From positions 8,431 to 72,430 of the forward strand of contig PCXZ01000034.1 of assembly GCA_002762985.1 (NCBI GenBank): a DNA stretch of 64,000 nucleotides, read 5' to 3'. The number at the start of each line of letters is the position of its first letter. Within the stretch, counting starts at the first letter, position 1. The stretch comes from Candidatus Woesearchaeota archaeon CG10_big_fil_rev_8_21_14_0_10_44_13. Lineage in GTDB: Archaea; Nanobdellota; Nanobdellia; Woesearchaeales; UBA12501. This document shows positions 1 through 64,000 of the stretch, piece by piece. The translations under genes were made by a program, and so were the position numbers. Below the pieces are notes generated by a model. It ran no database searches, was not told the origin of the DNA, and saw nothing but the letters and a program-made list of their open reading frames with translations.

Positions 1-1
1 G

Positions 2-310
2 AATGGGACAGAATTCAAGACGCCGTCGATAACGATGGGTGCTTTTGGGACAGGCACATTGACAGGCTACCTTGATGCAACCATGCTGAAGAAAGGAAGA
101 TATGATGCAGAGATAAAGATTTACTTTGATGGAAGCGAGAAAACGCAGGCCGCCAAGATAGAAGTTTTCAAACCTAAAGGGAAAGGTGTTTACTTGCCTA
201 TGCAGCTGGGGCTGAATACCACCACTCTGCTGATAGGAGCGATATTGCTGCTGGTGATATTCAACATGATAATGCTTTTATGGATGAGAAAGAAAAGGAC
301 AGGCCCTTAG
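2..310 (+). CDS. C-terminal fragment of a surface (S-layer/CARDB-like) protein with a C-terminal transmembrane anchor; the 5' end lies outside the window
   Basis: The frame is open from the window edge. It ends ...TTTLLIGAILLLVIFNMIMLLWMRKKR, a hydrophobic helix followed by a basic stop-transfer. The same C-terminal architecture is seen at 946..2919 and 57805..59178. Confidence 0.45.
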   Translation, partial: NGTEFKTPSITMGAFGTGTLTGYLDATMLKKGRYDAEIKIYFDGSEKTQAAKIEVFKPKGKGVYLPMQLGLNTTTLLIGAILLLVIFNMIMLLWMRKKRTGP

Positions 311-801
311 GCTGGCTGCCACATTGGCCGTTAATCTATGCAATATCAGATGGGGTGATGGGGTGCGTCTTGAAAAAAAAAGATCTTATTTTGAAAATGG
401 TCATTGTCATTCTTGTTGTATCGCTGCTTACAATCTTTTTTTATGAAGCATTCGCAGGAAAAACAGAGTTCAGCGGAGCTGAGAGCATCCAGACAATAGA
501 TGCGAGATTCATAGTGGGGGACAGGGTAGGGCTGAATGCAGATAAGGATGTGCTGGACTTCGGGATAATCATGCCTGGCAGCAGCGCAATTAGGAGCATA
601 AATGTGACCAATACCCACCCTTACAATATAACAGTAAGATTGTACAGTTCAGGGAACATATCAAAGTTCATAAGGTTCGATGGGGCAATGCTTGTTGCCA
701 TAAATGAGACAAAGGAGATCTTTTTGGGTGCTTACGTACCTTCAAACGCCACTTTTGAGAGCTACTCAGGGGACATAAAGGTTGCATTCTTCCCTTCCTG
801 A
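280..801 (+). CDS. hypothetical secreted/membrane protein with an N-terminal hydrophobic signal-anchor
   Basis: 173-aa ORF with N-terminal LILKMVIVILVVSLLTIFFYEAF. The rest is N-x-S/T-rich, like an extracellular protein. I recognise no family. Confidence 0.35.
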   Translation: MDEKEKDRPLGWLPHWPLIYAISDGVMGCVLKKKDLILKMVIVILVVSLLTIFFYEAFAGKTEFSGAESIQTIDARFIVGDRVGLNADKDVLDFGIIMPGSSAIRSINVTNTHPYNITVRLYSSGNISKFIRFDGAMLVAINETKEIFLGAYVPSNATFESYSGDIKVAFFPS

Positions 802-945
802 GGACCTGGCATCATTTGGCTGCGTTTTCATCAGGAATCCATTAACAGGGTTTTAATCTGTTTTCAGGCCTAAACTCCGAAAAATACCAAAAAGATTTAT
901 AAATAAACAACCACCCTATTCTCAAATCCAAAAAAGAGTGATTAG

Positions 946-2919
946 ATGCCCGGAATAAGCGAAAGATTAGGTATATCAAACAACATGCTGGCTTTTCTTG
1001 TAGTGATTTTTTTATTGATATCATCATGGGGCAATTGGCATATCATAAATATGCAGGATGTGACAGGATGGACCAGCGAAGGCTCAGGGACAATAGGCGC
1101 TTGCGTCAACAAGCCTCCGACAATAAGCCATTCCTGCACATTGACGGCTTATATCAGCCAGGAGTATGAATGCGATATAGATGCTGTGAAGGACGCAGGA
1201 GAAAACCTGACCTTCTATGATTATACGAGCCTATTCGACATAAATGCCACAGACGGCATGATAAGGTTCACGCCCACGTCCTCGCAGGCAGGCTCATATC
1301 TCATCAATATCACAGTTAAGGACAACAGCTCATGCTCTAATGATGCCAATTCCACAATAATCGGGCTCACGATAATGGAGGCATACTGCGGCGACGGGAC
1401 ATGCGGGACCGGGGAAGACTGCAGCAGCTGCTCAACAGACTGCGGCTCATGCCCCACAGTGGAAAAGCCTGCTGCAGTGGCTTCCGGAGGAGGGGGGGGA
1501 TCAGGAGTGAATATGTTTGACATAGATTTTTCCAAATTAGATGAGAAGATATTCACAAGATATGCAGGAGAGAAGATAGTTTTCACGTTCAATGGGGTAA
1601 CGCCGCATAATATCTATTTAAAAAATGTAGAAGAGGGGTATATTGTCGTCTCATTAGACAAAGGGGCCGATAACACAGTGAATATCAAAGAGACAAAAAA
1701 GATAGACATCAATGGTGACGGTGTCGGGGATATAATCATATTCTATATGAGCATGGACCAGGACAAAAAAGCCCAGATAAAGGCGAGTGTCGGGGAGGGG
1801 GCAGAAGCTGTGGCAAAGGATGATGCCCTGCCGATAAAGATAGACCCTGAATCCATAAAAATCCTTCTCAGGGTCGGGACGACATTCGAGCAGAAACTAA
1901 GCATAAGGGATATAGGAAGCTATGATTTCAATGTTGCTCTCGATGTAAAAAACCTTGGGGATTTCCTGGAGCTGTCCGAGACTGAGTTTGTGGTCTACTC
2001 AATGGGAAAAAAAGAGCTGACATTGGTGTTCAAGGCGTCTCCGGGCCAGCAGCCCGGCGTCTATACAGGGAAGATATTTGTTGAAGCCGCTCCGAGCCCG
2101 GGCAAAGGCGAGAAGATATACAAGAACATCCCTGTCATAATAGAAGTTGAATCTGCTGATGTGTTCTTTGACGCGACCATAGACATCCCTTCGGATTACA
2201 GGGAGGTAATGCCTGGCCTGCAATTAAAGGCCCTTGTCACATTATTCAACCTGAAGAAGGTCAGGCCTGTCGATGTTGATGTGGATTATATCATAAAGGA
2301 CATGTATGGGAACGAGATTGCCAGGGAGAAGGACACACTGTCGATAGAGGAGCAGGTATCATTTGAAAAGACGATAAAGATCCCGGAAGGCGTTAAGGAA
2401 GGGGAATATGTCCTCATAGTCCAGACAAGATATGGGAGCTCATTCTCCACGACGAGCCAGAAGTTCTATGTCGGCAAGAGCGAGATCAGCAGGATCGAGG
2501 AGACAAAGGCTGTTGTCAAAGAGGTCCAGAGCAAGTACAACATGGCATTGTTCGCGGGTGTTGTCCTGCTGTTCGGAGCGACAGCATTCATGTTCATGCA
2601 TTACAGGAAGAGGATAGGGACGATAGAAAAAGAGAGCAAAGAGAAGATAGTCAGGAGATTGGAGGAGCTTGAGCAGAGATATAGGAAAGAGTATGAGAAG
2701 ACAGAGGAATTCATGAAGGATGAAGAGGAAAAGCTCGGCCTTGACAGGCTTGCTGATTTCATAAAGGAACATCTTGAAAAGGGATTCGATAAAGAGCGCA
2801 TAAGGGAACATTTGAAAGATCACGGCTGGAAAGACCATCACATAGACCATGCTATGCGCAAGGCATCGAAGAAAAAGCTTGAGGAAGAGATAGAGAACCT
2901 CAGGAGGATGATCAGATGA
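946..2919 (+). CDS. large type-I surface protein: signal peptide, Cys-rich CGDGTCGTGEDCSSCSTDCGSC module, Gly linker, CARDB/S-layer-like beta domains, C-terminal TM helix and a charged coiled-coil cytoplasmic tail
   Basis: 657-aa ORF. The N-terminal hydrophobic LAFLVVIFLLISSW is followed by the Cys cluster and a GGGGGSG linker. The TM helix ALFAGVVLLFGATAFMFMHY is followed by an EEL/EK-rich tail. The 3' end overlaps the next gene by 4 nt (ATGA). Confidence 0.6.
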   Translation: MPGISERLGISNNMLAFLVVIFLLISSWGNWHIINMQDVTGWTSEGSGTIGACVNKPPTISHSCTLTAYISQEYECDIDAVKDAGENLTFYDYTSLFDINATDGMIRFTPTSSQAGSYLINITVKDNSSCSNDANSTIIGLTIMEAYCGDGTCGTGEDCSSCSTDCGSCPTVEKPAAVASGGGGGSGVNMFDIDFSKLDEKIFTRYAGEKIVFTFNGVTPHNIYLKNVEEGYIVVSLDKGADNTVNIKETKKIDINGDGVGDIIIFYMSMDQDKKAQIKASVGEGAEAVAKDDALPIKIDPESIKILLRVGTTFEQKLSIRDIGSYDFNVALDVKNLGDFLELSETEFVVYSMGKKELTLVFKASPGQQPGVYTGKIFVEAAPSPGKGEKIYKNIPVIIEVESADVFFDATIDIPSDYREVMPGLQLKALVTLFNLKKVRPVDVDVDYIIKDMYGNEIAREKDTLSIEEQVSFEKTIKIPEGVKEGEYVLIVQTRYGSSFSTTSQKFYVGKSEISRIEETKAVVKEVQSKYNMALFAGVVLLFGATAFMFMHYRKRIGTIEKESKEKIVRRLEELEQRYRKEYEKTEEFMKDEEEKLGLDRLADFIKEHLEKGFDKERIREHLKDHGWKDHHIDHAMRKASKKKLEEEIENLRRMIR

Positions 2920-3494
2920 TCTTTTCGCTGCAGGAGATTTTCGACATAGCTGTGATGAGCGGGGCGATCGGGTATATGTTCAATGATTCCTTCGGCAGCA
3001 TAGCCCATAGGACAGAGGATTACGACCCTTTGACGCATTACAGGAAAAGGTTTGATTTTGACAGCCTGATGTTCGCTGTCATTGTGGCTGCTCCTGCGAT
3101 AATACTGCATGAATTGGGCCACAAGTTCGTGGCCATGAGTTTCGGCTTTACTGCGGTCTTCCATGCGGCTTACACATGGCTTTTCATAGGCGTGATATTG
3201 AAACTGCTGAACTTCGGCTTCATATTCTTCGTGCCTGCATATGTCTCTTACAGCGGCTTGACTTCCCCATTGCAGAGCTCAATGATAGCTTTTGCAGGGC
3301 CATTCGTCAATCTACTGCTGTGGATTGTGCCTTTCATCATCCTGAAGAAGGATATCAAGATGAAAAGGAAGGTGAGGGCGTTCCTCTTCCTGACAAGCAG
3401 GATAAACATGTTCCTGTTCATATTCAACATGCTGCCCATACCTATGTTCGACGGGTATCATGTCTTCCAGGGCCTGATAAGCGCATTCATGTGA
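2916..3494 (+). CDS. site-2-protease-like zinc metalloprotease, peptidase family M50
   Basis: The HExxH motif (ILHELGHKF) lies inside a TM helix. The second M50 motif NMLPIPMFDGYH (N-x-x-P-x-x-x-[LF]DG) is present. The protein is multi-pass hydrophobic and translationally coupled to the upstream surface protein. Confidence 0.7.
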   Translation: MIFSLQEIFDIAVMSGAIGYMFNDSFGSIAHRTEDYDPLTHYRKRFDFDSLMFAVIVAAPAIILHELGHKFVAMSFGFTAVFHAAYTWLFIGVILKLLNFGFIFFVPAYVSYSGLTSPLQSSMIAFAGPFVNLLLWIVPFIILKKDIKMKRKVRAFLFLTSRINMFLFIFNMLPIPMFDGYHVFQGLISAFM

Positions 3495-3518
3495 TTTAAT
3501 ATATTCTCGCCCATACAA

Positions 3519-3531
3519 ATATTTAAATAAG
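3519..3531 (+). promoter_or_regulatory. TATA-box-like element (atatttaaataag) ~25 nt upstream of the pyrG ATG
   Basis: A/T-rich TATA-like box at archaeal spacing from the start codon, implying a leaderless or short-leader mRNA. Confidence 0.35.
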
Positions 3532-3550
3532 AAATAGAGTTAGTTGGATA

Positions 3551-5167
3551 ATGCACACAAAATTCATTGTTGTAACAGGGGGGGTTCTTTCAGGCGTCGG
3601 GAAAGGCACGATAACCGCTTCTATAGGAAAATTGCTTTCGCTGCAGGGCTATAAGGTCGCTTCTATCAAGATAGACCCTTACATAAACATAGATGCAGGC
3701 ACTATGAGGCCCACTGAGCACGGCGAGGTGTTCGTGACAGAGGACGGAGGCGAGACTGACCAGGACCTTGGGATATATGAGAGGTTCATAGGGAATTACT
3801 GCCTTAAAGAGCAGAATATGACGACTGGCCAGGTCTATGAGACCGTGATCCACAAAGAGAGGAACCTTGAATATGGCGGCAGATGCGTTGAGGTCATACC
3901 CCACATACCCGAAGAGGTGAAAAGAAGGATCAAGGCAGTTGCCGAGAAAAACAATGCTGATTTCTGCCTTATTGAAGTTGGGGGGACTGTAGGGGATTAC
4001 CAGAATGTGCTTTTCCTGGAAGCGCTCAGGGAGATGAGGCTTCAGGGAGAAAAGATAGTCTTTGTGCATGTCGCTTATCTTCCTGTGCCCGGGAATCTTG
4101 GTGAGATGAAGACTAAGCCTGCGCAGAGATCCGTAAGGGACCTGAATTCAATAGGGATACAGCCAGATTTCATAGTCACAAGATCTGCGATGCCGCTTGA
4201 TGATGTAAGGAAAGAGAAGCTCTCATTGTTCTGCAATGTAGTCAAGGATGATGTGATCTCATCCCCTGATGTCAGGAACATCTATGAAGTGCCGCTTGTA
4301 TTGGAAAGCCAGGATTTCACCTCAAAGGTGCTCTCTAAATTCAACATGGTCTTCAAGACTGGGAAGATGAAGGAGTGGGAGGCATTTGTTGAAAGTACAA
4401 AAAAACTGGAAAAAGAGGCCAGGATAGGCATCATAGGGAAGTATTTTGACACTGGCGATTTCACGCTTGAGGATTCCTATATCTCTGTCATTGAGGCAGT
4501 GAAGCATGCGTGCTGGAACAACGGCTTCAGGCCCAAGATTGAATGGATAAACTCAAAGGATTATGAGAAGGACGATAAATTGCTGCAGGGATTGAAGAGT
4601 TATGATGCCATCATTGTGCCCGGCGGTTTCGGGAAATCGGGCGTTGAAGGGAAGATCAAGGCAATAAGGTTTGCCCGCGAGAACAAGATCCCTTATCTTG
4701 GATTGTGCTACGGCATGCAGCTTGCTGTGATCGAGTTCGCAAGGAATGTCTGCGGGATGAAGGATGCGAATACGACTGAGAACGACCCGAAGACAAGATT
4801 CCCTGTCATTGACATAATGCCCGAGCAGAAGAAGATAATCGCAGAATCGAAGTATGGGGCGACGATGAGGCTCGGGGCTTATAAGGCCGTGCTTAAGAAA
4901 GGGAGCATAGTGCATAAGCTTTATGGCAAGGATGAGGTTTCTGAACGTCATAGGCACAGGTATGAGGTGAATCCTGAGTTCATTTCTAAATTAGAGGCAA
5001 AAGGCCTTGTGTTCTCCGGGAAAAGCCCTGATGGGAAGCTGATGGAGTTCATTGAAATCCAAAATCATATTTTTATGGTGGGAACACAAGGGCATCCAGA
5101 GTTCAAGTCTTATCCGATGAAGCCTTCGCCATTGTTCGACGGGCTTGTGAAGGCGATCAAGAAGTAG
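3551..5167 (+). CDS. pyrG: CTP synthase
   Basis: 538 aa. The N-terminal synthetase domain has VTGGVLSGVGKG. The C-terminal class-I glutamine amidotransferase has GLCYGMQ and the HPEF His region. Confidence 0.95.
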   Translation: MHTKFIVVTGGVLSGVGKGTITASIGKLLSLQGYKVASIKIDPYINIDAGTMRPTEHGEVFVTEDGGETDQDLGIYERFIGNYCLKEQNMTTGQVYETVIHKERNLEYGGRCVEVIPHIPEEVKRRIKAVAEKNNADFCLIEVGGTVGDYQNVLFLEALREMRLQGEKIVFVHVAYLPVPGNLGEMKTKPAQRSVRDLNSIGIQPDFIVTRSAMPLDDVRKEKLSLFCNVVKDDVISSPDVRNIYEVPLVLESQDFTSKVLSKFNMVFKTGKMKEWEAFVESTKKLEKEARIGIIGKYFDTGDFTLEDSYISVIEAVKHACWNNGFRPKIEWINSKDYEKDDKLLQGLKSYDAIIVPGGFGKSGVEGKIKAIRFARENKIPYLGLCYGMQLAVIEFARNVCGMKDANTTENDPKTRFPVIDIMPEQKKIIAESKYGATMRLGAYKAVLKKGSIVHKLYGKDEVSERHRHRYEVNPEFISKLEAKGLVFSGKSPDGKLMEFIEIQNHIFMVGTQGHPEFKSYPMKPSPLFDGLVKAIKK

Positions 5168-5168
5168 A

Positions 5169-5519
5169 TTATTTCTTTTTGTAGCTGAATTTTTTGTCAT
5201 AAGTTTTATGATCGATTATATCTAGAATAAATACGATTAACTCATTTTCATCTTTTCCAGAAGTCAATGTATAAAGCATTCTCCAAAAGTCCGGAAGTTC
5301 TATCCTAAACAGGTTATTTATGTTATAGTTTAGCTTATATTCTACAGGGGTTAGGGGCTTAGAGATAGGATCCCCATAATGTATATCTATTTTCACTAAT
5401 CTTATTTTTTGATTTATAGCGTCAAGAAGCATCCGGTCTAGTTTTGTTGTTTTTGTATTTAATAGATTATAGACTAGTTCTGCTTCTGGTGAAAATATGA
5501 CCTTGACTAGTTTTTTCAT
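5169..5519 (-). CDS. RelE/ParE-family type II toxin
   Basis: The C-terminal FWRMLYTLTSGKDENELIVFILDIIDHKTYDKKF matches the RelE/ParE signature (yRiiY...viLrighRk.vY). It lies immediately downstream of a small ORF on the same strand, the canonical antitoxin-toxin order. Confidence 0.55.
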   Translation of the reverse strand: MKKLVKVIFSPEAELVYNLLNTKTTKLDRMLLDAINQKIRLVKIDIHYGDPISKPLTPVEYKLNYNINNLFRIELPDFWRMLYTLTSGKDENELIVFILDIIDHKTYDKKFSYKKK

Positions 5520-5578
5520 GCAATATGTACAGAATTTAGTTTTTATAAGCCTTGCTCAAAAAATCCGAAAATCTTCCG

Positions 5579-5848
5579 CTATAACCGTAAACCTTCCGAA
5601 ATCGCTTTCTTTAATGATGGGTTTGTGTTGTGCACCCAGGTGATCCCTTTTAGACCAAAAGTTATCTTGTTGCTTTCCTCAAGATATCCCAGGATTGCCT
5701 TCAGTGTGTTGTGGTTCACCTGCTTCGGGAGCCTTCTTTTGAGCTCTGCTATTGTTATTACGCTATCGTCCATAGTTTTGAGAGCTTTCTCTACCATGAG
5801 GATGGTGTTCAATGTGGGGTAATGCTCTAGTTTTTGTTCGTGTAACAT
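5579..5848 (-). CDS. small DNA-binding-like protein, putative antitoxin of the RelE/ParE pair
   Basis: 89 aa, directly upstream of and co-oriented with the toxin. Its start codon lies inside the repeated motif ATGTTACAC, which recurs twice at 7389-7443. Confidence 0.45.
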   Translation of the reverse strand: MLHEQKLEHYPTLNTILMVEKALKTMDDSVITIAELKRRLPKQVNHNTLKAILGYLEESNKITFGLKGITWVHNTNPSLKKAISEGLRL

Positions 5849-6100
5849 TTTAATAACAAATATTTATCAATTAATACCTAATATATATTAACTTATATAT
5901 AAATGTTTTGGTTTGGTATGAGATAATATTAAGAAAATTTATATAAGCTCCGTTTTTCCTATGCTCAATGGCTATCCCCTACTTCCCGAACGACAACTGG
6001 TGGTCTTTGCCTTTCATGGCTTCTGTAATGACGATTGTTGCCATAGTTGTGGCATTCTATATCGCCTACAAGGAGGCGAAGAGGAAGGAGTTGAACTTAG
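5836..6100. repeat. direct repeat copy A (~250 bp): ATGTTACAC motif + A/T-rich promoter + first ~45 codons of an lgt-like gene
   Basis: About 90% nucleotide identity to 7499-7630 over the coding part (MAIPYFPNDNWWSLPFMASVMTIVAIVVAFYIAYKEAKRKEL vs MPIPYFPNDNWWSLPFMASVMTFVAIVVAFYIAYKEAKRKDL). The upstream aatttatataagc / ccgtttttcct blocks are also shared. Confidence 0.7.
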
Positions 6101-6291
6101 AAGAAAATTATATGATTAACCATTTCCACAAGGGGATGAAATCGATGCCATTTTCCTTTTTTTCCGTGTCTTTTGTCAAAATGACCAGTTCATTGACCTT
6201 GCTTAATTCCTGTTTGCACTCCATGAGAGCTTTTATTTCCCTTTCATCAATCTCATCAGTATATGAAACATTCATTGCCGTCAGGCTTTGA
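5968..6291 (+). pseudogene. truncated 5' fragment of an lgt-family gene (first ~45 codons intact, then reads into the antisense of the ATPase gene)
   Basis: The N-terminus is near-identical to the intact paralog at 7499..8320. Homology ends at ~6100, where the convergent ATPase gene's 3' end begins. Confidence 0.6.
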
Positions 6292-7388
6292 TCTTCATTT
6301 TTGATCATGAAATCCACTTCGCCTTTGTTTTTCCAGTAATAGACATCTTTTTCCCTTCTTTTTAATTCAATAAAAACCAGATTCTCAGCCAGCTTCCCTT
6401 CATCCCTTGAAAATTTAAAGCTGACGGAATTCCTCAATCCGTTGTCTATGCAGTAAATCTTCGATGGCAGCGTCTTCTGTTCCTTGAATGAGTAGGCGAA
6501 ATGGTCCAGTGTGAAAAATAAGAAAGCCTCTTTAAAATAAGATAGATAATCCCTTATGGTGTCATAGGATATTTTCAGAGAGTTTCTCAGACTTCTCAGG
6601 GAGATTATGCCTGTAGAGTTTGTTGTGAGAAATAATGCGAGATCCTTTGTCTTCTGTGTATTAAGATTATATCTGTCAATTATATCTTTATACAATATAT
6701 CATCAAAATACTGCTCCAGGATCCTAATCTTATATTCTTTCACCTTAAAGAAGATTTCAGGAAAACCGCCAAGAGCCATATACTCTTTCAAATGCTTCAG
6801 GATGAGCAGTTTTGTTTTTTCCAGGACTACCCCCCTCTTCAAATTATCCTTGCTGATTGAAATTTCTTTGAATAACAGGAATTCCTCAAAACCAAGCGGA
6901 AAAACCTCAAATGTGATGTTCCTGCCTGTCAAAAGAGTGGAATATTCTTTTCTCAACAGATGGGAACATGATCCTGAAATAACGAACTTGTCGTCAGTTT
7001 TTAGGTCATATTTTTTCCTTATCCATGATTCCCATCCCTCTTTTCTATGGATCTCGTCCAGGAAGATATATGCCTTCTTGTCCGGGTTTATGTCCCCCCT
7101 GTAGCCCGAGTAGATATCATCTAACGAATCATCCACAAGCTTTTTGTCCTCGAGATTCACAAACAAAATCTGCTCCGGCGATGCTCCCTTTTCCAGCAAT
7201 TTGGCTATCATCTGGTACATCAATGTGCTCTTCCCGGACCTCCTTACGCCCGTTATCACTGTTATCTCCCTTATCCTGACAGAATCGACCAGATGGCTGT
7301 ATTTCGGCCTGTTCTTGCCCTTCAATTCGTCTGGCAGGGACTTTTTCTCCCACCACTGGTTCCATTCGCTTAATTTGCTTATTTCCAT
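6108..7388 (-). CDS. AAA+ superfamily ATPase with a C-terminal DUF4143 (COG1373-type) domain
   Basis: Walker A GVRRSGKSTLMYQ and Walker B FLDEIH. The C-terminal ...GEVDFMIKNE... region is typical of the DUF4143 restriction-endonuclease-like fold. It is the only gene between the two ~250-bp direct repeats. Confidence 0.8.
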   Translation of the reverse strand: MEISKLSEWNQWWEKKSLPDELKGKNRPKYSHLVDSVRIREITVITGVRRSGKSTLMYQMIAKLLEKGASPEQILFVNLEDKKLVDDSLDDIYSGYRGDINPDKKAYIFLDEIHRKEGWESWIRKKYDLKTDDKFVISGSCSHLLRKEYSTLLTGRNITFEVFPLGFEEFLLFKEISISKDNLKRGVVLEKTKLLILKHLKEYMALGGFPEIFFKVKEYKIRILEQYFDDILYKDIIDRYNLNTQKTKDLALFLTTNSTGIISLRSLRNSLKISYDTIRDYLSYFKEAFLFFTLDHFAYSFKEQKTLPSKIYCIDNGLRNSVSFKFSRDEGKLAENLVFIELKRREKDVYYWKNKGEVDFMIKNEDQSLTAMNVSYTDEIDEREIKALMECKQELSKVNELVILTKDTEKKENGIDFIPLWKWLII

Positions 7389-7443
7389 ATGTTACGTTTA
7401 GGTGTAACATTAACTATATAAATGTTACGTTTTTGTGTAACAT
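7389..7443. promoter_or_regulatory. two copies of the palindrome ATGTTAC-N8-GTAACAT flanking a TATA box (ctatataaa), abutting the ATPase start codon
   Basis: Half-sites lie at 7389-7395/7404-7410 and 7422-7428/7437-7443. On the minus strand each copy reads ATGTTACAC..., the same 9-mer that starts the putative antitoxin gene at 5848. Confidence 0.5.
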
Positions 7444-7630
7444 TTTAGGCATTTATGCGGCTGACAACATTTATATAAAGCCCCGATTTCTTTGTTTCAT
7501 GCCGATCCCCTACTTCCCGAACGACAACTGGTGGTCTTTGCCTTTCATGGCTTCTGTGATGACCTTTGTTGCGATAGTCGTTGCGTTCTATATTGCCTAT
7601 AAAGAGGCGAAGAGGAAGGATCTGAATGTT
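7389..7630. repeat. direct repeat copy B (partner of 5836-6100)
   Basis: See copy A. Together the two copies bracket the 1.3-kb ATPase gene. Confidence 0.7.
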
Positions 7631-8320
7631 GATATGTTCTTCATGTCTGCACTTTGGATGGGTGCTGGTGCGTTGATCGGAGGATGGCTTGCTTTCTTTT
7701 TGACGCCTGGGCCGGGGTTCCTTAATATCTACCATCCTGGGGCGCATAGTGTGGGGGTGATTGTTGGAGGGGGGTTGGGAATAGCTGCTTATTGTTTGTA
7801 TAAAAAAGAGAATATAAAAAAAAAGTGTGGGAATCTAACAATATTCTTTACGAACCTTGCTGAAATATGGGGTTTAGGTGCCATGATAGGTACTTTTTTT
7901 TATAGGATTGGAGATTTCTTGAGCCATTGCATCGAGATTGGGACTCCGACTAACTTGCCTTGGGCAGTCATTGATAATGGAATAGCAAGGCATCCGATTA
8001 ATTTGTATTATTCACTTGCAGGGATAGTGATTTTTGTTATTTTAATTGAAATAAATAAAATTAAAATATCAAAAGAGGTTAAAGGATATACTCTAACCTG
8101 GTTTTTGATGATATATCCACTTTCAAGATTGTTTGTGGATTTATATAGGGTCCAATATTCAAAATTTTTTGGTTTAAGTGTTGATCAATTGATATTCTTA
8201 TTATTGACTATCCAATCTATAATTGCAATAATGGCTATCCACATATTATACAGATTTGAAAAAAGAAGACAGTTTGTTTATCCCCCATTAGATTTGATAA
8301 GATATTTGCTTAAAAAATAG
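7499..8320 (+). CDS. prolipoprotein diacylglyceryl transferase (Lgt) family membrane protein, paralog 1 (divergent)
   Basis: Multi-TM. Contains YRIGDFLSHCIEIG...WAVIDNGIARHPINLYYSLAG, which is collinear with the Lgt signature region (G-R-x-G-x-F...HP-x-QLY) seen in the three paralogs at 19.7-24.3 kb. The start is taken at the ATG matching the duplicated copy (7499), not the upstream ORF-track start. Confidence 0.55.
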   Translation: MPIPYFPNDNWWSLPFMASVMTFVAIVVAFYIAYKEAKRKDLNVDMFFMSALWMGAGALIGGWLAFFLTPGPGFLNIYHPGAHSVGVIVGGGLGIAAYCLYKKENIKKKCGNLTIFFTNLAEIWGLGAMIGTFFYRIGDFLSHCIEIGTPTNLPWAVIDNGIARHPINLYYSLAGIVIFVILIEINKIKISKEVKGYTLTWFLMIYPLSRLFVDLYRVQYSKFFGLSVDQLIFLLLTIQSIIAIMAIHILYRFEKRRQFVYPPLDLIRYLLKK

Positions 8321-8328
8321 TATAATTT

Positions 8329-9057
8329 TTATTTTAAACACACAAAATAATTATACAAACCGCTAGTATTTTCTTTTTTTAATATAACTTTAGGAGATTT
8401 AAATAAAATTAAAACAGAAGTAATGTAGGTGAGTAAACTCTGAGAGGTTATCGCAGTTCCTTGGGTGTAAACATCTACATTTTTAAAACCTTTATTTTTT
8501 ATAATATTAAGAAGTTCTTCCGTTTTAAATTCTTTTTTATGACTATTACAAAAAGGTTTTTTTGTGTTAAATAAGGCATCATTGAATTTTTTATTGGGCG
8601 TTGAAAGGATCATCACTCCTCCTTTTTTTAAAAGTTTGTAGACTTCTTTTAAGAATAGGCCATAATTATTTATATGTTCTATGGTTTCTAGAGAGACTAT
8701 CACATCAAATGACCCTTTAGCTAATTTTGTCTGCGTAGCTTCTGAACAGATAAAATGAAGATTTTTTGAGCGATATAGCTTTTTATTTCTTTTTATAGTG
8801 TCATGGTCCATATCAACTGCATAAACTTGGAATGCTTTTTTTGAGAGAATATTCGAACCATAGCCACACCCGCATGCAATATCCAAAACAATATCACATT
8901 TAGTTATATAATCTGAAGCAAAATTGTATCCCTGGGTATGAAAATTTTTCATTGTATTGAAAATGATATTTCTCCTTCCGTCCATATCAAATCGTTCTGT
9001 GCTCATCATCGGAGAGAATAATCGCCTTAATCCTTTATTGATTAGAGTAGCGCCCAT
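8329..9057 (-). CDS. class I SAM-dependent methyltransferase
   Basis: Motif I VLDIACGCGYGS, an acidic post-I residue and the motif-II-like FDVIVSLETIEHI. It is the last gene of the minus-strand radical-SAM cluster. Confidence 0.75.
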   Translation of the reverse strand: MGATLINKGLRRLFSPMMSTERFDMDGRRNIIFNTMKNFHTQGYNFASDYITKCDIVLDIACGCGYGSNILSKKAFQVYAVDMDHDTIKRNKKLYRSKNLHFICSEATQTKLAKGSFDVIVSLETIEHINNYGLFLKEVYKLLKKGGVMILSTPNKKFNDALFNTKKPFCNSHKKEFKTEELLNIIKNKGFKNVDVYTQGTAITSQSLLTYITSVLILFKSPKVILKKENTSGLYNYFVCLK

Positions 9058-9066
9058 ATCAAGACC

Positions 9067-10077
9067 TCATGAGCTCAAAAAAAATCTTAGTTTATGGCTG
9101 CTGTAATAACTCTCGCAAAGGGCATAGTTCTCTACGCAGGATTTATTGCATTCAACCAATCTTTTTTCGAACATGCCCTTATAGGTTTGGTAGTAATTTT
9201 TATCAATGCCCTTAATGTTGACGCCTAAAGACTTCGTTTCAGGGCATAAGGATATCTCACCACCCAAACCTACAGAGAAGAAATGCCTGCCTGCCCCGCA
9301 TCTCCAATTATATCTACCGCGTATAAACTCTTTCATATGTTCATAACAGTGTATAGGTTCGAATATGGGATAACCTTCTTTTTTCTTTTTTATTAAAGTA
9401 TCAAAAAGTAAATCTAATTCTTTTAATTGTTTTTTATTGAATACTGTATTTTTGCTATAAGATATGAATTTAGATGGGGGCTGTGTCACCAAACAGGTGG
9501 TTATTATTATGCCTTTACCAGTTATACGCTCAAGGAGAGGGATTACCTCGCGGGTGTTTAATCCAGTAAGAACAATATTTACTGCGATGAACAGGCCTTT
9601 TTTCATGGAAGCATATTCTAAGTCCTCAATAAGGCAAGGATTATCAGATAGCGTTTTCTTGGACTGTCTTGCTCTGTTTATGCCGTCTAAGGAGACCACC
9701 ATTGAATTCATGCCTGCATCTGCAAGCTTATCGATCAGCTCTTTTGATAATAAGGTGCCGTTTGTGTCCATTACTACAAACATATTTTGTTTATTGCAAT
9801 ATCTGGTCAATTCTACAATGTCCTTCCTTAAGGTAGGCTCTCCACCCATAAAATAAACCATATTGCAGCCTATCTCCTTTATCTTATCAATCCTCTCTTT
9901 TAAATCATTTAATGGGGGGTCCTTACTATTCTTTTTTATGAAACAATAAGAGCAGTCCAAGTTGCAGTTTCTTGTGACAAACAGACCTACGAACATTGGG
10001 GAAGGTCGGTTGAATAAGAATCTATTCAATGCAGGGATAATATTCGATTTGATAAATAATAATTTTTGTTTTTTCAT
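9067..10077 (-). CDS. radical SAM enzyme with a C-terminal SPASM/twitch Cys-rich domain (peptide/cofactor-maturase type)
   Basis: CxxxCxxC (CNLDCSYC) near the N-terminus and a GGEP motif. C-terminal cysteines (CGAGRH..., SLCPE, CNKSCVENYALC) are as expected for SPASM. Confidence 0.75.
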   Translation of the reverse strand: MKKQKLLFIKSNIIPALNRFLFNRPSPMFVGLFVTRNCNLDCSYCFIKKNSKDPPLNDLKERIDKIKEIGCNMVYFMGGEPTLRKDIVELTRYCNKQNMFVVMDTNGTLLSKELIDKLADAGMNSMVVSLDGINRARQSKKTLSDNPCLIEDLEYASMKKGLFIAVNIVLTGLNTREVIPLLERITGKGIIITTCLVTQPPSKFISYSKNTVFNKKQLKELDLLFDTLIKKKKEGYPIFEPIHCYEHMKEFIRGRYNWRCGAGRHFFSVGLGGEISLCPETKSLGVNIKGIDKNYYQTYKGMFEKRLVECNKSCVENYALCESYYSSHKLRFFLSS

Positions 10078-10088
10078 TTTATATGCCC

Positions 10089-11162
10089 TTAAAATGGTTT
10101 TCTGATCAGATCATAAATCTTGTTTGGAAGAATCATATTCAAAAAGAAATGAAAACCGTTAAACTCTTCAAAGGTTTTATTTTTTAAGCAATTTGAACAT
10201 ACTAAATCAGAAGTGATATCTTTTCGTTTGAATATCATCCTTCTTGCAGTTAAGTAGTTTGGACCGTTCCAAACACTAAAAAAACTTTGGTTAGAGATAT
10301 TACCGAAAGTGTGGTTATCCCCATATATCAAACAACAAGGGAATACGCCCCCATCAAAATTAATTGCCGATGAGACGTTCAGGTATTTACAGTTTTTTGG
10401 ATTTTTCAAATAAAGTTTGTATTCCTTATTAGAAGGGAACCAATCGCGATACTTCTTTAATTTAGTAGTATTATCTTCAAAAACCCCCTTACCCAGATCA
10501 GATCTTACTCTGGATAATAATAGCTTATCAAAACCTAGGCGAATATATTGTTTTTTGATGGTGTCAACTTCGTGCTCATTATATTTATTCACTATAAACT
10601 GGCAGATTATCTTAGGTCGTTTAATGCCATACCTAGTTTTGTAATAGTTTATTAAGCGTACATTCTTTAATACTTTGTTTAAATCGCCACCAATCCTATA
10701 TTTTTGATAAGTCTCCTGAGTCAAACCATCTAACGAAACTATGAGGTACCATAATCCGGATCTTACTAATTGTTTGCATGAGTTTCTGTCTAAAGTAGTC
10801 AGATTAGAGCTCGTTATAGGTATAACTAATTTTTTTCTGCTTAATTTGATAAATCTGAATAAATCCTTATTCAAGAAAGGTTCACCCCAGTTGTATAAGA
10901 ATAAGAATAAAGAATAATCCCCTATTTCACCCATTACCCTTTTGAATAAACTATATTTCAGGAATCCGCGTTTCATCCCCCTATCGCCCTGTCCGGTGGG
11001 GCATAAAGGGCACTTTAAATTACAAACATTCCCTGGGTCCATAAAAATATATAACGGATAAGCATTGACATATTCTTTATTAAATGAATGATAATAGGCT
11101 ATATTAATAGCATTCCAGAGTTTCTTATAAAAAACTTTTTTGAAGATAATTGTTGGTTTCAT
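10089..11162 (-). CDS. radical SAM enzyme with a C-terminal SPASM-like domain (second copy)
   Basis: CNLKCPLC (CxxxCxxC) and a GEP motif. C-terminal CCLIYGD...CSNC cysteines. Confidence 0.7.
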   Translation of the reverse strand: MKPTIIFKKVFYKKLWNAINIAYYHSFNKEYVNAYPLYIFMDPGNVCNLKCPLCPTGQGDRGMKRGFLKYSLFKRVMGEIGDYSLFLFLYNWGEPFLNKDLFRFIKLSRKKLVIPITSSNLTTLDRNSCKQLVRSGLWYLIVSLDGLTQETYQKYRIGGDLNKVLKNVRLINYYKTRYGIKRPKIICQFIVNKYNEHEVDTIKKQYIRLGFDKLLLSRVRSDLGKGVFEDNTTKLKKYRDWFPSNKEYKLYLKNPKNCKYLNVSSAINFDGGVFPCCLIYGDNHTFGNISNQSFFSVWNGPNYLTARRMIFKRKDITSDLVCSNCLKNKTFEEFNGFHFFLNMILPNKIYDLIRKPF

Positions 11163-11166
11163 TCGA

Positions 11167-12105
11167 TCAGCCTGAAAAGTTCAATTTTTGTCCTAACCCC
11201 TTAGACCCAATTGATTTTAATAGATAAAAAAATGATTTGAATCTCGAATTATTATTTTCTTGACTATTTATCATCTTAAATGATGCTGATATAATTAAAT
11301 AAAAAAATAAAATAATTAACCATACAAAGTATAATAACAATAAGAATAGGAATTTAAAAGATAAATGTTTCTTTAAGAAAATGTATAGGCTATTATTAAA
11401 ATTATATATGACGAATGGGGAAAGGGAATGTTTTATTGTTCCCCCCCATTTATGCAATATCTTTACATTATCAGCCCTCTTTGTTTTAAAGCCTTTGAGC
11501 CTCGCTCTTTTCCCATAATCAAAATCGTCAAAATAAAAGAGTCTTTCATCAAAATAACCAATTTCTTTTGCTTTATTATTATCAATCATCATTGCACACC
11601 CATCAACCATAGAATTCCATTTCGCCAGTTTTAAGGAATTTATGATTTTTAATAACCAAAAGCTCTCAAAGATTTTTTTATCTTGGTTATCCAGTAAATA
11701 TGAAGTTGGAAAGACTATTGCTGTGCTTTTATCATTATTAAAATAGTTTAAAATAAGGTGTAACATATTTCTATCAGTTATTATGGTATCCACATTCAAG
11801 AAAAAGGTATAATCAAACCCTTTGTTTATTGAATATTTCAACCCGTTATTATTTGCTTTTTGTAACCCTCTATTTTTTTTATTTTTCATAACTATCAGGC
11901 CATATCCCTTTGCGTAATCTAAAGTTTTATCCGAAGAAGCATTATCAATCAATAAAACTTTATAATTATTATACTCTAATTTAAATAAAGAAGATAAACA
12001 ACTTTTTATATACTTTTCACTATCCCAGCTTACAATTACAAATAAGATTTTTGGGTCATAACTATGTTTTTTTATTTTAAATGTCATTTTAGCCATCAAT
12101 ACCAC
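11167..12105 (-). CDS. family 2 glycosyltransferase
   Basis: N-terminal GT-A fold signatures (VIVSWDSEKY, LLIDNASSD, DxD-like NVDTI) and a C-terminal TM helix. It overlaps the upstream B12-rSAM gene by 10 nt. Confidence 0.7.
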   Translation of the reverse strand: MVLMAKMTFKIKKHSYDPKILFVIVSWDSEKYIKSCLSSLFKLEYNNYKVLLIDNASSDKTLDYAKGYGLIVMKNKKNRGLQKANNNGLKYSINKGFDYTFFLNVDTIITDRNMLHLILNYFNNDKSTAIVFPTSYLLDNQDKKIFESFWLLKIINSLKLAKWNSMVDGCAMMIDNNKAKEIGYFDERLFYFDDFDYGKRARLKGFKTKRADNVKILHKWGGTIKHSLSPFVIYNFNNSLYIFLKKHLSFKFLFLLLLYFVWLIILFFYLIISASFKMINSQENNNSRFKSFFYLLKSIGSKGLGQKLNFSG

Positions 12106-13616
12106 CCCGGCTTCGTGTTGTAATTGACCTTCCTTCCAAGCAAAGATTCGCTCAGCATCCCCCTGATGAACCTGAAAGACATCTTGGCCTTGTGCCCTGA
12201 CATCGAGCTGACGGCATTCTTCCTCCTTGAAGAACCGAGATTCAACCCTGCAAACTGCTCTTTCCTTGTCCTTATCCTAAGCTCATTGAGCATCATGTAA
12301 AACATCAATTGATTCCTTGACAGGTATTTCGACCTTGCGACAGGATTTATGAAATTATAGTACTTGAAATCCTTTATCTCTATAAGGTTTTTCTTCTCAA
12401 GCTCATCAAAATACCTTGTGCCTGGGTTCGGCGTCAAAGGCAATGGAACGCCGGTGTCAAAAGGTATCCCATTCAGCAGATCATAGAACCTTTTCAATGA
12501 CTGCCTTGTCTCATTAGGCAGCCCGTAAAGATATGTCGCTACAGAATAGACCTCAGGATATCTCCTGACTATCTCGAAAGCCTTTTTTATCGTGTCATAT
12601 GAATAGCCTTCCTTGTCAAGATACCTCAGGTCATCATTGTCTGTCCTCTCCACACCTATCATCACCTGCTTCAATCCGGCTTTGACCTGTTTCCCAAAAA
12701 TGCCTTTCTGCTCATCCCTGACTATGAAATCAGCCCTGAGCCATACTGAATGATCAATGTCCAGGCCGGTCTTTATCATCTCTTCAGCGAATTCCCTGTT
12801 CCATCTCGGATTCACGTTCCATGTGGGGTCAACCCAGCAGAAGGTCTTCCTGTTGAATTTCTCATGTAAATATGCAACCTCCTCAACTGTCCTTTTTACG
12901 GATTTGGTCCTGTAATGGGGCCTAACTTTCCCTGTTTTCATATCGAGCTGGCCCATCTGCTTCCATAGTATGCAGAAGTTACAGCTGCATGTGCAGCCCC
13001 TGCTGTGTTCAACAGCTACAAAATTCCTATGGTTCCTGCTCTTGCCGCCATAAGCGCCCATATCCAAAAGATCATATGCTGGCATAGGCAGGCTGTCAAG
13101 ATTTTTTATCAGGGGCCTTAACGATGTTTCAATCACTTTCCCTTTATCCTTGTATGCGATGCCATTTATCCTGCTCAAATCCTGCTTCGACCTGTCTTTT
13201 TTCAGTTCCCTGACAAGCTCAAGAAGTGTCTCTTCGCCCTCAAACCTCACAACAAAATCTATCTGGTGGTTATTGAGGGAATCGTTGGCCATGTATGTGA
13301 AATAAGTCCCTCCGGCGATCACAATAAGCTCTGGAAACATTGATCTGGCGATATTGACAAGCTTAAAAGCCTCGTTCACAGAGACAGTCTCTTCGCCAAT
13401 ACAAAGTACATCCGGCTTCTCCCTTTTCAATGCTTCTGGGACGCTTTTCCAGCCGATCTTCAGGGCAGGAAAGTCTATTATGCCAATTTTTATATCATCA
13501 ATATTCTCCCTGAGAACCGCGGCCATTGATGCGAAAGCCAGGGGCTGCCAAAAAGAGCTGTTTTCAGAATGGAACGGCCACATATACCTGGGCGGCCTGA
13601 CAAATAGTATCTTCAT
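12096..13616 (-). CDS. B12-binding (class B) radical SAM enzyme
   Basis: The N-terminal Rossmann-like cobalamin-binding domain (KILFVRPP...VLCIGEETVS...IAGG) is followed by the radical SAM core with CxxxCxxC (CTCSCNFC). 506 aa. Confidence 0.8.
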   Translation of the reverse strand: MKILFVRPPRYMWPFHSENSSFWQPLAFASMAAVLRENIDDIKIGIIDFPALKIGWKSVPEALKREKPDVLCIGEETVSVNEAFKLVNIARSMFPELIVIAGGTYFTYMANDSLNNHQIDFVVRFEGEETLLELVRELKKDRSKQDLSRINGIAYKDKGKVIETSLRPLIKNLDSLPMPAYDLLDMGAYGGKSRNHRNFVAVEHSRGCTCSCNFCILWKQMGQLDMKTGKVRPHYRTKSVKRTVEEVAYLHEKFNRKTFCWVDPTWNVNPRWNREFAEEMIKTGLDIDHSVWLRADFIVRDEQKGIFGKQVKAGLKQVMIGVERTDNDDLRYLDKEGYSYDTIKKAFEIVRRYPEVYSVATYLYGLPNETRQSLKRFYDLLNGIPFDTGVPLPLTPNPGTRYFDELEKKNLIEIKDFKYYNFINPVARSKYLSRNQLMFYMMLNELRIRTRKEQFAGLNLGSSRRKNAVSSMSGHKAKMSFRFIRGMLSESLLGRKVNYNTKPGWY

Positions 13617-13672
13617 TGCGCTATAACCCCCATTATCCTTTTTTTAGTATGATATTATCCTGAATTTAAAAT

Positions 13673-14152
13673 TCATTTCCTCAATACCTTATTTATATTC
13701 TTAAAAAACGTGTATGCATTATCGAGCGATTCTTTTGCGGGTTCTTTGTTGGCTTGGGGCAGTTTCTGATAAGTAAACTCTCCCCTTTTCCCTTTCTCTC
13801 TTGAAAAAATACCTAAAAGCTCTTCTGCCCTTATTATCATTTTTTTGTAGATTTTCAACAATTCAACATCAAGTTTGCCTGTCTTGACCAGATACATCTC
13901 AAAAGCACCAATAGTCTTCCTGTGGACTTCAGGAGACCCCGTTTTTATATCCCCCTCCATCAATATCGCCTTGGCAGAGTTAAATATGCAATAATAAGAA
14001 TTGCTTATCACCAAGCTGTAAAAAGTAAAGTTTTTCTCCAGCTTAAACTGCTCTTTCTGCAGTTTTGGATTATTTGAGATGTCAAAAAGTATCTGGGCTG
14101 CTGCAAGCTCATTTTCTGCCCTTTGTAGATATAACTCCGCTTCATCTTTCAT
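13673..14152 (-). CDS. HEPN-domain protein (toxin-like partner of the upstream nucleotidyltransferase)
   Basis: The N-terminus YLQRAENELAAAQILFDIS is HEPN-like. The gene lies 1 nt downstream of an MNT-type nucleotidyltransferase gene on the same strand. Confidence 0.55.
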   Translation of the reverse strand: MKDEAELYLQRAENELAAAQILFDISNNPKLQKEQFKLEKNFTFYSLVISNSYYCIFNSAKAILMEGDIKTGSPEVHRKTIGAFEMYLVKTGKLDVELLKIYKKMIIRAEELLGIFSREKGKRGEFTYQKLPQANKEPAKESLDNAYTFFKNINKVLRK

Positions 14153-14153
14153 T

Positions 14154-14759
14154 CTATTTTCCTCTTATCAGATTAAGATATTCAATAAATCCATAATAGA
14201 CGATATTGTTTTTGTATATCTGTTTTCCCAGATTTTCATAATCAACTTTCAGCATTTCCAAGAATTCATCTCTTGTCATGATATGATAGTCTATACGCAG
14301 AATCTCTCTTCTTTTTATTGTCTCCAGATAAGGGGATACTTCTTTTTTTGTCTTTTCTGATTCGACAATGATTGCTATATCCAGATCTGATTTCTCTTTT
14401 GCCTTGCCCTTGACATGGCTGCCGAATACGATTAAAATGAAAAATTCAGTATACCCCGATACCTTTGCCTGTATGCGCTTTAGCACATCCACCGGCATCT
14501 TGTTTTTGCTTATCTCCAGCTCATTTACAAGGTTTAAGTAGGATAATGTCAGGTTATTGTCCAAATTCAAAAAATAGGTCGTCACATCCCCTGTCTCTTT
14601 TGTCTTTATCAGGCCCTGCTTTTTGAATTCCTTTAACGCAATCTGGATCAGGTTGTTTGATTTCTGCCTAAGCTGCTCTTTTATCTGCCTGAAGGTGAGC
14701 CCTATAGATATGTCTCTTTTAAAACAGCCTATGATTTTTATCTGCTCTTTTGTCAGCAT
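14154..14759 (-). CDS. minimal nucleotidyltransferase (MNT) protein with an N-terminal winged-helix region; HEPN/MNT pair
   Basis: FILIVFGSHVKGKAKEKSDLDIAIIV is the GS-x(n)-D-x-D polymerase-beta-type NTase motif. It is adjacent to the HEPN gene. Confidence 0.65.
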   Translation of the reverse strand: MLTKEQIKIIGCFKRDISIGLTFRQIKEQLRQKSNNLIQIALKEFKKQGLIKTKETGDVTTYFLNLDNNLTLSYLNLVNELEISKNKMPVDVLKRIQAKVSGYTEFFILIVFGSHVKGKAKEKSDLDIAIIVESEKTKKEVSPYLETIKRREILRIDYHIMTRDEFLEMLKVDYENLGKQIYKNNIVYYGFIEYLNLIRGK

Positions 14760-14766
14760 TTTAGTT

Positions 14767-14804
14767 TACCTATTTTTTGGTAATTCACTACCTATTTTTT
14801 GGTA
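14767..14804. promoter_or_regulatory. perfect 16-nt direct repeat tacctattttttggta x2 (6-nt spacer) in the promoter region of the MNT/HEPN operon
   Basis: Repeats at 14767-14782 and 14789-14804. Each unit has palindromic ends (TACC...GGTA) around an A/T core and lies 8-45 nt upstream of the minus-strand ATG at 14759. Confidence 0.4.
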
Positions 14805-14829
14805 TTATAAAAAGTTTATGGTTTTTAAC

Positions 14830-15678
14830 TCAATTCCTCCTATCAACGACAAACCTCGCGATCTCCCCCAATATCTCGGCTTTCCCTTCAAAGACAGACA
14901 AGGCTTTGATAGCATCCCACATATAATTCTTCATCATCTCCCTTGATTTCTCAGCTCCGTAATGCGTGACAAAGGTATTCTTCTTCTCATCCTTCTGCGT
15001 GTCCTTGCCCAATTCCTCAGGAGTGCTCTCGATATCCAGCAGATCGTCCTTTATCTGGAATACCAATCCGAGATTCTCTGCGTACCTGAGCAAGGCCTTG
15101 GCCTCCTTTTCAGGGGCTTTCGCCTTTATGCACGCTGCCTTAACGGCTCCGATGAACAAAGCGCCTGTCTTATGCTCGTGGATGTATTTCAGGGTCTCAA
15201 AATCGATCTTCTTGTTCATGGTCTCAAGGTCCACTGTCTGGCCGCCGGCAACTCCCTGCGAACCCAGGCAGGACGAGATCTCATGCGCCACATCGATATC
15301 ATCAACGATCTCTATCGCCCTCAGGATGAGGCTTATCGCGGCAAGATCAGCGATATCCTCCCCAAAGACCTTATGGCAGCACGGCTTTCCCCTTCTTATC
15401 GTCGCATCATCCATGCATGGCAGGTCATCAAGTATCAATAAAGCAGTGTGTGTCATCTCCAAAGCGCAGGCAGTGGCCATCATATCTTCCTTATCGACAC
15501 CGAAAAGCTCTGCGACTGCCAATGCTATTATGGGCCTTATCCTCTTGCCGCCTGCAAATATAGAATGCCTCATCGCCTTATGCAATGACTGGGGGTAAGC
15601 GCTTTCAGGAGGCAGGAACCTATTCAATGACTTCTCTACCAATTCCTTCCTCTCTTTGAGATAGCTCTGCAATTCCAT
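14830..15678 (-). CDS. trans-polyprenyl diphosphate synthase (GGPP synthase-type)
   Basis: First Asp-rich motif LILDDLPCMDDATIRRGKP and second Asp-rich motif FQIKDDLLD; 282 aa. Confidence 0.85.
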   Translation of the reverse strand: MELQSYLKERKELVEKSLNRFLPPESAYPQSLHKAMRHSIFAGGKRIRPIIALAVAELFGVDKEDMMATACALEMTHTALLILDDLPCMDDATIRRGKPCCHKVFGEDIADLAAISLILRAIEIVDDIDVAHEISSCLGSQGVAGGQTVDLETMNKKIDFETLKYIHEHKTGALFIGAVKAACIKAKAPEKEAKALLRYAENLGLVFQIKDDLLDIESTPEELGKDTQKDEKKNTFVTHYGAEKSREMMKNYMWDAIKALSVFEGKAEILGEIARFVVDRRN

Positions 15679-15754
15679 TCTAACCCCCTGGAAGCTGTAA
15701 AATATGTTTTGTTTTTAAATATTGCTGTGGTTGGGCAAAGGCTATCCGCAAGAT

Positions 15755-15799
15755 TTATATATATCATAAATTATGATAATAATATCACAAAAAGTGATA
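15755..15799. promoter_or_regulatory. TATA box (tttatatatat) followed by two inverted repeats (atcataa-a-ttatgat; tatcac-aaaaa-gtgata) upstream of the gene at 15838
   Basis: Palindromes at 15763-15777 and 15783-15799 sit where the transcription start is expected, ~25 nt after the TATA box. Confidence 0.4.
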
Positions 15800-15837
15800 A
15801 TTTTCATATAAGAATAATTGAAAAAGAGAAAGCAAAA

Positions 15838-16398
15838 ATGCCTCTAAAAGAAGCCACATACAGGGAGAAGATACTTCTTTACCTAGCTAAGAACCCAGGC
15901 AATAATATAACGGGCAATAAGATATCGAATGACCTTGACCTGTTCTATTCCCTTGTCCATAAGACGATAAAAGACCTTGAGAAAGACGGCCTGCTGAAGA
16001 TAGAGAAAGTAGGCAATTACAAGCTCCTGAAGCTGAGCCTTGACAGGCACAGGACACTGCTCGAACTTGCTCTCCTGTCCCACAGGCTGAAAGAAGAGCG
16101 TGAGAAAGAAGGGAAGATTGACAGCAGGATAAACATGTTCTTGGGCAGGATAACAGGCGAGAAGGATGTCCTCTCGATAATACTTTCTGATAAGGATGTT
16201 TTCATCATCTCAAACAATGTGACGATGCACCTTGAGATAATGTCGAAGACAGCAGATATAGGCAAGGAGATCTCCATAATAAAACATGATGAGTTCGGCA
16301 GGATGCTTTCTGACGAGCAATTCGCAGGCAGGATGCTTGACGGAATCGTGCTTCACGGCTATGAAAACTTTTGGAGGATGATAGCTGAAATAAAGTAA
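15838..16398 (+). CDS. hypothetical protein with an N-terminal winged-helix-like region (putative transcriptional regulator)
   Basis: Start taken at MPLKEATYREKILLYLAKNPGNN...KISNDL, a wH-like region. The upstream ORF-track extension crosses the TATA box and is unlikely to be coding. Confidence 0.4.
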   Translation: MPLKEATYREKILLYLAKNPGNNITGNKISNDLDLFYSLVHKTIKDLEKDGLLKIEKVGNYKLLKLSLDRHRTLLELALLSHRLKEEREKEGKIDSRINMFLGRITGEKDVLSIILSDKDVFIISNNVTMHLEIMSKTADIGKEISIIKHDEFGRMLSDEQFAGRMLDGIVLHGYENFWRMIAEIK

Positions 16399-16435
16399 AT
16401 CATAGCCGAATATCAAAAAAAAGAGGTGTAAAGAG

Positions 16436-19400
16436 GTGGATTTAGATATAAGGGGCTTTTGCCCTGGGAAGAGCAAGAAAGCTCAGCTTGCAGCTTTCAT
16501 CATAATAGGGATTCTCGTGCTGGCCATGGCCGGTGCCATACTCTATTTAGTCACTTCTGCGAAAAAGACAGAGGCAGAGCTGATTGTCGAGAAAGGCATG
16601 GAGGTGAGCCTTGACGAGACGAAGATAAGGGAATACATTACCGCGTGCATACAGAAAGAAGGCAGGGGCCTGGTCGACAAGATAGGGCTGCAGGGCGGAA
16701 CACTGAACTTGGACCAGTTCAGGTATTATTTCAATATGAAATATAATTATCATTGTTATGCCCAAGATGGTTTCGTCTGTGTTAACAGGCTTGTGACAAG
16801 GAATTCCATGGCCCAGGAGCTAAATGCAGCATTGAAGAACAGCCTCAAGAAATGCGTGAATTTCGAGAATTTCAGGAAACAGGGATATGATGTGAAAGAG
16901 CAGGACATGGATGTCAAGACAATTGTAGGGGTGGATGATGTTGATTTTGAGGTGATATATCCCATAACAATCTCCAAGGACAACAATGAGGTCATCCTGA
17001 AAGATTTCAGCGAAAAAGTGGATTCAAGGCTCGGCTTGATGTATGACCTGGCTGTAAAAATAGTCTACCATCACTCTATGGGCGGGGAATTTGACGAGGA
17101 CAGATGGATGCTTGAACATGGCCAGATAAGCATCTCCAAACACAAGCCCTATCCTGACATCATCTATTCGCTGAGCATCAGGGATGCTGCAACCAAAAAA
17201 GAGGAATCCTTCAATTTCGCAATCAAGGGCAGATACTCAATCTATGAGATAGGGCAGCCCACAAAAACCCTTGTAAGCAAAGGATATTGCAGGACAAAGG
17301 ACAATAACTGCTATGTCAATGTAGATCAGGGAGACTGCGCAAAATCATTAGGAGAATGGAGCAATGCCCCTTTCCAGGACGCCCAATGCAGAGGCATGGG
17401 CACCATGCCAGAGCCGGAATGCAAAGGCGATGAATGCAAGAATTGCGGGAAAAGGGAGAACGGCGAATCATGGTGCGAATATGAAGGCATTGTGAGCCCC
17501 GGCTTCTCATTGGTCGGGTCGAGGCATTACAAGGGAAGCTGCATAAACGGCAAGATCTATTACACAGAATGCAGGGATTACCGTGAGGAGATATGCCTGG
17601 AGAACACAGACATAGATGTGCCTAAGGCAGTATGCAGGCCTAACAGATGGCAGGACTGCGCAGAGCAGGGGAATGAGGAGGATTGCATGGACAATTCTGC
17701 AAGGGACTGCTGGTGGTCTGGCTGGCTTGAACTCAACAGGCAGGGCAAGTGCCTGCCTTACATCCCCCCTGGATTTGCGCATTGGCAGCAGAACGGCCAG
17801 GAAGTTTGCGCCATGGCGAATGAGCAGTATGACTGCGGCTATTATACCTGCGGCAAATCATGGGTCGATTCGAGCGCAATATACTGCTACAATATGGGTG
17901 ACTGCGGGAATTACAGGAACACAGAAGATGAGATAACAAAACAGGGATTCTTCAATTTCGACAGCACGCCTTCAGATTATGTCTACCTGACAGATGATCA
18001 GCTGAAAACAGAGATGAAGCCAAAGCTTAAGATGGAAGCGGCGTATGCCCCTGTGCTTGACGGAAAAGAGTATGAAAACCCCCATGGAACAATAAACGAA
18101 TTGATCAATAATGAAGTGAGGTATTTTGATGAGGTTTCAAACTGGAGATTCGAGGATTTCAGGACTAATTACCTGCTTACTGGAAAGATTTACATCCATG
18201 TCCTGCAGACAGCATTGTGCATGCCGTGGCAGGCGCCATACAAAGGCGATGACTGCAAGGAATGCGGCAGCCTGAACAGGCCCTGCACAGAATACAAATG
18301 CAGGAGTTTGGGGCAGACATGCACTTATGAGGAAGTCAATGGAATAGGCTTCTGCTATGATTATTCTGAGAAGGATGATATCCCTCCTAAGATTTTCTTT
18401 GATGGTGTTGTGTTCGGTGATGTGAAGATAGAGAGGGATGTTTTCGGAAAAACAGTTGGTTACAAGTTCAGCAAGCCGCTTGAGCCGAACACAATTGTGG
18501 TATTCTCGATAAATGCGACAGAACCTGTGAAATGCAAAGTAACGTCATTGCCGCAGCCTGAATTCGACCAGATACCCCTTCCAGCGCCCGGCACATTCCA
18601 GGATTATTACACTTTTGTTGATATTGTGCCTAAGGCCCCTGATTTCAGGATAGGCCTGATGAAGTCTTTAGGGGTGAATAACTTCCTTGAGCTCGGCACA
18701 TTTGAAACATACGACGATAAGTTCAAAAAGATAATCTATGATGCCAGGAAATTCGTCAAGGAATTCAAAGGGGGCATGAACAAGGAATTTGCAGAGCAGA
18801 ACATACAGAGGCTTGAGAATATGTGGAATGATGACATCGCACCCAACATAAAGAAAGCCTTTGAAAACCTGGGCGATACACTGAGGGATGTGGCAGTGCA
18901 GACAGAGCAGGGCAACAAGCTTGTTTTCTTCAAATGCATAGACAAGGCAGGGAATGAGAACACTGAAGACCTGTTCATAAAATACAGGATAGGGAAGGAT
19001 GAAAGCGCCCCTGTACTGATGGCTGCATTGCCTGTCAACAACACGAACATAAGCAGTTTTGGAAATCTTTCGCTCTATACGAATGAGCCTGCGAACTGCA
19101 GGTTTGCAGGAAGCGACATGCCTTATGACTCCATGCCCTTGAAGACAGAGACAGAATGCACTCTGCCTCTGATGATTGGAGCATTTAAGCTCTATGAATG
19201 CACACCAAGGGATATCAATGCTTCAAGCGACATAAGAACAAACATATATGTCAGGTGCAAGGATAATCCATTAAAAGTCGAAAGGTACATATTCAATCTC
19301 ACGAAAGGCGATGCCCTCATTCATCTTTTCCCTGAAAATGCCATGACAATAGACCTCAGGGAGAATGACAGGATAATAAACCTCACAATGGAGTTCGAAC

Positions 19401-19702
19401 AATACTTCACATTCCCCAAGGTGAAAGATATAATGGTGAATGCGGATGAGTATGAGATGATAATACAGTCCATAAGGGATGATATTGACTGCGGGTTCTC
19501 GGAAACGCCGGGATTGAGCGTCAGCCAGATGGTACCCATGGCCTGTGAAAAAGGCGGCCTTGAAGGCACATACCAGTGCAGGCATAAGGTCAATGTCCAG
19601 AATAACATGCTCTTTGAGATAGCATGCAGAGGCAGATTCCAGGAAGAGAAAAGGAACACAGCAAAAGAGAGCGCAGTATTGAGCTATCTAAACCTTCCTT
19701 GA
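16436..19702 (+). CDS. giant Cys-rich secreted protein, paralog A (1088 aa), with a class-III/type-IV-pilin-like signal peptide
   Basis: N-terminal ...KSKKAQLAAFIIIGILVLAMAG. Paralogous to 26540..30277 through shared blocks (RHYKGSCINGKIYYTECRDYREEICLE, VCRPNRWQDC, CTEYKCRSLGQTCTYEEVNGIGFCY, CIDKAGNENTEDL). It has more than 60 cysteines. Confidence 0.7.
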   Translation: MDLDIRGFCPGKSKKAQLAAFIIIGILVLAMAGAILYLVTSAKKTEAELIVEKGMEVSLDETKIREYITACIQKEGRGLVDKIGLQGGTLNLDQFRYYFNMKYNYHCYAQDGFVCVNRLVTRNSMAQELNAALKNSLKKCVNFENFRKQGYDVKEQDMDVKTIVGVDDVDFEVIYPITISKDNNEVILKDFSEKVDSRLGLMYDLAVKIVYHHSMGGEFDEDRWMLEHGQISISKHKPYPDIIYSLSIRDAATKKEESFNFAIKGRYSIYEIGQPTKTLVSKGYCRTKDNNCYVNVDQGDCAKSLGEWSNAPFQDAQCRGMGTMPEPECKGDECKNCGKRENGESWCEYEGIVSPGFSLVGSRHYKGSCINGKIYYTECRDYREEICLENTDIDVPKAVCRPNRWQDCAEQGNEEDCMDNSARDCWWSGWLELNRQGKCLPYIPPGFAHWQQNGQEVCAMANEQYDCGYYTCGKSWVDSSAIYCYNMGDCGNYRNTEDEITKQGFFNFDSTPSDYVYLTDDQLKTEMKPKLKMEAAYAPVLDGKEYENPHGTINELINNEVRYFDEVSNWRFEDFRTNYLLTGKIYIHVLQTALCMPWQAPYKGDDCKECGSLNRPCTEYKCRSLGQTCTYEEVNGIGFCYDYSEKDDIPPKIFFDGVVFGDVKIERDVFGKTVGYKFSKPLEPNTIVVFSINATEPVKCKVTSLPQPEFDQIPLPAPGTFQDYYTFVDIVPKAPDFRIGLMKSLGVNNFLELGTFETYDDKFKKIIYDARKFVKEFKGGMNKEFAEQNIQRLENMWNDDIAPNIKKAFENLGDTLRDVAVQTEQGNKLVFFKCIDKAGNENTEDLFIKYRIGKDESAPVLMAALPVNNTNISSFGNLSLYTNEPANCRFAGSDMPYDSMPLKTETECTLPLMIGAFKLYECTPRDINASSDIRTNIYVRCKDNPLKVERYIFNLTKGDALIHLFPENAMTIDLRENDRIINLTMEFEQYFTFPKVKDIMVNADEYEMIIQSIRDDIDCGFSETPGLSVSQMVPMACEKGGLEGTYQCRHKVNVQNNMLFEIACRGRFQEEKRNTAKESAVLSYLNLP

Positions 19703-20422
19703 TTTCACAAGATAGATTGCCGATGAAACTGCAAATACCACTATGCTTACCCACTGTGAAAATGTAAGGCCCAGATAGTTGAATGGGTATTCCCTCAAGA
19801 ACTCTATCATGAATCTCCCTGCTGAGTAGACCATAAGGTATTTCAGGAATATCTGGCCGAAGAATCTCCTATTGTGCCATCCGGAATAAAGATGGGCGAA
19901 CAGAACGATGTTGAAAAATGAGAGGTAAAGGCCGACAGGATGTCTTGCAGTGCCGTCAGGAAGCTTGACTGCCCACCATACGCCTGTTATCCTGCCCAAT
20001 GCGTCATTCACAAAGAAGCACCCTATCCTGGCGAAGAAGATCTCCAATGGGATCGCCATGCCCCAGAAATCCAGATGCTTCCAGAAATTATAACGGTTTA
20101 TTCTTGTGTAGACATACCCCAATAAGATTCCGCCGAACAACCCCCCATAAAAGACAAAGCCCCTGTTGAATATGCCTAAGATGCCGGCGCTGCTGCATGC
20201 TTCGTAAGGCCCGATATAGAACAGCAGTTTAGAGCCCAGCCATGCCCCTGCAAAGACCCACAATGATTCAATTATCATTATCTTCGGATGGATCTTCTGC
20301 CTGCGGCCCATGCGGATCAGGAACAGCACACCTACCGCCATGCCTATGAAAGCGAAAAGAGAATGGGGGGGCGTCTTTATCAGCCAGAATTCCCACATCT
20401 CCTTCGGGATTAAAGGGATCAT
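19688..20422 (-). CDS. prolipoprotein diacylglyceryl transferase (Lgt) family protein, paralog 2
   Basis: FARIGCFFVNDALG...RHPVGLY aligns with the Lgt G-R-x-G-N-F-x-N and HPxQLY regions. The start is taken at the ATG (MIPLIPKEMW), which matches the paralogs' MIPYEI/MIEYEM starts. Confidence 0.75.
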   Translation of the reverse strand: MIPLIPKEMWEFWLIKTPPHSLFAFIGMAVGVLFLIRMGRRQKIHPKIMIIESLWVFAGAWLGSKLLFYIGPYEACSSAGILGIFNRGFVFYGGLFGGILLGYVYTRINRYNFWKHLDFWGMAIPLEIFFARIGCFFVNDALGRITGVWWAVKLPDGTARHPVGLYLSFFNIVLFAHLYSGWHNRRFFGQIFLKYLMVYSAGRFMIEFLREYPFNYLGLTFSQWVSIVVFAVSSAIYLVKSRKV

Positions 20423-20577
20423 TTTAGCCTCCAAAAACCAATAGTGAACATGATGGCGCCTATGGCTGCAATTGACAGGGAGAATGACTTGATTGAGCTT
20501 ATGTGCAGGAAGCCGAAATCGATCAAAAAACCTCCTGCTATGACAAGAGCGAGATTAAGCGTGTTTTTCCCCATCAT
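20419..20577 (-). CDS. 52-aa two-helix membrane peptide (MMGKNTLNLALVIAGGFLIDFGFLHISSIKSFSLSIAAIGAIMFTIGFWRLK), translationally coupled to lgt paralog 2
   Basis: Not in the ORF track because it is under 60 aa. I translated the reverse strand by hand. The TGA stop overlaps the Lgt ATG (ATGA), and the sequence is hydrophobic with Gly-zipper-like GxxxG/AxxxG. Confidence 0.3.
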   Translation of the reverse strand: MMGKNTLNLALVIAGGFLIDFGFLHISSIKSFSLSIAAIGAIMFTIGFWRLK

Positions 20578-20626
20578 CCAAAGAAGTTGCCCGATTTATA
20601 TAAAATAATCGTTTTTCAGGAAGCGG

Positions 20627-21199
20627 TCAGGATGGGTTTACGGTTGTTGCAACGCCATCTTGGATCGGTTGCGTGTTGCTGGAGCTGCCAGAGGTCTGCT
20701 GTACGTTCTCTTTCGCACCCCCCCCAGCGCAAGACGAGCAGCTGTCGCAGTTGATGACGCCCAGCATGTATAGGAGAAGCAGGACAAGGATGATTATTAT
20801 GACGGCGATTATGACCCAGAATAACAATGATCCTACAAAACCTGCTGTTGACGCTACAGCAGCAGCATCTAATGAGCCTTTGACTGCTACTCCTGTTGAT
20901 CCTAAAGTACCGCTCGAAGTTGATGAAACTGCGGAAAGAGATGAGGTAATTGAAGTGATTGATTGGCCAGCAGTCAAAGTTGTAAGGGTAGCAGTTTCAA
21001 CAAACGCTCTCACTCCTCTAGCCAATAGGGGGATTATAATAGCAGCGCATATTATCGCCAGCATTGTCATTTTCCTGACATTAAACTTTCTTTTCGGAGG
21101 CTCTTTCTTCAGCTTCCTTTCAGAGCTCTTGTGCCTGAAGACAGTCTTCTTTGAGAATAAACCAGGCTTAACGTCTCTTTTGAAGGATATTACGTGCAT
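20627..21199 (-). CDS. S/T-rich two-pass membrane protein ending in a C-terminal Cys motif (NCDSCSSCAGGG)
   Basis: Codon usage (AGG/AGA/AAG) matches the known genes better than the overlapping + strand ORF. A signal-anchor (alternative start MTMLAIICAAIIIPLL at 21070) is followed by a Ser/Thr low-complexity segment and a second TM, then the CDSCSSC tail. It is the middle gene of the rSAM - this protein - peptide - lgt minus-strand string. Confidence 0.35.
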   Translation of the reverse strand: MHVISFKRDVKPGLFSKKTVFRHKSSERKLKKEPPKRKFNVRKMTMLAIICAAIIIPLLARGVRAFVETATLTTLTAGQSITSITSSLSAVSSTSSGTLGSTGVAVKGSLDAAAVASTAGFVGSLLFWVIIAVIIIILVLLLLYMLGVINCDSCSSCAGGGAKENVQQTSGSSSNTQPIQDGVATTVNPS

Positions 21200-21229
21200 G
21201 AGATTGTTATAGCAAGGGAGTATTTAAAT

Positions 21230-22204
21230 TTATTGTATAATCTTCTCCTTCTTCAGGTCAGAGACGCAGTCATGGCAGAACGAAACGCCGTACTTCCTTA
21301 TGCTCTTCTGCCTGCCGTCATAAGTGGCTTTGTCTATCCTCTCGCTCAACTTTGTCCTGTAGTCTGTCTCTAAAAAATGCTTCAGGTCGCCATGCTTCTT
21401 GTATCTGTAATAGCTTAGCTGAGGGATATTGCAGCAGACCCCGAAGCTTCCGTCAGGGAAAACTATGACCCCTCTGTCCAGGACAGAGCATACTTCCTCG
21501 CTGTGGCTGCCTAACCCTAAGAAAATCTGCTTCCCCTGCTCCCTGTACAGCTGAGAGATCCTGTAGGCCATATTGAAATAAAAGTTCATGTCTTCCTCTT
21601 TTGACAGGGTTTCCCTTTCTGTGGCTCCTCCCTGGGGGATTGCCCTGTACAAGGTCAATTTATCTGCGCCTAATTTAGTGAAGATGAAATCTGCTGTCCT
21701 CGGGATATCAGCAAGATTCTCTTTTGTCACGAGAGTTATGAAGCTGGCTCGTGAGGGTCTTGTCATTGCCCATGACCTTAATGCCCCCTCATAGGAGCCT
21801 TTGCCCCTCAATCTGTCATTCTTTTCCTGATCATAAGAATCGAGCGATATGGTGAGAGCCAGCTTCCTTATCCTGGCTAATCTTAGGAAATCGTTTGTTT
21901 TGAGATTGACGCCATTGGTCACAATGTCCATCTCAAATCCCAATGCAGCAGCATATTCGATTATGTCAAAGAATTTGGGATGGGTTGTAGGCTCGCCTCC
22001 TGAAAAGCTGACTGACTTGTACCTGAGCTCTTTCGCCTCTTTCAGCATCTCTTTGGCTGTCTCAAGATCCATTGAGCCTTTCTTCCCCTTGTACAGGCAA
22101 TGCTTGCAGTCCAGGTTGCAGTCGTATGTAAGGAAGATAGAGAGCCACCTGTCAAATCTTGCCCTGGATATTATATCCTCAAGAATCCCCTTCGAAAAAA
22201 GCAT
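21230..22204 (-). CDS. radical SAM enzyme with a SPASM/twitch C-terminal domain
   Basis: CNLDCKHC (CxxxCxxC), SFSGGEP, and C-terminal ...GVCCNIP...FCHDCVSD cysteines. Confidence 0.75.
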   Translation of the reverse strand: MLFSKGILEDIISRARFDRWLSIFLTYDCNLDCKHCLYKGKKGSMDLETAKEMLKEAKELRYKSVSFSGGEPTTHPKFFDIIEYAAALGFEMDIVTNGVNLKTNDFLRLARIRKLALTISLDSYDQEKNDRLRGKGSYEGALRSWAMTRPSRASFITLVTKENLADIPRTADFIFTKLGADKLTLYRAIPQGGATERETLSKEEDMNFYFNMAYRISQLYREQGKQIFLGLGSHSEEVCSVLDRGVIVFPDGSFGVCCNIPQLSYYRYKKHGDLKHFLETDYRTKLSERIDKATYDGRQKSIRKYGVSFCHDCVSDLKKEKIIQ

Positions 22205-22287
22205 TCAGGGCATTAAACGAACATTGTTTATATATTTTTTTGTTGAAAATTGATAATATTAATAAAACAGGGAGGATATCCCAGGAT

Positions 22288-23244
22288 ATGATCCCTTACG
22301 AAATCCACAAGATACTCTTCAAGATAGGGGACAGATTCGCGATCTTCACATGGGGTGTGATGTTCGCAATCGCCTGGATCTTCGCAGGCTATTTCATATA
22401 TATGAATGCGAAGAGCAATAAGGATGTGGATATTAACAAGGCGATGCAGTTCCTGCTTGCAACTTTTGTCGGCGTCCTCTTCGGCTCAAGGCTTTTCCAT
22501 TACTTCGGCCCATGGGGCTATGGAAGCTTCTATGAACGGATAAAACTCATGTTCTCGCCGAAAGGGGGCTGGGTCGCTTACGGAGGGATAATCTTCGGGT
22601 TGGTCTTTTCATATGCGTACTCAAAGATGAAGAAGATAAATTTCCTGAGATACTGCGATATCCTTGCACCGGCGATACCTTTGGGCCTTTTCATGGGCAG
22701 ATTCGGCTGTTTCCTTGCGGGCTGCTGTTTCGGCGCAGAAACCAATGTCCTGTGGGCGATCGAAAGATTCGGGACAACCATCCATCCATCGCAGCTTTAT
22801 GCTGCATTTGCAGAGCTCATCGTCTTCGTTATTATGCTGGAATTGGCCAGGAGGCACAAGGCAGAGAGGAGATATGACGGATATCTGGTCTTCTCGGCGA
22901 TATTGCTCTACTCCATAGCAAGATTCATGACTGAATTCTTCAGGGGGGATTATGGGATTAATGTCTATCATTTCGGATTCACGTTCTCCCAGCTCATATC
23001 GATCATATTGGTCATCTTTTTCGGGACGATGATGCTGCTGAATCAGGGGAAGAGCAGAGGGGCTGTCCCGAAGATAGACAAAGACATGAAATTGAGCTAT
23101 CTGCTCGTCTCCGGCGGAGGCATGCTGAGCATAATCTCGCTGCTGTTCGTCAACATGGACATCGAGATCATGATTGCGCCTTTCGCCTTCGGATTATTGA
23201 TCCTGTTCAGGGGGCTGATGGCCTACACAAGCAGCCATAATTGA
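22288..23244 (+). CDS. prolipoprotein diacylglyceryl transferase (Lgt) family protein, paralog 3
   Basis: Collinear with E. coli Lgt. [13 protein letters not shown] matches [37 protein letters not shown] matches [42 protein letters not shown] matches [24 protein letters not shown] matches IIVEFFRQPD. The start is taken at ATG 22288; the track's TTG start at 22159 reads across a TATA box. Confidence 0.85.
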   Translation: [318 protein letters not shown]

Positions 23245-23313
23245 ACCGGAACCAAAAATCATAAGATTAATATATCCGCTCAAAAAATCCATTGGGATTG
23301 AAAAGGGCTGAAA

Positions 23314-24303
23314 ATGATAGAATATGAGATGCTGAAATATGTCACAATAGGCGGATTAAAGATAGGCTTCTGGTTCACAACACATTATCTCATCGCATGG
23401 CCATTCGCAGCATATTATATCATAAAAGAAACATTAAGGAAAAGAAATTTCGACAAGGGCCTTGATCTTAACAGGATGCTGCAGATGTTCCTCTTGGCTT
23501 TTGTAGGTTCTTTCGTTGGATCAAGGATCTTTGCATTCTATGGTCCCTGGGGCGGAAGTTGTGCAAGCGGGGGGTTTGTAGAAAGGTTCATGCAGATGAT
23601 AAGCCTTGAACAGAAAGGCTGGGTTGCGATAGGGGGGATCATAGGTGGGATCGTCTTCACGTTTGTCTACTCAAAGATCACCAAGTTGAAGTATATGAGA
23701 TATGCGGATATCCTTGCGCCTGCAATAGCTCTCGGATTTTTCATCGCAAGACTGGGATGTTATATCGCCGGCTGCTGTTTCGGCTCCCAGACAGATGTCC
23801 CTTGGGCGATAATAAAAGACAATGTGCCAATACATCCAACACAGCTCTATAACTCCCTGGTAGACCTTGCAATTTTTGTTGTTCTGGTCTGCCTTAGCGA
23901 AAGGAAAGAAAAGAAGAACAGGCAGGATGGCTATGTCTTATCATCGTTCGTGTTCATGTATGCGGTGGGCAGGTTCACGACAGAATTTTTCAGGGGGGAT
24001 TATGACCCTTCAAATTATTTCTTCGGCCTTACGACAACGCAGATAATATGCATTGTATTCTTCCTGATTTCAGCCACATTGATCATAATAAACTCATTGA
24101 AAGAATCCCCGAAAAAGAGGGTAAAGACAGGCTTCCGCATAAGGCCGAAGACCTATGCATTATTGGTTTCAGGAGGCATAATCGCAAACATAGGCGCTTA
24201 TATCATAACCCCTCTGCCTTATCTTGCATTGATAGTCATACCATCGGGCCTTGGAATCTTCTTTTTCGGCCTTACGACAATCTTCTCAAAACCAAAAAAT
24301 TAA
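23314..24303 (+). CDS. prolipoprotein diacylglyceryl transferase (Lgt) family protein, paralog 4
   Basis: [54 protein letters not shown] and [11 protein letters not shown] are the same signature blocks as in paralog 3. Confidence 0.85.
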   Translation: [329 protein letters not shown]

Positions 24304-24321
24304 TAAAGAAGTAATGCCTTT

Positions 24322-25377
24322 TTGCAGATGCAGATGGCAAAAAAGAAGGCTGAAAAAGAAGCGAAAGCGAATAGGATAAGCAAGACAACGATAATTCTTT
24401 ATGCTGCTGTCATATTGATATCAGTCATTTTTCTCAGCGTGATGAGCGCAGGCCAGTCAAGCGGGGGCGGAGGTGGATGCTGTGACTGCAGCGAATGCAG
24501 GTGCATATGCTGCGAGAGCTGCCTGAATTGCGACAAGGGATGCAGGAAAGATTGCGGTTGTATGTCTGAACAATATGCAGGTGTGGTTGTAGTTGATCCT
24601 TATACAAATGCTGCAATGAATGGCAATGATTATTACTGCAAACGCGGAGGACCGCCGCCAGTGCCTCCTGAGCCGCAATGCGATTGTTATGAAACGCAGC
24701 CATGCCCTCTCATAGAAGGGGTATGCAAGCTTGCAAAGGACAAATGCGTGTATGGGACTGCCGGCGTTGCATACACTTGCGAATGGGAAGGATGCGATGC
24801 TGAAGTTTACGGCCCTCTCTACCAGTTCGACGAGGACAAGTGCGACGGAAATGACAATGACTGCGACGGAGACAAGGACGAAGGATGCGATGAGGACAAG
24901 GATGGTTTCTGCAACAATGATCTCGAGTGCAGCTCTGGAAAATACAACTGCGGAGATTCGGAACCGGGAGTCTCTGTAGGGACAGATGAATGCACAGACT
25001 GCGATGACAGCAATCCTTTGGTTCATCCAAGGGCATCCGAAGTCTGCGACGGAATTGATAATGACTGCGATTATGAGGTTGATGAGGGATGCGAATGCAG
25101 CCCGCTAGGAGCAGAGAAATTATGCGAGAACCAGAAAGGGGTCTGCGCAGGCATGAAAAGGATATGCAAATCATGCACAGACATAGAATGTGATGCTGGC
25201 CAGCACAGCAAATGGATAGGGTGCTCTTACAGCTCATCAAAAGTGGAAGGCTATAAGAAGCCTGAAGGCGATTCATGGTACTGTGCAGACAATCTTGACA
25301 ATGATTGCGACGGAAAGACAGACTGCGAAGACTCCGGATGCTTCCCTTACTGCCAGACGCCTATACCAACTTCTTAA
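24322..25377 (+). CDS. membrane-anchored Cys-rich protein with three 'DNDCDG'-type putative metal-binding repeats
   Basis: A TM helix is followed by GGGGGCCDCSECRCICCESCLNCDKGC. The repeats are KCDGNDNDCDGDKDEGCDEDKDGFC, VCDGIDNDCDYEVDEGCEC and YCADNLDNDCDGKTDCEDSGC. Confidence 0.6.
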   Translation: MQMQMAKKKAEKEAKANRISKTTIILYAAVILISVIFLSVMSAGQSSGGGGGCCDCSECRCICCESCLNCDKGCRKDCGCMSEQYAGVVVVDPYTNAAMNGNDYYCKRGGPPPVPPEPQCDCYETQPCPLIEGVCKLAKDKCVYGTAGVAYTCEWEGCDAEVYGPLYQFDEDKCDGNDNDCDGDKDEGCDEDKDGFCNNDLECSSGKYNCGDSEPGVSVGTDECTDCDDSNPLVHPRASEVCDGIDNDCDYEVDEGCECSPLGAEKLCENQKGVCAGMKRICKSCTDIECDAGQHSKWIGCSYSSSKVEGYKKPEGDSWYCADNLDNDCDGKTDCEDSGCFPYCQTPIPTS

Positions 25378-25526
25378 GAGTATTTTTCATTATTTTTCCC
25401 AAAAAAACAATAATGTGCAGATATTGCCCTTCACCCCTCTAAAATGACTAAAAACATTTAAATGGGTATTTAAATATACCCCCTAAAATGCTACAAGAAA
25501 CGTTGCTTTCTTGTGATAAGTAGAAG

Positions 25527-26462
25527 GTGCAGTACATGAACCAGCAGCTTGTGAGTTACATACAGCAGCAGCTAAGAAGCGGCTATGACTTAAACTCAAT
25601 CAAAAGCTTTCTCATCCAACAGGGCTATAATGTGAAGGATGTTGAAGAATCTGTGTCCTTTGTGAACCAGCAGAGGCTTTCTTCCCTTGTCGATTATATA
25701 AGGTCCTCATTGGGCAGAGGCATTGATCCTGACACATTAAGGGCTCAATTATCCTCCTCAGGGTATCCTATGCCTGACATAAATGAAGCATTGTCGAAGG
25801 CGACGAAAAGAGGCTCGAAATTCCCCTCATCAGCAGTTCTCATAATTCTTGTAGCATTGGTTATATTTGGGCCAGGGTTGTTCTATTTCTGGCCTTCCAG
25901 CAAGGCTGGAGGAACAACCGGCCCGGATATAACCGAAACAGGGACTGGCGCAGAAGACCAAGGCATAGCATTCGAAAAAAATCCGACAGTGAGCGCTGAA
26001 ACACCCCCTCCTCAGGAAGAGATAGGACAAGAGGCAGTGCGGGATACAGGAACGGCAGAAGAAGAGGATTTCCAGATTCCTCCTGCAGCAGAGCAGCCCT
26101 CCGCAGAACAGGTTGATTTCGCCTCTGAAACCTCTGATTTCGAAAGCCTAATGGACCGGGCATCGAAAGAGACAGATGCTGAAAGGGCGATGGACATCTG
26201 CAGCAAGGCCGAGAATTCCATGTACAAGGATGCATGCTATGACCAATTGTCAAAATCATTCGATAATTCAGCGATATGCGCAAAGATAGAGGATGAGGAG
26301 ATAAGGGACCAGTGCTATCTCAGGGTTGTGCTCAAGAACAAGGATTACAGCCTATGCGAGAACATCGTCGATTCAAACCTTTACAACTCATGCCTGTCAA
26401 TGCAGAAAACCCCTCCTGCAGAGAACATGACCCTTGATGACCTTGGTGAGATGGGCGTTTAG
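25527..26462 (+). CDS. hypothetical membrane protein: two ~35-aa N-terminal repeats, one TM, an acidic low-complexity linker, and a C-terminal Cys-containing domain
   Basis: The internal repeat is QQQLRSGYDLNSIKSFLIQQGY / IRSSLGRGIDPDTLRAQLSSSGYPM. The TM is AVLIILVALVIFGPGLFYFW. A E/T/G-rich segment follows, then a C-terminal 6-Cys region. Confidence 0.4.
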   Translation: MQYMNQQLVSYIQQQLRSGYDLNSIKSFLIQQGYNVKDVEESVSFVNQQRLSSLVDYIRSSLGRGIDPDTLRAQLSSSGYPMPDINEALSKATKRGSKFPSSAVLIILVALVIFGPGLFYFWPSSKAGGTTGPDITETGTGAEDQGIAFEKNPTVSAETPPPQEEIGQEAVRDTGTAEEEDFQIPPAAEQPSAEQVDFASETSDFESLMDRASKETDAERAMDICSKAENSMYKDACYDQLSKSFDNSAICAKIEDEEIRDQCYLRVVLKNKDYSLCENIVDSNLYNSCLSMQKTPPAENMTLDDLGEMGV

Positions 26463-26539
26463 ACAGGTACATGATTATAGATAATCATATCGCAACCGGA
26501 ATATCACGATCAAAACACAATCAAAAAAGAGCAGATAAG

Positions 26540-29500
26540 ATGAACGGAAAAAAGAGGTGCAAGAAAGGCCAGATGGCTGCATTTGTCCTTATAGGGCTTA
26601 TCCTGCTGATAGGCTCTGCTGCGCTCACTTATGTTCTTTATGTTGCAAAAAAAGCCCCAAGCGATCAGTATTTCCTCGAGCAGCTGCCGGAATCCCTTGA
26701 CAAGACTTCCCTTGATACATTGATGAGATCGTGCATAAAAAAAGTCTCTGATCCTGAGCTTATCAGGATCGCCAAGTACGGCGGGACCATAAGTCCGAAA
26801 GTTAATGAATACCGGACCTATAACAAGACAAGATACAGGTATCTTTGCGACCAGAAGCCTGGCTATACTGAATGCGTGAACAAGATACTCACAAGGGAAA
26901 GCATGCAGGAAGAGCTTCAGGACAAGATAACTGTCGAGGTCGCAGCATGCATGAGTCCGGCGCTGAAATTCTATGAGGACAGGGGATATGAGATAAAATC
27001 AAGCCAGCCTAGCACAAAGGTGATAATAGCCCCTGATGATGTCAACGTCATAGTCAATTATCCTCTTGTCGTCTCAAAAGATGCCACAAAGATAAACACG
27101 ATGGATTATTCTGTGCAGTTCGATTATCCTCTCGGCAAATTGTATGACCTTGCCATGGAGATACTGAACAGCGAGAACAGCGCGGGATATTTCAACCAGG
27201 AAGGATGGATGTTCAACCACAGCATAGAGGTGTTGATACAGAAGCACAGGCCTTATCCTGATGTGACCTATAAGCTGAGCAAGTATGACTGGGAGAAGAA
27301 AGAGCATTATGTCTTCAATTTCGCGCTGCAGGGATATGACAGGCTGCCTGAGCTTGCTGGCCTCGGGTCTTTAGGGTCCAGCGGGCAGATGATAGCATCT
27401 CCTGCTGCTGCCAGATCAAATGCTTATGACCAGAACATGGGATGCTGCAACAACAAGAAAGACGGGAATTGTTTTGAGAATGCAGACAAGAGCTCATGCA
27501 TGAACAACGGCCTTGAATTCAGGACAGGGACATGCGCGCAGAGCGGATTCACGTGCAAGCCCATATCAGAGGATAAGTTCGACAACAGGACAGGGCTCTG
27601 CTATGGCAGGAGATGCAATGCGTGCATGAACGGCACATATGAGTATGGGGACAATGTGAACGATCCTTCCACTTACAGCGGCCCTGCAAAGATGAACGGC
27701 GAGTCCTGGTGCTCGTATGAAGGGCCGAGCGGCCAGGGCCTTGATGCAGTGGGCTCAAGGCATTACAAGCAGATCTGCGTAGACGGGTCAATGCTCGTAG
27801 AGGAATGCGGCGATTACAGGACAGACATCTGTGTTGAACAGGCAGAGACCATAAACGGAAGGCAGATGACAAGGGCTGTCTGCAGGCCGAACAGGTGGCA
27901 GGACTGCCATCTCTTCGGGAGCAACCAGGCAGAATGCACAGACACAGGCAAGAGAGACTGCTATTGGAATGTATTCCAGGATAATTTCCTATTGGGGAAA
28001 CCTCGCGATCAGAGCGAACCAGGCACAGTCACTTCATATGAGGAGAGGCATTGCGCGCCTCAAGTCCCGCCCGGATTGAGATTCTGGAATACTTTGGAAG
28101 GGATGCAGGTCTGCGGATGGGCGAACAATTATTATGAATGCGCTGCTCCGGGATGCTTCCAGGAATGGACCGAGTTCGATGCCATCTACTGCGCAATGCA
28201 GGGAGACTGCGGCATCTACAGGAATTACCTCGGAAAGCTGCCTGAGCTCTCATTGAACAACCTATTCCCTGGAGCAGGGCAATTGCCCGGCGTAGGCACA
28301 AGCTCTATGGGCGGAGGATTCGTGAGCGCGCCGAACCTCATCAATAACCAGATATACGAGCTAGTCCTCCCCAATGCGCAGAATTTCGCGCTTAAGACGT
28401 ACCAAAAGGCGGGAAAGCTGCCATCATATCCTAAAGAGTGGTACCCGAAAACAGTCACTCCTGACATGTTCATACATAACTCCCCGAATGATTATTCCAT
28501 GCTTGGCATCATGAGCTTCTTCCAGAGGTTCGTCGATTGGGGCATGGACAAGCTCAACAATATCGAGGATGACATATGGGACCTCATAGTCCATGGTGAA
28601 TCCATGGAATGGACGGCTCTTGGCGTGAGCATGTGCAATGTCTGGACTCCGAGCACTTCAGCGATCGACTGCGAGAAATGCAACGGCAATCCTTACAGGC
28701 CATGCACGGAATACAAATGCAGGAGCCTTGGCATGTACTGCAATTATGAGGAGATAGACGGAGTGGGCAAATGCTCTTCATATGAGACGTCCACTATAGG
28801 AAAGCCTGTTGTGCAGTTCGACGGCCAGATAACGCCTGGCTACACTACCAAAGGATCGACATTGGCTTCTTCAGATACTGCTTATGTGGGAAAAGAGATA
28901 ATCGAAGCATTGAAGACAGATTATACATTCCAGATAAAGACGAACAGGGAAACCCAATGCATGCTCACTGTAGTGCCCGGAGCATCGTTCGGAATGAACC
29001 CTCCTTTCCCAGGGACAGCGACAGACTACAGCTTCAGGACAAAGCATAATCTCACAATACCTTATACGACTGCTGACGGGCTCTCTGTGATGCTATTGCC
29101 TCTCCAGCTGATGAGCATGATCAGTTTCAATCCTGACCAGATCTGGGCGATATTCAATAACATGGCGAACAGGATAATAACTTATATGGAAGACCTGACT
29201 GATGACTGCAATGACTGCAATGACTGGGATCCGAGCACTGGTTGCGGTAACATCGGCCTTATGGCCCTGAGCAATGATGACTGCGATGAGATGGAAGACA
29301 AGACTGACCAGATCAAGAGCATGTTCTCGCAGATAACTGATTTCTGGCAGAATACAGTAAAGCCGGAAGTGGAGAAGTGGCTGAACACGGCGCAGAAGAA
29401 TGCCATCGATGAGGTATTGAATTATGCCGTTGCCCAGCACAAATACCATGCGTTCGTGAAATGCAGGGACAGGGGGGGGAATGAGAATGAAGTAGACCTT

Positions 29501-30277
29501 GATTTCATAAGGTTCAAGATCAGCCCCAATCCATTGGCTGCTGCACAGGTCCCGGACGGGCCTCCTATTGTAAGGGCGATCGAGCCTCAGAACTGGACAG
29601 AGCAGAGCCCTGATGAAGCAGGCAGGAAAGAGGTCTATGTTTACCTTAATCAACTGTCTGAATGCGCTTATGGCACATCAGACCAGGAATTCATTTACAT
29701 GAATAACAAGTTCCAGTGCCCGAAATCAACATATTACGGCGGCCTTGCAGGAGGATATGTCTGCAATTCAAGCAGACCTTTCGATGAATTGAAGAACCCT
29801 GGCGCGCCGATATACATCAAATGCATAGACCATCCTGAACATTATGAGACATTCAGCTTCAGGCTTGAGCAGGGGACAGAATACGCAGGACCGCAGAGAT
29901 CCGAATGGATAAAGCCAATCACAGAAGGCGAACCAGGCACAGTCATAATAAAGGACCCTAAAACGATAAACCAGAGCATGGAGAAGATAACCGTACCGAG
30001 CATGAGCGTGAAATTCTTCATTGAATTCAAGAGGCAGGAGAACGACAATGAGAAGGCTCTTGAATGCAGATATGCGCCTACGCAGGCAGGGGCCTCTTCA
30101 GGCACGACATTCGTCGATCCCAAGAGCGGAGGCACGCAATGCGACAACTGCACAGCTCTGCTGACTGCGACAGGCACGGACTATTATGTATGGTGCCATT
30201 TCAAGACAGAGCAGAGGAACGCAGGCCAGGCATACCAGTATGTGCTGCAGGAAGCCGCTGCTGAAGCCACGACATGA
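26540..30277 (+). CDS. giant Cys-rich secreted protein, paralog B (~1245 aa from ATG 26540), with a class-III/type-IV-pilin-like signal peptide
   Basis: N-terminal MNGKKRCKKGQMAAFVLIGLILLIGSAALTY. It shares the same conserved blocks as paralog A (RHYKQICVDG...CGDYRTDICVEQ, VCRPNRWQDC, CTEYKCRSLGMYCNYEEIDGVGKCS, CRDRGGNENEVDL). Confidence 0.7.
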   Translation: MNGKKRCKKGQMAAFVLIGLILLIGSAALTYVLYVAKKAPSDQYFLEQLPESLDKTSLDTLMRSCIKKVSDPELIRIAKYGGTISPKVNEYRTYNKTRYRYLCDQKPGYTECVNKILTRESMQEELQDKITVEVAACMSPALKFYEDRGYEIKSSQPSTKVIIAPDDVNVIVNYPLVVSKDATKINTMDYSVQFDYPLGKLYDLAMEILNSENSAGYFNQEGWMFNHSIEVLIQKHRPYPDVTYKLSKYDWEKKEHYVFNFALQGYDRLPELAGLGSLGSSGQMIASPAAARSNAYDQNMGCCNNKKDGNCFENADKSSCMNNGLEFRTGTCAQSGFTCKPISEDKFDNRTGLCYGRRCNACMNGTYEYGDNVNDPSTYSGPAKMNGESWCSYEGPSGQGLDAVGSRHYKQICVDGSMLVEECGDYRTDICVEQAETINGRQMTRAVCRPNRWQDCHLFGSNQAECTDTGKRDCYWNVFQDNFLLGKPRDQSEPGTVTSYEERHCAPQVPPGLRFWNTLEGMQVCGWANNYYECAAPGCFQEWTEFDAIYCAMQGDCGIYRNYLGKLPELSLNNLFPGAGQLPGVGTSSMGGGFVSAPNLINNQIYELVLPNAQNFALKTYQKAGKLPSYPKEWYPKTVTPDMFIHNSPNDYSMLGIMSFFQRFVDWGMDKLNNIEDDIWDLIVHGESMEWTALGVSMCNVWTPSTSAIDCEKCNGNPYRPCTEYKCRSLGMYCNYEEIDGVGKCSSYETSTIGKPVVQFDGQITPGYTTKGSTLASSDTAYVGKEIIEALKTDYTFQIKTNRETQCMLTVVPGASFGMNPPFPGTATDYSFRTKHNLTIPYTTADGLSVMLLPLQLMSMISFNPDQIWAIFNNMANRIITYMEDLTDDCNDCNDWDPSTGCGNIGLMALSNDDCDEMEDKTDQIKSMFSQITDFWQNTVKPEVEKWLNTAQKNAIDEVLNYAVAQHKYHAFVKCRDRGGNENEVDLDFIRFKISPNPLAAAQVPDGPPIVRAIEPQNWTEQSPDEAGRKEVYVYLNQLSECAYGTSDQEFIYMNNKFQCPKSTYYGGLAGGYVCNSSRPFDELKNPGAPIYIKCIDHPEHYETFSFRLEQGTEYAGPQRSEWIKPITEGEPGTVIIKDPKTINQSMEKITVPSMSVKFFIEFKRQENDNEKALECRYAPTQAGASSGTTFVDPKSGGTQCDNCTALLTATGTDYYVWCHFKTEQRNAGQAYQYVLQEAAAEATT

Positions 30278-30427
30278 ATAATCTGATAGTCGCTTCAATT
30301 ATATTCCGAGAGATGAGAGATTAAACCCGGCAATTTTCAATAAAAAAACTTGATAAGATTAATATCTTGATCGGACATCTTGAGATATTCCATAAAATAT
30401 TTAAACAATATGAGGTTTTTTTGCAAT

Positions 30428-31174
30428 ATGGCTTACATATCAAAAGGAGTGTGGACTATATTTCTTGATGAGTTCATAGAGTCGTTAAAGACAAGGAAAG
30501 CGCTGGCGATAATAATATCCTACCTTTTCCTAATGTTCATAGGCATAAAAGTTGGGTCTGTCTTTGAGATATTCGCATGGGCGCTTGCAGGCAGCAGGCA
30601 GTCATTCTCCATACTTCTCCCGTATTACATCTCAGTGGGGCTTCTGCCGCTGTTCTCTATAATAATAAGCTATAATCTCATCTCAGAGGAGATAAGCGGG
30701 GGCTCAATCAAGTTCATGGCGTATAGGACGGACAGGCTCTCGATATTGGGCGGCAAGATACTCTCATCATTCGTGCTGTCTGCAATGATGATATTCATAG
30801 CGTATGCAACAGCGCTTTTCTATGTGCACTCTAAAAACGGGCTTTGGTTCTTCATACCTTACCTGGTATCATGGATCTACCTGAGCATATATGCATTCTG
30901 CTTCATATGCCTTACAGTCGCTGTCTCGATGGTGGCAAGGACGCCTTCAGCATCCATAATATGGTCATTGCTCGTGTCCATATTGTTCCTTGTCGCCATG
31001 AATTTCAATTATATAAGTTTCTTCTCCCCGTTTTACTTCTCAACAAAGGCCCTTGACTATCTCATCAAAGGCATCTCTTTGAACATGATACTGGGCCTGA
31101 ATGTGCTTTTGCTGCATACACTGCTGTATTTTTTGATAAGTTTTGCTGTGCTGAAAAAATCTGATCTTGACTGA
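30428..31174 (+). CDS. ABC-2 family transporter permease
   Basis: Six predicted TM helices. The gene overlaps the downstream ABC ATPase gene. The start is taken at MAYISKG, downstream of the TATA-like aaaatatttaaac; the ORF-track start at 30380 would sit on the promoter. Confidence 0.55.
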   Translation: MAYISKGVWTIFLDEFIESLKTRKALAIIISYLFLMFIGIKVGSVFEIFAWALAGSRQSFSILLPYYISVGLLPLFSIIISYNLISEEISGGSIKFMAYRTDRLSILGGKILSSFVLSAMMIFIAYATALFYVHSKNGLWFFIPYLVSWIYLSIYAFCFICLTVAVSMVARTPSASIIWSLLVSILFLVAMNFNYISFFSPFYFSTKALDYLIKGISLNMILGLNVLLLHTLLYFLISFAVLKKSDLD

Positions 31175-31229
31175 GGTTCCATTAAATCATCTGGATCAAT
31201 CATCTGAATCGACAAGAGGGAAAAGAAGA

Positions 31230-31973
31230 ATGGCGGATAAGGGGAAGGATAAGGAAGGGAATATTGTCGTCAAGACAGAAGGATTGGTGAAGTTTTACGG
31301 CAAGAATAAGGCCCTTAATGGCCTCAGCATGAATGTCCCTGAGAGGGCGATATACGGCCTTGTAGGGCCGAATGGCGCCGGAAAAACAACTACATTGGGG
31401 ATATTATCAACGTTCATAAGGCCTAACTCCGGCAGCGTGGAGATCTATGGCAATGATATAATAAAAGAGCCGGAAAAGATAAGGGGATTGATAGGAATAC
31501 TGCCGCAGAGGGCAGAGTTCTATGCCAATAGGACTGCGCTTGACATAATGACCTTCTATTCCAAGCTTGCTGGTCTCAATGGAAAAGAGGCCTTTGAAAA
31601 TGCTGACAGGCTGCTTGACAAGGTGGGGATGACTGAGCATAAGGACAAGAAGATGAAGGAGATGTCCCACGGCATGTTCAAGCTCATGGGGATAGCCCAG
31701 ACGCTGATTGGCAATCCTAAGATAATAATGCTTGATGAAGCAACATCAGGCCTTGACCCTAAAGTCGCCTATAACATAAGGAAGCTTGTTAGGGAGCTGA
31801 AAAAAGACACTACGATAATATTCAGCTCGCATAACCTTTACGAAGTTGAGGATCTCTGCGATTATGTTGGGATAATCCATAATGGGAAGATAATCGCTGA
31901 AGGCAGGACAAAAAGCATAGTGAAAAAAGGGAAATCCCTTGAAAAGGTTTTCATGGAGAAGATGGAGGAGTAG
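31230..31973 (+). CDS. ABC transporter ATP-binding protein
   Basis: Walker A GPNGAGKTT, Q-loop, signature-like SHGMFKLMGIAQ, Walker B IIMLDEATSGLD and an H-loop. Confidence 0.85.
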   Translation: MADKGKDKEGNIVVKTEGLVKFYGKNKALNGLSMNVPERAIYGLVGPNGAGKTTTLGILSTFIRPNSGSVEIYGNDIIKEPEKIRGLIGILPQRAEFYANRTALDIMTFYSKLAGLNGKEAFENADRLLDKVGMTEHKDKKMKEMSHGMFKLMGIAQTLIGNPKIIMLDEATSGLDPKVAYNIRKLVRELKKDTTIIFSSHNLYEVEDLCDYVGIIHNGKIIAEGRTKSIVKKGKSLEKVFMEKMEE

Positions 31974-32111
31974 AAATCTTCTGCTGTTTGTTTTCATAGG
32001 TTATTTTTAGTAGGTTATGATTGTCTATTATAATCAGCCTGAATATCCGCCGATAGTATTAGCCCACCATAACGGCCCATATGTGATATGTATATTCAGT
32101 AGGTATTTCAT

Positions 32112-32129
32112 TACAAAATATTTATAAAT
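32112..32129 (+). promoter_or_regulatory. promoter element tacaaaatatttataaat (BRE/TATA-like) upstream of secF
   Basis: An identical 18-mer occurs at 39674-39691 upstream of nop5. The TATA-like core tttataaat lies ~30 nt from the ATG. Confidence 0.45.
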
Positions 32130-32161
32130 AAACCTTTTTTCTGCTAGAGGGGGCAAGGATA

Positions 32162-33229
32162 ATGGAAGAATGGTCTAAAAAGCGTTTAAGAAGGGAAAAA
32201 GCAAGGCTTAAGCTCCTTAAGAAAGAAGGCCTGATAAAGGAAGAGGCAGGCGATGCTGCGCATGCTTCCAATGATGATTCTAAGCCTGAACACCATGCCC
32301 ATGCAAGGCCAAAAACGCAGGGTTTTGTTGGCAAGATAAGGCACCTGTATGAGCATGATTACAAGAAACTGCTTTTCCTCACATTAACGGTGCTGCTGCT
32401 GGCAATAGCCCAGATAGGCTATCAGATGGCGACTACAGGCGATTTCATAAATAAAGGCGTCTCCCTGAAAGGAGGGATAACAGTTACTGTGCCAAGTTCT
32501 GATTATGATTTTTTAGCATTTGAGAAGCAGCTTAGGGATAATTTCAAGGGAAGTGATATAGGTGTAAGGAAGTTCTCTGCTGCAGGCACACAGAGCGGCC
32601 TTCTTATCGAGGCAGACATAACAGACAAGGAAGATATAGACAATTTCGAGAATATGATTGAAACGACCTTAGGCATAACAAAAAGCGATTACAGCATTGA
32701 GATGGTAGGCTCATCATTGGGGGCAAGCTTCTTCAAGGAGATATTGATGGCGATATTCTTCGCATTCGTGTTCATGGCGATAACAGTCTTCCTTTATTTC
32801 AGGGTCCCTATACCTTCATTGCTTGTCAGCTTGGCAGCATTCTCGACAATAACATCTACCATAGCCGTTGTCAATCTCATAGGGATGAAGATATCCACTG
32901 CAGGTATAGCGGCTTACCTAATGCTCATAGGCTATTCAGTGGACACAGACATACTCCTGACGACAAGGGTATTGAGGAGGAGAGAGGGCACGATAATGGA
33001 CGGCGTCTATTCTGCATTGAAAACCGGCCTCACTATGACCCTCACAACAGTCGCAGCTGTCGGTGTTGCATTGATATTCTCGAAATCAGAGGTATTGAGG
33101 CAGATAATGATAATAATAATGATAGGCCTTGTATTCGATATCTTCTATACCTGGATACAGAACGTAACCACATTGAGGATGTACCTGGAGAAGAGGCCCG
33201 AGAAAGGGGAGATAAAGCAAGATGTATAA
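32162..33229 (+). CDS. secF: protein-export membrane protein SecF
   Basis: The C-terminal six-TM region carries the SecD/F signature LMLIGYSVDTDILLTTRV. The protein is 355 aa, and its 3' end overlaps secD. Confidence 0.6.
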   Translation: MEEWSKKRLRREKARLKLLKKEGLIKEEAGDAAHASNDDSKPEHHAHARPKTQGFVGKIRHLYEHDYKKLLFLTLTVLLLAIAQIGYQMATTGDFINKGVSLKGGITVTVPSSDYDFLAFEKQLRDNFKGSDIGVRKFSAAGTQSGLLIEADITDKEDIDNFENMIETTLGITKSDYSIEMVGSSLGASFFKEILMAIFFAFVFMAITVFLYFRVPIPSLLVSLAAFSTITSTIAVVNLIGMKISTAGIAAYLMLIGYSVDTDILLTTRVLRRREGTIMDGVYSALKTGLTMTLTTVAAVGVALIFSKSEVLRQIMIIIMIGLVFDIFYTWIQNVTTLRMYLEKRPEKGEIKQDV

Positions 33230-34946
33230 GATAAAGAAGATGTTCAAGAATTTCAGGATCGTTCTGGCTTTCATATTCATAGTGCTGGCCATAGTAGCGA
33301 TAAATCCTGCCCCATGGGCGGATGGCGTTGCGATAAGGAATGTAGTCAAGAACAGCTCTGCATCGATAGGAGGGATTGAAAATCCGAAACCTAATGCCCC
33401 TCCGAGAAGCAGGGAGATACTGACTTCCATCAACAACAGGAAGATAAGCGATGTAGAGGAATATTACGAATTCGTCAAGACGCTTGAGGTCAACAGGACA
33501 ATACAGGTGAAGACAAACAAAGGGACTTACAAGCTGATCACGAAGCCCGAGTATGATATGATATACCTGAACGGGACAGAAATAAAGATGGTAGATGAGC
33601 TTCAGGAATATAATGAGACTGTCAATGGCACTTTGGTGCTGGTCAATAAGACAGTGAAAAAACAGGTGACGGTGCAGAAAACAGAGCTCAAGTTCAAAGG
33701 CGTAGAAGACATTGGATTAAGGGTGTATGATGCTCCTACAAACAATATAAGGAAAGGCCTTGATCTCCAGGGAGGCACAAGAGTGCTGCTTAAACCAGAG
33801 GAAGAGATTGAGAGGAGCGAGATGGAGATCCTTCTCTCTAACATGAAAGAGAGGCTGAATGTATACGGCCTAAGCGATGTCACTGTCAGGGAGACTTCTG
33901 ACCTCAGCGGCAACCAGTATGTCCTTGTCGAGATAGCAGGAGCCAATGAAGAGGACGTGAGGGAACTCCTCTCAAAGCAGGGGAAATTTGAGGCAAAAGT
34001 CGCAAATACTACTGTCTTCAAGGGAGGAGGAGATATAACATATGTATGCAGGAGCGCTGAATGCTCCGGAATAGACCCCCAGCAGGGCTGCGGGATTTCT
34101 TCAGATGGAAGCTGGGTATGCAGGTTCAGGTTCTCGATATCACTAACGCCAGAAGCAGCGCAGAGGCAGGCAGCCACTACTGTAAATCTTGATATAATAA
34201 CAGAGGATGGCGAGCAATACCTGAGCGAAAAGATCTACCTCTTCCTGGATAATTCATTGGTTGATTCCCTGAACATAGGCGCTGAGCTAAAAGGAAGGCC
34301 AGTGACAGACATCTCGATAGCAGGAGCAGGAGCAGGCAGGACAAGGGAAGAGGCGACATATGATGCATTGAACAATATGAAAAGGCTCCAGACTATACTG
34401 ATAACAGGATCGTTGCCTGTCAAGATGGAGATAATAGAGACAAACAATATCTCCCCTACATTGGGCGACGAATTCACTAAGAACGCCATATTCATGGGGA
34501 CCATTGCCATACTTGCAGTTGCTGTTGTTGTGTTCTTCAGGTACAGGAAACTGCAGATAGCCTTGCCAATGGTCGTCACTATGAGCTTTGAGGTTATACT
34601 GCTTTTGGGCCTTGCTGCACTAGTCGGCTGGAATCTTGACCTTGCGGCAATCGCTGGCATAATAGTCGCAGCAGGAACTGGGGTGGATGACCAGATAGTG
34701 ATCGCTGACGAAATCCTGAAGGGAGAGGCTGATGTAAGCTCTGGATGGAAGCAGAAGATGAAAAGGGCTTTCTTCATAATAATGGGCTCCTATCTCACTG
34801 TTGTTGTGGCCATGATACCTCTGCTTTTCGCGGGCGCGGGCATGCTGAAAGGATTTGCGTTCACGACCATAGCGGGAGTGAGCTTCGGCGTTTTCATAAC
34901 AAGGCCGGCTTATGCTGCAATGGCAGAGATACTGCTAAAGAAGTGA
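33222..34946 (+). CDS. secD: protein-export membrane protein SecD
   Basis: 574 aa. An N-terminal TM and a large extracytoplasmic domain are followed by the C-terminal SecD/F TM bundle (...AAGTGVDDQIVIADEIL...). Confidence 0.65.
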   Translation: MYKIKKMFKNFRIVLAFIFIVLAIVAINPAPWADGVAIRNVVKNSSASIGGIENPKPNAPPRSREILTSINNRKISDVEEYYEFVKTLEVNRTIQVKTNKGTYKLITKPEYDMIYLNGTEIKMVDELQEYNETVNGTLVLVNKTVKKQVTVQKTELKFKGVEDIGLRVYDAPTNNIRKGLDLQGGTRVLLKPEEEIERSEMEILLSNMKERLNVYGLSDVTVRETSDLSGNQYVLVEIAGANEEDVRELLSKQGKFEAKVANTTVFKGGGDITYVCRSAECSGIDPQQGCGISSDGSWVCRFRFSISLTPEAAQRQAATTVNLDIITEDGEQYLSEKIYLFLDNSLVDSLNIGAELKGRPVTDISIAGAGAGRTREEATYDALNNMKRLQTILITGSLPVKMEIIETNNISPTLGDEFTKNAIFMGTIAILAVAVVVFFRYRKLQIALPMVVTMSFEVILLLGLAALVGWNLDLAAIAGIIVAAGTGVDDQIVIADEILKGEADVSSGWKQKMKRAFFIIMGSYLTVVVAMIPLLFAGAGMLKGFAFTTIAGVSFGVFITRPAYAAMAEILLKK

Positions 34947-34976
34947 ATTTAGGTTGTGAAGATATAAAAAAGAGAA

Positions 34977-35444
34977 ATGGCAAAAGACAAGTTATTGACT
35001 GCTGTAACAAGCATTGCACTGCTGACACTGTTGATTATCATAGCGGTTTCTTTTTCTGCAAACCAGAAATTCATTATAGGCCCCCTTCTTATTTTCCTTG
35101 GTATTGTCTCGTTCGTGTCTGCACTGATATTCAAAATCCCGCTGCACTCTTTAAGGCCCGACATAATCTTCGGACTTATTGACAACGGCATCCTCGCAGT
35201 ATTCGCATTGATAGGCGCAGAGCTTTTCGGCGTCTGGGGTGCTATAGTCGGGGGGGCTGTAGGCAATGCCATAACAGACGGATTTGCAGGGATATTTGAA
35301 GGGCATGAAGCGCAAAGGATGAGGAAGCTGAAGATTGATGACAAAAGGACTGCATTGATATCTGCAACAGGGAAACTTGCGGGCTGCCTGTTCGGGGCAG
35401 GCGTTGTTTTGACAATAGTATGGACAATACTGGGGATTGGGTGA
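34977..35444 (+). CDS. small Gly-zipper-rich integral membrane protein
   Basis: 155 aa with 4 predicted TM helices (e.g. AVFALIGAELFGVWGAIVGGAVGNAITDG). The overlapping minus-strand ORFs look like frame artefacts. Confidence 0.4.
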   Translation: MAKDKLLTAVTSIALLTLLIIIAVSFSANQKFIIGPLLIFLGIVSFVSALIFKIPLHSLRPDIIFGLIDNGILAVFALIGAELFGVWGAIVGGAVGNAITDGFAGIFEGHEAQRMRKLKIDDKRTALISATGKLAGCLFGAGVVLTIVWTILGIG

Positions 35445-35450
35445 AACTGA

Positions 35451-36134
35451 ATGAAAACATATGTCATATCTCTTGGCGGTTCTTTGATCTTTCCTGATGA
35501 TATTGATGTTTTTTTCCTGAAGAGATTTCGGAAATTTATCCTCGACCAGATAAAAGGCAAAAAAGCGAAGAGGTTTGTGATTATCTGCGGCGGCGGCAAC
35601 ATAAACAAGCAGTACAACAATGCGATAATGTCCATAACGGATCCCGGCGATGAAGCCCTCGACTGGGTGGGAATAAATGCGACGAAGATGAACGCGTTCT
35701 TTGTGAAAACATTGTTTGGAAGCCATGCTTATGAAGATGTGGTGGATAATCCGACGAAAAAAGTGAAGACAGGGAAGAAGATAATCGTCGGCTCAGGCTG
35801 GAAGCCGGGCTGGAGCACTGACCTTGATTCTGTCCTGGCCGCAAAGACATACAAGGCGGACATGATAATAAACCTGACTAATGTCGATTATGTCTATACA
35901 AAAGACCCGAAGGAATCCAGGGATGCAGAAGCGATAAAAGAGATCTCATGGAAGGGATTCAGGAAATTAGTCGGGGATAGATGGTCTCCGAGACTGAATA
36001 TGCCATTCGATCCTATTGCTGCGAAGATGGCTGAGAAAAACAAGGCCAAGGTGATAATCGCAAATGGAAGGAATATCAATAATCTTAAGGAAATTCTTGA
36101 CGGGAAAAGATTCATAGGCACGATCATAAGATAG
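35451..36134 (+). CDS. pyrH: archaeal-type uridylate (UMP) kinase
   Basis: Collinear with archaeal PyrH: LGGSLI, VIICGGGNINKQY, VGINATKMNAF, VGSGWKPGWSTDLDSVLAA, INLTNVDYVYTKDPK and DPIAAKMAEKNKAKVIIANG. Confidence 0.8.
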   Translation: MKTYVISLGGSLIFPDDIDVFFLKRFRKFILDQIKGKKAKRFVIICGGGNINKQYNNAIMSITDPGDEALDWVGINATKMNAFFVKTLFGSHAYEDVVDNPTKKVKTGKKIIVGSGWKPGWSTDLDSVLAAKTYKADMIINLTNVDYVYTKDPKESRDAEAIKEISWKGFRKLVGDRWSPRLNMPFDPIAAKMAEKNKAKVIIANGRNINNLKEILDGKRFIGTIIR

Positions 36135-36195
36135 GATGCGGGAATACATGATAGGATATAAGAGGATGCAATGAAAAGATAATAAAAACCATAAT

Positions 36196-37095
36196 CTAGA
36201 CTATCCTTGTCTTATTCTCGTCCCAATGCAGCAATTTCTCCCAATTCTTGTCTATGTTCTTCTGTATCTCCTCTATCTCTTTGGGCTGCAGATGGGAGAA
36301 TCTTGACTGCGTCTTCAGGTAATCCTCAACGGGGATCTCCTTTGATGGCTTGTTCGTCAGTGTCATTATGCCATCCTCTATCTCGAACAGAGGCGTAACT
36401 TTTGCCTTGAAGGCCAGCTTTGCCATCTCGATGCTGAGGTTGCTGGCATAACCCCATCCAGGGACGCAGGGGGAGAATATCTGGATATATGAGACTCCTT
36501 CATGCTCAAAGCTTTTCTTGACCTTCTTGATTATGTCGTGCGGGAAAGCGACTGATGCTGTCGCAACATAGCAGCCATGGGCCGCCATTATCAGCGGCAT
36601 GTCCTTCCTGAACTCCGTCTTGCCATGGATCTTCTTCCCTGCAGGGCTTGTTGTCGTAGAGGCATATTTTGGCGTGGCGCCGCTGCGCTGTATGCCCGTG
36701 TTCATATAGGCCTCATTGTCAAAGCAGACATAGGTGAACTTGTGCCCCCTTTCAGCGGCTCCGCTCAGCGCCTGGAAACCTATATCGAATGTGCCTCCAT
36801 CGCCTGCCAATGCCAATAAATTGATTTTTTTCCTTTTCTTCAGCTTGATCAATCCTTTGTCGATGCCCGAAGCAAGGCTTGCAGCAGTCTCGAAAGCCGC
36901 GTGTGCCCATGGCAATCTCCATGATGTCTGCGGAAAAGGTGTTGAGAACACCTCAAGGCAGCCTGTCGCATTCGATACCACTGTGTTCCTTCCTGCCCCC
37001 TTGAGAACATATCTCACTGCCAAGGCCTGGCCGCAGCCTGCGCATGCCCTGTGGCCTTGCGCAAAATACTCCTCAGTCGTTATGTTGTTTATCAT
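36196..37095 (-). CDS. porB: pyruvate/2-oxoacid:ferredoxin oxidoreductase beta subunit (TPP-binding)
   Basis: GDGG-x(n)-N TPP motif (LALAGDGGTFDIGFQAL...FDNEAYMNTG) and N-terminal Cys ligands CAGCG. Confidence 0.85.
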   Translation of the reverse strand: MINNITTEEYFAQGHRACAGCGQALAVRYVLKGAGRNTVVSNATGCLEVFSTPFPQTSWRLPWAHAAFETAASLASGIDKGLIKLKKRKKINLLALAGDGGTFDIGFQALSGAAERGHKFTYVCFDNEAYMNTGIQRSGATPKYASTTTSPAGKKIHGKTEFRKDMPLIMAAHGCYVATASVAFPHDIIKKVKKSFEHEGVSYIQIFSPCVPGWGYASNLSIEMAKLAFKAKVTPLFEIEDGIMTLTNKPSKEIPVEDYLKTQSRFSHLQPKEIEEIQKNIDKNWEKLLHWDENKTRIV

Positions 37096-37179
37096 TTTAT
37101 TGCCTTTTTCCGCTCATCATCTTATCGCCTGCATCCGATAATAAATAATAGCATACATAATTATTGCATCATCATCTCA

Positions 37180-38331
37180 TCATAATATCCATTCTTCCCT
37201 TATCTCTTTTCCCTTCATTGAATGATTGAGCATGTATTCGACGTTATCTGCAGTTATATCCCTTCCGCCAAGGCCTGCGATGAATCCTGATATCTTTGTC
37301 TTTGATCCCCGCAATGCTGCCATCATCTCAGAATACAATGCCCCTTCATAGCCTATCGAGATGTCCCTGTCTATTATCGCTATGCCTTCAAGGCCTTTAG
37401 TCGCGCTTATTAGGTCTTCAACAGGGAATGGCCTGAATGACCTGACTTTGATAAGGCCCACTCTCTTGCCCTCCTTCCTCATCTTGTCTACAACGTGCCT
37501 TGCTGTGCCGCATACAGTGCCCATAGCCACTATCGCATATTTGGCTCCTGCCAACTTATAGGTGTCTACCAGCCCATTGCCATAGCTTCTCCTGAATTTC
37601 CTCTTGAATTCTGAATTCACCTTCTTGATGACTTCAAGGGATTTCTTTGCTGCATCCTGCTGCATCTTCCTGAAATTGATGTATGTGTCAGGGAATGAGA
37701 CAGGCCCCAGTGTGACTGGCTTCCTTGTGTCAAGGGTAGGGTTCACTGGCTTGTACCTCGGCAGGAATTGGTTGACCTTGGCCTTTGTGGGCATATCCAC
37801 CTGCTCCCATACATGGCTCAATGCAAAACCATCCAAACATACCATCACTGGAAGCAGGACTTCCTTGTTCTCAGCTATCTTATAAGCATGGATTATCGTG
37901 TCAAGAGCTTCCTGGGAGCTTTCGACATACAGCTGCAGCCATCCTGAATCCCTCTCTGAAATCGCATCCTGGTGGTCGTTCCAGATGTTCAATGGAGCAG
38001 ACAAAGACCTGTTGGCTATTGCCATGACTATGGGAAGCCTCATGCCTGAGGCTATGAAAAGCATCTCGTGCATCAATGCCAGCCCCTGGGAAGCCGATGC
38101 TGTGAATGTCCTAACCCCCGTCATCTGGGCGCCTATCGCAGCAGCCATCGCACTGTGCTCTGACTCCACATCTATCAGCTCAGCGTCCATGGCCCCATCA
38201 TTGATGAATTCCGCGATATTCTCCACTATATGGGTCTGCGGAGTGATGGGATACATAGGGACTACTCCCGGCCTGCAGAGCTTCACTGCCTCTGCAACTG
38301 CCTGGCTTGCTTCCATTACCTGTTTTGCCAT
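37180..38331 (-). CDS. porA: pyruvate/2-oxoacid:ferredoxin oxidoreductase alpha subunit
   Basis: 383 aa with typical POR-alpha domains I/II and the GYPITP-like region (VPMYPITPQT). Confidence 0.85.
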   Translation of the reverse strand: MAKQVMEASQAVAEAVKLCRPGVVPMYPITPQTHIVENIAEFINDGAMDAELIDVESEHSAMAAAIGAQMTGVRTFTASASQGLALMHEMLFIASGMRLPIVMAIANRSLSAPLNIWNDHQDAISERDSGWLQLYVESSQEALDTIIHAYKIAENKEVLLPVMVCLDGFALSHVWEQVDMPTKAKVNQFLPRYKPVNPTLDTRKPVTLGPVSFPDTYINFRKMQQDAAKKSLEVIKKVNSEFKRKFRRSYGNGLVDTYKLAGAKYAIVAMGTVCGTARHVVDKMRKEGKRVGLIKVRSFRPFPVEDLISATKGLEGIAIIDRDISIGYEGALYSEMMAALRGSKTKISGFIAGLGGRDITADNVEYMLNHSMKGKEIREEWIL

Positions 38332-38332
38332 T

Positions 38333-38638
38333 TTATCTCCTTACCTCGTGACTGACCCAGTTTTCATATTCCCTGTCTGCATCGGCCTTCATCTTGATTA
38401 TGCACGGAATCTCATAACTGTGGATCTTCCTGACCTCTTTCCTGACATTGTCGTACATCCTGTCATTGGTCTTTGCGAGCAAGACGGCCTCGTCTGCCCT
38501 GCACAATCTTCCTTTCCAGTTGTAAAGGCTTTTTACCGGGAAGATGTTTGCGCATGCTATCAGCCTTTTCTTCAGCATGTGCTTTGATATCTTTTCGGCC
38601 TCTCTCTTGTCTTTGCAGGTGATATATATCAGGATCAT
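38333..38638 (-). CDS. cutA: divalent-cation tolerance protein CutA (PII-like fold)
   Basis: 101 aa with the characteristic CutA1 pattern ...CANIFPVKSLYNWKG...EAVLLAKT...YEIPCII.... It lies between porD and porA on the same strand. Confidence 0.75.
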   Translation of the reverse strand: MILIYITCKDKREAEKISKHMLKKRLIACANIFPVKSLYNWKGRLCRADEAVLLAKTNDRMYDNVRKEVRKIHSYEIPCIIKMKADADREYENWVSHEVRR

Positions 38639-38663
38639 TTTATCGGGATCGTTTTGTTTCTCT

Positions 38664-38963
38664 TTACTTCTCTTCCTTGACCATGGCTATGCATTTCACA
38701 GGGCACTCGTTTGCGCATATCCCGCAACCCTTGCAGTAGTCCAGATCAGCCTCGAACTTCTCATTTATGGCATTGTCTGGGCAGAACATCCAGCAGAAAC
38801 CGCAGCGTATGCATTTCTTCTCGTCTCTGACCGGCCTGAATTCCTTCCAGCTGCCTGTCTTGTTCTTTACCGAAGAGCCGGGCCTTGTTATGACTGCCCC
38901 GATAGGCAATTGCTCATTCTCCTTTGAGTTTTTTGAGTTTCTTGATTTTTTTGATTTTGGCAT
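38664..38963 (-). CDS. porD: pyruvate:ferredoxin oxidoreductase delta subunit (2x[4Fe-4S] ferredoxin)
   Basis: Two CxxCxxCxxxCP motifs (CIRCGFCWMFCP; CKGCGICANECP). Confidence 0.8.
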   Translation of the reverse strand: MPKSKKSRNSKNSKENEQLPIGAVITRPGSSVKNKTGSWKEFRPVRDEKKCIRCGFCWMFCPDNAINEKFEADLDYCKGCGICANECPVKCIAMVKEEK

Positions 38964-39018
38964 CTGGTTACCTTGATATAGATATTATCCTGTTCGTGTA
39001 TTATCCAGCTTATCTATG

Positions 39019-39567
39019 TTATCTCACCATGTCATAGACGTCCTTCACTGCTTTCTTGTTCATCTCTGCCATCGCTTTGCCCTTGCTTGCTGCAAATTTC
39101 TCGTCTATCGCTTTCATCATCGACTTAAGGCTCACTAATTTCGTGACAGCTGAGAAAGCTCCGAGTATCGGCGTGTTCACTATCGGCCTTTTGAATATAT
39201 TCAGTGCGATTGCGCTTGCGTCTATTGTGTGGATATTGTAATCCCCCTTTATCTTGAGGTCTTTCGGCTTCTTTGATGTGTTGATTATTATCGTGCCCTT
39301 ATCTTTCAGGCCTTTCGTGACATCTGTTGAATATACCAATGTCGGATCAAGGACCATGACAACATCAGGGTTATATACCTGGCTTCTAAGGTTGATAGGA
39401 GAACTGTCTATCCTTACGAATGCCTCTACTGGAGCGCCTCGCCTCTCGACACCGAACAAAGGGAATGTCTGGGCATACTTGTTGTCATATAATGAGGCGA
39501 TAGCTATTATCTGGCCTGTCGTAACGGCTCCCTGGCCACCCCTCCCATGGATTCTTATCTCTATCAT
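39019..39567 (-). CDS. porG: pyruvate:ferredoxin oxidoreductase gamma subunit
   Basis: 182 aa. The N-terminal IRIHGRGGQGAVT is typical of the POR gamma family. It is the first gene of the por cluster. Confidence 0.8.
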   Translation of the reverse strand: MIEIRIHGRGGQGAVTTGQIIAIASLYDNKYAQTFPLFGVERRGAPVEAFVRIDSSPINLRSQVYNPDVVMVLDPTLVYSTDVTKGLKDKGTIIINTSKKPKDLKIKGDYNIHTIDASAIALNIFKRPIVNTPILGAFSAVTKLVSLKSMMKAIDEKFAASKGKAMAEMNKKAVKDVYDMVR

Positions 39568-39673
39568 ATATATCCGATATATGGCTTGGGGGCCCTTATT
39601 TATATATCTTTGTAGTGACTATACAGTGTCTATACTGGCTTAATAGCCCGTTTAAGGCTTTTAAAAGGGTTTT

Positions 39674-39691
39674 TACAAAATATTTATAAAT
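39674..39691 (+). promoter_or_regulatory. promoter element tacaaaatatttataaat upstream of nop5
   Basis: Identical to the 18-mer at 32112-32129. It lies ~25 nt upstream of the nop5 ATG. Confidence 0.45.
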
Positions 39692-39711
39692 TAATGGCTT
39701 ATTGATAAAAT

Positions 39712-40776
39712 ATGCCTCAATTTTACCTATACACCAACATTATCGGAAGCTATGTATTCGACCAGAAGTTCTTCATGATAGACAAGGTCATCTTCAAAGA
39801 CAATGAAATCCTTGCCAATTCCAACCTGATCGAGCAGGGCAGGTTCATCCCTGCAGAAAAAAGCCTTATCACAAAGCACAGGAAAGGCAATTTCATTGTC
39901 ATCGGGCCCAGGACAGAATCTTTTGAGGGAATCAAATCAAGCCTTGACGACAAGACCTATGAGAAGATAACATTGGAGCTGAAAAAGGACAGGTCTGTCT
40001 TTGAGAGGCTTAGGCATCACAACACGATCCTGACAAAGGACAAGATAAGGCATGCTGTCAATGAGGATACAGTGATAATGCAGACCATAAGCAGCGTGAT
40101 GGAGCTTGAGAAGATAATAAATACCATCGCAAAAAGGCTCAGGGAATGGTACAGCTATTACCTGCCTGAATTCTCGAAGAGCATACAGGACCATGAGAAA
40201 TTTGCAGAGCTGATCGCAAGGAAAAGCCGTGAAGACCTGATGAGGGAGCTGAACCTCAGGAAAGATGAGAGCATGGGCGGCGAGTTCAGGAAGGAGGACA
40301 TAGAGATCGTGGTCACATTGGCAAAGAACCTTTCAGGACTTTACAGGCTGAAAGAGCAGGAAACGATGTATCTTGAAAGGATGATGAAGGATTACTGCCC
40401 GAACATGCAGGCTGTCGCAGGAACGCTGATTGCTGCTAAACTGTTAGGGAAGGCAGGATCATTGAAACGGCTTGTGGAATTCCCTTCATCGACCATCCAG
40501 GTCCTCGGTGCAGAGGAGGCTTTCTTCAGGCATATGACGACAGGAAGCAGGATGCCAAAACACGGCTACATCTCCCAACACGAATTCATGAGCAAGGCCC
40601 CGATGAAGGATCATGGCAGGATAGCAAGGGCTCTTGCTGACAAGATAAGCATAGCAGTCAAGGTGGACTATTTCAAGGGGAAGTTCGTAGGGGACATGCT
40701 GAGGAAGAAGGTTGAGGAGAAGCTCAAACCCAAGAATGAAAGCAAAAAAGACAAAAAAGAATTTGGAAGAAGGTAA
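39712..40776 (+). CDS. nop5: C/D box sRNP core protein Nop5 (Nop56/58 homolog)
   Basis: The Nop domain ...VLGAEEAFFRHMTTGSRMPKHGYISQHEFMSKAP...GRIARALADKISIAVKVDYF is present. A KKD/E tail follows, and fibrillarin is immediately downstream. Confidence 0.85.
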   Translation: MPQFYLYTNIIGSYVFDQKFFMIDKVIFKDNEILANSNLIEQGRFIPAEKSLITKHRKGNFIVIGPRTESFEGIKSSLDDKTYEKITLELKKDRSVFERLRHHNTILTKDKIRHAVNEDTVIMQTISSVMELEKIINTIAKRLREWYSYYLPEFSKSIQDHEKFAELIARKSREDLMRELNLRKDESMGGEFRKEDIEIVVTLAKNLSGLYRLKEQETMYLERMMKDYCPNMQAVAGTLIAAKLLGKAGSLKRLVEFPSSTIQVLGAEEAFFRHMTTGSRMPKHGYISQHEFMSKAPMKDHGRIARALADKISIAVKVDYFKGKFVGDMLRKKVEEKLKPKNESKKDKKEFGRR

Positions 40777-40788
40777 GGACAAAAGAAA

Positions 40789-41469
40789 ATGATAACCCCT
40801 CACAGGCTCAAAGGATTGTACACAGACGGAAAACGTCTTTTCACAAGAAGCATAGCCCCTGGCAGGAGGCCTTTCGAGGAGAGGGTCTTCAAGGACCAGG
40901 GAACAGAGTACAGGCAGATAGACCCTAAGAAATCGAAATTGGCTGCAGCAATCGCCAAGGGCGTTTCGCAGATCGGAGTGATGCCCGGGGACACTGTCCT
41001 TTATCTAGGAGCTTCCCACGGCTATACCCCCAGCTTCATGAGCGATATCGTCGGAGATGGCGCTGAAGGCAGAGGATTCATCTTTGCTCTTGACTTCGCG
41101 CCAAGGGTCGTCAGGGATCTTGTCTTCGTAAGCCAGGACAGGAAGAACATAGCGCCCATAATGGCAGATGCGAACCATCCTGAGCAGTATTTCCATAAGG
41201 TCATGCAGGTGGATTATGTCTACCAGGATATCGCGCAGAAAAACCAGGCCGAGATATTCCTGAAGAACTGCAGGATGTTCCTCAAGAAAGAAGGCTTCGC
41301 TTTCCTTGCGGTCAAATCAAGAAGCGTTGATATAGCAAAGAAGCCGAAAGCCGTATTCAATGAGATAAGGGACATGCTTGAGAGATCGAAGGATTTTGTC
41401 ATTGTCGATTACAGGGAGCTTGATCCTCTTGAGAAGGACCATTGCATATTCATGTGCAAGAAGAAGTGA
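40789..41469 (+). CDS. flpA: fibrillarin-like rRNA/tRNA 2'-O-methyltransferase
   Basis: VLYLGASHGYTPSFMSDIVG (SAM motif) and FALDFAPRVVRDL; 226 aa; canonical nop5-flpA pairing. Confidence 0.9.
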   Translation: MITPHRLKGLYTDGKRLFTRSIAPGRRPFEERVFKDQGTEYRQIDPKKSKLAAAIAKGVSQIGVMPGDTVLYLGASHGYTPSFMSDIVGDGAEGRGFIFALDFAPRVVRDLVFVSQDRKNIAPIMADANHPEQYFHKVMQVDYVYQDIAQKNQAEIFLKNCRMFLKKEGFAFLAVKSRSVDIAKKPKAVFNEIRDMLERSKDFVIVDYRELDPLEKDHCIFMCKKK

Positions 41470-41503
41470 CGGAAAAATAGACGAGGAATCATCGCGATAA
41501 AAA

Positions 41504-42364
41504 ATGCCAAACAGATACGCTGATCCGTGGAAAGGCTTTGCAAAGAGATGGGATGAGTATTACACTGCACCTGGCAGGCCGACAAGGGATGAGGTACGGA
41601 TTTTTCTGAATTACATAAAAAAGAGCGGCAAACTCGCAAAAGGTAAAAAATCGAAAATAAAAGTATTGGTCCTTGGGGCGACCCCTGAGCTCAGGGACAT
41701 GCTTGCAAGGATAAAGGCAGATGTCTCCCTGATCGATGTGAGCAAGTACATGATAAGGGAGATGACCAAATTAAGGAAGACAAGGTCAAAGGAGCATAGA
41801 TTCACGGGAAACTGGCTGAAGATGCCTTTTTCTGGAGGATATTTTGATATTGTTGTCGGGGATTTGGCGCAGGGCAATATACCAAAGAATAAAAAAGATA
41901 TATTTTTGGCAGAGATATCTAGGGTTCTGAAAAAAGAAGGATATTTCATACACAGGATTTTCCACATGCCTGAACATCAGAGATATGTAAATCCCGAGAG
42001 GATATTTGGCAGATATTCCAGATACAAATATTCAAAACAGCTGCATATGGGGATGTTCATGGATCTTCTCTATAATACATACAACAAAAAAACGAATATA
42101 ACTGACACTGCAATAATGAAGGGATGGATCAGCAAGTATATGTATTCTCCTGGAAAATTCAGGCATCCCGACAGGCAGATAAGCAAACTGCTTGAGAGGG
42201 CTTATGTGATGTGGCAGCCATTTAAGAAGAAATGGTGCACTTTCCCTGAGAAGGATATCGCAAAGATGATGGAGAGACATTTCATAATAATGGATAACAG
42301 CATAAGGACAGGCTCCCACAGGATGGCAGAGACATTCAGGATATGGAGTCTGAAGAAAAGATGA
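41504..42364 (+). CDS. hypothetical protein, possibly a divergent class I methyltransferase-like fold
   Basis: KVLVLGATPELRDML...FDIVVGDLA...LKKEGYFI resembles MTase motifs I/post-I/II, but the glycine-rich loop is degenerate. The assignment is weak. Confidence 0.35.
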   Translation: MPNRYADPWKGFAKRWDEYYTAPGRPTRDEVRIFLNYIKKSGKLAKGKKSKIKVLVLGATPELRDMLARIKADVSLIDVSKYMIREMTKLRKTRSKEHRFTGNWLKMPFSGGYFDIVVGDLAQGNIPKNKKDIFLAEISRVLKKEGYFIHRIFHMPEHQRYVNPERIFGRYSRYKYSKQLHMGMFMDLLYNTYNKKTNITDTAIMKGWISKYMYSPGKFRHPDRQISKLLERAYVMWQPFKKKWCTFPEKDIAKMMERHFIIMDNSIRTGSHRMAETFRIWSLKKR

Positions 42365-42550
42365 GGGAGTCATTGAATGATCGGTTTTTCTGATTTGTTT
42401 GTTTTTGAATGTTTTGTTCCATACTTTTGTGCGCCACCTTCCCTCAACAGAAAATCTGTGGATTTTCTTGGTTGATTTTGGAACAAAATCAACATTCCGC
42501 TCGCGATGATAACATCAACCCGGAGATATCGCTCGCTGAGGCTTCTTTTT

Positions 42551-42722
42551 CCCGCCCCAATGCGCACGATTAGATTCCTCTGCTTCCAGTTTGTGAATCA
42601 GGCACATCGGGGTTGCAGGGTGCTTGCTGAACGAAGTGAAGCAAGTCTGATAATTTCGACTTTAGTCGGAATTATCTTTAGGACATCTGTCAGTTTATCC
42701 GATTGGGGCGGGCCGGTTTTTG
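42551..42722 (+). ncRNA. candidate structured non-coding RNA (~170 nt) in a 410-nt ORF-free gap
   Basis: The 5' CCCGCCCC (42551-58) is perfectly complementary to the 3' GGGGCGGG (42705-12), which is followed by GCCGG and a T5 tract. Internal hairpins occur (gcttgct...agcaagt; tcgact...agtcgga). I could not assign a family by eye. Confidence 0.2.
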
Positions 42723-42777
42723 ATTAAACAAAACGTACAATCTTAATCCGCAAACTAAGAAATTTAAACCATAAAAA

Positions 42778-43065
42778 TCAAAGTTTAAGCGCTTTTTTCA
42801 ATGCATCCTTATCAAACCCTACTATAAATTTCCCATTTATCTCCAGCACCGGGACGCCCATCTGCCCTGATTTCTTGACCATCTCGTCCCTTGCTGCCGC
42901 ATCATCCGCGACATTGAATTCCTGGAAATGTATGTTGTTCTCTTTCAGGAAATTCTTTGCCATTACGCAGTATGGGCATGTGGGCGTTGAGTATACCTTC
43001 ACTATGTTCGCTCCTGTGCTTACTTTCTTCCCGTCCTTGCCTGGATTTCCGCCTGCTTTTGCCAT
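42778..43065 (-). CDS. glutaredoxin/NrdH-like thiol-disulfide oxidoreductase
   Basis: VKVYSTPTCPYCVMAKNFL (CPYC active site) and ...GVPVLEINGKFIVGFD.... The start is taken at MAKAGG (43065); the upstream ORF extension is unlikely. Confidence 0.8.
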   Translation of the reverse strand: MAKAGGNPGKDGKKVSTGANIVKVYSTPTCPYCVMAKNFLKENNIHFQEFNVADDAAARDEMVKKSGQMGVPVLEINGKFIVGFDKDALKKALKL

Positions 43066-43102
43066 ATTATCACCTGCCCAAATTGCTTTGATTTGTATCT
43101 GC

Positions 43103-43930
43103 CTATTTTCCTGCTTTTGAGTGCGCCTGCACGACAAGGATTGAATATATCCTTGCCCAGCTTATCGCCGGCATGAGCATGAATACGCCTATCATGAGGA
43201 ACAGTATGTTGCTTATCCCAATGGAATAATACATTATTAGGTTTATCACGAGGAATATCACTGCGATGATGATGAATGCAGGCAATACATGCATTATATC
43301 CCTTATGCCGATGGAAAATGCCTTTTTTATGTTCGCAAACCCGTATATCCCCGGCAGCATTGAATACGAGATTGCTGCAAGATACAGGAATATGAAGAAC
43401 GCCAATGTCATGAACGTGCTTTGCGCCTGTTCCTGCCCTGAGAGGAAATCCCCTGCAAATGCAATTATATTGTAGATTATCGCAAGAGAGTACCAGTAGA
43501 AGTTCGTCTTATAGAACACATTGAGGTAATCCGAAAATTCGGCCTGTTCCCTTGTTGATGCGATCTTGCATGAATACCACCAGCTGAAGCCCTCGAAAAG
43601 GCAGTACAGGATGTAGATGAGGATTATCATCAATATGACAAGAAGAGCGACTTTGATCAGCATGGGCCTTGCGCTCTCCTGGAATATTATCTCGGAAAGC
43701 GTTGCAGACTGGCTTTCTGTCTTTGTGAGCTCAATGCCCAGATTGAACATCTGGTTGGATACCAATGGGCCTATTAGGCCGATTACGATGAACCCGTACA
43801 GGACGAGGAAGAGTATGTCTGACAGGATAGGGATAGGCAGCTCTATGTATCTCTCTTTGATGCGCCTGAATGATGGTATAAAAGAGTTGAGAGAATAATT
43901 TTGCCTGATTATCTTTTTTATGAATTGCAT
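43103..43930 (-). CDS. hypothetical polytopic membrane protein
   Basis: 275 aa with about 7 predicted TM helices. I recognise no family. Confidence 0.45.
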   Translation of the reverse strand: MQFIKKIIRQNYSLNSFIPSFRRIKERYIELPIPILSDILFLVLYGFIVIGLIGPLVSNQMFNLGIELTKTESQSATLSEIIFQESARPMLIKVALLVILMIILIYILYCLFEGFSWWYSCKIASTREQAEFSDYLNVFYKTNFYWYSLAIIYNIIAFAGDFLSGQEQAQSTFMTLAFFIFLYLAAISYSMLPGIYGFANIKKAFSIGIRDIMHVLPAFIIIAVIFLVINLIMYYSIGISNILFLMIGVFMLMPAISWARIYSILVVQAHSKAGK

Positions 43931-43997
43931 TTATTGCCTCTTTTGAAAACGTCAAAATCTTAAGATATCAAAAAAAGAAAGGTAAAAAAATAAAAAT

Positions 43998-45026
43998 TTA
44001 GCCGCAGTTTCCTGCAGCCTGTGCGCCTTCTGTGCTCAACTGCTGTCCGCAGCTTGCCGGCGCTTTGCTGAAAGCAGAGCATATGCTTGTCTTGTAAGCA
44101 TCTGGTGTCCTTCCGCCGCTGTATTCTGCCCCGTTTATGATGAGCATTGGCGAGCCCTGGACGCTGTATTTTGCGTTCAGCTCAACTTCTTTTGCCAATA
44201 ATGCAAGTGCCTCGTCCTTCTGGCATGCGCTTATCTTGGCTGTGTCTATGCCTCTTGCCTTTGCGACAGCTTCCCAGCACTTGTCTACATTCGCTGAGGT
44301 GCATTTTGAGTTCACATCAGAGATGTAATCCCAGAACTTTGCCTTGTCATATTTGTACAGGCATAGTTCCCTGACGCCCTCATTAAGCTCCTGTATGCCG
44401 TGCATTGAGCAATATTTGTTATCTTGGTCCAGGCAATAATCAGCTCCTCCTCCCCTGTAATTTGAATATATCACATAATGCGGCTGTATTTCTACATCAG
44501 ATCCCATCGCCTTGACCACAGGTATGATCCCCTCTTCTGCCTGGTTGCCGTATGGGCAATATGCCATTGTGAAAAGCATCACTTCAGGCTTGTCTGCCTT
44601 TGGTATGTCTGTTGCAGGCTGCTGCTGATCTGCTGTTGATGCTGTTGCAGGCGCTTTCATATTTATCGCCTGCGGGAAAAGTATCGATGCGTCTTTTGTG
44701 ACATAAGACTCAAAGGTCTTTCCCTGTATGTTCAGCGTTATGTTGTATAGGCAGCTCTGTCCCTTGAGATCGCTTATCGAGTCGATCGTCGCGACTGTCT
44801 GGCCCTGCAGGACTGCCTTGTTTATGAAGTCCAGAGTCATATCTGAGACTTTTTTCTTCGGCAGCTCTTTTGCTGATGAGATTGAGAATCCATTGGTTAT
44901 CACGGAAACCACCAGCAGGATCGCCAGAACCACTGCTGCTATCTTCCATGTTTTGTCGCTGCAGCAAACTTTTTGAGATTTGATCTCATGCACTTTTTTT
45001 TCGTGCGTCATGTGTTGTTTAACCAT
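43998..45026 (-). CDS. membrane-anchored DsbA-like thioredoxin-fold protein
   Basis: N-terminal TM (IAAVVLAILLVVSVI). The C-terminal ~200 aa have a DsbA-like pattern (MAYCPYG...; ...GSPMLIINGAEYSGGRT...). The protein is Cys-rich. Confidence 0.5.
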   Translation of the reverse strand: MVKQHMTHEKKVHEIKSQKVCCSDKTWKIAAVVLAILLVVSVITNGFSISSAKELPKKKVSDMTLDFINKAVLQGQTVATIDSISDLKGQSCLYNITLNIQGKTFESYVTKDASILFPQAINMKAPATASTADQQQPATDIPKADKPEVMLFTMAYCPYGNQAEEGIIPVVKAMGSDVEIQPHYVIYSNYRGGGADYCLDQDNKYCSMHGIQELNEGVRELCLYKYDKAKFWDYISDVNSKCTSANVDKCWEAVAKARGIDTAKISACQKDEALALLAKEVELNAKYSVQGSPMLIINGAEYSGGRTPDAYKTSICSAFSKAPASCGQQLSTEGAQAAGNCG

Positions 45027-45445
45027 ATTTATGCACCCCTTATTGCTGTTTTTTATCGTATCTCTTTTTATATTTTATGGATTTTTGGCATGTTTTAGGC
45101 CATTACTTTCCCTTTGCCTCATTATTATTTTATCCCCTTGAGCCCGGGAACATCGAACCTGTCATTGGCTATGAGGTATAAGGAGAAGAAAAGAAGCAAT
45201 CCTCCGAAAACTATGAGCATTACGCTTAATGCCCTTCTTTCTGAGTTTATTATCAGGACGCCTATGTCGGCTATTACGCCCCCCATGAGGATCAGCATAT
45301 ATACAAAATACCTGTTCTTAAGGGAGAAGAATGATTTCGGCTCTTTTGGCTCCTTCTGGTCTTTTTTAACCTTTTTACTGATTTTAACACCCTTTATAAG
45401 TTTATTTGGGAAATATATATAAAGCTTTTTGTTTTTAGGCTGTTT

Positions 45446-46078
45446 ATGGCTGGATCAAGGAAAAAAGCGCTTGCATTGATAAGCTCAGGGATTGACAGCC
45501 CTGTCGCTGCAAAACTGATGATCGACAAGGGCGTTGAAGTTGTAGGCGTCCATTTCGACAACAGGCCGTTCACAGATGCAAGGCAGATAACAAAGACAGC
45601 AAGGATATGCAAAGTCATAGGGATAAAGAGGCTGTATGTCGTGAAACACGGCCTCAGCATGGGCGACATCATAGGGAAGATAGACCGGAGGTTCACCTGC
45701 CTGATGTGCAGGAGGATGATGTTCAGGATAGCTGAGAGCATCGCCAAGAAAGAGGGCTGTGATTTCCTGATAACGGGAGAGAACATGGGCCAGGTGGCTT
45801 CCCAGACATTGGATAATCTGACTGTATGCTCGAAGGCCGTGAAGGTCCCTATCCTAAGGCCCATATTGTGCAATGACAAGCAGGAGACTGTTGCAATCGC
45901 AAAGGAGATAGGCACTTATGAGATCTCTATAGAGCCTCCCGGATGCTGCAGGCTCGTCCCCCAGTTCCCTGCCACAAGGTCCAATCTGAGACTGATAGAG
46001 GATGAAGAGAAGAAGTTTGACATTGCAGAGACTGTTTCAAAGAGGATGGAAGATATTGAGGTTATGGATTTCTCCTGA
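45446..46078 (+). CDS. ThiI-like PP-loop ATP pyrophosphatase domain protein (lacks THUMP/rhodanese domains)
   Basis: PP-loop SSGIDSPVA (SGGxDS) plus the ThiI-type CLMCRRMMFRIAE...ITGENMGQVASQTLDNL. Only 210 aa. Confidence 0.65.
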   Translation: MAGSRKKALALISSGIDSPVAAKLMIDKGVEVVGVHFDNRPFTDARQITKTARICKVIGIKRLYVVKHGLSMGDIIGKIDRRFTCLMCRRMMFRIAESIAKKEGCDFLITGENMGQVASQTLDNLTVCSKAVKVPILRPILCNDKQETVAIAKEIGTYEISIEPPGCCRLVPQFPATRSNLRLIEDEEKKFDIAETVSKRMEDIEVMDFS

Positions 46079-46138
46079 TGATAGGATGATGGATAGACAG
46101 TAAAATTTAAATATGAAAGAGGGTTAAAAGCCATTATA

Positions 46139-47155
46139 ATGCAAAAAAGAGCCCAGCTGAGCGTATTCATAGTGGTTGGATTGATAATCCTTGCCGCAAT
46201 AGGTTTTCTTGTCTATATCAAACAGCCTAAAGCAGAGGAAGTGCCCGCGTCGATGGCTCATGTGAAGATTTTTGTCGACCAATGCGTCAAGAAGGTCGGC
46301 GAGGATGCCTTGGTGAATCTCGGATTAGGCGGTGGATATCTTTATTTTGATAATGTGGAGGCATTGCCGGCCTATTATGGGGATACTGCTTACTGGTACA
46401 TCGCAGGATACAATTTCGCCCCGAAGGATGAGATAGTCAAGGGGCAGATTGACAGGTATATGAAAGAGAACCTCAACTCCTGCCTGAACAATTTTGATGA
46501 TCTGCATGAGAACATAACATTCGGTGAAGTGGAGAGCAGTGCAGACATATTGCCTGACAAGGTCATATTCAATATAGATTTTCCTGTCACATTGAACGAC
46601 AGAGACATACAAAAGACAATATCATCTTTCTCGGGTGACGTGAACATAAGATTAGGCAGGATACTGAGCGCAGGAAGGAAAGTGATTGCCAAGGAGATGG
46701 AAGATCCTCTCAGCATAGACCTTACTTATCTCTCCCAGCTTGATCTGCCTGTGACTGCTTTCCATTATGACGACAGGATACTCATCTATATGATAAGGGA
46801 TTTTGATTATTCTGCAGAGAACCCTTACAGGTTCTTATTCGCGAGCAGGCTTGGCAAGGACAAGGAATTGGGCAACAGGCCTCCTTACTTCACAAACCTG
46901 GAGTTCATACTTGCTGCTGTCGGAGAGGATGTAAGCGCCAGGATAGAAGCGGTCGATCCTGAAGGCGACAAGATTATCTATAATGCAATAACACCCTTGT
47001 TTTTAATCGGGAATGACGGTTCGATAAGGTTTACGCCAATGGAAGATGATGTCGGAGTCTATGATGTTGTTGTAGAGGCAGAAGACAGCAAAGGGGCTGT
47101 GACTGCTGAAACACTGCATGTGGAAATATATCCTGAAGGGACTGCGCTGGAGTGA
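46139..47155 (+). CDS. 338-aa secreted protein with a class-III/pilin-like signal peptide; stand-alone version of the N-terminal domain of the giant Cys-rich proteins
   Basis: N-terminal MQKRAQLSVFIVVGLIILAAIG. The next ~250 aa align with the N-domains of 16436 and 26540 (C[IV]KK...GLGGGYL; D.P..LNDRD...). Confidence 0.6.
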   Translation: MQKRAQLSVFIVVGLIILAAIGFLVYIKQPKAEEVPASMAHVKIFVDQCVKKVGEDALVNLGLGGGYLYFDNVEALPAYYGDTAYWYIAGYNFAPKDEIVKGQIDRYMKENLNSCLNNFDDLHENITFGEVESSADILPDKVIFNIDFPVTLNDRDIQKTISSFSGDVNIRLGRILSAGRKVIAKEMEDPLSIDLTYLSQLDLPVTAFHYDDRILIYMIRDFDYSAENPYRFLFASRLGKDKELGNRPPYFTNLEFILAAVGEDVSARIEAVDPEGDKIIYNAITPLFLIGNDGSIRFTPMEDDVGVYDVVVEAEDSKGAVTAETLHVEIYPEGTALE

Positions 47156-47159
47156 GAAG

Positions 47160-50100
47160 ATGAAAAGACTGATTGTTTTGATGCTGGTCGGGATGATGCT
47201 TGCAGGAGCTGTTATTGCTGCAGAAGAGACAGCACAAGTCGGTTATGAAAAATGCCTTGATGACAAACAGACAAAACCATCAGAGATGGCTAAATGCCTG
47301 GAAGGATTCAAAGACTGGGACAAGGTAAAGCCTGACGACCTTGCTCAGATACTGGCAACTTGCAATGAATGCATCCAGAAGATAGACTGGTCGAAAATAA
47401 AGATCCCGGGCAGTGTTGACCCAAGTACTGCAATAAAAATACTCGGCTATGCCGGTGCGAATGGAAAATTGAACGATCTCGGCCAAGAAAACTTGAAAAT
47501 CGCTTTGGGAAAAATATGCAGGGTATCTGTTGAAAGCATAAACATCCTGGGTAATGTCGGACAGAACATAAGATTCGAGGATCTGCCTCCTACGCTGACA
47601 GTAGGCGACAGATACAATTACCCTCTTCAGGGCGTACAGAGCATAAAGATAGAGGGGGACATTGTTTCTGTTTCTTACAGCGACACGGCAATATTGCCTC
47701 TTAATTTGAAGATAAACGGCCAGGATGTTACATGCGACAAAAGCGCAAAAGACGGCTGCAAAGGCCTTAATGTTTATTGTAAAGGCAACGAATGCAAAAT
47801 CATTGTGGCAAATGGCCCATTGAAGATCGGGGACCTTCCATTGATAGCCAGCGGAGAGATAACCTATAAGCAGGGTGAGGGCGGGAAGATAGAACTCACG
47901 AAAATAAACGCTAAAATAGCTCCTAGAGACTGTAAATACCCAAGTATTTTTAACATGGACGGGAAAAAGATAATCATACCTTATGTAGCACTACCAACAG
48001 AAGCGGAAATCAATCTTGAGCTGACAAAGTGCGGGACAGCAAATAATATCCCCTGCTTAAAGATAAATAAGGCGACAGAAGGAGTTATATTCTTCACCCC
48101 CCAACCCCCTGACCATCTAGGCAGGCTTGTTGCTGGGAAAGGAGGGATAACAAATGGGTTTATTGCATCAGACAGCAGCATCGTTTCAGTCAGCCAGGGA
48201 GACGCAACATATTATGATTACACCATATGCAGTAAAAACCCCGATGAAAAATGTGATTTAAGCAAGGTATTCCCCATCTTCTCAGGCAGATTCACAGTAG
48301 GCTATTCAAACAATAAGCTGAGCAGCGCATTATTGAATGAAGGCAGCACAGCGGTATTCGGGAATGGGTACACAAGAAGCCTTAAAGGCACAAGCTATGT
48401 TGGCTTTGAGGTCCCACAGGGCGTGAATGTGGATACATCTGATGGGATGATGCCGTCTGAATATTCGCAGGCATTCCTTGCGATGAAAAACAAGCTTGAT
48501 CTGCGCCAGAATGCGGTCATACTTCTGCCGACAGGCGCTGTAGGTTTTGCTGCTGATGGAGGCAGCATAGAGGTCGCTGCAAGGATAGGGAAGAAAGATG
48601 AACCCTGGAGACAGGTGGCAATCAATCCAGGTGCCTATGCAGGCACTTTTGACATAGACACAGAGGTCATAGGCATTGAGAGGGTGGATGTCGGCATAGG
48701 TGCATGGAAGCCCGATCTTGCAAGGAAACAGGAAGGAGGAAGATTAGGCTCATTATACCAGTCAAACAGCGCAGAACCGAATATAGGAAAACTCACTTTC
48801 AGCCTGAATCAGGATGGGGGCATAAGCGTAGCTGAGGACAGGAATTCCAACCAGGCAGGCACTTATACAAGAGTAGATGGGATAAAAGGCATCCCGCCCG
48901 GCAAAGGGGATAATGTGGCAAGAGTGGACGGCACTGTCCTGATGATGCCAGGAGGGGTTGTGTTCGGCATGGGCAATCTGGGCAGCGGAGAGGCGAGTGC
49001 CGCATTAAAAAATAAGATAGTTGATTACATGAAACAGAACAAGCTCCCGGATATCGCAAAAACCGCCCTGATATTCGCTCCGATAGACCCGACAATAACT
49101 TCGCAAAAAACATTCGAATGGGTTAGTGCTTTCTCAGGCTGCAAACCTGAAGATAAGTCAGATGCGTGCAATAAGTTCAATGAAGAGATAGGTAAGATTG
49201 TCGCTGATCCGAATGTGTACAGCCTCCCAATACCTTCGCCCGTAAATCCTACAAGAATTTTAGGCACAGGACAGCCTGGTGAAATCGAACCAGGGGCATC
49301 TGGTGTTCCTTTAGGGGATATCCCTCTTAAATTGCAGGAAGCATGCAATTCCCCTAAGACGGCTGCAGAGTGGAAAGTCTGCAGGGAAGCGTGGAATAAA
49401 GGATGGCAGGAGCTTGGGCCAAATGTCATGATGGAATACTGCGCTTATGTCCCCCGCCAGGGAATGAACAGGAATTCTGAGATACAGCAGAACCTATGCC
49501 TGATGGGGATAAACACGGGGACGATCGACGGCTGGTATGGAAGGATGACAAGAACTGGAGTTAGGGAATTCCAGCAGACATTCAATGCTCTGCCTGCTGA
49601 CACAAGGGCAGGCTGCAACTGCGTATTCGGCCAGAGTAGATTGAGAGTTGACGGTGTTTTCGGCGATAATACCCTTTGCGCTTATAATTGCGTAGTGAGC
49701 AGCGGATATTCCGGCAAAGTGCAGAATGCAGTCATAGTCGCAAAGCAGGCGAACAGGCCTGTGGCAACAGAGGACTTCCAGGCTGAGCCGAAGAATACAG
49801 GTGCAGGAGAACCGGCTGGTGTAGCAGCGTCCGTAAAGCCGGCAGAACCTGTTACTCCTGCTACTGCTCCTAAACCTATATGTCCTGCTGCTTGTCCTAG
49901 AAAGGATGAAGTTTGTAATGAAGCAACAGGAATTTGCGGACCCAAATCAGCTGCAATAGTAAGTCCAGTTGCGCCTGTTGCTGCAAAAACACCATCTTTA
50001 CCTGCTCCTCCAACTAATCTCCCAAAAACTGCAGTCCAATATGTATCTGGAGAGGGGAATACCCAGGTTGTGGGGGTTGATATCACTAAATTACCGGATA

Positions 50101-50336
50101 ACCCTAATGTTAAAGGATCGCAAACGCCTGGAAAGGTAACTACGGCTAAAAGCGGCATGCAAGCGATGGTAGCAGCAGCATTATATGGTGATCCAAGAGG
50201 TAAAACCGTGCAATTGCAGGTTATAACTGAAGGAAACAAAGTAAGAGTAGATTGTAACAGATTTGTTAGGCCTGCAGGAGTAACTGATGCAAACTGGTGC
50301 AATTTCCAAAAGACTTATTGTGGAAAATCCTGTTAG
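47160..50336 (+). CDS. 1059-aa secreted protein with a C-terminal peptidoglycan-binding-like (PG_binding_1-type) module and a Pro/Ala linker
   Basis: Signal peptide MKRLIVLMLVGMMLAGAVIAAEE. The module IDGWYGRMTRTGVREFQQTFNALPADT...VDGVFGDNTL fits the [DN]G.[FY]G..T..A[LV]..FQ ... DG..G..T pattern. A PAEPVTPATAPKP linker follows, then a C-terminal domain. Confidence 0.6.
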   Translation: MKRLIVLMLVGMMLAGAVIAAEETAQVGYEKCLDDKQTKPSEMAKCLEGFKDWDKVKPDDLAQILATCNECIQKIDWSKIKIPGSVDPSTAIKILGYAGANGKLNDLGQENLKIALGKICRVSVESINILGNVGQNIRFEDLPPTLTVGDRYNYPLQGVQSIKIEGDIVSVSYSDTAILPLNLKINGQDVTCDKSAKDGCKGLNVYCKGNECKIIVANGPLKIGDLPLIASGEITYKQGEGGKIELTKINAKIAPRDCKYPSIFNMDGKKIIIPYVALPTEAEINLELTKCGTANNIPCLKINKATEGVIFFTPQPPDHLGRLVAGKGGITNGFIASDSSIVSVSQGDATYYDYTICSKNPDEKCDLSKVFPIFSGRFTVGYSNNKLSSALLNEGSTAVFGNGYTRSLKGTSYVGFEVPQGVNVDTSDGMMPSEYSQAFLAMKNKLDLRQNAVILLPTGAVGFAADGGSIEVAARIGKKDEPWRQVAINPGAYAGTFDIDTEVIGIERVDVGIGAWKPDLARKQEGGRLGSLYQSNSAEPNIGKLTFSLNQDGGISVAEDRNSNQAGTYTRVDGIKGIPPGKGDNVARVDGTVLMMPGGVVFGMGNLGSGEASAALKNKIVDYMKQNKLPDIAKTALIFAPIDPTITSQKTFEWVSAFSGCKPEDKSDACNKFNEEIGKIVADPNVYSLPIPSPVNPTRILGTGQPGEIEPGASGVPLGDIPLKLQEACNSPKTAAEWKVCREAWNKGWQELGPNVMMEYCAYVPRQGMNRNSEIQQNLCLMGINTGTIDGWYGRMTRTGVREFQQTFNALPADTRAGCNCVFGQSRLRVDGVFGDNTLCAYNCVVSSGYSGKVQNAVIVAKQANRPVATEDFQAEPKNTGAGEPAGVAASVKPAEPVTPATAPKPICPAACPRKDEVCNEATGICGPKSAAIVSPVAPVAAKTPSLPAPPTNLPKTAVQYVSGEGNTQVVGVDITKLPDNPNVKGSQTPGKVTTAKSGMQAMVAAALYGDPRGKTVQLQVITEGNKVRVDCNRFVRPAGVTDANWCNFQKTYCGKSC

Positions 50337-50386
50337 GCCTGATTCGTTTCGAAACATTTAAAATATCCCTTCTTCTTTGATTATTT

Positions 50387-51784
50387 ATGCCGCTGAAACT
50401 CTTCAATACATTAACCCGCAAGACCGAGCTCTTCAAGCCCATAAAGGCCGGAGAAGTAAAGATTTACAGTTGCGGCCCTACAGTCTATGATTTCGCCCAT
50501 ATAGGCAATTTCAGGGCATATGTATGCTCAGACATATTAGTCAGGTATCTCGAATACAAGGGCTTTAAGGTCACCCAGGTCATGAACCTTACAGATGTGG
50601 ATGACAAGACAATAAAAGGATCGATGAAGGAGAAGATCAGCCTTGATGAGTACACAAAAAGGTACAAAAAAGCGTTCTTTGATGACATAGGATCCCTGAA
50701 CATCAGGAAAGCGGACTTCTATCCTGAGGCCACGAAGACCATAAAAGAGATGGTTGAACTTGTGAAGACGCTGATGGATAAGGGCTTCGCATACAAGGGG
50801 GATGACGGCTCGATATATTTCTCAGTGAAAAAATTCAAGGATTACGGCAGATTGGCCCACATAGACACAAAAGGCCTTAAGTCAGGAGCAAGGGTCAAGC
50901 AGGATGAATACGACAAGGAACAGGTCAATGATTTCGCATTATGGAAAGCCTGGGACAAGAATGATGGGGATGTCTTCTGGGAGACAGAACTCGGAAAAGG
51001 AAGGCCAGGATGGCATATTGAATGCAGCGCAATGTCCATGAAATACCTTGGGAAGAGCTTTGACATCCACACTGGAGGCATAGACCTAATCTTCCCGCAC
51101 CACCAGAACGAGATAGCGCAGTCTGAAGCTGCAACAGGCAAGAGATTCGTCAATTATTGGGTGCATAATGAATACCTCATGGTAGACGGCAAGAAGATGT
51201 CCAAGAGCCTCGGCAATTTCTACACATTGAAGGATCTCCTAGACAAGGGCTATAAGCCGAAGGCCATACGCTACCTTCTGCTGTCAGCGCATTACCGCAC
51301 TCATCTGAATTTCACAGAGGAAAGCGTCAGTGCTGCAGAGCATTCTGTGCAGAGGCTGCTGGATTTCATGGAAAAGCTTGGGACGCTGAAAGGAGATAAG
51401 GAGAACAAAGAGATAAAAACGCTCCTAGGGGATATCAAGAAGAAGTTTGAAGAAGCCATGGATAATGACCTGAATGTAAGCTCTGCGCTCGCATCGGTAT
51501 TCGAGCTCGTCAATAAGGTCAATAAGCTCATCGCAGAGGACAGGATAGGCAGGAAAGACGCCCAAACTATAATGGGGCAGATGGATGATTTCGACAAAGT
51601 CCTGGGAATCCTGGAAATAGAGAAAGAAGATGTCCCGAAGGATATAATACAGCTCGCAAAAGACAGGGAGGAGGCCAGGAAAAACAAGGATTTCAAGAAG
51701 GCAGACCGATTAAGGGATAGGATAAAAGAAAAAGGTTATGTCCTTGAGGACACGCCTCAAGGAACAAAGGTAAAAAAAGTTTAA
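50387..51784 (+). CDS. cysS: cysteinyl-tRNA synthetase
   Basis: HIGN (HIGH variant) ...HIGNFRAYV; Zn-binding CGPTVYD...; KMSKS motif; CysRS-specific WHIECSAM; 465 aa. Confidence 0.9.
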   Translation: MPLKLFNTLTRKTELFKPIKAGEVKIYSCGPTVYDFAHIGNFRAYVCSDILVRYLEYKGFKVTQVMNLTDVDDKTIKGSMKEKISLDEYTKRYKKAFFDDIGSLNIRKADFYPEATKTIKEMVELVKTLMDKGFAYKGDDGSIYFSVKKFKDYGRLAHIDTKGLKSGARVKQDEYDKEQVNDFALWKAWDKNDGDVFWETELGKGRPGWHIECSAMSMKYLGKSFDIHTGGIDLIFPHHQNEIAQSEAATGKRFVNYWVHNEYLMVDGKKMSKSLGNFYTLKDLLDKGYKPKAIRYLLLSAHYRTHLNFTEESVSAAEHSVQRLLDFMEKLGTLKGDKENKEIKTLLGDIKKKFEEAMDNDLNVSSALASVFELVNKVNKLIAEDRIGRKDAQTIMGQMDDFDKVLGILEIEKEDVPKDIIQLAKDREEARKNKDFKKADRLRDRIKEKGYVLEDTPQGTKVKKV

Positions 51785-52554
51785 TTTCCTCGTTCTGATT
51801 GTCTTCCTGCATGTCCTCCAGAATATGCGCCTGCCATCGGACCATCCTTGCATGAATCACGCATAGTGTTTTCAGCACGCTCTTCTAAAGATGTACTTTT
51901 AAGGGCTGCCACAACAATTCTTCCGCCGAACAGTTCATATCTCTTCACATTAGGGTGATCGAATAATGTGTGTGTGCCTTGATTTCCATTTAGGTTGAAC
52001 CCTTCTTTGGGCCTATCCTGCATTATATGGTCAATTACCCTATAATTTATGAATAGTGTTTGATGCAAAGCCGGATCAGGTACTGCAAAATATTCTGTCG
52101 GTCCCTCGGAATACTCAACCACAATATGTTGCCCTTTCGCACCTTCCCTCCAGAGATAGTTAAGGAACTCTTTTATATCAGCTTTAGGTATGCCTGATTC
52201 TTCGATTCTCGCCTTCATATCTAACATATCTTTTCTTTTGACTTTCAGATCAAATAATTCGCATGCTTCCCCTACAAGATTGGTTATTGTCAGATTCTCT
52301 CCAGAAGTATTGGGATTAAGAAACACGCCCCATAATCCATCTAAAGGAGGACAATAATTTTTCTGGGGGTGTGAATGTAAATCAGCATCTCCACCTGTAT
52401 CCCCGCAATAAAGGCTTCTTTTTGGTGGGTTTGGGCTAACAACTTCACAAGGGGCCATTACACCACCTGCCTTCTCCTCATGATAAAACTCCAACCCTTC
52501 ATTTATGTGATCTCTTTCGTCTATTATAGGTCTTCTTTTCATTATCATTCTCAA
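51781..52554 (-). CDS. hypothetical protein; contains an HSHP-containing motif reminiscent of JAMM/MPN (the conserved Ser is replaced)
   Basis: 257 aa and convergent with cysS (4-nt overlap). ...EGLEFYHEEK...GDTGGDADLHSHPQKNYCPPLDG.... I make no confident family call. Confidence 0.4.
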   Translation of the reverse strand: MRMIMKRRPIIDERDHINEGLEFYHEEKAGGVMAPCEVVSPNPPKRSLYCGDTGGDADLHSHPQKNYCPPLDGLWGVFLNPNTSGENLTITNLVGEACELFDLKVKRKDMLDMKARIEESGIPKADIKEFLNYLWREGAKGQHIVVEYSEGPTEYFAVPDPALHQTLFINYRVIDHIMQDRPKEGFNLNGNQGTHTLFDHPNVKRYELFGGRIVVAALKSTSLEERAENTMRDSCKDGPMAGAYSGGHAGRQSERGN

Positions 52555-52680
52555 TCCCTCCTATTCACTACTACCCATAAAAAACTTCAGATATTTATTT
52601 AGGTATATAAAATTAACGGAGATTCTGCAGGAATCACGGCCTTTTTTCGCCAAGAAACTGGGACGAAAGCCTGTTTTGGA

Positions 52681-55143
52681 TTATCCATTCTTCGCTTCTT
52701 TTATTATCTCGACATCCACATTGACATAAGAATTGGCGCATTTCATGCTGGCCTTCCCGAAGGTTATCTCCTGGGCATTCGAGGCTGCCTTCAGGTCATC
52801 CAGGACGATCTCAAGCAGTTTCCTGTCTTCGGCCTTGATATCTATTGTCAGCTTCACAGGCGTCTTCAGGGAGACCTGCTTTGCGGATTTCTCCTTCCTC
52901 ACAACGGCAAGTATATCGACCAGAAGATCTCCTGCCTTCTCTGCTTTCCCGTCAATCAGTCCGGGGTCAGGCTCAGGCCATTTGCTGACATGTATGCTTT
53001 TCACACCCTCCAGCTTTGCAAAATGAAGATGGTATATTGATTCTGTTATATAAGGCATTATCGGCGCCATCAGTTTCAGCACTCCGAGCAATGAAGTATA
53101 GAGGGTGAATTTAGCAGACTCTATGTCCTCCTTGCTGTATCTTGCAGGGTTGTATATCCTGTCCTTGATTATCTCGAGATAATTGTCGCAGAGGATCTGC
53201 CAGAAGAACTTCTCTGCCTCTGCTTTTGTCTTCGAGTATTCATACCCGTCAAAGTATTCTGTGCATTCCTTAACTATGTTGTTGAACTTCGTGAGCACCC
53301 ATAGATCAATGGGCCTTATGCTCTTCAGGTCCATCTTCCTGCATCTGTAATCAGCGATATGCATCATTGCGAATTTTGAGGCATTCCACAGCTTTGTGAT
53401 CATCTTCTTTCCCGTGACAAGGTCCTTCTCCTGATAAGGCAGGTCCTCTCCGAGCTTCGAGCCAGAGGCCCAGAATCTCAGGCAGTCTGCCCCGTACTTT
53501 GCTATGACGGCCTGCGGCTCTACTACATTGCCTTTTGATTTTGACATCTTCTTGCCGTGCGGATCAAGCGCCCAGCCCGAAATCATGACATCTTTCCATG
53601 GGTTTATATTGTTCTGCATCTGGCTCTTGACCAATGTATTGAAAAGCCAGAAAGTGATTATGTCGTGCGCCTGCGGCCTTAGGTCCATGGGGTAGAGCTT
53701 GTCATACATGTCAGGGAAAAGCGATGCTGCAATCTGGGGGGATAAGGAACTTGTCGCCCATGTGTCAAGGACGTCTGATTCAGGCTCGAATTCAGAAGAT
53801 CCGCACTTGCACTTTTTCTTTGGCTTGTCCTTGACTGGGTCAACTGGCAATTGGGACTCGTCAGGCAATATCACCTCGCCGCACTTACTGCAGTACCACA
53901 CCGGTATTGGTATCCCGAAATGCCTCTGCCTTGATATGCACCAATCCCACTGCAGGCCCTTTATCCAGTTGTCATACCTGTTCTTCATATGGTCAGGATA
54001 CCAGTTAAGCCTGTTGCCTGCTTCCATGAATTTATCCCTGAGATCAAGATATCTTATGAACCATTGGTTTGTCTGCAGTATCTCAACTGGCGTCCCGCAT
54101 CTCTCATGGACATTCACCGCATGTTTTATCGGTGTCTGGGAAAGAAGCAGTTTGTGGTTCTTAAGGTCCTCGATTATCGCTTTCCTTGCCTCTTTTATGG
54201 TCTTCTCCTCATAGCCAGGAGCCAACTCATTCATCCTGCCATCTTTTGTTATGGCTACCTTAAGGGGCAGCTTGTGCTTGTAATACCATTCCATGTCTGT
54301 CTGATCGCCGAAGGTGCAGCACATCACTGCTCCTGTGCCTTTCTCAGGATCCGCTTTCTCGTCAGGAAGTATAGGGACTTCGTGGTTGAACAGCGGAACT
54401 TTTGCCTTCTTTCCGAAAAGTTTCCTGTACCTCTTGTCATCAGGATGCGCGAATATCGCTACGCATGCAGGCAACAGCTCAGGCCTTGTAGTGGCTATGA
54501 TGAGGTCAGAGCCGTCCTCAAGCTTGAACACTATGTCATTGAAGAAGCTTTCAAATTCCCTGTCCTCCATCTCTACTTGGGCTATGGCTGTCTGGCATTC
54601 AGGGCACCATAATGTCGGCGCTTCTTTCCTGTACTCCCTGCCTGCCTTGTATATGTCGATGAATGATTTCTGGGATATCTTCCTGCAGTGATTGTCTATC
54701 GTCGTGTAATATATGCTGAAATCGGCGCTCGTCCCTATCCTCTTCCAATCGGATATGTATTTCGGTCTGACTTCAGAAAGCACTTCGAGGGTCAGGTTTA
54801 TGAACTCATCCCTGCCCATCATGGTCCCCTTGACCTTCTTCATCGACTCGACAAGCCTTATCGTCGCAAGGCCGTTGTCGTCTGTGCCGAAGGGATAGAA
54901 GACATTAAAGCCCCTCATCCTCTTGTAACGGGCTATGAAATCCTGCTGGGAATATGAGAAAGCATGACCTATATGCATCTTCCCTGAAACGGTCGGCGGA
55001 GGGGTGTCTATGCTGAAGATCTTCTTCTTCGACAGAGGATCAAACTTGTATATCTTCTCTTTCTCCCAGAATGACTCTATCTTAAGCTCTTCTTTAAGAG
55101 GATCATAGTTCTGGTTTTCCTGTTTCTGCTGAGCTTCTGCCAT
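52681..55143 (-). CDS. valS: valyl-tRNA synthetase (archaeal type)
   Basis: Class I aaRS with TPPPTVSGKMHIGHAFSYSQQDFIARYKRMRGFNVFYPFGTDDNG, a Val-type P-P-P-x-x-S-G HIGH region. It also has KMSKSKGN and a CP1 editing insertion. 820 aa. Confidence 0.7.
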   Translation of the reverse strand: MAEAQQKQENQNYDPLKEELKIESFWEKEKIYKFDPLSKKKIFSIDTPPPTVSGKMHIGHAFSYSQQDFIARYKRMRGFNVFYPFGTDDNGLATIRLVESMKKVKGTMMGRDEFINLTLEVLSEVRPKYISDWKRIGTSADFSIYYTTIDNHCRKISQKSFIDIYKAGREYRKEAPTLWCPECQTAIAQVEMEDREFESFFNDIVFKLEDGSDLIIATTRPELLPACVAIFAHPDDKRYRKLFGKKAKVPLFNHEVPILPDEKADPEKGTGAVMCCTFGDQTDMEWYYKHKLPLKVAITKDGRMNELAPGYEEKTIKEARKAIIEDLKNHKLLLSQTPIKHAVNVHERCGTPVEILQTNQWFIRYLDLRDKFMEAGNRLNWYPDHMKNRYDNWIKGLQWDWCISRQRHFGIPIPVWYCSKCGEVILPDESQLPVDPVKDKPKKKCKCGSSEFEPESDVLDTWATSSLSPQIAASLFPDMYDKLYPMDLRPQAHDIITFWLFNTLVKSQMQNNINPWKDVMISGWALDPHGKKMSKSKGNVVEPQAVIAKYGADCLRFWASGSKLGEDLPYQEKDLVTGKKMITKLWNASKFAMMHIADYRCRKMDLKSIRPIDLWVLTKFNNIVKECTEYFDGYEYSKTKAEAEKFFWQILCDNYLEIIKDRIYNPARYSKEDIESAKFTLYTSLLGVLKLMAPIMPYITESIYHLHFAKLEGVKSIHVSKWPEPDPGLIDGKAEKAGDLLVDILAVVRKEKSAKQVSLKTPVKLTIDIKAEDRKLLEIVLDDLKAASNAQEITFGKASMKCANSYVNVDVEIIKEAKNG

Positions 55144-55242
55144 ATTATGTTACACCTGCAATAGGTTATATCCGGAGATATTATATCCCGTCAAGATTGC
55201 GTCCTATATCATAAGGCAAACACCGTATATCACGCTATCGTA

Positions 55243-56028
55243 TCACATTATGCCCATCCATGTGTAGATAAGCTTGTCTACTGCCCTTGCAAGCTCGAAG
55301 CCATTGCCCTGTATCCTTATGCAATTGCCATCCTGGACGATCTTTGTCAGTGTTGCCTCTTCCATATAGATTATGGGGTTCTGGTTGTTGTTCTCGCAGT
55401 TCACAATCTCCCTCTTGCTGCATACCTCTGTCTCGTTCTTTGTGCATGCTGCTACAACAAGCTTGTTGAAGAAAGTGGAAGATGCTATGCTTAATTCTCC
55501 TGCTGCCATGCCGACATGGCTAAGGTCGGCCCCCACAGGATCGAATGTGATATAAGTCCCGTTAAAGGCCGCAAACTGATTTATATCGCCGTCCACAGTT
55601 ATGTTCTCGGCCTGCCTTGGCCCGTAATGCAGCTGAAGGCTGTACATCCTATTCTCATTGGAATTGACTGCCTTTGTGAACCACATCCCATTCGCATAAA
55701 CAAAGCTGAATCCCTTGTACATATAGCCTTGGTCAGGATCAAGTTCGCCCTTGATGTTCTGCGTGTGAAGCTCGTCTATTGTGACGATCTTGGGCTTGTC
55801 CAGGACTTTTATGCCGAAGAATATGACTGCAAAAATGCCAAGGACGAAGAGTGTCAGCAGGATGAAATTCACTTCTGTCTTTTTATCTTCCCTGCCATCT
55901 GCAGACTTGTTTTTTCCAGAATTCTTTCCAGAAATTTCCGGGCTGCCTGCGCCACTGCCCGCATTCTTTCCCTGAGACATTTGGCTTCCTGCCTTGCTGC
56001 CCTTATTGTTCTTGCCTGTTTTTTTCAT
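55243..56028 (-). CDS. hypothetical secreted protein with a K/G/S-rich N-terminus and a signal-anchor
   Basis: The low-complexity basic N-terminus is followed by a TM (FILLTLFVLGIFAVIFFGI) and a ~180-aa extracellular domain. It lies upstream of valS on the same strand. Confidence 0.5.
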   Translation of the reverse strand: MKKTGKNNKGSKAGSQMSQGKNAGSGAGSPEISGKNSGKNKSADGREDKKTEVNFILLTLFVLGIFAVIFFGIKVLDKPKIVTIDELHTQNIKGELDPDQGYMYKGFSFVYANGMWFTKAVNSNENRMYSLQLHYGPRQAENITVDGDINQFAAFNGTYITFDPVGADLSHVGMAAGELSIASSTFFNKLVVAACTKNETEVCSKREIVNCENNNQNPIIYMEEATLTKIVQDGNCIRIQGNGFELARAVDKLIYTWMGIM

Positions 56029-56106
56029 TGCGATTCCTCTCTAAAACCTTACTCAATTTATTTATATAAGTCTGATTATGGATCTTATAATGAGTCTGAT
56101 CCGCAC

Positions 56107-56730
56107 TCATCCGATGATCCCATAAAAACCGTACATCAGCCTGTCTTTCAGGGCTGTAAACGCAAAATCTGATTCTGCTGACATGATGATGCACCCATCA
56201 TCATATGTTATCCTGGTTTCTGTTGAATTCATGAAATAGATTACCGGCACATTCAGGGTTGCATTCCTGCATGTAACCTGCGTGATGTTGAATTCATTCG
56301 CATCAGTGAATGCGTAGACAGAATATATCCCCTCCTGAGCGAGGCTTTTCTGCAGCTCAAACTCTGCGCTTGCTATGCCTTTCTTGAACAGGCTGTCAGG
56401 TTCAGATGTCATATACACCATCTTCGTGTTCTTTATGACCCAGAATGCCTCCTTGCTCGCGTTTATCATCTCTGCATTTTCAGGCAATGTTGAGAAATCT
56501 ATCCTCTTGCCGTCAATCTTGGTGTATATCCTGTCTCCTGCCTCATTGAACTTGAATTCATTGTATATTATGGCATTGCCCCCCTCCCACATATAGCCTA
56601 TCCCGCTTGCCACCATTATCACTATTATGATTATGGCGAATATTGTGGGGGTAGAGATCAGCTTTTTCCGCTCTGGCTCAGCTTCCACAGATTCCTTCAT
56701 CATCCTTCCCGTTTTCTTGAATTTCTTCAT
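56107..56730 (-). CDS. hypothetical signal-anchored secreted protein
   Basis: N-terminal TM (IFAIIIIVIMVASGIGYMW) followed by a ~150-aa domain. It is co-oriented with the previous gene. Confidence 0.5.
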   Translation of the reverse strand: MKKFKKTGRMMKESVEAEPERKKLISTPTIFAIIIIVIMVASGIGYMWEGGNAIIYNEFKFNEAGDRIYTKIDGKRIDFSTLPENAEMINASKEAFWVIKNTKMVYMTSEPDSLFKKGIASAEFELQKSLAQEGIYSVYAFTDANEFNITQVTCRNATLNVPVIYFMNSTETRITYDDGCIIMSAESDFAFTALKDRLMYGFYGIIG

Positions 56731-56941
56731 TATAAGGCCCTAAAAAGGGGTCTTTTTAAATTTTTTATGATTATTGCCAAGGTTTTTCTTGATGGAATCG
56801 GGTTGGTTTATCTTCTGCAAACAAAATATTTATATATAGGTTATCATATTTAATAAGTAGAAGTAATATTTAGTAATAATTAGTATGTATTGGTATGAAA
56901 ATGCCCTAAAATCAATAATGTATACAAGTGCATGAGACAAA

Positions 56942-57100
56942 ATGAAGGCTAAAGGAAAGGAAAGGATCACGATAACAATCGAGAAGGACCTGCTTGACTG
57001 GCTTGACAAAAGGGTAGAAGAGAAGATATTCGCCAACAGGAGCCATGGCTTCGAGTTCATGATAAAAAGGAAGATTGATGAGGAAAATGAAAGAAAGTAA
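56942..57100 (+). CDS. 52-aa ribbon-helix-helix (CopG/Arc-like) mini-protein overlapping the start of the ABC ATPase gene
   Basis: MKAKGKERITITIEKDLLDWLDKRVEEKIFANRSHGFEFMIKRKIDEENERK. The ITITI beta-strand + helix pattern is typical of RHH DNA binders. I translated it by hand; it is below the ORF-track size cutoff. Confidence 0.3.
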   Translation: MKAKGKERITITIEKDLLDWLDKRVEEKIFANRSHGFEFMIKRKIDEENERK

Positions 57101-57812
57101 AACGAAAAAGACCATCATAAAGCTTGAGAACGTGTGGAAGATCTACACCATGGGGCATGTGGAAGTCCCTGCACTCAGGGGCCTTGATATCGAGATAAAG
57201 GAGGGTGAATTCGTCGCATTGATGGGGCCTTCAGGCTCTGGAAAAAGCACATCGATGAACATGGTTGGCTGCCTTGATATCCCCACCAAAGGCAGGATTT
57301 TTCTTGCCGGCAAGAACATCTCCCACATGACTGAATCAGAGCTAGCCCAGATAAGGGGGAGAAAAATAGGGTTTATTTTCCAGCAGTTCAACCTCATACC
57401 TACACTTACTGCATTGGAGAATGTAGCATTGCCCATGATATTCCAGAATACCACAAAAGAGCAGAGGATGGAGAGGGCAGAAGAGCTTCTCAACCTCGTC
57501 GGATTGGGCGACAGGATTAATCACAAGCCTTCTGAGATGAGCGGAGGCCAGCAGCAGAGGGTTGCTATTGCAAGATCGCTTGCGAATGATCCTGATGTCA
57601 TACTCGCAGATGAGCCCACTGGAAACCTTGACAGCAAGACTGGCGATTCTGTCATAGATTTCCTGACCAATCTTCATATAACAAAAGGAAAGACCATAAT
57701 CATGGTCACGCATGACGCTCATGTCGCTGAGAGTGCTGAAAGGATAGAGCTGCTTAAGGACGGCAGGATAGTAAGCACGAAAAAAGGCAAACATCATAAA
57801 AAACATGAATGA
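57075..57812 (+). CDS. ABC transporter ATP-binding protein (MacB/LolD/FtsE-like)
   Basis: Walker A GPSGSGKST, Q-loop, LSGGQQQRVAIARSL signature, Walker B ILADEPTGNLD and an H-loop. Confidence 0.9.
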   Translation: MMRKMKESKTKKTIIKLENVWKIYTMGHVEVPALRGLDIEIKEGEFVALMGPSGSGKSTSMNMVGCLDIPTKGRIFLAGKNISHMTESELAQIRGRKIGFIFQQFNLIPTLTALENVALPMIFQNTTKEQRMERAEELLNLVGLGDRINHKPSEMSGGQQQRVAIARSLANDPDVILADEPTGNLDSKTGDSVIDFLTNLHITKGKTIIMVTHDAHVAESAERIELLKDGRIVSTKKGKHHKKHE

Positions 57813-59178
57813 GGTAGGGGATATGAAAGATAAAATCGTAAAATGGATTGTTAGGGGCTTTGCACTGATGGTCATGATGCTCATGGTTATGCCTATGGCA
57901 TTCGCAGCCTATTCTGACACTAAGAGTGTCGCATTGAAAAGGCAGACCGGCACGCCTAACCTGCAGATAGTCACGCTCAAATATGAGCCCTTCCCTGTCT
58001 CGCCGGGGGAATACATGGATCTCTGGCTGAAGATAGGCAATGAGGGGGATGGGGACATAACTGACCTCACTTTCGAGATCGTGCCTGAATTCCCATTCAG
58101 CATAGACACGAATGAGCAGGCTGGAAGGGATTATGGGCTTGTGCTTGCAAACTCGTTGGTCCTTGCGCATTACAAGGTGAGGGTCAGCGAGGCTGCTGTT
58201 GAAGGGGATACTTACCTCAAATACAGGTACAGGTATGTGAACAGTGATATGGAATGGGAGGAAGGCCTTGTCAAGATAAGGATACAGGCGCGCGAAGCGG
58301 TCCTTGATATCCAGTCAGTGCTCTCGGAGCCTGAGATGATCGCTCCTGGCAGAGAGGCTTATGTCACTATAAGGATCAAGAATCTCGCAAGCTCAGTGAT
58401 AAGGGATGTATTGTTCAAGCTGGACCTGTCGATGTCTACAATAGCTAAAAACCCCTCATCATTGGTGCCTACGGCAGTGCTGGTCGATTCATATTATAAT
58501 GCGATACCTCTCGTGCCGATCAACTCCTCAACAGAAAAGAGGATAGGATACATAAAACCTGGGGAGGAGAAAGAGATAACCTATAGGCTTAGGGCATTCG
58601 CTGACGCAGAATCAAAGACATATAAAGTGCCGATAAGGGTGACATACCAGGATGAAGTGGGCGGCAATTTCACGAAAGATGATGTGATAGGGCTGATGAT
58701 AGGCGCTGTGCCTGATCTGGATGTGTTCGTATCCGAGGACACAGTATACTCTGCAAAATCGAACGGCGACATCACCGTGAAGCTTGTGAACAAGGGCATC
58801 ACGGACATAAAATTCCTCAATGTAATACTGAAGCCGTCTGAAAAATACGACTTCATATCGGCCAACATGGTCTATGTCGGTGATCTTGACTCTGATGACT
58901 ATGAGACTGCCGATTTCAAGCTTTATGTGAACAAGCTCGATAAAGGGGACAAGCTGAATCTGCCATTGCACATAGAATATCAGGATTCGAACGGGGTAGA
59001 TTATGCCAAGGACCTTTCTATTGAGCTGAATGCATACAGCATGAAGCACAGGGGCCTTAATGGGGGGAGCAAAGCAGGTCTTGTGGTCTTCATAATCATC
59101 CTTATGGCTGCAGGATGGTACGGCTACAAGAGATGGGAGAAAGGCAAGAAGAAAAAGAAACCCCAGGAATCCAAGTAG
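57805..59178 (+). CDS. large extracellular CARDB/S-layer-like protein with a C-terminal TM anchor, encoded inside the ABC-FtsX operon
   Basis: Signal peptide, then beta-rich repeats (…YEPFPVSPGEYMDLWLKIGNEGDGDITDL…) and a C-terminal TM (GLVVFIIILMAAGWYGY) with a KKKKK tail. Confidence 0.7.
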   Translation: MNEVGDMKDKIVKWIVRGFALMVMMLMVMPMAFAAYSDTKSVALKRQTGTPNLQIVTLKYEPFPVSPGEYMDLWLKIGNEGDGDITDLTFEIVPEFPFSIDTNEQAGRDYGLVLANSLVLAHYKVRVSEAAVEGDTYLKYRYRYVNSDMEWEEGLVKIRIQAREAVLDIQSVLSEPEMIAPGREAYVTIRIKNLASSVIRDVLFKLDLSMSTIAKNPSSLVPTAVLVDSYYNAIPLVPINSSTEKRIGYIKPGEEKEITYRLRAFADAESKTYKVPIRVTYQDEVGGNFTKDDVIGLMIGAVPDLDVFVSEDTVYSAKSNGDITVKLVNKGITDIKFLNVILKPSEKYDFISANMVYVGDLDSDDYETADFKLYVNKLDKGDKLNLPLHIEYQDSNGVDYAKDLSIELNAYSMKHRGLNGGSKAGLVVFIIILMAAGWYGYKRWEKGKKKKKPQESK

Positions 59179-59183
59179 CAATA

Positions 59184-59230
59184 TGTTTTTTGCTTTTTAT
59201 TGAAAATCTCGCCAAGTGCGAGATTTTCAA
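59184..59230 (+). terminator. T-tract (tgttttttgctttttatt) followed by a perfect 11-bp hairpin (gaaaatctcgc-caagt-gcgagattttc)
   Basis: The T-tract lies directly after the stop codon at 59178. The hairpin is at 59204-59230. Further short hairpins follow, and a second T-tract lies at ~59352-59375. Confidence 0.4.
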
Positions 59231-59419
59231 GACTAAAAACTCGCTCATCAAAGCGAGGAGCACAATGCCCATAAATTTTAGGAAGGGATAACCAAAACCG
59301 AAGGTTTTTGATTATGAAAATAAAAATTTCCAGTGGCTCCGAACTGCGAGTTTTTATTATTTATTTTATGATTATTGCAGTTTTTGTGATTGTCATAGTC
59401 TGCAGAATGAAGTGATAAT

Positions 59420-60643
59420 ATGCTGATTGACTACCTGAAGCTGGCCGTGAACAACCTACTGAAAAGGAGGATGAGGTCCTGGCTGACCTTGATAGGCATA
59501 TTCATAGGCATAGCTGCAGTCGTTTCTTTGATTGGTCTTGGAGAAGGGTTGAGGATTGCAATCTCCTCACAGTTCAACATGCTTGGGACTGATACAATAA
59601 CAATCCAGGCAAGCGGAGTCCAGTACGGGCCGCCGGGAACCGGTGTCGTGACGCCTTTGAAGCAGGATTATGTCGACAAGATAGCCAATGTCGATGGCGT
59701 TGATTTTGCCATAGGAAGGCTCCTGAAGACATCCAAGGTTGAGTTCAATGACAGGGCCACATTCACTGTAGCAGGCAGCATGCCCTCAGGGCAGCATAGG
59801 GGGGATATTGAGGAAAGGATCAACCTGAAGGCGGATCAAGGAAGGCTTCTAAGGGATGGAGACAAGTATAAAGTATTGATGGGAAGCAAGTATGATGAGG
59901 ATGACAAGGTTTTTGGGAAGCTCGTGAAAGTCGGAGATACCGTCCTGATACAAGGGAAGGCTTTCGAAGTTGTCGGGATAGCGAAGAATCTCGGGAATTT
60001 TCTAATGGATTATGCTGTGATAGTCAATGAAGATGATATGAGGGATATATTCAATGACAAGGACACCACCAGCATCATAATGGTCATGGTGAAGAAAGGT
60101 GCTGACATGAACAATGTCAAGGAGGATATAGAGAAACTGCTGAGGAAAGAGAGGGACGTCAAGGAGGGCGAGGAGGATTTCACTGTCGAGCTTTCAATAA
60201 ATGCCATAAAGACGCTTGAATCCACATTGTTCGCTGTCCAGCTTTTCGTCTACATAATCGCGGGCATATCGATAGTAGTGGGGGGCATAGGCATAATGAA
60301 CACGATGTACACTGCAGTTGTTGAAAGGACGAAGGAGATAGGCATCCTGAAGTCCATAGGCGCAAGGAACGAGGACATATTCCTCCTGTTCTTCATCGAG
60401 TCCGGATTATTGGGGTTCAGCGGAGGTCTTGCAGGGGCCATAATCGGCGTGATACTGGCAAAAACCCTTGCTTTCATAGGAGCTATGCAGCTCGGCACAG
60501 ATCTCATACATGCGGATATAGCATGGTGGCTGATAACAGGCGCTTTGTCGTTCTCGTTCTTAATCGGATGTGTAGCAGGGATAACACCTGCATGGAGGGC
60601 ATCAAGGCTGCATCCTGTTGATGCACTGAGGTATGCGAAATGA
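59420..60643 (+). CDS. ABC transporter permease, FtsX/MacB-like, with a large extracytoplasmic loop
   Basis: 407 aa. The N-terminal TM is followed by a ~230-aa loop and a C-terminal 3-TM bundle (...GILKSIGARNEDIFLLFFIESG...). Confidence 0.8.
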   Translation: MLIDYLKLAVNNLLKRRMRSWLTLIGIFIGIAAVVSLIGLGEGLRIAISSQFNMLGTDTITIQASGVQYGPPGTGVVTPLKQDYVDKIANVDGVDFAIGRLLKTSKVEFNDRATFTVAGSMPSGQHRGDIEERINLKADQGRLLRDGDKYKVLMGSKYDEDDKVFGKLVKVGDTVLIQGKAFEVVGIAKNLGNFLMDYAVIVNEDDMRDIFNDKDTTSIIMVMVKKGADMNNVKEDIEKLLRKERDVKEGEEDFTVELSINAIKTLESTLFAVQLFVYIIAGISIVVGGIGIMNTMYTAVVERTKEIGILKSIGARNEDIFLLFFIESGLLGFSGGLAGAIIGVILAKTLAFIGAMQLGTDLIHADIAWWLITGALSFSFLIGCVAGITPAWRASRLHPVDALRYAK

Positions 60644-61854
60644 AGCTCGATTATCTGTTATATGCATTTGAGAACGTGAAGCACAAGAAGATGAGGAGCA
60701 TGCTGACTGTGCTTTCGATACTCATAGGTATAATGGCTATCTTTGCCTTAGTGAGCTTCGGCCAGGGCCTCTCAAGCTATATCAATGACCTTTCCACTCA
60801 GATGGGGACTGACAAGATTATGATTTATGCAAAAGGTGTCGGCGCTCCAGGCACTGATGATACATTCAAGATACTCAAGAGCGAGATTGATTTTGTCGGC
60901 AAGGTCAGAGGCATAAGCGAGATAACAGGCATGTATGCTTCTGTTGTTGAGGTTGAATTCAACAAGCAGAAAAAATATGCCTACTCTGTAGGCCTGTCGC
61001 AGGGCAAGGAGAAGGCAATGATAGAGGAGATGATAAATATCAAGGTAGATGAAGGCAGGGACCTGAAGGAAGGCGACAAGATGAAGGTTGTCTTAGGGGA
61101 CAATTACAGGATTCCTGAAAAGATATTCAAGAAGCCCGTTAAGGTGGGGGATATAATCAAGGTCAATGGTGTTGATGTCCAGGTTGTAGGATTCTATGAA
61201 CCCATAGGCAATCCGCAGGATGATGCCCAGGTGTATTTCACGATTGAAGGGATGGAAACGCTACTCCCTGCAAAAAAAGACAGGTATGATTATGCTATCG
61301 CAAGGGTCAATCCTGACATGAACCCTCAGGAGGTAGCGAAGAGGGCTGCTGAAAAGCTTAGGAAATACAAGGGCCAGAAAGAGGGTCAGGAGGATTTCTA
61401 CATACAGACATTCGAACAGATGATTGAGACTTTTACTACAATATTCAATGTTTTGAACGGTGTCCTTGTGCTCATTGCCCTGATCTCGCTTATTGTCGCC
61501 GCAGTCAATATTGCCAATACTATGTACACTGCTGTCCTGGAGAGGACAAGGGAAATCGGAATAATGAAGGCTGTCGGTGCAAAGAATTTTGATATTGCAA
61601 TGATGTTCCTTTTCGAAGCCGGATTGTTAGGGGCAGTAGGGGGGGCATTGGGTATTTTCATGGGCTATCTGATAGCCAGATTAGGCGGATTCATAGCGGC
61701 AAATGCGGGATATTCTCTTCTGTATCCGATATTCCCGGCCTGGCTGATCATCGGCTGCCTGCTGTTCTCGTTCTTTGTAGGGGCATTGTCGGGTCTTTTC
61801 CCTGCGATACAGGCATCGAAGCTGAAGCCTGTGGATGCTTTGAGATACGAGTAA
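60640..61854 (+). CDS. ABC transporter permease, FtsX/MacB-like (second copy)
   Basis: 404 aa with the same topology (GIMKAVGAKNFDIAMMFLFEAG). It overlaps the previous gene (ATGA). Confidence 0.8.
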   Translation: MKLDYLLYAFENVKHKKMRSMLTVLSILIGIMAIFALVSFGQGLSSYINDLSTQMGTDKIMIYAKGVGAPGTDDTFKILKSEIDFVGKVRGISEITGMYASVVEVEFNKQKKYAYSVGLSQGKEKAMIEEMINIKVDEGRDLKEGDKMKVVLGDNYRIPEKIFKKPVKVGDIIKVNGVDVQVVGFYEPIGNPQDDAQVYFTIEGMETLLPAKKDRYDYAIARVNPDMNPQEVAKRAAEKLRKYKGQKEGQEDFYIQTFEQMIETFTTIFNVLNGVLVLIALISLIVAAVNIANTMYTAVLERTREIGIMKAVGAKNFDIAMMFLFEAGLLGAVGGALGIFMGYLIARLGGFIAANAGYSLLYPIFPAWLIIGCLLFSFFVGALSGLFPAIQASKLKPVDALRYE

Positions 61855-61962
61855 AACGAGTATCTCAAAGTCAAGGAACGAATGGAGTGAGTGACGGACT
61901 TTACGTTACGAATGAGATGAGCAATAGCTGGATTGATGATATGGGGGATAGAAATAAGGAGA

Positions 61963-62913
61963 TTATCTCTGCATCATCCTGATATACCCTTCAAGCTTGA
62001 CCTTTATCATTCCCTTCAGTTCATCGTCAAACTTCAACTTTTTGATTTCCTTATCAACATCAATGCTCGGCATCTTTGTCAATGTTCCCATGAACTTCCT
62101 GCCTGCTTTCTTCGCCTCTGTCTCAATCATCTTTGCCTCTTTCGATCCGAACCTCTTCAGCGCAGGGAACTTTGAGATTGAATCAGCGCCTGCCTTCAGC
62201 AGTACAGAGACATACCCCGGCCTGTCAAGCCATATGCCGCATTGGATGTCCATCTTCGGGAATTCCTTTCTTGTTTTCCTTATCCATTCTGCCTGGTATC
62301 CTGCTGTAGGCGGCTTTGATCCCTCAAATATCGTGCCTTTCTGGGGATTCAGGCCATAGAAATGTATCTTTGTTATGCTGTGCTTCCTTATGAACTTTGA
62401 CAGTATGCCATAATCATCTAATGTTTCGCCCAATCCGAGGATTATTGTCATCGCCCTTTTCAGCCCTAGCTTTTTTGCCTCAACAAACATCTTCTCGAAT
62501 GGCGCCACTGGCTTTGATGGGCAGACAAAATCATGGATTTCCGGATTGATCGTCTCTATCGATCCGACAACACCTTCTGTGTAAGGCTTGAACTCCAGAA
62601 GCTCTGTCCTTGTCAATGGACCTATGTTCACCCAGAACTTCTCTCCAGAGATAGCCTTCATCTTCTTCAGCAGCTCCCTGAAGTCCTCTGTCTTATAGGC
62701 GTTATGGCCCCCGGAAACAAAGCCTATCTTCCAGCCGAGCTTTTTGCATAAGATAAGCTCTGCAAGCAGGGATTCTGTTGTCCTTCTGGCTATCTTTCCA
62801 TTGTTTCCATTGCCCGGCTTCTGCTGCGTTGACATATAGCAGTATTTGCAATCGCCGATAGAGCAGTACCAGCTGAAGAATATTGCGCGTTCGAAGCATG
62901 TTTTCTTTGCCAT
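61963..62913 (-). CDS. radical SAM protein of the BioB/ThiH/HydE-like subgroup
   Basis: CSIGDCKYCYMS resembles the biotin-synthase-type CxxxCxxC region (here Cx4Cx2C). I infer a TIM-barrel-type rSAM; the specific function is not assignable. Confidence 0.5.
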   Translation of the reverse strand: MAKKTCFERAIFFSWYCSIGDCKYCYMSTQQKPGNGNNGKIARRTTESLLAELILCKKLGWKIGFVSGGHNAYKTEDFRELLKKMKAISGEKFWVNIGPLTRTELLEFKPYTEGVVGSIETINPEIHDFVCPSKPVAPFEKMFVEAKKLGLKRAMTIILGLGETLDDYGILSKFIRKHSITKIHFYGLNPQKGTIFEGSKPPTAGYQAEWIRKTRKEFPKMDIQCGIWLDRPGYVSVLLKAGADSISKFPALKRFGSKEAKMIETEAKKAGRKFMGTLTKMPSIDVDKEIKKLKFDDELKGMIKVKLEGYIRMMQR

Positions 62914-63046
62914 GGCCTTGCAATCAGGCCGGGCTTTAAAAATGTTTTTTAAGGGCTCAGGGGTTTAAAGGGCAAGGGTTTTTATAATTACTTAAAAGTA
63001 GTTAAAAATAGAAAGATTTATATTCAACAATATCTTCCATATACGA

Positions 63047-63850
63047 ATGAGAGTAGGATTATATGCTATAAGGACGTTCGGGAAAAGAGAGACAGAAGCA
63101 GCTCTGGGCATAAGGGCGATTCTTGACGAAATCTGTCTGGACCTTCTTGTCGCTCCGGAATACACCAACATTCCGTTTGAGGAAGCTGTTGAGCTAAGCA
63201 AAACCGATCCGGATGTTCTCCTGATCCCCGGCACGACAATAATTAGGGGGGGATTTGAGAACGCAGATGAGATTGAGGATGGAATTAAGGGGGAAAAGAA
63301 CCATCAGCTGTATAACCAGGCATTTATACTTAAGGGAGGGAGAGGAATAAGACAAGATGAAGACATAATGGGGATAGATGGTAAGGTCATTACAAAGGAT
63401 AAGAAATTGATCAGTGGATATAACAAGATGTCAATATTCGCAAGAAGAGGTTATTCTGATATGGACCATCTTCCTGAACACATGATGGGGAAGAACCAAT
63501 TTACGCCCGGCACATACCCTTGCGTATTCAGTTATGGCGGGAAGATCATTGGAATAGAGATATGCTCCGATCATTTCAGGGGCATAGGCAGTGATGATAA
63601 TAAGATCCCTGTCCTGAAAAAGTATATGGGCAATAATATCCTTGATATCCAGGTCATCATATCATGCGGAGCAAAGGGTTTCTCGCCTAATGCTGTAAAG
63701 CCGGAAGGATATGCCCTGCTTGTAGACGGAGATGAAACCCCGTCAGCATTTGCCGTTGGTCCAAAAGGGAATCTAAACCCCTCAAAAGTCATTCCAATAA
63801 AAGCAGATTGCAGGGGGGATGACAAGCCCTATATATTTAACCTAAGATAG
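63047..63850 (+). CDS. hypothetical protein, possibly a carbon-nitrogen hydrolase (nitrilase superfamily)-like fold
   Basis: LLVAPEY (Glu-containing), and GIEICSDHF resembles the catalytic Cys segment of CN hydrolases. The match is weak. Confidence 0.35.
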   Translation: MRVGLYAIRTFGKRETEAALGIRAILDEICLDLLVAPEYTNIPFEEAVELSKTDPDVLLIPGTTIIRGGFENADEIEDGIKGEKNHQLYNQAFILKGGRGIRQDEDIMGIDGKVITKDKKLISGYNKMSIFARRGYSDMDHLPEHMMGKNQFTPGTYPCVFSYGGKIIGIEICSDHFRGIGSDDNKIPVLKKYMGNNILDIQVIISCGAKGFSPNAVKPEGYALLVDGDETPSAFAVGPKGNLNPSKVIPIKADCRGDDKPYIFNLR

Positions 63851-64000
63851 GGCTGTTGTTTTCATGACTGCTGAATGCTAAAAATAGCAAAATTTATATC
63901 GGAATAATGAGGATTTGATTTTATGGTTGAGGATAAATCGAGATCAAATAAGAAAAACTGCGCATCAGTGGATGAGTTTTGTTTTGTGGCGGTTGACAGC

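Follow-up and report, generated by a model that had tools for sequence, protein, structure and literature searches.

The string of eight genes described here is best read as a hypervariable locus for the tailoring of either a lipid-anchored surface glycoconjugate or the anchor of a lipoprotein, a reading to which we give a probability of roughly 45%. It lies in a window of 64,000 nucleotides (the whole stretch of DNA analysed) from a Candidatus Woesearchaeota (DPANN) contig, in which eight co-directional ORFs occupy the minus strand at exactly positions 8329–15678, in the order given by a preliminary description of this DNA. The domains it had assigned were likewise recovered with Pfam: Methyltransf_11, Radical_SAM, Radical_SAM with SPASM, Glycos_transf_2, B12-binding with Radical_SAM, HEPN, NTP_transf_2/Polbeta and polyprenyl_synt (Table 1). 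The eight genes are a patchwork and not a single pathway with the prenyl synthase at its head.

Table 1. Coordinates of the locus and of neighbouring features, counted from the first nucleotide of the window.
Feature	Position	Strand	Evidence
Insertion carrying an AAA_14/DUF4143 ATPase gene	5956–7626 (gene 6108–7388)	gene −	Pfam AAA_14 and DUF4143
LGT_a, Lgt-family (prolipoprotein diacylglyceryl transferase family) membrane protein	7433–8320	+	Pfam LGT, 76.5 bits
Compositionally foreign segment, ~4.3 kb	7801–12100		GC profiles, per-gene GC and GC3
MTase, class I SAM-dependent methyltransferase, last in string	8329–9057	−	Pfam Methyltransf_11, 72 bits
rSAM1, radical SAM with four-Cys (twitch-like) C-terminal domain	9067–10077	−	Pfam Radical_SAM
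rSAM/SPASM enzyme	10089–11162	−	Pfam Radical_SAM and SPASM
GT2, family-2 glycosyltransferase with hydrophobic C-terminal segment	11167–12105	−	Pfam Glycos_transf_2, 68 bits
B12a, cobalamin-binding (class B) radical SAM enzyme, BchE/HpnJ-like	12096–13616	−	Pfam B12-binding and Radical_SAM
HEPN-domain protein, toxin half	13673–14152	−	Pfam HEPN, 23.3 bits (cut-off 22)
MNT-type nucleotidyltransferase with N-terminal wHTH, antitoxin half	14154–14759	−	Pfam Polbeta and NTP_transf_2
16-nt repeat TACCTATTTTTTGGTA, in two perfect copies 22 nt apart	14767–14804		repeat family D13
Short-chain (E)-prenyl diphosphate synthase, bacterial IspA/CrtE type (FPP or GGPP synthase)	14830–15678	−	Pfam polyprenyl_synt, 172 bits
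Cys-rich 1088-aa surface protein	16436–19702	+
Further Lgt-family paralogue	19688–20434	−	Pfam LGT, 128 bits
Additional rSAM (a gene for a 190-aa membrane protein follows it)	21230–22204	−
Further Lgt-family paralogue	22159–23244	+	Pfam LGT, 157 bits
Further Lgt-family paralogue	23314–24303	+	Pfam LGT, 157 bits

Measured against the window's reference GC content of 46.1 ± 2.5%, the genes sort into three layers of composition, making the string a mosaic: native genes (prenyl synthase 49.4% and B12a 45.3%, both matching the reference), an MNT-HEPN insertion (36.3% and 37.3% respectively) and foreign low-GC genes (GT2 26.3%, rSAM/SPASM 32.0%, rSAM1 36.2% and MTase 29.9%; z from −4 to −8, with GT2 at −8). 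These last four genes, together with the 3′ part of LGT_a, make up the foreign segment (26–36% GC), which looks like a cassette swapped between conserved flanks. LGT_a, which converges on the string, has 46.7% GC over its native 5′ part (7433–7800) versus 29.8% over its 3′ part (7801–8320).

Synteny was compared across 13 archaeal B12a loci, including the window, and ~45 bacterial loci. B12a is the conserved core gene and is native in composition, with orthologues of 52–65% identity in Woesearchaeota/Nanobdellota and the invariant cysteines C208/C212/C215. Of the 13 archaeal loci, 12 have an Lgt-family (PF01790) gene no more than 6.5 kb from B12a, as against none of the ~45 bacterial ones. This gene usually closes the string in convergent orientation, and in most of the 20-kb archaeal loci it is the sole Lgt-family gene. 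LGT_a is the positional equivalent of the convergent genes in loci L003, L004, L093, L094, L097 and L098. The core of the locus is B12a plus this convergent gene for an Lgt-family membrane lipid transferase, joined in the closest relatives by rSAM1, which directly follows B12a in L002, L097 and L098. The slot that separates B12a from the Lgt-like gene has different contents in different genomes: it is empty in L093, holds a GT4 in L003 and L094 (that of L003, beside B12a, having monoglucosyl-diacylglycerol synthase as its nearest model; score/cut-off 111/400), rSAM-GT2-rSAM in L004, and rSAM1 with a second B12-rSAM (B12b) in L097 and L098. Glycosyltransferases are present in eight of the 13 archaeal loci, and their absence from the module in L002, L097 and L098 indicates that sugar chemistry is not a constant of the core. 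In these same three relatives B12b takes the position held here by the MTase, and MNT, HEPN, rSAM/SPASM and MTase were present in this genome alone among the 13 loci.

The MNT and HEPN genes, missing from all relatives among the archaeal B12a loci compared, are an inserted toxin–antitoxin pair that now parts the core from the prenyl synthase gene. The pair resembles the type VII MntA-HepT system in its adjacent nucleotidyltransferase and HEPN genes (HEPN starts 1 bp past the MNT gene), its atypical GC, its absence from relatives and its repeated operator-like upstream sites; it differs in falling below the MntA model (35/60), in a marginal HEPN match (23.3 versus 22) and in the N-terminal wHTH extension of the MNT protein. 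The copies of TACCTATTTTTTGGTA, which sit just upstream of the MNT start, are likely to be the operator of the pair. PADLOC assigned MNT to candidate systems PDC-M05A and PDC-S09 and the AAA_14 gene, beyond the other end of the string, to PDC-S01 (354 bits). The AAA_14 insertion is flanked by a 140-nt duplication of the LGT_a 5′ end (5956–6095 and 7487–7626, 86% identical, repeat family D1); alignment and translation showed the duplicated copy to be truncated, and by comparison with it the true start of LGT_a is probably the ATG at 7499.

Given these insertions, the genes could share no pathway at all and be unrelated neighbours gathered in a variable, defence-island-like region. The three compositional layers, the candidate defence and toxin–antitoxin genes inserted on both sides, the duplication as a mark of recent insertion and the restriction of rSAM/SPASM, MTase and this GT2 to one genome among the archaeal B12a loci would all suit such an origin. 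We nonetheless hold it to be decidedly improbable, as the five genes from B12a to MTase overlap or are separated by at most 11 bp (−10, 4, 11 and 9 bp, the GT2 overlapping the B12a stop by 10 nt), B12a recurs with an Lgt-like gene, with rSAM1 and with a glycosyltransferase in diverged relatives, and rSAM/SPASM, MTase and glycosyltransferase genes co-occur in the glycan loci of other organisms.

The rSAM/SPASM enzyme, found at no other B12a locus sampled, has its next homologue at 42% identity and relatives scattered across phyla. All five family contexts sampled, two of them at ~25% identity, are sugar or glycan loci, with glycosyltransferases, NDP-sugar epimerases and dehydratases, Wzy, or AglB/Alg13/Alg14 as neighbours. 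Together with the frequency of glycosyltransferases and the Lgt-family gene near B12a, these contexts make the glycolipid or glycan-carrier option raised in the preliminary description the best fit. The cassette likewise shares with variable glycan loci (O-antigen, capsule and N-glycan, such as the Brachyspira hyodysenteriae pBHWA1 rfb plasmid or a Diapherotrites AglB locus) the combination of glycosyltransferase, rSAM/SPASM and MTase, low GC, differences between strains and a position between conserved flanks, although it has no genes for NDP-sugar synthesis, flippase, polymerase or oligosaccharyltransferase, and its flanks are a B12-rSAM and an Lgt-like gene. The best NCBIfam model for GT2 was a rhamnosyltransferase (46/201) and its PDB matches were generic GT2 enzymes, while the MTase reached no curated family cut-off. 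Two SPASM radical SAM enzymes had been proposed; this was correct for the ORF at 10089–11162, whose C-terminal domain is nearest to that of BtrN, but not for rSAM1, which had no SPASM match in Pfam even at E ≤ 10. The rSAM1 family is rare (~14 members, all on archaeal, Woesearchaeota-type contigs) and has invariant cysteines at C38/C42/C45 and C260/C278/C310/C314, the last four being consistent with one auxiliary cluster in a twitch-like domain.

No radical SAM enzyme of the locus scored above any curated family cut-off (Tes 67/450 and 21/450; for B12a, BchE 220/481 and HpnJ 103/578; PapB 51/340); they do not fall cleanly into non-lipid families, being below every cut-off, lipid or not. That rSAM/SPASM, rSAM1, B12a and MTase mature a ribosomal peptide (RiPP), an alternative offered earlier, is highly improbable. 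Their combination is typical of RiPP clusters, a radical SAM core with a Cys-rich C-terminal auxiliary-cluster domain is shared with PapB, StsB and PqqE, and weak matches were obtained to the PapB, StsB, WgkB, PqqE and ApyD models. The scores, however, were far under the cut-offs (51/340, 59/625 and 91/750), 8329–15678, where intergenic gaps are 1–71 bp, contains no small ORF and no precursor gene, the 37–46 residues preceding the CxxxCxxC motifs leave no room for an RRE domain, the locus has neither a protease nor an exporter gene, and the homologues occur in glycan loci.

A precedent for tailoring of a membrane-anchored molecule is provided by the hopanoid head-group enzymes HpnI (GT2), HpnK and HpnJ (B12-type rSAM) and by the Sulfolobus calditol synthase Cds: once a glycosyltransferase has attached a sugar to the membrane lipid, this sugar is rearranged by a radical SAM enzyme (PMC13459092). 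Among the curated models HpnJ ranks second for B12a and first for both the B12b family and the B12-rSAM of the Diapherotrites glycan locus, but scores are far under its cut-off (93–154 versus 578). Hopanoid and calditol genes are missing from the locus, and an MTase, an Lgt-family gene and two rSAMs of non-B12 type are present in addition. From its anatomy, composition, synteny and family contexts we infer that the B12a-to-MTase operon may tailor a membrane-anchored surface molecule, either a glycolipid or lipid-linked glycan, or a lipoprotein anchor. GT2 would place a sugar on a lipid-linked acceptor, the two small rSAMs could perform radical chemistry on that sugar (e.g. oxidation, epimerisation or rearrangement), B12a might follow the course proposed for HpnJ and Cds, a cobalamin-dependent C-methylation or ring rearrangement, the MTase would add an O- or N-methyl group and the Lgt-like enzyme would deal with the lipid moiety; turnover of the cassette could then diversify the cell surface. 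As every enzyme here scores below the cut-offs of the characterised families, all of this chemistry is proposed by analogy.

The prenyl synthase had been labelled idsA-like and taken to head the cluster. The archaeal IdsA model scored only 141/468, by comparison with 268/275 for the bacterial FPP synthase subfamily (FPPsyn) and 261/460 for CrtE, and the first Asp-rich motif (DDLPCMDD) has the two-residue insertion of the bacterial/plant type. A 70-bp gap and the MNT-HEPN pair set the gene off from the remainder, and in relatives it is largely unlinked from the rSAM genes, adjoining B12a in only two of the 13 archaeal loci, the window and L002. It is a housekeeping neighbour, not a dedicated cluster head.

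This bears on the proposal that the synthase feeds GGPP to archaeal isoprenoid lipids whose tails are tailored by the rSAMs through methylation, cyclisation, coupling or desaturation, which we regard as quite unlikely. The locus rSAMs share a superfamily with Tes/GDGT-MAS, GrsA/B, Gms/Gmm, the GDGT methylases and Ted, and class B rSAMs are known modifiers of archaeal lipid tails, with genes often clustered with other lipid genes (bioRxiv 10.1101/2025.10.20.683597). In L002 the prenyl synthase gene is directly upstream of B12a with no toxin–antitoxin pair between, B12a and the B12b family score best against BchE, HpnJ, HpnR and a ladderane-lipid B12-rSAM model, and the constant neighbour Lgt belongs to a lipid-handling family. 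The fit is nevertheless poor: to the rarity of linkage and the intervening pair are added the low Tes scores, a PDB match to GDGT-MAS that spans the rSAM core only, the occurrence of the rSAM/SPASM family in glycan loci, and neighbours that are glycosyltransferases (common in the slot) and Lgt-like genes instead of lipid-synthesis genes. According to published work, Woesearchaeota are without GGGPS and DGGGPS and their isoprenoid genes are of bacterial type (PMC8421398), which also counts against the proposal. The organism is probably unable to make its own membrane lipids.

The four PF01790 proteins of the window (76–157 bits) recall the bacterial Lgt pathway. LGT_c matches E. coli Lgt (E = 3e-11) and keeps R143, D129, G154, Y235, R239 and E243, but N146 and E151 are replaced by Cys, H103 by Tyr and Y26 by Trp, so that this Lgt-like family may not carry out the canonical reaction; a paralogue fell just under the cut-off of the TIGR00544 lgt model (106.6/118.9). 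In mycobacteria and corynebacteria, Lnt-Ppm1 ties lipoprotein acylation to a GT2 polyprenol-phosphate mannose synthase, an arrangement resembled here by the coupling of a prenyl synthase gene and a GT2 gene with one for a lipoprotein enzyme. The published view is that archaea have no Lgt homologues and use AliA/AliB, and the prevalence of lipoproteins in DPANN is predicted to be high (PMC12462473).

This predicted prevalence favours a further possibility, that B12a is lipoprotein-directed, its target being the N-terminal region with the lipid-cysteine, or else the lipid donor, of proteins lipidated by Lgt-family enzymes, with the other slot genes as accessory decorations. Its association with lipoprotein features spans two domains. 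In 29 of 32 bacterial loci the B12a homologue is operonic with, and immediately precedes, the gene for a PD40 propeller whose N-terminus is lipobox-like (conserved n-region, h-region and [LIVMA][LAIV]AC motif; WHxLAC[TV]ESPM), archaeal B12a has the adjacent Lgt-family genes, and a textbook-lipobox protein flanks the Lgt-like gene in L003 and L034; lipobox calls were made by regular expression and not by a trained predictor. We consider the proposal unlikely, since none of the window's 59 ORFs encodes a lipobox protein, the bacterial loci have no nearby Lgt gene and the archaeal loci no PD40 homologue. We know of no description of a radical SAM enzyme that modifies lipoprotein N-termini, nor is an rSAM known in any lipoprotein pathway.

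Beyond the prenyl synthase gene, the adjacent envelope genes (16436–24303) recur with B12a in relatives, and a protein like that of 1088 aa is encoded in seven of the 13 archaeal B12a loci. The assignment of the DNA to Woesearchaeota is backed by a 100% match to a Ca. Woesearchaeota CG10 protein; in line with it, the window encodes Nop56 and fibrillarin, and the contigs of relatives carry MCM, TBP and PCNA.

ORF calls agreed exactly with the eight co-directional minus-strand genes described at 8329-15678, and the same locus was also found in a second assembly (L001). The five genes from B12a, which encodes a B12-binding radical SAM protein, to the class I methyltransferase (MTase) gene overlap or lie at most 11 bp apart and therefore probably form one operon. 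The prenyl synthase gene (GGPPS) is set off from B12a by a 70-bp gap and the MNT-HEPN gene pair. TATA-like A/T-rich boxes, seen by eye 5' of GGPPS, MNT and B12a, hint weakly at three transcription units; Rfam and tRNA scans of the whole window gave no matches.

Features of the radical SAM string, its inserts and the Lgt-family and surface protein genes of the window (string genes identified by Pfam)
Feature	Position	Strand	GC (%)	Remarks
Two co-directional genes, 116 and 89 aa	5169-5848	-	low	No family match
Direct duplication (140 nt), first copy	5956-6095			86% identical to second copy
Truncated Lgt N-terminus (ORF)	5968-6291
AAA_14/DUF4143 ATPase gene	6108-7388			PADLOC candidate defence family PDC-S01, 354 bits
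LGT_a	7433-8320	+		Lgt family
Direct duplication, second copy	7487-7626
MTase	8329-9057	-	29.9	Class I methyltransferase
rSAM1	9067-10077	-	36.2	Radical SAM
rSAM/SPASM	10089-11162	-	32.0	Radical SAM plus SPASM
GT2	11167-12105	-	26.3	Glycosyltransferase
B12a	12096-13616	-	45.3	B12-binding plus radical SAM
HEPN	13673-14152	-	37.3
MNT	14154-14759	-	36.3	MNT-type nucleotidyltransferase
Two perfect copies of TACCTATTTTTTGGTA	14767-14782, 14789-14804
GGPPS	14830-15678	-	49.4	Polyprenyl synthase
p1088	16436-19702			Cys-rich large surface protein, paralogue of p1268
LGT_b	19688-20434	-		Lgt family, second small cluster
Hydrophobic ORF, 52 aa	20419-20577	-		Second small cluster
Membrane protein, 190 aa	20627-21199	-		Second small cluster
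Radical SAM gene	21230-22204	-		Second small cluster
LGT_c	22159-23244	+		Lgt family
LGT_d	23314-24303	+		Lgt family
Secreted protein, 351 aa	24322-25377			Cys run
p1268	26471-30277			Cys-rich large surface protein, paralogue of p1088
p338	46139-47155			Smaller surface protein, 338 aa

The eight-gene string is a mosaic. Measured against 37 genes of the window (mean GC 46.1 ± 2.5%), GGPPS and B12a have native composition, MNT and HEPN are atypical, and the four genes from GT2 to the methyltransferase are strongly atypical (z -4 to -8), with GC3 of the string genes following the same pattern. The Lgt-family gene LGT_a, which converges on the string, is itself split in composition (46.7% at 7433-7800 versus 29.8% at 7801-8320), indicating that the foreign segment spans approximately 7.8 to 12.1 kb and ends within this gene. 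MNT and HEPN form an adjacent pair with both domains present by Pfam, a candidate type VII toxin-antitoxin of the MntA-HepT kind; the MntA model scored 35.1 against a cut-off of 60 (NCBIfam), and PADLOC assigned the MNT protein to candidate defence systems only and gave no match for the HEPN protein. The two TACCTATTTTTTGGTA copies lie between the TATA-like box and the MNT start codon and are probably the operator of this pair. On the other flank, the AAA_14 gene has been inserted at the promoter-proximal end of LGT_a, where it is flanked by the two copies of a direct duplication of that end and has left the truncated Lgt N-terminus. A repeat search of the window found flanking duplicates only at this insertion; neither the low-GC cassette nor the MNT-HEPN insertion is bounded by repeats. 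The 116- and 89-aa genes sit between a CTP synthase gene and the duplicated Lgt fragment and may be a further toxin-antitoxin or mobile pair.

Orthologues of B12a (52-65% identity) were found in Woesearchaeota and Nanobdellota, and homologues (approximately 40-45%) in Planctomycetota and other bacteria; a metagenome scan with B12a returned 7 loci, mostly bacterial and short. Synteny was tabulated for the 13 archaeal B12a loci with usable flanks, the window counted among them. An Lgt-family gene lies within 6.5 kb of B12a in 12 of the 13; it mostly closes the string in convergent orientation and is the sole such gene in most 20-kb archaeal loci. None was detected near the bacterial B12a homologues (approximately 45 loci). 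Also near B12a were a glycosyltransferase gene (GT2 or GT4; 8/13), a second B12-binding radical SAM family (B12b; 7/13), rSAM1 or an rSAM1-like gene (6/13) and, near either B12a or the Lgt-like gene, a p1088-like Cys-rich surface protein (7/13). rSAM/SPASM, the window's methyltransferase, MNT and HEPN accompany B12a in the window only, the latter two being in none of the relatives' loci. Taken together, the gene orders identify B12a and the Lgt-like gene as fixed flanks of a slot with variable content.

Gene orders at archaeal B12a loci
Locus	Order
L093	B12a, LGT
L003 and L094	B12a, GT4, LGT
L004	B12a, B12b-like, GT2, rSAM, LGT
L097 and L098	B12a, rSAM1, B12b, LGT
L002	LGT, LGT, GGPPS, B12a, rSAM1, B12b, B12b
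Window	GGPPS, [MNT, HEPN], B12a, GT2, rSAM/SPASM, rSAM1, MTase, LGT

B12b proteins (420-456 aa) are encoded at 6050-8701 in L002, 11051-12421 in L097, 7073-8383 in L098 and 8531-9799 in L004. The place after rSAM1 is held by B12b in the relatives and by the class I methyltransferase in the window, and the methyltransferase may be a functional replacement of B12b. The 523-aa protein encoded 5' of B12a in L097 and L098 had no match in Pfam or NCBIfam, and was rejected as a relative of the PD40 neighbour of bacterial B12a homologues (hhalign probability 0.1%).

The preliminary description had placed an 'idsA-like' prenyl synthase at the head of the string and raised the possibility that the radical SAM enzymes tailor archaeal isoprenoid lipids. 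The synteny of relatives largely contradicts this linkage, with GGPPS near B12a in only two of the 13 archaeal loci, the window and L002; the adjacency is lineage-specific and gives no ground for annotating these radical SAM proteins as isoprenoid-lipid enzymes. Nor did the archaeal assignment of the synthase hold, as IdsA_Meth (140.9/468, score/cut-off) and GGPP_syn (123.9/500) both fell under their NCBIfam cut-offs. The protein reached the Pfam polyprenyl_synt cut-off, scored 268.4/275 bits with the bacterial FPPsyn model and 261.2/460 bits with CrtE (NCBIfam), and belongs to the bacterial IspA/CrtE type; DDLPCMDD, its first Asp-rich motif, contains two inserted residues, as is typical of enzymes from bacteria and plants. 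A C20 product would be compatible with the Ala and Leu that occupy positions -5 and -4, and the enzyme may supply polyprenol carriers with FPP or GGPP. A published account of Woesearchaeota describes bacterial-type isoprenoid genes and no GGGPS or DGGGPS (PMC8421398), which argues against de novo ether-lipid tailoring.

No radical SAM protein of the string attained any curated NCBIfam family cut-off. By its domains B12a is a class B enzyme (PF02310, 47.3 bits, cut-off 32.1; PF04055, 48.8 bits) with predicted use of cobalamin, and C208, C212 and C215 of its CxxxCxxC motif are invariant among 30 homologues. It matched BchE (TIGR02026) over nearly its full length at 219.8 bits (cut-off 481); photosynthesis genes are absent from the window, and B12a represents a sister family to BchE rather than BchE itself. 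With HpnJ (TIGR03471, cut-off 577.6) B12a scored 103 bits and the B12b family, for which HpnJ is the best-scoring model, 93-127 bits; no shc or hpn gene was found near B12a. None of the 22 NCBIfam models matched by B12a is named for GrsA/B, Gmm, GDGT methylase or Ted. Bathyarchaeota relatives of B12a (approximately 32% identity) were considered as Ted orthologues and checked for an AttH-like neighbour; the neighbour proved to be a GH3/AMP-binding protein. PDB sequence searches with B12a, GT2 and the small radical SAM proteins retrieved only generic superfamily members (AprD4, TokK, OxsB, MoaA, BlsE and BtrN).

A relationship to Tes was not borne out, with rSAM1 at 67.1 and rSAM/SPASM at 21.4 bits (NF045702, cut-off 450) and a PDB match to GDGT-MAS (7tol) confined to the radical SAM core. 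The small radical SAM proteins had both been described as SPASM proteins; this holds for the product of 10089-11162 (PF13186, 45.2 bits, cut-off 21.5) but not for rSAM1, in which no SPASM domain was found at E<=10. rSAM1 is one of approximately 14 proteins that make up a rare family, found only on archaeal (Woesearchaeota-type) contigs and a partner of B12a, whose members share the CxxxCxxC triad and four invariant C-terminal Cys, the latter suggesting a single auxiliary cluster. The NirJ2 and MoaA models scored approximately 80 bits with rSAM1, and that of a tungsten-cofactor maturase 104/380 with rSAM/SPASM (NCBIfam). Anaerobic sulfatase maturases offered no fit: no anSME model stood among the best 25 of 80 matches for rSAM1 or the best 25 of 34 for rSAM/SPASM, and no sulfatase gene was found near the string.

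The other reading offered for the string, maturation of a RiPP, fails because a precursor, RRE domain, protease and exporter are all missing. The search for small precursor ORFs in the string found none, and its intergenic gaps measure at most 71 bp. In the N-termini of the small radical SAM proteins 37-46 residues precede CxxxCxxC, and RiPP maturase models scored far under cut-off (PapB 51/340, StsB 59/625).

Links to glycans were found around the relatives of rSAM/SPASM. The protein itself is 100% identical to one from Candidatus Woesearchaeota archaeon CG10_big_fil_rev_8_21_14_0_10, in line with a DPANN archaeon as the source; none of its other relatives exceeds 42% identity, and they are scattered over phyla. 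The nearest match to the C-terminal domain of rSAM/SPASM is BtrN. All five family contexts read were sugar or glycan loci. One, on a JGI contig, carries GT2, GT1, GT4, epimerases, two MTases and an AftD-like GT-C. In Desulfobacter the locus contains Wzy, UDP-glucose dehydrogenase, DegT and two GT4 genes, and in Diapherotrites it contains AglB/STT3, Alg13/14, GTs, an MTase and a B12-binding radical SAM protein, for which HpnJ is again the best-scoring model. The other two are the Brachyspira pBHWA1 rfb plasmid and a plasmid from Azospirillum that carries rfbC and GT41. For the GT4 adjoining B12a in L003, the closest match is monoglucosyl-diacylglycerol synthase (111/400).

The four PF01790 (Lgt-family) paralogues of the window lie within 17 kb and score 76.5, 128.5, 156.7 and 157.2 bits (cut-off 24.9); the Lgt equivalog TIGR00544 (118.9) was missed narrowly at 106.6 bits and further at 83.6 bits. 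LGT_c matched E. coli Lgt (PDB 5azb) with E = 3.4e-11 and keeps R143, D129, G154, Y235, R239 and E243 (E. coli numbering), with N146 and E151 replaced by Cys, H103 by Tyr and Y26 by Trp. The motif RxGNFxNxExxG accordingly reads RxGCFxxGCCxG in LGT_c and, by eye, is alike in LGT_d and different in LGT_a and LGT_b. Mutagenesis of E. coli Lgt has shown Y26, N146 and G154 to be required. Nop56/58 and fibrillarin are also encoded in the window, and contamination is unlikely because archaeal markers share contigs with the Lgt-family genes. It has been stated that no Lgt homologues were identified in archaea, with AliA/AliB proposed instead and many lipoproteins predicted in DPANN (PMC12462473); on this contig, archaeal marker genes are accompanied by four clear PF01790 proteins. 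Directly after the paralogues LGT_c and LGT_d lies the gene for the 351-aa secreted protein, in which an extreme run of Cys, GGGGGCCDCSECRCICCESCLNCDKGCRKDCGC, occurs together with a metal-binding motif of the MopE type.

In bacteria, the B12a homologue is followed directly by a PD40 beta-propeller gene in 32 loci (within L007-L083), and in 21 of these a DUF2085 membrane protein gene comes after PD40. In 29 of the 32 loci PD40 opens with an n-region that bears charges, then a hydrophobic stretch and [LIVMA][LAIV]AC, typically LLWHxLAC[TV]ESPM, a putative lipobox-like signal; all lipobox calls were pattern-based. The trio looks like an uncharacterised three-gene module of Planctomycetota and other phyla. 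In L003 and L034 the Lgt-like gene adjoins one whose product has a textbook lipobox (ITGC, IAGC). The same pattern search found no lipobox protein among the 59 ORFs of the window, where the N-termini of p338, p1088 and p1268, with a hydrophobic helix after K[KR][AG]Q, resemble class III (pilin-type) signals of archaea.

Woesearchaeota are believed to rely on other cells and to obtain their lipids by scavenging, which makes the construction and variation of the cell surface central to their biology. On the best-supported reading, the string is part of an envelope locus for tailoring a surface molecule anchored by lipid, and its decoration cassette can be swapped. The observation in the preliminary description is confirmed in part, and its interpretation supported in part. 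Beyond the anatomy, composition and synteny observed, we infer substrate and chemistry by analogy with HpnI/HpnJ and Cds (PMC13459092) and with glycan loci. The locus varies known themes, radical SAM-assisted tailoring of lipids and glycans, here set in a variable surface-antigen-like slot; its unusual feature is that, in archaea, Lgt-family genes are coupled with one for a B12 radical SAM enzyme. This tie, which in bacteria is to lipobox proteins, points to a radical step, as yet uncharacterised, that acts on a lipoprotein or lipid anchor, and the resemblance of the slot to an O-antigen-type variable region suggests host or virus selection on a lipid-anchored surface molecule. We give roughly a one-in-five chance to the full joint reading, that DPANN archaea possess true Lgt-family lipid transferases, with several paralogues and a Cys-substituted active-site motif, whose genes are coupled with that of a cobalamin radical SAM enzyme, and that the bacterial orthologues of this enzyme are operonic with a conserved lipobox protein, the two marking an unrecognised radical SAM step in lipoprotein or lipid-anchor biogenesis common to Planctomycetota and DPANN, with a hypervariable decoration cassette in DPANN. 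If true, the cassette would diversify the surface of host-dependent DPANN cells.

A second small minus-strand cluster at 19688-22204 combines a radical SAM gene encoding C-terminal Cys motifs, the 52-aa hydrophobic ORF, the Lgt paralogue LGT_b and the 190-aa membrane protein, which has a stretch rich in Ser/Thr and ends in a CDSCSSC motif. The cluster could serve to modify a peptide or protein.

What the first reader, a model, noticed from the sequence alone, without database searches (positions are those of the whole stretch)
16436..30277. Surface-protein island: two giant Cys-rich pilin-signal proteins bracket three Lgt paralogs, a SPASM radical SAM and Cys-motif membrane proteins
A 14-kb block holds two paralogous 1088-aa and ~1245-aa secreted proteins. 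Each has more than 60 cysteines and a class-III signal (KKAQ/KKGQ followed by a 20-residue hydrophobic helix). They flank, in this order: lgt paralog 2, a peptide-maturase-type radical SAM, lgt paralogs 3 and 4, a protein with DNDCDG Cys-repeats, and a repeat-containing membrane protein. None of the large proteins has a lipobox. The Lgt-family enzymes may therefore act on something other than classical lipoproteins. In a small-genome archaeon this looks like a dedicated, uncharacterised cell-surface or host-attachment system.
Basis: partly seen in the sequence, partly recalled or inferred. Interest (0 to 1): 0.85.

Follow-up and report, generated by a model that had tools for sequence, protein, structure and literature searches.

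The report
Woesearchaeal surface-protein and Lgt gene cluster
A small-genome archaeon keeps two giant pilin-signal surface proteins next to bacterial-type lipoprotein lipid transferases (Lgt) and short proteins with a cysteine cluster beside the membrane; the trio recurs in relatives, and Lgt homologues were recently reported not to have been identified in archaea.

Summary
The block is real, with corrections. G1 and G2 are full-length paralogues (27% identity) with 43 and 49 cysteines, not more than 60. The radical SAM enzyme has only an abbreviated SPASM/twitch-like tail. A fourth Lgt lies upstream.

The giants belong to a large Woesearchaeota/Nanoarchaeota family with no Pfam model: 12,036 cluster representatives and at least 554 genome loci. 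All 54 aligned members carry a short basic leader, [KR][KR][AGS], an invariant Gln, then a hydrophobic helix. That is a prepilin-type (class III) site. No peptidase, ATPase or platform gene was found nearby.

All four Lgt paralogues keep the essential Arg143/Arg239 pair and most other key residues. Their RxGCxxxGCC signature is a common bacterial variant.

Relatives do carry classical lipobox proteins. Lgt genes are strongly linked to neighbouring proteins with a juxtamembrane Cys cluster (odds ratio 24, p = 4e-9), about half with canonical lipoboxes. LgtD–MopE-like–H–G2 and G1–Lgt–memC–rSAM are each conserved in relatives.

Best reading: a cell-envelope cluster where Lgt paralogues lipidate neighbouring poly-Cys proteins that accompany modular pilin-like giants. 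Attachment to a host is untested.

The parts
7433..8320 (+).
   Evidence: PF01790 E 2.5e-21. R143, R239, Y235 and H196 kept.
8329..15678 (-). Upstream context cluster: methyltransferase, two rSAM genes (one SPASM), GT2, BchE/HpnJ-like B12-rSAM, a 159-aa unknown, a nucleotidyltransferase and an FPP/GGPP synthase
   Evidence: Orthologues of the B12-rSAM lie next to giants or Lgt genes in L005, L007, L012, L014, L020, L031 and L087.
15709..16398 (+). Winged-helix regulator directly upstream of G1
   Evidence: HTH_11/HTH_24/MarR_2 hits.
16436..19702 (+). Giant G1 (1088 aa, 43 Cys). Residues 1-42: class III-like leader plus hydrophobic helix. Residues 57-275: alpha/beta N-domain. Residues 276-520: disulfide-rich module. 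Then a helical hairpin and Ig-like sandwiches.
19688..20434 (-). Lgt paralogue B, convergent with G1 and overlapping its 3' end
   Evidence: PF01790 E 3.4e-37. Residues checked. The relative L083 also has an Lgt in the module.
20419..20574 (-). 51-aa ORF with two hydrophobic helices
   Evidence: Called by JGI. Translation. A 51-aa gene also precedes a truncated ORF whose closest match is LgtB in L086.
20627..21199 (-). memC: membrane protein whose last helix is followed at once by GVINCDSCSSC (juxtamembrane Cys cluster)
   Evidence: Homologue in L086 (GVINCSSCMSGC). Analogue in L083 (FSSCGDGCGDGCGDGCGSC) lies between the rSAM and Lgt genes.
21230..22204 (-). Radical SAM enzyme with an abbreviated SPASM/twitch-like tail
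   Evidence: PF04055 E 1.2e-22 with no PF13186 hit. Cys at 29/33/36 and at 239/257/258/310/313. Narrow family.
22288..23244 (+). Lgt paralogue C (core plus a ~60-aa C-terminal extension with two helices)
   Evidence: PF01790 E 8e-46.. Orthologues in L089 and L090.
23314..24303 (+). Lgt paralogue D (41% identical to C, same extension)
   Evidence: PF01790 E 6e-46.. Orthologues precede MopE-like genes in L087, L088 and L090.
24322..25377 (+). MopE-like Cys-rich protein: signal-anchor helix, Gly linker, CCDCSECRCICC cluster, then three DNDCDG motifs
   Evidence: PF11617 E 2.6e-13. 43 Cys. Conserved N-terminal architecture in L025, L036, L087 and L090.
25527..26462 (+). H: single-pass membrane protein with a cytoplasmic two-repeat N-domain; the conserved upstream partner of giants
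   Evidence: 12 H-like genes lie within 2.5 kb of giants. 49% identical orthologue in L087.
26540..30277 (+). Giant G2 (1245 aa from the JGI start, 49 Cys), with the same architecture as G1
   Evidence: Orthologues in L025, L033 and L087.
30380..31973 (+). ABC-2 permease plus ABC ATPase
   Evidence: PF12679 and PF00005. An ABC ATPase lies within 2.5 kb of giants in 9 cases.
32162..34946 (+). SecF and SecD
   Evidence: PF02355. Syntenic in L025 and L033.
46139..50336 (+). Split relative of a giant: a 338-aa class III plus N-domain protein, followed by a 1072-aa Cys-containing protein with PG_binding_1

Best explanation
This is a cell-envelope gene cluster of a Woesearchaeote, built from two copies of a recurring trio. 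Each trio has a giant modular pilin-like surface protein, a bacterial-type Lgt enzyme, and a small membrane or secreted protein with a cluster of cysteines immediately outside its signal or anchor helix.

Shown by the sequence:
- G1 and G2 have a short basic leader, [KR][KR][AGS] then Gln, and a ~22-residue hydrophobic helix.
- This is followed by an alpha/beta N-domain, a disulfide-rich module and Ig-like domains.
- The Lgt paralogues keep the Arg143/Arg239 pair plus Tyr235, His196, Glu243 (Asp in LgtA), Arg246, Gly104 and Gly154.

Inferred:
1. The giants are inserted through Sec (SecDF lies next door) and cut before the Gln by a class III signal peptidase encoded elsewhere. They then sit on the surface by their N-terminal helix, or at a type-IV-filament-like structure, together with the partner protein H and an ABC-2 transporter.
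2. The Lgt paralogues transfer a glyceryl-lipid from a membrane phospholipid to a Cys thiol of the neighbouring poly-Cys proteins: LgtC/D to the MopE-like protein, and LgtB to memC.
3. The rSAM may further modify memC's Cys motif.
4. The lipidated poly-Cys proteins are components or anchors of the same surface assembly.

Relative to L087, the segment 15.7-22.2 kb (regulator, G1, LgtB, memC, rSAM) is an extra module inserted between the polyprenyl synthase gene and the LgtD–MopE–H–G2 operon.
For: - Paralogy of the giants.
- Family size and taxonomy: at least 150 database homologues, all of the named ones but two labelled Woesearchaeota/Nanoarchaeota and the two exceptions labelled bacterial; at least 554 GTDB species-genome loci; 12,036 representatives at E <= 1e-3; no Pfam or NCBIfam model.
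- Conserved prepilin-type site with invariant Gln.
- In a distant clade, the N-domain with this signal is a separate 255-aa gene. It lies between Sec-signal Cys-rich giants and is followed by four small class-III-like proteins and the S-layer gene. This operon is conserved in more than 10 loci.
- High-confidence models: pLDDT 85 for full-length G1 and 96 for the N-domain. They have Ig-like C-terminal domains and no close solved relative.
- Lgt membership and residues. The GCC signature is common in annotated bacterial Lgt.
- Woesearchaeal Lgt proteins form one clade in a crude NJ tree, with LgtC and LgtD orthologue pairs.
- Lgt is enriched near giants: 12 genes in 869 kb of flanks, density decaying with distance, in 11 of 77 loci and several arrangements.
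- Juxtamembrane Cys-cluster proteins: 20 among 1108 genes, and 10 of them lie within two genes of an Lgt (odds ratio 23.7, Fisher p = 4e-9). About half have canonical lipoboxes.
- Conserved LgtD–MopE–H–G2 order in L087, L088 and L090.
- Conserved giant / rSAM / memC-like / Lgt set in L083 despite rearrangement.
- A DsbA-like gene in the window fits extracytoplasmic disulfide formation.
Against: - No class III signal peptidase, TFF ATPase or platform gene was found in the window or in the flanks examined.
- Pfam Class_IIIsignal matches only at E 0.94.
- 66 of 77 giant loci show no Lgt within the available flanks.
- The window's own poly-Cys proteins lack a canonical lipobox (GGGGGCC and GVINC).
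- memC's topology is ambiguous, so its Cys cluster could be cytoplasmic.
- All four Lgt proteins score below the NCBIfam equivalog cut-off, and H103, N146, E151 and Y26 are replaced.
- The loci used for the statistics are phylogenetically related, so p-values are optimistic.
- No Lsp homologue was seen (using a query sequence recalled from memory).
- There is no experimental data.
Confidence: 0.5

Rival explanations
1. Incidental neighbourhood. The Lgt paralogues are housekeeping lipoprotein transferases for all lipoproteins of the cell. The giants are unrelated surface or S-layer-associated proteins. They share a general envelope-biogenesis region (SecDF, ABC, lipid genes) through inherited synteny, not as a dedicated system.
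For: - 66 of 77 giant loci have no Lgt within the available flanks.
- Classical lipoproteins of many kinds occur across the loci.
- SecDF and GGPP synthase are housekeeping genes.
- The G2-side synteny is seen mainly in close relatives.
Against: - Lgt density near giants (about 14 per Mb) is well above what 1-4 copies per ~1 Mb genome would give, and it decays with distance.
- Proximity survives at least five different gene arrangements.
- There are four paralogues within 17 kb here.
- Linkage of Lgt to poly-Cys proteins is tight.
- The same gene set is kept in L083 after rearrangement.
Confidence: 0.25
2. The Lgt-family paralogues have a non-lipoprotein substrate. They might modify the giants themselves, or remodel or transfer scavenged lipids in a lipid-auxotrophic symbiont.
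For: - No canonical lipobox protein in the 64-kb window.
- Paralogue expansion and an extra two-helix extension in LgtC/D.
- Neighbours include GGPP synthase, B12-rSAM, GT2 and, in L012, a UbiA prenyltransferase.
- Scores are below the equivalog cut-offs.
Against: - The essential residues for the Lgt reaction are kept.
- The signature variant is ordinary among bacterial Lgt.
- The giants have no conserved Cys near the membrane helix; the first invariant Cys is residue 71.
- In relatives, the gene next to Lgt is often a textbook lipobox protein.
Confidence: 0.1
3. RiPP-like or cofactor maturation sub-cluster. The rSAM with memC and LgtB makes a thioether-crosslinked (ranthipeptide/SCIFF-like) or metal-binding Cys-rich membrane peptide, and the giants are bystanders.
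For: - rSAM and a memC-like Cys-motif protein are adjacent here, in L083 and in L086.
- The tail is SPASM/twitch-like.
- The best NCBIfam hits are peptide or cofactor maturases, though far below cut-off.
Against: - No family-level match.
- memC is a 190-282 aa membrane protein, not a short leader-core peptide.
- The 51-aa ORF is just two hydrophobic helices.
- The rSAM is absent from nearly all other giant/Lgt loci.
Confidence: 0.1

Closest known systems
Bacterial Lgt (phosphatidylglycerol:prolipoprotein diacylglyceryl transferase, PF01790; E. coli structures 5AZB/5AZC)
   Same: - Strong Pfam membership.
- Seven-helix core alignable over its whole length.
- R143, R239, Y235, H196, E243, R246, G104 and G154 are kept (E243 is Asp in LgtA).
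- The RxGCxxxGCCxG signature is shared with many annotated bacterial Lgt.
- Lipobox proteins are encoded next door in relatives.
   Different: - The host is archaeal.
- There are four paralogues.
- The periplasmic head domain is missing.
- H103, N146, E151 and Y26 are replaced.
- LgtC/D carry an extra two-helix tail.
- Scores fall below the NCBIfam equivalog cut-offs.
- The neighbouring candidate substrates have poly-Cys clusters and, in this window, non-canonical lipoboxes.
- The lipid donor in an archaeal membrane is unknown.
AliA/AliB archaeal lipoprotein lipidation (Haloferax volcanii; PMC12462473)
   Same: It serves the same presumed purpose, lipid attachment to Cys of secreted archaeal proteins. 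That paper predicts abundant lipoproteins in DPANN archaea.
   Different: AliA has only marginal similarity to Lgt. The paper states that no archaeal Lgt homologues had been identified. The proteins here are unambiguous PF01790 members. Whether this genome also has AliA was not tested.
Modular minor pilins and PilY1-type tip adhesins of type IV filaments (for example Streptococcus sanguinis PilB/PilC and Pseudomonas PilY1 with its minor pilins) — from general knowledge
   Same: - A prepilin-type N-terminus is fused to a large non-pilin adhesive module.
- In the distant clade, large Sec-secreted proteins are encoded with four small pilin-like proteins.
   Different: - No sequence or confident fold homology.
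- No ATPase, platform or peptidase gene nearby.
- +5 is Phe, not Glu.
- A ~14-residue low-confidence linker separates the hydrophobic helix from the globular domain.
Sulfolobus bindosome substrate-binding proteins with class III signal peptides — from general knowledge
   Same: These are large non-filament surface proteins that use a prepilin-type signal, and so may stay anchored rather than polymerise.
   Different: The domains are unrelated. The bindosome has its own assembly ATPase and membrane protein, which were not seen here.
SPASM/twitch radical SAM maturases of Cys-rich peptides (SCIFF/ranthipeptide type)
   Same: CX3CX2C core, a C-terminal auxiliary-cluster Cys motif, and an adjacent Cys-motif protein.
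   Different: No PF13186 hit, only 5 tail Cys, every NCBIfam hit far below cut-off, and the neighbour is a membrane protein rather than a short precursor.

Membership tests
Lgt (PF01790 / TIGR00544) | Match to the Pfam LGT model above the gathering score | tested here: met
   76.5-157.2 bits against a cut-off of 24.9 for all four paralogues.
Lgt (PF01790 / TIGR00544) | NCBIfam equivalog score (TIGR00544 cut-off 118.9 bits) | tested here: not met
   83.6, 106.6 and 99.7 bits for B, C and D. NCBI names LgtD 'hypothetical protein'.
Lgt (PF01790 / TIGR00544) | Essential Arg143 and Arg239, plus Tyr235, His196, Glu243, Arg246, Gly104 and Gly154 (E. coli numbering; E. coli sequence recalled and checked against the 5AZB alignment) | tested here: met
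   All are kept in A-D, except that E243 is D and D129 is E in LgtA.
Lgt (PF01790 / TIGR00544) | His103, Asn146, Glu151 and Tyr26 of the E. coli enzyme | tested here: not met
   They are replaced by Y/I/V, C/D, C/D and W/F/L/A. However, N146C/E151C (GCxxxGCC) is the majority variant among the nearest bacterial Lgt.
Lgt (PF01790 / TIGR00544) | Lipobox-bearing substrate proteins in the organism | tested here: inconclusive
   There are none with a canonical lipobox in the 64-kb window. There are many in relatives, often adjacent to an Lgt or a giant. The whole genome was not available.
Lgt (PF01790 / TIGR00544) | Transfer of a glyceryl-lipid to a Cys thiol | not testable with these tools
   Needs biochemistry or mass spectrometry.
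Archaeal class III (prepilin-type) signal peptide proteins | Short basic leader, [KR][GAS] cleavage site, then about 20 hydrophobic residues at the extreme N-terminus (FlaFind-type pattern, from general knowledge) | tested here: met
   54 of 54 have Gln at +1, 53 of 54 have A/G/S at -1, 50 of 54 have K/R at -2, and the median leader is 6 aa. 67 giants in the loci match a strict pattern.
Archaeal class III (prepilin-type) signal peptide proteins | Match to Pfam Class_IIIsignal (PF04021) | tested here: not met
   The best match is E 0.94, 10 bits against a cut-off of 23.7, on one of six N-terminal fragments.
Archaeal class III (prepilin-type) signal peptide proteins | Cognate prepilin peptidase (PibD/FlaK/EppA, Peptidase_A24) in the genome | tested here: inconclusive
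   None in the window or in the multi-TM neighbours sampled.
Type IV filament systems | Assembly ATPase and platform protein genes in the neighbourhood | tested here: not met
   Not found in the window or in L067.
Type IV filament systems | Pilin fold of the domain that follows the N-terminal helix | tested here: inconclusive
SPASM/twitch radical SAM | CX3CX2C radical SAM core | tested here: met
   C29, C33 and C36; PF04055 E 1.2e-22.
SPASM/twitch radical SAM | SPASM domain (PF13186; seven-Cys motif) | tested here: not met
   No PF13186 hit at E <= 0.1. There are five tail Cys: CX12GX4C, an adjacent C, then CX2C. The Cys spacing is similar to that of window rSAM 10089-11162, which JGI does mark as SPASM.
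MopE-type metal-binding motif (PF11617) | Pfam match above cut-off | tested here: met
   50.4 bits against a cut-off of 27. Orthologues in L087, L088 and L090 are marked the same way.
AliA/AliB (arCOG02177) | Presence of an arCOG02177 protein | not tested

The most novel reading that the evidence does not exclude
Woesearchaeota (DPANN) run a bacterial-type, Lgt-dependent protein lipidation pathway that has expanded into paralogues. Each paralogue is dedicated to a neighbouring class of membrane-proximal poly-Cys proteins, possibly lipidated on several Cys. These proteins anchor or organise giant modular-pilin adhesins used for cell-cell contact. This would be the first Lgt pathway in Archaea and a new type of lipoprotein.
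Probability: 0.25. Interest if true: 0.8.

Novelty: new variant of a known kind. Interest (0 to 1): 0.62.

Why it matters
- A 2025 study of archaeal lipoproteins states that no archaeal Lgt homologues had been identified, and it proposes AliA/AliB instead.
- Here, unambiguous PF01790 proteins sit on archaeal contigs. They are physically linked to genes found almost only in Woesearchaeota, appear to form a single Woesearchaeal clade, and lie next to lipobox proteins. This makes the question of how DPANN archaea lipidate their predicted lipoproteins directly testable.
- The giants define a very large surface-protein family with no Pfam model (about 12,000 cluster representatives). It has a prepilin-type signal and good structural models, in organisms whose lifestyle probably depends on surface contact.
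- The link between Lgt and juxtamembrane poly-Cys proteins did not turn up in the literature searches run here. It offers concrete substrates for experiments.

Tried and rejected
- An exact-sequence look-up of LgtD found nothing, for reasons unknown. The source was obtained through P0001 and P0121 instead.
- The afdb50 library was unavailable.
- A profile of the giants against PDB sequences found nothing, and nothing was found for H.
- Pfam on N-terminal fragments gave only sub-threshold Class_IIIsignal and Tad hits.
- A search for a prepilin peptidase, Lsp, or TFF ATPase/platform in the window and selected neighbours found none.
- The 51-aa ORF was considered as a RiPP precursor and rejected, because it is two hydrophobic helices with no Cys.
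- The rSAM was considered as a general partner of the giants and rejected. Among the 80 surveyed loci, only one weak hit was found (L007).
- The GCC signature was considered as a sign of new chemistry and rejected, because it is common in bacterial Lgt.
- The window's other ~1070-aa protein (47118-50336) was considered as a third giant paralogue and rejected, since there is no similarity to G1. Its upstream 338-aa neighbour does carry the N-domain.
- Literature searches for Lgt or the giant family in Woesearchaeota or DPANN found nothing specific.

Full report
**What is there.** ORF listing and translation, with the JGI gene calls for the identical public contig Ga0066639_10000073, give this order:

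| Gene | Coordinates |
|---|---|
| HTH regulator | 15709-16398 + |
| G1 | 16436-19702 + |
| LgtB | 19688-20434 - |
| 51-aa two-helix ORF | 20419-20574 - |
| memC | 20627-21199 - |
| rSAM | 21230-22204 - |
| LgtC | 22288-23244 + |
| LgtD | 23314-24303 + |
| MopE-like | 24322-25377 + |
| H | 25527-26462 + |
| G2 | 26540-30277 + |
| ABC-2 permease and ATPase | 30380-31973 + |
| SecF/SecD | 32162-34946 + |

Upstream, on the minus strand, lie a methyltransferase, two rSAM genes, GT2, a BchE/HpnJ-like B12-rSAM, a nucleotidyltransferase and an FPP/GGPP synthase. A fourth Lgt (7433-8320, + strand) lies just beyond them. The organism is a Woesearchaeote: a 100%-identical protein is named Ca. Woesearchaeota archaeon CG10_big_fil_rev, and the window carries fibrillarin and Nop56/58.

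**Check of the observation.** G1 and G2 are paralogues over their full length (27% identity, E 4e-116). They have 43 and 49 Cys, not more than 60. The three Lgt genes are clear PF01790 members. The rSAM has the CX3CX2C core but no Pfam SPASM hit and only five tail Cys. The DNDCDG protein matches PF11617 and has 43 Cys in 351 residues. Neither giant has a lipobox.

**The giants.**
- A database search found at least 150 homologues. All of the named ones but two are labelled Woesearchaeota/Nanoarchaeota (the two exceptions are labelled bacterial), and none has a Pfam domain.
- A scan of one genome per GTDB species found at least 554 loci, often several per MAG.
- A profile search of 1.84 billion cluster representatives found 12,036 hits at E <= 1e-3 and 1,764 at E <= 1e-30.
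- In an alignment of 54 members, Gln17 is invariant. Position -1 is A/G/S in 53, -2 is K/R in 50, +5 is F/Y in 52 and +9 is Gly in 52. The median leader is 6 residues. This is the anatomy of a prepilin-type (class III) signal and is far more conserved than a plain signal anchor would need.
- Pfam's Class_IIIsignal model matches only at E 0.94.
- AlphaFold2 gives a confident model of G1 (pLDDT 85, pTM 0.76): hydrophobic helix 14-42, a low-confidence linker, an alpha/beta N-domain 57-275, a disulfide-rich region, a helical hairpin and Ig-like sandwiches.
- Sequence profiles find no solved relative.

**The N-domain as a separate module.** The N-domain with its signal also occurs alone. In the window, a 338-aa protein (46139-47155) carries it (E 4e-28) and precedes a 1072-aa PG_binding_1 protein. 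In a distant Woesearchaeal clade (L060-L082), a conserved operon reads as follows:
1. A Cys-rich giant with a Sec signal.
2. A 255-aa class III N-domain protein.
3. A second Cys-rich giant.
4. Four small proteins (about 165, 325, 180 and 140 aa) with class-III-like N-termini.
5. The S-layer protein (PF05124).

This is shown. It resembles minor-pilin plus large-adhesin sets of type IV filaments, and it makes G1/G2 look like fused 'modular pilins'. No peptidase, ATPase or platform gene was found nearby.

**The Lgt paralogues.**
- Aligned to E. coli Lgt (sequence recalled, then checked against the 5AZB alignment), all four keep R143, R239, Y235, H196, R246, G104 and G154. B, C and D also keep D129 and E243.
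- H103, N146, E151 and Y26 are replaced, and the head domain is missing.
- The RxGCxxxGCCxG signature is the majority form among the nearest database Lgt, including annotated bacterial enzymes.
- In a crude NJ tree, the Woesearchaeal Lgt proteins (with one exception) form a single clade beside these. LgtC and LgtD each have orthologues in L089 and L090.
- All score below the NCBIfam equivalog cut-offs.
- A 2025 paper states that no archaeal Lgt homologues had been identified. I found no paper noting them in Woesearchaeota.

**Neighbourhood survey.** I searched all ORFs of the 80 genome-contig loci, plus L002, with the window's proteins and mapped genes.
- Lgt genes lie within 10 kb of a giant in 11 of 77 loci: 12 genes in 869 kb of flanks, at 1.9, 1.7, 1.1 and 0 per 100 kb in successive 2.5-kb bins. 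They occur in at least five arrangements.
- H-like genes (12) and ABC ATPases (9) are the tightest neighbours of giants. The B12-rSAM recurs as well.
- Some relatives have no Lgt nearby.

**Lipobox proteins and poly-Cys proteins.** A PROSITE-style lipobox scan shows that Woesearchaeota do have textbook lipoproteins. Many lie directly beside a giant or an Lgt, and many have extra Cys right after the lipobox, for example IIGCSENGCSC, AGCCCEEED and SGCDCSCSEDD. I defined a juxtamembrane Cys cluster as at least 3 Cys within 12 residues shortly after a hydrophobic helix. By that definition, 20 of 1108 genes qualify. Ten of the 20 lie within two genes of an Lgt (54 such genes). The odds ratio is 23.7 and Fisher p = 4e-9. 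The loci are related, so this p-value is optimistic. The window's MopE-like protein and memC both qualify, but their lipoboxes are not canonical.

**Two modules.**
- In L087, the order is B12-binding, polyprenyl synthase (78% identical), then on the other strand an LgtD orthologue (49%), a MopE-like protein, H (49%) and a G2 orthologue (55%). L088 and L090 confirm the Lgt(-Lgt)-MopE order.
- The segment 15.7-22.2 kb of the window is therefore an extra module.
- Its gene set recurs in L083 as giant (36% identical to G1), then on the other strand rSAM (46%), a memC-like protein (FSSCGDGCGDGCGDGCGSC), and a convergent Lgt.
- The rSAM family is otherwise very narrow.

**Interpretation.** The best-supported reading is a cell-envelope cluster built from two giant / Lgt / poly-Cys-protein trios, plus H, an ABC-2 transporter and SecDF. 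The sequence features and the gene linkage are shown. The following are inferred: cleavage by a class III peptidase, lipidation of the poly-Cys neighbours by the Lgt paralogues, any role for the rSAM, and any physical complex or host-contact function.

**Rivals.** The first rival is an incidental envelope neighbourhood with housekeeping Lgt (0.25). The second is a non-protein or giant-directed Lgt activity (0.1). The third is a RiPP-like rSAM sub-cluster (0.1).

**Novelty.** This is a new variant of known kinds: the Lgt lipoprotein pathway and class-III-signal surface proteins, here in an archaeal, paralogue-expanded, poly-Cys-linked form. It also contains a large protein family that has no Pfam model and that I did not find described.

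Noticed in passing
window 8001-12000: GC drops to 0.30-0.33 against about 0.45 elsewhere. The low-GC stretch covers the methyltransferase, two rSAM genes and GT2, which suggests an acquired sub-island within the upstream cluster.
   Followed up: partly
window 12096-13616 (-): A BchE/HpnJ-like B12-binding radical SAM gene (220 bits to BchE, below cut-off). Its orthologues (E down to 1e-183) repeatedly sit next to giants and Lgt genes in relatives (L005, L012, L014, L020, L031, L087). Its function is unknown; it could act on lipids.
   Followed up: partly
window 46139-50336 (+): A 338-aa protein with the class III motif and the giants' N-domain is followed by a 1072-aa protein with 32 Cys and a peptidoglycan-binding domain (PG_binding_1). 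This is a split counterpart of a giant, and the PG-binding domain is odd in an archaeon.
   Followed up: partly
window 57075-61854 (+): An ABC ATPase, a 457-aa unknown protein and two MacB_PCD/FtsX permeases. The arrangement is LolCDE/MacB-like, which is notable beside an Lgt-rich region.
   Followed up: no
window 43998-45026 (-): A thioredoxin/DsbA-like protein, consistent with extracytoplasmic disulfide formation for the many Cys-rich secreted proteins. A DsbA-like gene also lies near the giant in L002.
   Followed up: no
L060-L082 (e.g. L067 6767-19928): A distant-clade operon: two Sec-signal giants with 58-72 Cys, a 255-aa class III N-domain protein, four small class-III-like proteins, then the S-layer gene (PF05124). 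It is conserved in more than 10 loci.
   Followed up: yes
L037, L038, L039, L044, L056 (gene just downstream of the giant, minus strand): A small Cys-rich classical lipoprotein of 100-145 aa is encoded convergently, right after the giant. The proteins in L037, L039 and L056 are homologous to one another. There is no counterpart in the window, where LgtB occupies that position.
   Followed up: partly
L008 3935-9757 (+): A 1940-aa secreted protein with 141 cysteines lies directly upstream of the giant and next to an Lgt and a small lipoprotein.
   Followed up: no
L012 5072-5872; L012, L014, L036: A UbiA-family prenyltransferase lies between the Lgt and the B12-rSAM. A SpoIIM-like membrane protein recurs a few genes from the giants.
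   Followed up: no
window 16460-16465 and 26555-26560; L025: G1, G2 and the L025 orthologue each have a Cys inside the basic leader, upstream of the putative cleavage site (RGFCPGK, KKRCKKGQ and KKRCRKAQ). Its significance is unknown.
   Followed up: no
window + L002-L090 (about 1.35 Mb): No homologue of signal peptidase II was detected with E. coli LspA as the phmmer query.
   Followed up: partly

What the first reader, a model, noticed from the sequence alone, without database searches (positions are those of the whole stretch)
16436..16560. Class-III (type IV pilin-like) signal peptides on very large proteins
Three proteins begin with a basic stretch, then (A/G)-Q and a conserved helix: KKAQLAAFIIIGILVL, KKGQMAAFVLIGLILL and KRAQLSVFIVVGLIIL. 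This is the archaeal prepilin-peptidase substrate pattern ([KR]-[GA] cleavage site, then Q and a hydrophobic helix). Archaeal type-IV-pilin-like proteins are usually small pilins or substrate-binding proteins. Here the signal heads proteins of more than 1000 aa, which could be giant pilus-tip adhesins or 'bindosome'-like surface structures. The other two instances are at 26540 and 46139.
Basis: partly seen in the sequence, partly recalled or inferred. Interest (0 to 1): 0.6.

Follow-up and report, generated by a model that had tools for sequence, protein, structure and literature searches.

The report
Prepilin-like heads on giant archaeal surface proteins
Three surface-protein genes of a tiny uncultivated archaeon (Woesearchaeota) begin with the same very conserved pilin-type start signal, part of a huge, unnamed family-specific "carrier" module that is fused to, or encoded next to, giant cysteine-rich secreted proteins and probably displays them on the cell surface.

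Summary
The N-terminal motif is real and not chance. Three ORFs start with a basic leader, [KR]-[AG]-Q and a hydrophobic helix. Only two are giant (1088 and 1245-1268 aa).

The three are paralogs, not independent cases. They share a Woesearchaeota/Nanoarchaeia-specific "N-module": leader, K-K-[G/S/A]-Q-[IV]-[TS]-x-F-I-I-x-G helix, variable linker and a ~210-aa alpha/beta domain. The module has no Pfam or PDB relative and 9310 cluster representatives.

The junction matches archaeal class III signals, above all the Q+1 sites cut by Methanococcus EppA. It is the most conserved stretch of the protein.

In related genomes the module is a separate ~255-aa protein. It is followed by a Sec-secreted giant colinear with the rest of A and B, then four small [KR]-G-Q proteins, then an S-layer gene. 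A and B are therefore fusions of carrier and cargo.

No peptidase or pilus ATPase lies in the window or in 1.35 Mb of related loci. Curated class III models do not match, and the fold search is inconclusive.

Verdict: probable prepilin-like carriers of giant surface proteins. Cleavage and pilus incorporation are unproven.

The parts
16436..19702 (+). Gene A, 1088 aa: N-module fused to giant Cys-rich cargo (GTG start, AGAGGTG Shine-Dalgarno-like site upstream)
   Evidence: ORF and translation. More than 150 homologs, all named hypothetical. AF2 model pLDDT 85, pTM 0.75.
16436..16483 (+). A: 16-aa basic leader VDLDIRGFCPGKSKKA ending in K-K-A (positions -3 to -1)
   Evidence: The same long leader occurs in the closest homologs P0002 and P0003.
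16484..16552 (+). A: Q17 (putative +1) plus the conserved hydrophobic helix QLAAFIIIGILVLAMAGAILYLV
   Evidence: Q17 and G25 are conserved in at least 90% of sequences. Logo. Highest information content in the protein, 2.83 bits per column. Helix 14-42 in the model.
16616..17245 (+). A: N-domain (aa 61-270), a disulfide-containing alpha/beta domain that always accompanies the motif
   Evidence: Model pLDDT 91.6. Invariant C71 and C140. 70 of 70 motif-bearing ORFs in related loci carry this domain. 9310 cluster representatives.
17246..19699 (+). A: cargo region with a Cys-rich core (about 40 invariant or near-invariant Cys), a helical segment and C-terminal beta-sandwich domains
   Evidence: Cys columns. 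(secondary structure). Only generic Ig/FN3/adhesin/S-layer-like fold matches. Colinear with separate Sec-secreted giants in L077-L083.
26540..30277 (+). Gene B, 1245 aa from the ATG at 26540 (the ORF opens at 26471): full-length paralog of A
   Evidence: (E 4e-116). The start is supported by homologs P0105 and P0110.
26540..26647 (+). B: leader MNGKKRCKKG, Q (26570-26572) and hydrophobic helix
46139..47155 (+). Gene C, 338 aa: N-module plus one Ig-like (Big_9-like) domain; not a giant protein
   Evidence: stop at 47155. (E 2e-15 to A over aa 14-266). (Big_9, 23.1 bits, just under the cut-off). (NCBI name: hypothetical protein COV19_07280, Candidatus Woesearchaeota archaeon CG10_big_fil_rev_8_21_14_0...).
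46139..46219 (+). C: leader MQKRA, Q6 and hydrophobic helix QLSVFIVVGLIILAAIGFLVYI
47160..50336 (+). Gene D, about 1058 aa with a Sec-type signal peptide and a PG_binding_1 domain. It starts 4 nt after C. Candidate separately encoded cargo or partner of C.
   Evidence: Eight of the 12 short (<400 aa) N-module genes in the loci, plus C itself, are followed within -7..+13 nt by a gene for a large Sec-signal protein; a ninth, L084, has one 246 nt downstream. D has no homolog among the other loci.

Best explanation
A, B and C belong to a very large superfamily specific to Woesearchaeota, Nanoarchaeia and Nanobdellota. The family is defined by an N-terminal carrier module:
- a short basic leader;
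- the junction [KR]-[KR]-[G/S/A]|Q;
- a conserved helix of about 22 hydrophobic residues, Q-[IV]-[TS]-x-F-I-I-x-G...;
- a variable linker;
- a disulfide-bonded alpha/beta domain of about 210 aa.

I read the junction as a type IV prepilin-like (class III) signal of the Q+1 kind.

Inferred mechanism:
1. The protein is inserted with the leader in the cytoplasm.
2. An A24 aspartic peptidase (FlaK/PibD/EppA-like) removes the leader.
3. Gln becomes the new N-terminus.
4. The conserved helix then holds the protein in the membrane. Alternatively it is extracted into a short pilus or pseudopilus built with small pilin-like partners.

The N-domain serves as a dock or carrier for giant, disulfide-rich, beta-sandwich-rich surface proteins. 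These are likely adhesins or envelope components of these host-dependent archaea. In A and B the carrier and cargo are fused. For C, the cargo is probably the next gene, D.

Shown by tool results: the motif and its conservation, the module architecture, the fusion/fission relationship, and the operon with four small [KR]-G-Q proteins and an S-layer gene in relatives.

Inferred only: cleavage, the peptidase, any filament, and the adhesive role.
For: 1. All three N-termini fit the class III pattern, and only they do in six frames.
2. Conservation is of the type IV pilin kind. Positions -3 to +14 carry 2.83 bits per column, against 2.05 for the N-domain and 1.07 for the linker. Position -1 holds G, S or A in 106 of 114 located junctions, and Q17 is conserved in at least 90% of alignment A1.
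3. The junction equals the EppA sites KGQI, KGQV, KGQL and RAQI of M. maripaludis pilins. EppA requires Q at +1 (PMC4371748).
4. In L077, L079, L081, L083, L085 and L086 the stand-alone N-module and/or the Sec-secreted giants lie in one co-directional cluster with four small conserved proteins. Each begins with [KR]-G-Q or [KR]-G followed by a hydrophobic helix; two have Glu at +3 or +6. An S-layer gene follows.
5. A residues 13-269 align to the stand-alone module. A residues ~335-965 align to the giant encoded 2-13 nt downstream, which has its own Sec signal. This indicates gene fusion or fission.
6. Eight of 12 short module genes in the loci, and C itself, are immediately followed by a gene for a large Sec-signal protein; L084 has one 246 nt downstream.
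7. The lineage has class III substrates and, by annotation, the machinery. An archaellin (PF01917, E 3e-25) lies 8.5 kb from a family member in L034, and small K-A-Q or K-G-Q proteins occur in L034 and L065. FlaI, FlaJ and FlaK are reported in most Woesearchaeota MAGs (PMC11606122, PMC5994134, PMC8407392).
8. About 40 conserved Cys and Ig-like domains indicate an extracellular location.
Against: - PF04021 (Class_IIIsignal) scores only 9-12 bits against a cut-off of 23.7, in 2 of 8 N-termini. No pilin or archaellin N-terminal model matches.
- +5 is Phe in 96 of 114 homologs, not the Glu typical of EppA substrates.
- Ser at -1 occurs in 35 of 114 homologs. This is outside the classical [GA] set as I remember the FlaFind rule.
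- No A24 peptidase, FlaI/PilB-type ATPase or FlaJ/TadC lies in the 64-kb window. Crude motif scans found none in 1.35 Mb around 80 family members.
- The small pilin-like genes were found only in the lineage with split genes, not near A, B or C.
- In the sampled loci, every ORF matching the family-specific 11-residue motif also has the N-domain, 70 of 70. That motif could therefore be a feature of this one module rather than a general sorting signal, although the simpler [KR]-[GAS]-Q junction does occur on other small proteins.
- The helix is separated from the domain by a variable, low-confidence linker.
- One preprint states that T4P components are missing from DPANN genomes (10.1101/2020.05.14.094862).
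Confidence: 0.5

Rival explanations
1. Uncleaved N-terminal signal anchor. The helix is an ordinary type II membrane anchor inserted by Sec/YidC. The K-K-x-Q-..F...G conservation reflects lateral contacts of this helix within the membrane, such as oligomerisation or binding to a partner membrane protein. It does not reflect recognition by a prepilin peptidase. The proteins are simply membrane-tethered surface proteins.
For: - The family-specific motif never occurs without the N-domain, 70 of 70 ORFs.
- A variable linker follows the helix.
- Curated class III models fail.
- No peptidase or ATPase is nearby.
- My FlaFind-like rule also fires on ordinary TM helices and Sec signals: 18 positives among ORFs of at least 100 aa that lack the N-domain.
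- LGT-like membrane protein genes lie within 1 kb of family members in 9 loci and could be membrane partners.
Against: - A plain anchor gives no reason for a strictly small residue at -1, with G, S and A exchanged freely, or for a Gln conserved in at least 90% of sequences at the polar/hydrophobic boundary.
- Five otherwise unrelated proteins of one operon share the same [KR]-G-Q junction.
- The junction is identical to experimentally mapped EppA sites (PMC4371748).
Confidence: 0.3
2. Envelope (S-layer-associated) stalk-and-canopy system. The N-module is a membrane stalk and the giant Cys-rich protein is an outer-layer component, by analogy with SlaB/SlaA of Sulfolobus. The small [KR]-G-Q proteins are further membrane-anchored envelope subunits, and no filament is formed. 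This is compatible with or without leader cleavage.
For: - The cluster of giant, N-module, giant and four small proteins lies next to an S-layer protein gene (PF05124) in L077, L081, L085 and L086.
- The family is present in essentially the whole lineage and in several copies per genome. At least 556 stretches were found in species-representative genomes, including three loci in one MAG.
- Cell-surface glycan genes flank homolog P0023.
Against: - No detectable sequence or specific fold similarity to any known S-layer protein.
- These genomes already encode a recognisable S-layer protein.
- Several divergent paralogs per genome, and variable cargo such as D with its PG_binding_1 domain, fit adhesins better than a lattice protein.
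Confidence: 0.15
3. The similarity of the three N-termini is a trivial consequence of hydrophobic composition or of chance.
For: Short hydrophobic segments often look alike. The generic hits to FliL, LPXTG anchors and similar models show how unspecific such helices are.
Against: - 0 matches in 100 shuffles.
- The proteins are paralogs.
- Position-specific conservation across more than 100 homologs at about 30% identity.
Confidence: 0.01

Closest known systems
EppA-processed type IV pilins of Methanococcus maripaludis (EpdA-E; DUF361 / PF04021 'QxSxE' class III signals)
   Same: Short basic leader and the junction [KR]-[GA]|Q-[IVL]. There is a hydroxyl residue at +3 and a hydrophobic helix follows. 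Q at +1 is near-invariant (PMC4371748).
   Different: +5 is Phe, not Glu, and Ser is frequent at -1. PF04021 scores below threshold. The proteins are 250-1470 aa rather than under 200 aa. A variable linker and an unrelated 210-aa domain follow the helix. No EppA-type peptidase has been identified here.
Sulfolobus 'bindosome' sugar-binding proteins (GlcS, AraS) with class III signals, assembled by BasABC/BasEF
   Same: A class III-type N-terminus sits on a large globular extracellular protein that is not itself a pilin. The hydrophobic N-terminus plausibly serves as the anchor, and small pilin-like accessory proteins are involved. This is from my own knowledge and PMC4371748.
   Different: There is no solute-binding domain and no adjacent ABC-importer context for A, B or C. 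The hits to the BasB model are noise (13.6 bits against a cut-off of 230). The lineage and the module are different.
Bacterial modular type IV pilins (S. sanguinis PilB/PilC, CofB, ComZ, GspK)
   Same: The N-terminal class III signal and carrier part are fused to bulky functional modules. These are proposed to be tip-located adhesins (PMC8179133).
   Different: These proteins are archaeal and the carrier domain is not a recognisable pilin fold. The cargo is larger: 1088-1468 aa, against a maximum of 860 aa in that survey. The linker lies between the helix and the carrier domain. No IPR012902-type N-methylation motif is present.
PilY1/PilC adhesin plus the four minor pilins FimU-PilV-PilW-PilX of bacterial T4aP
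   Same: In relatives, one operon encodes four small pilin-like proteins together with a non-pilin giant of 1000 aa or more that has a Sec signal. This is the 'carrier plus effector' logic discussed in PMC8179133.
   Different: There is no sequence or fold relationship and no beta-propeller. An extra 255-aa N-module protein is present, and in A and B it is fused to the giant. The assembly ATPase and platform are not linked.
Large class III-signal or adhesin-like proteins and S-layer-like proteins in archaeal T4P loci (Makarova, Koonin and Albers 2016)
   Same: The locus composition is similar: several pilin-like genes, a large Cys-rich secreted protein or proteins, and an S-layer-like gene. 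Pilin sets can be encoded apart from the ATPase/TadC pair (PMC4858521).
   Different: That census did not cover Woesearchaeota; the term is absent from the paper. [quoted passage not shown] This family has no arCOG- or Pfam-based name that I could find.

Membership tests
Archaeal class III (type IV prepilin-like) signal peptide | Short, charged leader ending in [KRDE]-[GA], directly followed by the hydrophobic stretch and within the first ~40 residues | tested here: met
   A has KKA|Q, B has KKG|Q and C has KRA|Q. All three pass a FlaFind-like regex written from memory. In homologs, -2 is K/R in 103 of 114. Position -1 is G or A in 71 of 114 and S in 35 of 114.
Archaeal class III (type IV prepilin-like) signal peptide | Hydrophobic H-domain of about 20 residues starting at the cleavage site; the N-terminal segment is the most conserved part of the protein | tested here: met
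   There are 22-25 hydrophobic residues after the Q. Information content is 2.83 bits per column for -3 to +14, higher than any other region.
Archaeal class III (type IV prepilin-like) signal peptide | Match to curated models (Pfam PF04021 Class_IIIsignal, PF07790, PF01917; NCBIfam archaeal flagellin or pilin N-terminal models) | tested here: not met
   PF04021 scores only 9.0 and 11.8 bits (cut-off 23.7) in 2 of 8 N-termini. No hit for A, B or C. The other hits are generic TM noise.
Archaeal class III (type IV prepilin-like) signal peptide | Leader removed by an A24 aspartic prepilin peptidase (FlaK/PibD/EppA) | not testable with these tools
   This needs N-terminal proteomics or a cleavage assay.
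Archaeal class III (type IV prepilin-like) signal peptide | A prepilin peptidase gene exists in the same genome | tested here: inconclusive
   None is present in the 64-kb window, in 4.7 kb upstream, or, by a crude regex, in 1.35 Mb of related loci. The rest of the genome could not be reached. FlaK homologs are reported for most Woesearchaeota MAGs (PMC11606122, PMC5994134, PMC8407392).
EppA-type substrates (Q+1 pilins) | Gln at +1 | tested here: met
   Q17 is conserved in at least 90% of the 57 sequences of alignment A1. A Q-anchored junction was located in 114 of 124 collected sequences.
EppA-type substrates (Q+1 pilins) | Glu at +5 (QxSxE motif) | tested here: not met
   +5 is F in 96 of 114 and Y in 7. 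Glu occurs only in the co-operonic small proteins sp3 and sp4 of relatives.
Type IV pilin / modular pilin | Continuous long alpha1 helix whose C-terminal half packs on an antiparallel beta-sheet (pilin fold) | tested here: inconclusive
Type IV pilin / modular pilin | Genetic linkage to the assembly ATPase (PilB/FlaI) and platform protein (PilC/TadC/FlaJ) | tested here: not met
   None is present in the window. No FlaI-type Walker A protein was found in 85 loci. Unlinked pilin sets are known in archaea (PMC4858521).
Type IV pilin / modular pilin | Co-operonic with other pilin-like (class III) proteins | tested here: inconclusive
   This is met in relatives L077, L079, L081, L083, L085, L086 and L065. 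It is not met around A, B or C in this window.
Sulfolobus-type bindosome binding protein | Extracellular solute-binding domain with a cognate ABC importer | tested here: not met
   A, B and C have no SBP family hit. The ABC genes at 30380-31973 are an ABC-2 exporter-type pair.
Archaeal S-layer protein | Recognisable S-layer domain, or specific structural similarity to a known S-layer protein | tested here: not met
   There is no Pfam, NCBIfam or PDB sequence hit. Only generic beta-sandwich similarity was found. Relatives encode a separate PF05124 S-layer protein next door.

The most novel reading that the evidence does not exclude
The N-module family would be the missing pilin class of Woesearchaeota and Nanoarchaeia. 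It would be a lineage-specific, prepilin-like carrier that, together with four small Q+1 pilin-like proteins, builds a short type IV filament or pseudopilus. The tip or shaft of that filament would present giant disulfide-rich proteins of more than 1000 aa, fused or docked, making it the host-attachment organelle of these ultrasmall archaea. The repeated fusion and fission between carrier and Sec-secreted cargo would record that physical complex. The recurrent neighbouring LGT-like genes might add a further, so far unknown, maturation step.
Probability: 0.2. Interest if true: 0.8.

Novelty: new variant of a known kind. Interest (0 to 1): 0.58.

Why it matters
DPANN archaea such as Woesearchaeota are abundant, mostly uncultivated and thought to live attached to hosts. 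How they attach is largely unknown.

Published censuses either did not find their pilins (PMC4858521 for 'nanoarchaea') or state that pilus components are missing (10.1101/2020.05.14.094862).

This finding gives several concrete handles:
- a superfamily of 9310 cluster representatives with a precise, testable processing site (|Q);
- a defined carrier domain;
- identifiable cargo proteins;
- in some lineages, a compact operon with four small pilin-like proteins next to the S-layer gene.

If cleavage and assembly are confirmed, it would extend modular or tip-adhesin pilins to archaea with the largest cargo yet seen. It would also give candidate host-recognition molecules for DPANN symbioses.

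If the helix proves to be a plain anchor, the family is still a major unannotated class of DPANN surface proteins.

Tried and rejected
1. Pfam and NCBIfam on full-length A, B, C and D gave no family for A or B. C has only a sub-threshold Big_9 hit, and D has PG_binding_1.
2. Pfam and NCBIfam on isolated N-termini at E up to 10 gave only noise: FliL, LPXTG anchors, BasB at 13.6 bits, Tad at 13.7 bits, and PF04021 below threshold.
5. The afdb50 library was unavailable.
6. PDB sequence searches with both profiles found nothing relevant.
7. I looked for pilus machinery in several ways:
- Pfam on nearly all window ORFs.
- Contexts of homologs P0023 and P0087.
- A walk beyond the window ends.
- A Walker A regex and a GxGD-type regex over 85 loci.
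Nothing was found, but these regexes are crude.
8. A search for sp2 homologs, to see whether this genome (locus tag COV19) has the small pilin-like genes, gave 22 hits, none from COV19.
9. I rejected the idea that P0019 replaces the motif with a Sec signal. The motif sits at about residue 113, behind an upstream extension.
10. I rejected a lipobox reading of the 'CC' motif at the start of the giants, because the residues before the Cys do not fit [LVI][ASTVI][GAS]C.
11. The paper PMC161584 (PibD specificity) is not held. The tolerance of Ser at -1 therefore rests on memory only.
Full report
**1. Observation**

The window encodes three proteins with the described N-termini.
- A, 16436-19702 (+), 1088 aa, GTG start: VDLDIRGFCPGKSKKA|QLAAFIIIGILVLAMAGAILYLV.
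- B, ORF 26471-30277 (+), 1268 aa: MNGKKRCKKG|QMAAFVLIGLILLIGSAALTYVLYV. The probable start is the ATG at 26540, because close homologs begin MIGKKRCRKAQ and MMGKKRCKRGQ.
- C, 46139-47155 (+): MQKRA|QLSVFIVVGLIILAAIGFLVYI.

A protein-level regex over all six frames finds only these three sites, each at the head of a long ORF. A degenerate DNA pattern for the motif hits A and B, with 0 matches in 100 dinucleotide-preserving shuffles.

Two corrections are needed. First, C is 338 aa. Second, the three N-termini are not independent. A and B are full-length paralogs (27% identity, E 4e-116), and C shares the first ~260 residues with A (E 2e-15).

**2. Organism and context**

Nop56/58, fibrillarin, SecDF, pyruvate:ferredoxin oxidoreductase and aminoacyl-tRNA synthetases show an archaeon. 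Protein C is identical to NCBI 'hypothetical protein COV19_07280 [Candidatus Woesearchaeota archaeon CG10_big_fil_rev_8_21_14_0...]'.

Pfam on nearly all ORFs of the window found no A24 prepilin peptidase, no FlaI/PilB-type ATPase and no FlaJ/TadC. No small pilin-like ORFs are present.

**3. The family**

A has more than 150 homologs of 850-1470 aa. All are unnamed and have no Pfam domain. They come from Woesearchaeota, Nanoarchaeia and Nanobdellota MAGs. A scan of species-representative genomes found at least 556 encoding stretches, often several per MAG.

A Q-anchored junction could be located in 114 of 124 collected sequences. The logo built on those 114 is:

| Position | Residues |
|---|---|
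| -3 | K/R in 92 |
| -2 | K/R in 103 |
| -1 | G 41, S 35, A 30 |
| +1 | Q (anchor; at least 90% in alignment A1) |
| +2 | I/V/L |
| +3 | T 74, S 26 |
| +5 | F 96, Y 7 |
| +9 | G 101 |
| +21 | Y 72 |

Leaders are mostly 3-10 residues long. Positions -3 to +14 are the most information-rich stretch of the whole protein. They carry 2.83 bits per column, against 2.33 for the Cys-rich core, 2.05 for the N-domain and 1.07 for the linker that follows the helix.

About 40 Cys columns are invariant or nearly so, which fits a disulfide-rich extracellular protein. A membrane-anchored thioredoxin/DsbA-like gene lies at 43998-45026.

**4. Architecture**

The AlphaFold model of A (pLDDT 85, pTM 0.75) has these parts:
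- helix 14-42;
- a low-confidence linker at 43-60;
- an alpha/beta domain at 61-270;
- a Cys-rich region;
- a long helical segment;
- C-terminal beta-sandwich domains.

**5. Motif and N-domain form one module**

I searched 1.35 Mb of related loci (5467 ORFs of at least 50 aa). The family-specific motif occurs in 70 ORFs, and all 70 also carry the N-domain.

A profile of the module finds 9310 representatives of 50%-identity clusters at E up to 1e-3, and 7170 at E up to 1e-10. The 150 best have these lengths:
- 80 are 1000 aa or longer.
- 26 are 800-999 aa.
- 8 are 400-799 aa.
- 9 are 300-399 aa.
- 27 are shorter than 300 aa.

The module therefore exists on its own (~250 aa), with one Ig-like domain (C), and fused to giant regions (A and B).

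**6. Fusion/fission and operon evidence from relatives**

In L077, L078, L079, L081, L083 and L084 the N-module is a separate protein of about 255 aa, for example MEKRGQVTIFVILGIV... In five of these loci a giant protein gene follows within 2-13 nt or overlaps by a few nt; in L084 it starts 246 nt downstream. The giant has its own Sec signal peptide and a 'CCEKT..G..C.Y' start.

A residues 13-269 align to the stand-alone modules (E 1e-24 to 1e-38). A residues ~335-965 align to the adjacent giants (E 1e-20 to 1e-38). A and B are therefore colinear fusions of a carrier gene and a cargo gene.

Eight of the 12 short module genes (<400 aa) in the loci, and C itself with D, are directly followed by a gene for a large Sec-signal protein. 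The cargo is not always homologous: D has no relative in the loci.

In L077, L079, L081, L083, L085 and L086 the cluster continues with four small conserved proteins.

| Protein | Size | N-terminal pattern or example |
|---|---|---|
| sp1 | ~165 aa | K-[RQ]-G-Q-L-[LF]-G-Q-P in most members |
| sp2 | ~320-360 aa | K-[KR]-G-[LV]-S in most members |
| sp3 | ~170-180 aa | K-x-G-Q-[LIV]-x-[ML]-x-E in most members |
| sp4 | ~140-165 aa | [KR]-x-[GA]-Q-[AMS]-E |

Each of these junctions precedes a hydrophobic helix. An S-layer protein gene follows (PF05124, E 7e-9). Five otherwise unrelated proteins of one operon thus share the junction [KR]-G-Q plus helix. This is the strongest indication that the junction is a shared sorting and processing signal.

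The sp2 family is small, with 22 hits, and none comes from the genome of this window.

**7. Is the lineage equipped for class III processing?**

In L034 a bona fide archaellin (PF01917, E 3e-25) lies 8.5 kb from a family member. A 120-aa archaellin-like protein beginning MKKAQHAVGMMIIF lies about 1 kb away (25.8 bits, just under the cut-off).

L065 has a family member plus a cluster of small K-[GA]-Q proteins, for example ...KKAQSLSLNTIIIAVLALIV.

Three comparative-genomics papers report FlaI, FlaJ and FlaK homologs in most Woesearchaeota MAGs (PMC11606122, PMC5994134, PMC8407392). One preprint states that T4P components are missing in DPANN (10.1101/2020.05.14.094862). I could not inspect the rest of this genome.

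**8. Comparison with known signals**

The experimentally supported EppA sites of M. maripaludis pilins are RAQI, KGQV, KGQV, KGQL and KGQI. EppA needs Gln at +1 (PMC4371748). A, B and C have KAQL, KGQM and RAQL.

The differences are:
- Phe instead of Glu at +5.
- Ser is frequent at -1.
- The curated PF04021 model does not reach threshold, scoring 9-12 bits against 23.7.

A FlaFind-like rule, written from my memory of Szabo et al. 2007, accepts A, B and C. It also accepts 18 ORFs of at least 100 aa that lack the N-domain, including ordinary TM helices and Sec signals. It is therefore weak evidence on its own.

**9. Interpretation**

The most likely reading (about 0.5) is that the module is a prepilin-like carrier. 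The leader is removed by an A24 peptidase, leaving Gln as the new N-terminus. The conserved helix either stays in the membrane, as in the Sulfolobus bindosome, or enters a short filament together with small pilin-like proteins. The N-domain carries giant Cys-rich surface proteins, fused in A and B and separate in C with D.

The main rival (about 0.3) is an uncleaved signal anchor whose helix is conserved for intramembrane contacts. A further reading (about 0.15), compatible with either, is an S-layer-associated stalk-and-canopy assembly, suggested by the constant neighbourhood of the S-layer gene.

"Bindosome-like" fits the architecture (signal, helix, linker, large domain) but not the content, since there is no solute-binding domain.

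**10. Novelty**

Class III signals on large proteins are already known. Examples are the large adhesin-like proteins in archaeal T4P loci (PMC4858521), the Sulfolobus binding proteins, and bacterial modular pilins of up to 860 aa together with the PilY1/minor-pilin logic (PMC8179133).

What is new here is:
- an unannotated, very large, DPANN-specific carrier module;
- cargo of more than 1000 aa;
- the carrier/cargo fusion-fission pattern;
- the conserved operon with four small Q+1 proteins next to the S-layer gene.

I file it as a new variant of a known kind.

Noticed in passing
window 7433-8320(+), 19688-20434(-), 22159-23244(+), 23314-24303(+); also L006, L010, L019, L020, L036, L042, L062, L072: The window holds four paralogs of prolipoprotein diacylglyceryl transferase (LGT, PF01790; E 2.5e-21 to 6e-46), which is unusual for an archaeon. 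One overlaps the 3' end of gene A, and two lie between A and B. LGT homologs occur in 19 of 85 loci. In 9 loci they lie within 1 kb of a family member, mostly in divergent orientation. The functional link is unknown.
   Followed up: partly
window 8329-13616 (-): GC content drops to 31%, against about 45% elsewhere. The stretch holds a cluster of three radical SAM genes (one with a SPASM domain, one B12-binding), a GT2 glycosyltransferase and a methyltransferase. It looks like an acquired modification island.
   Followed up: no
window 47160-50336 (+): A Sec-signal protein of about 1058 aa with a peptidoglycan-binding domain (PG_binding_1, E 1.5e-7) in an archaeon, encoded 4 nt after gene C. It might bind a bacterial host wall or pseudomurein. 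It has no homolog in the fetched loci.
   Followed up: partly
window 24322-25377 (+) and 25527-26462 (+): Directly upstream of B lies a very Cys-rich secreted or anchored protein with a MopE-type metal-binding motif (E 2.6e-13). Next to it is a 311-aa protein with an internal TM helix and a Cys-rich C-terminus.
   Followed up: no
window 43998-45026 (-): A membrane-anchored thioredoxin/DsbA-like protein (VSR_TRX E 3.9e-9; weak Thioredoxin_4 and DSBA hits). It is a candidate extracytoplasmic disulfide oxidoreductase for the many Cys-rich surface proteins encoded nearby.
   Followed up: no
L005 1544-5511 (4.7 kb upstream of the window start) and window 280-2919: A cluster of secreted proteins with N-terminal hydrophobic helices and beta-rich regions rich in N-x-S/T sequons (76, 215, 391, 444, 173 and 657 aa). 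They have weak Ig-like hits and no family assignment. This may be another surface structure.
   Followed up: no
L034 7643-14323 (-), 7281-7646 (-) and 14737-15540 (+): A 2226-aa protein rich in Ig-like domains, whose C-terminus resembles an archaellin domain (weak PF01917 hit), is followed by a 120-aa archaellin-like gene. A true archaellin lies nearby. All of this is next to a family member.
   Followed up: partly
L065 10638-11063 and 14128-18605: A cluster of five or six small proteins with class III-like starts, for example KKAQSLSLNTIIIAVL and KKGLTTEAVGTLVLF. It lies within 10 kb of a family member in a Nanoarchaeota MAG. None has a Pfam family.
   Followed up: partly
window 13673-14759 (-): A HEPN and nucleotidyltransferase gene pair, typical of a toxin-antitoxin-like module.
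   Followed up: no
L013, L015, L017, L021, L022 and others (record titles): Many MAGs that carry this Woesearchaeota-type family are titled 'uncultured Methanosarcinales archaeon' in their records. One (L074) is titled Acidobacteriota bacterium. These are probably mislabelled or contaminated bins.
   Followed up: no
L071 1-2841 (-): A 947-aa protein beginning MRKGQAAIGLALILVALALLLL. It has the same K-G-Q junction but no N-domain. It carries a concanavalin A-like lectin domain (Laminin_G_3, E 9e-14) and Ig-like domains. This is a possible second kind of large class III-type adhesin in the lineage.
   Followed up: partly
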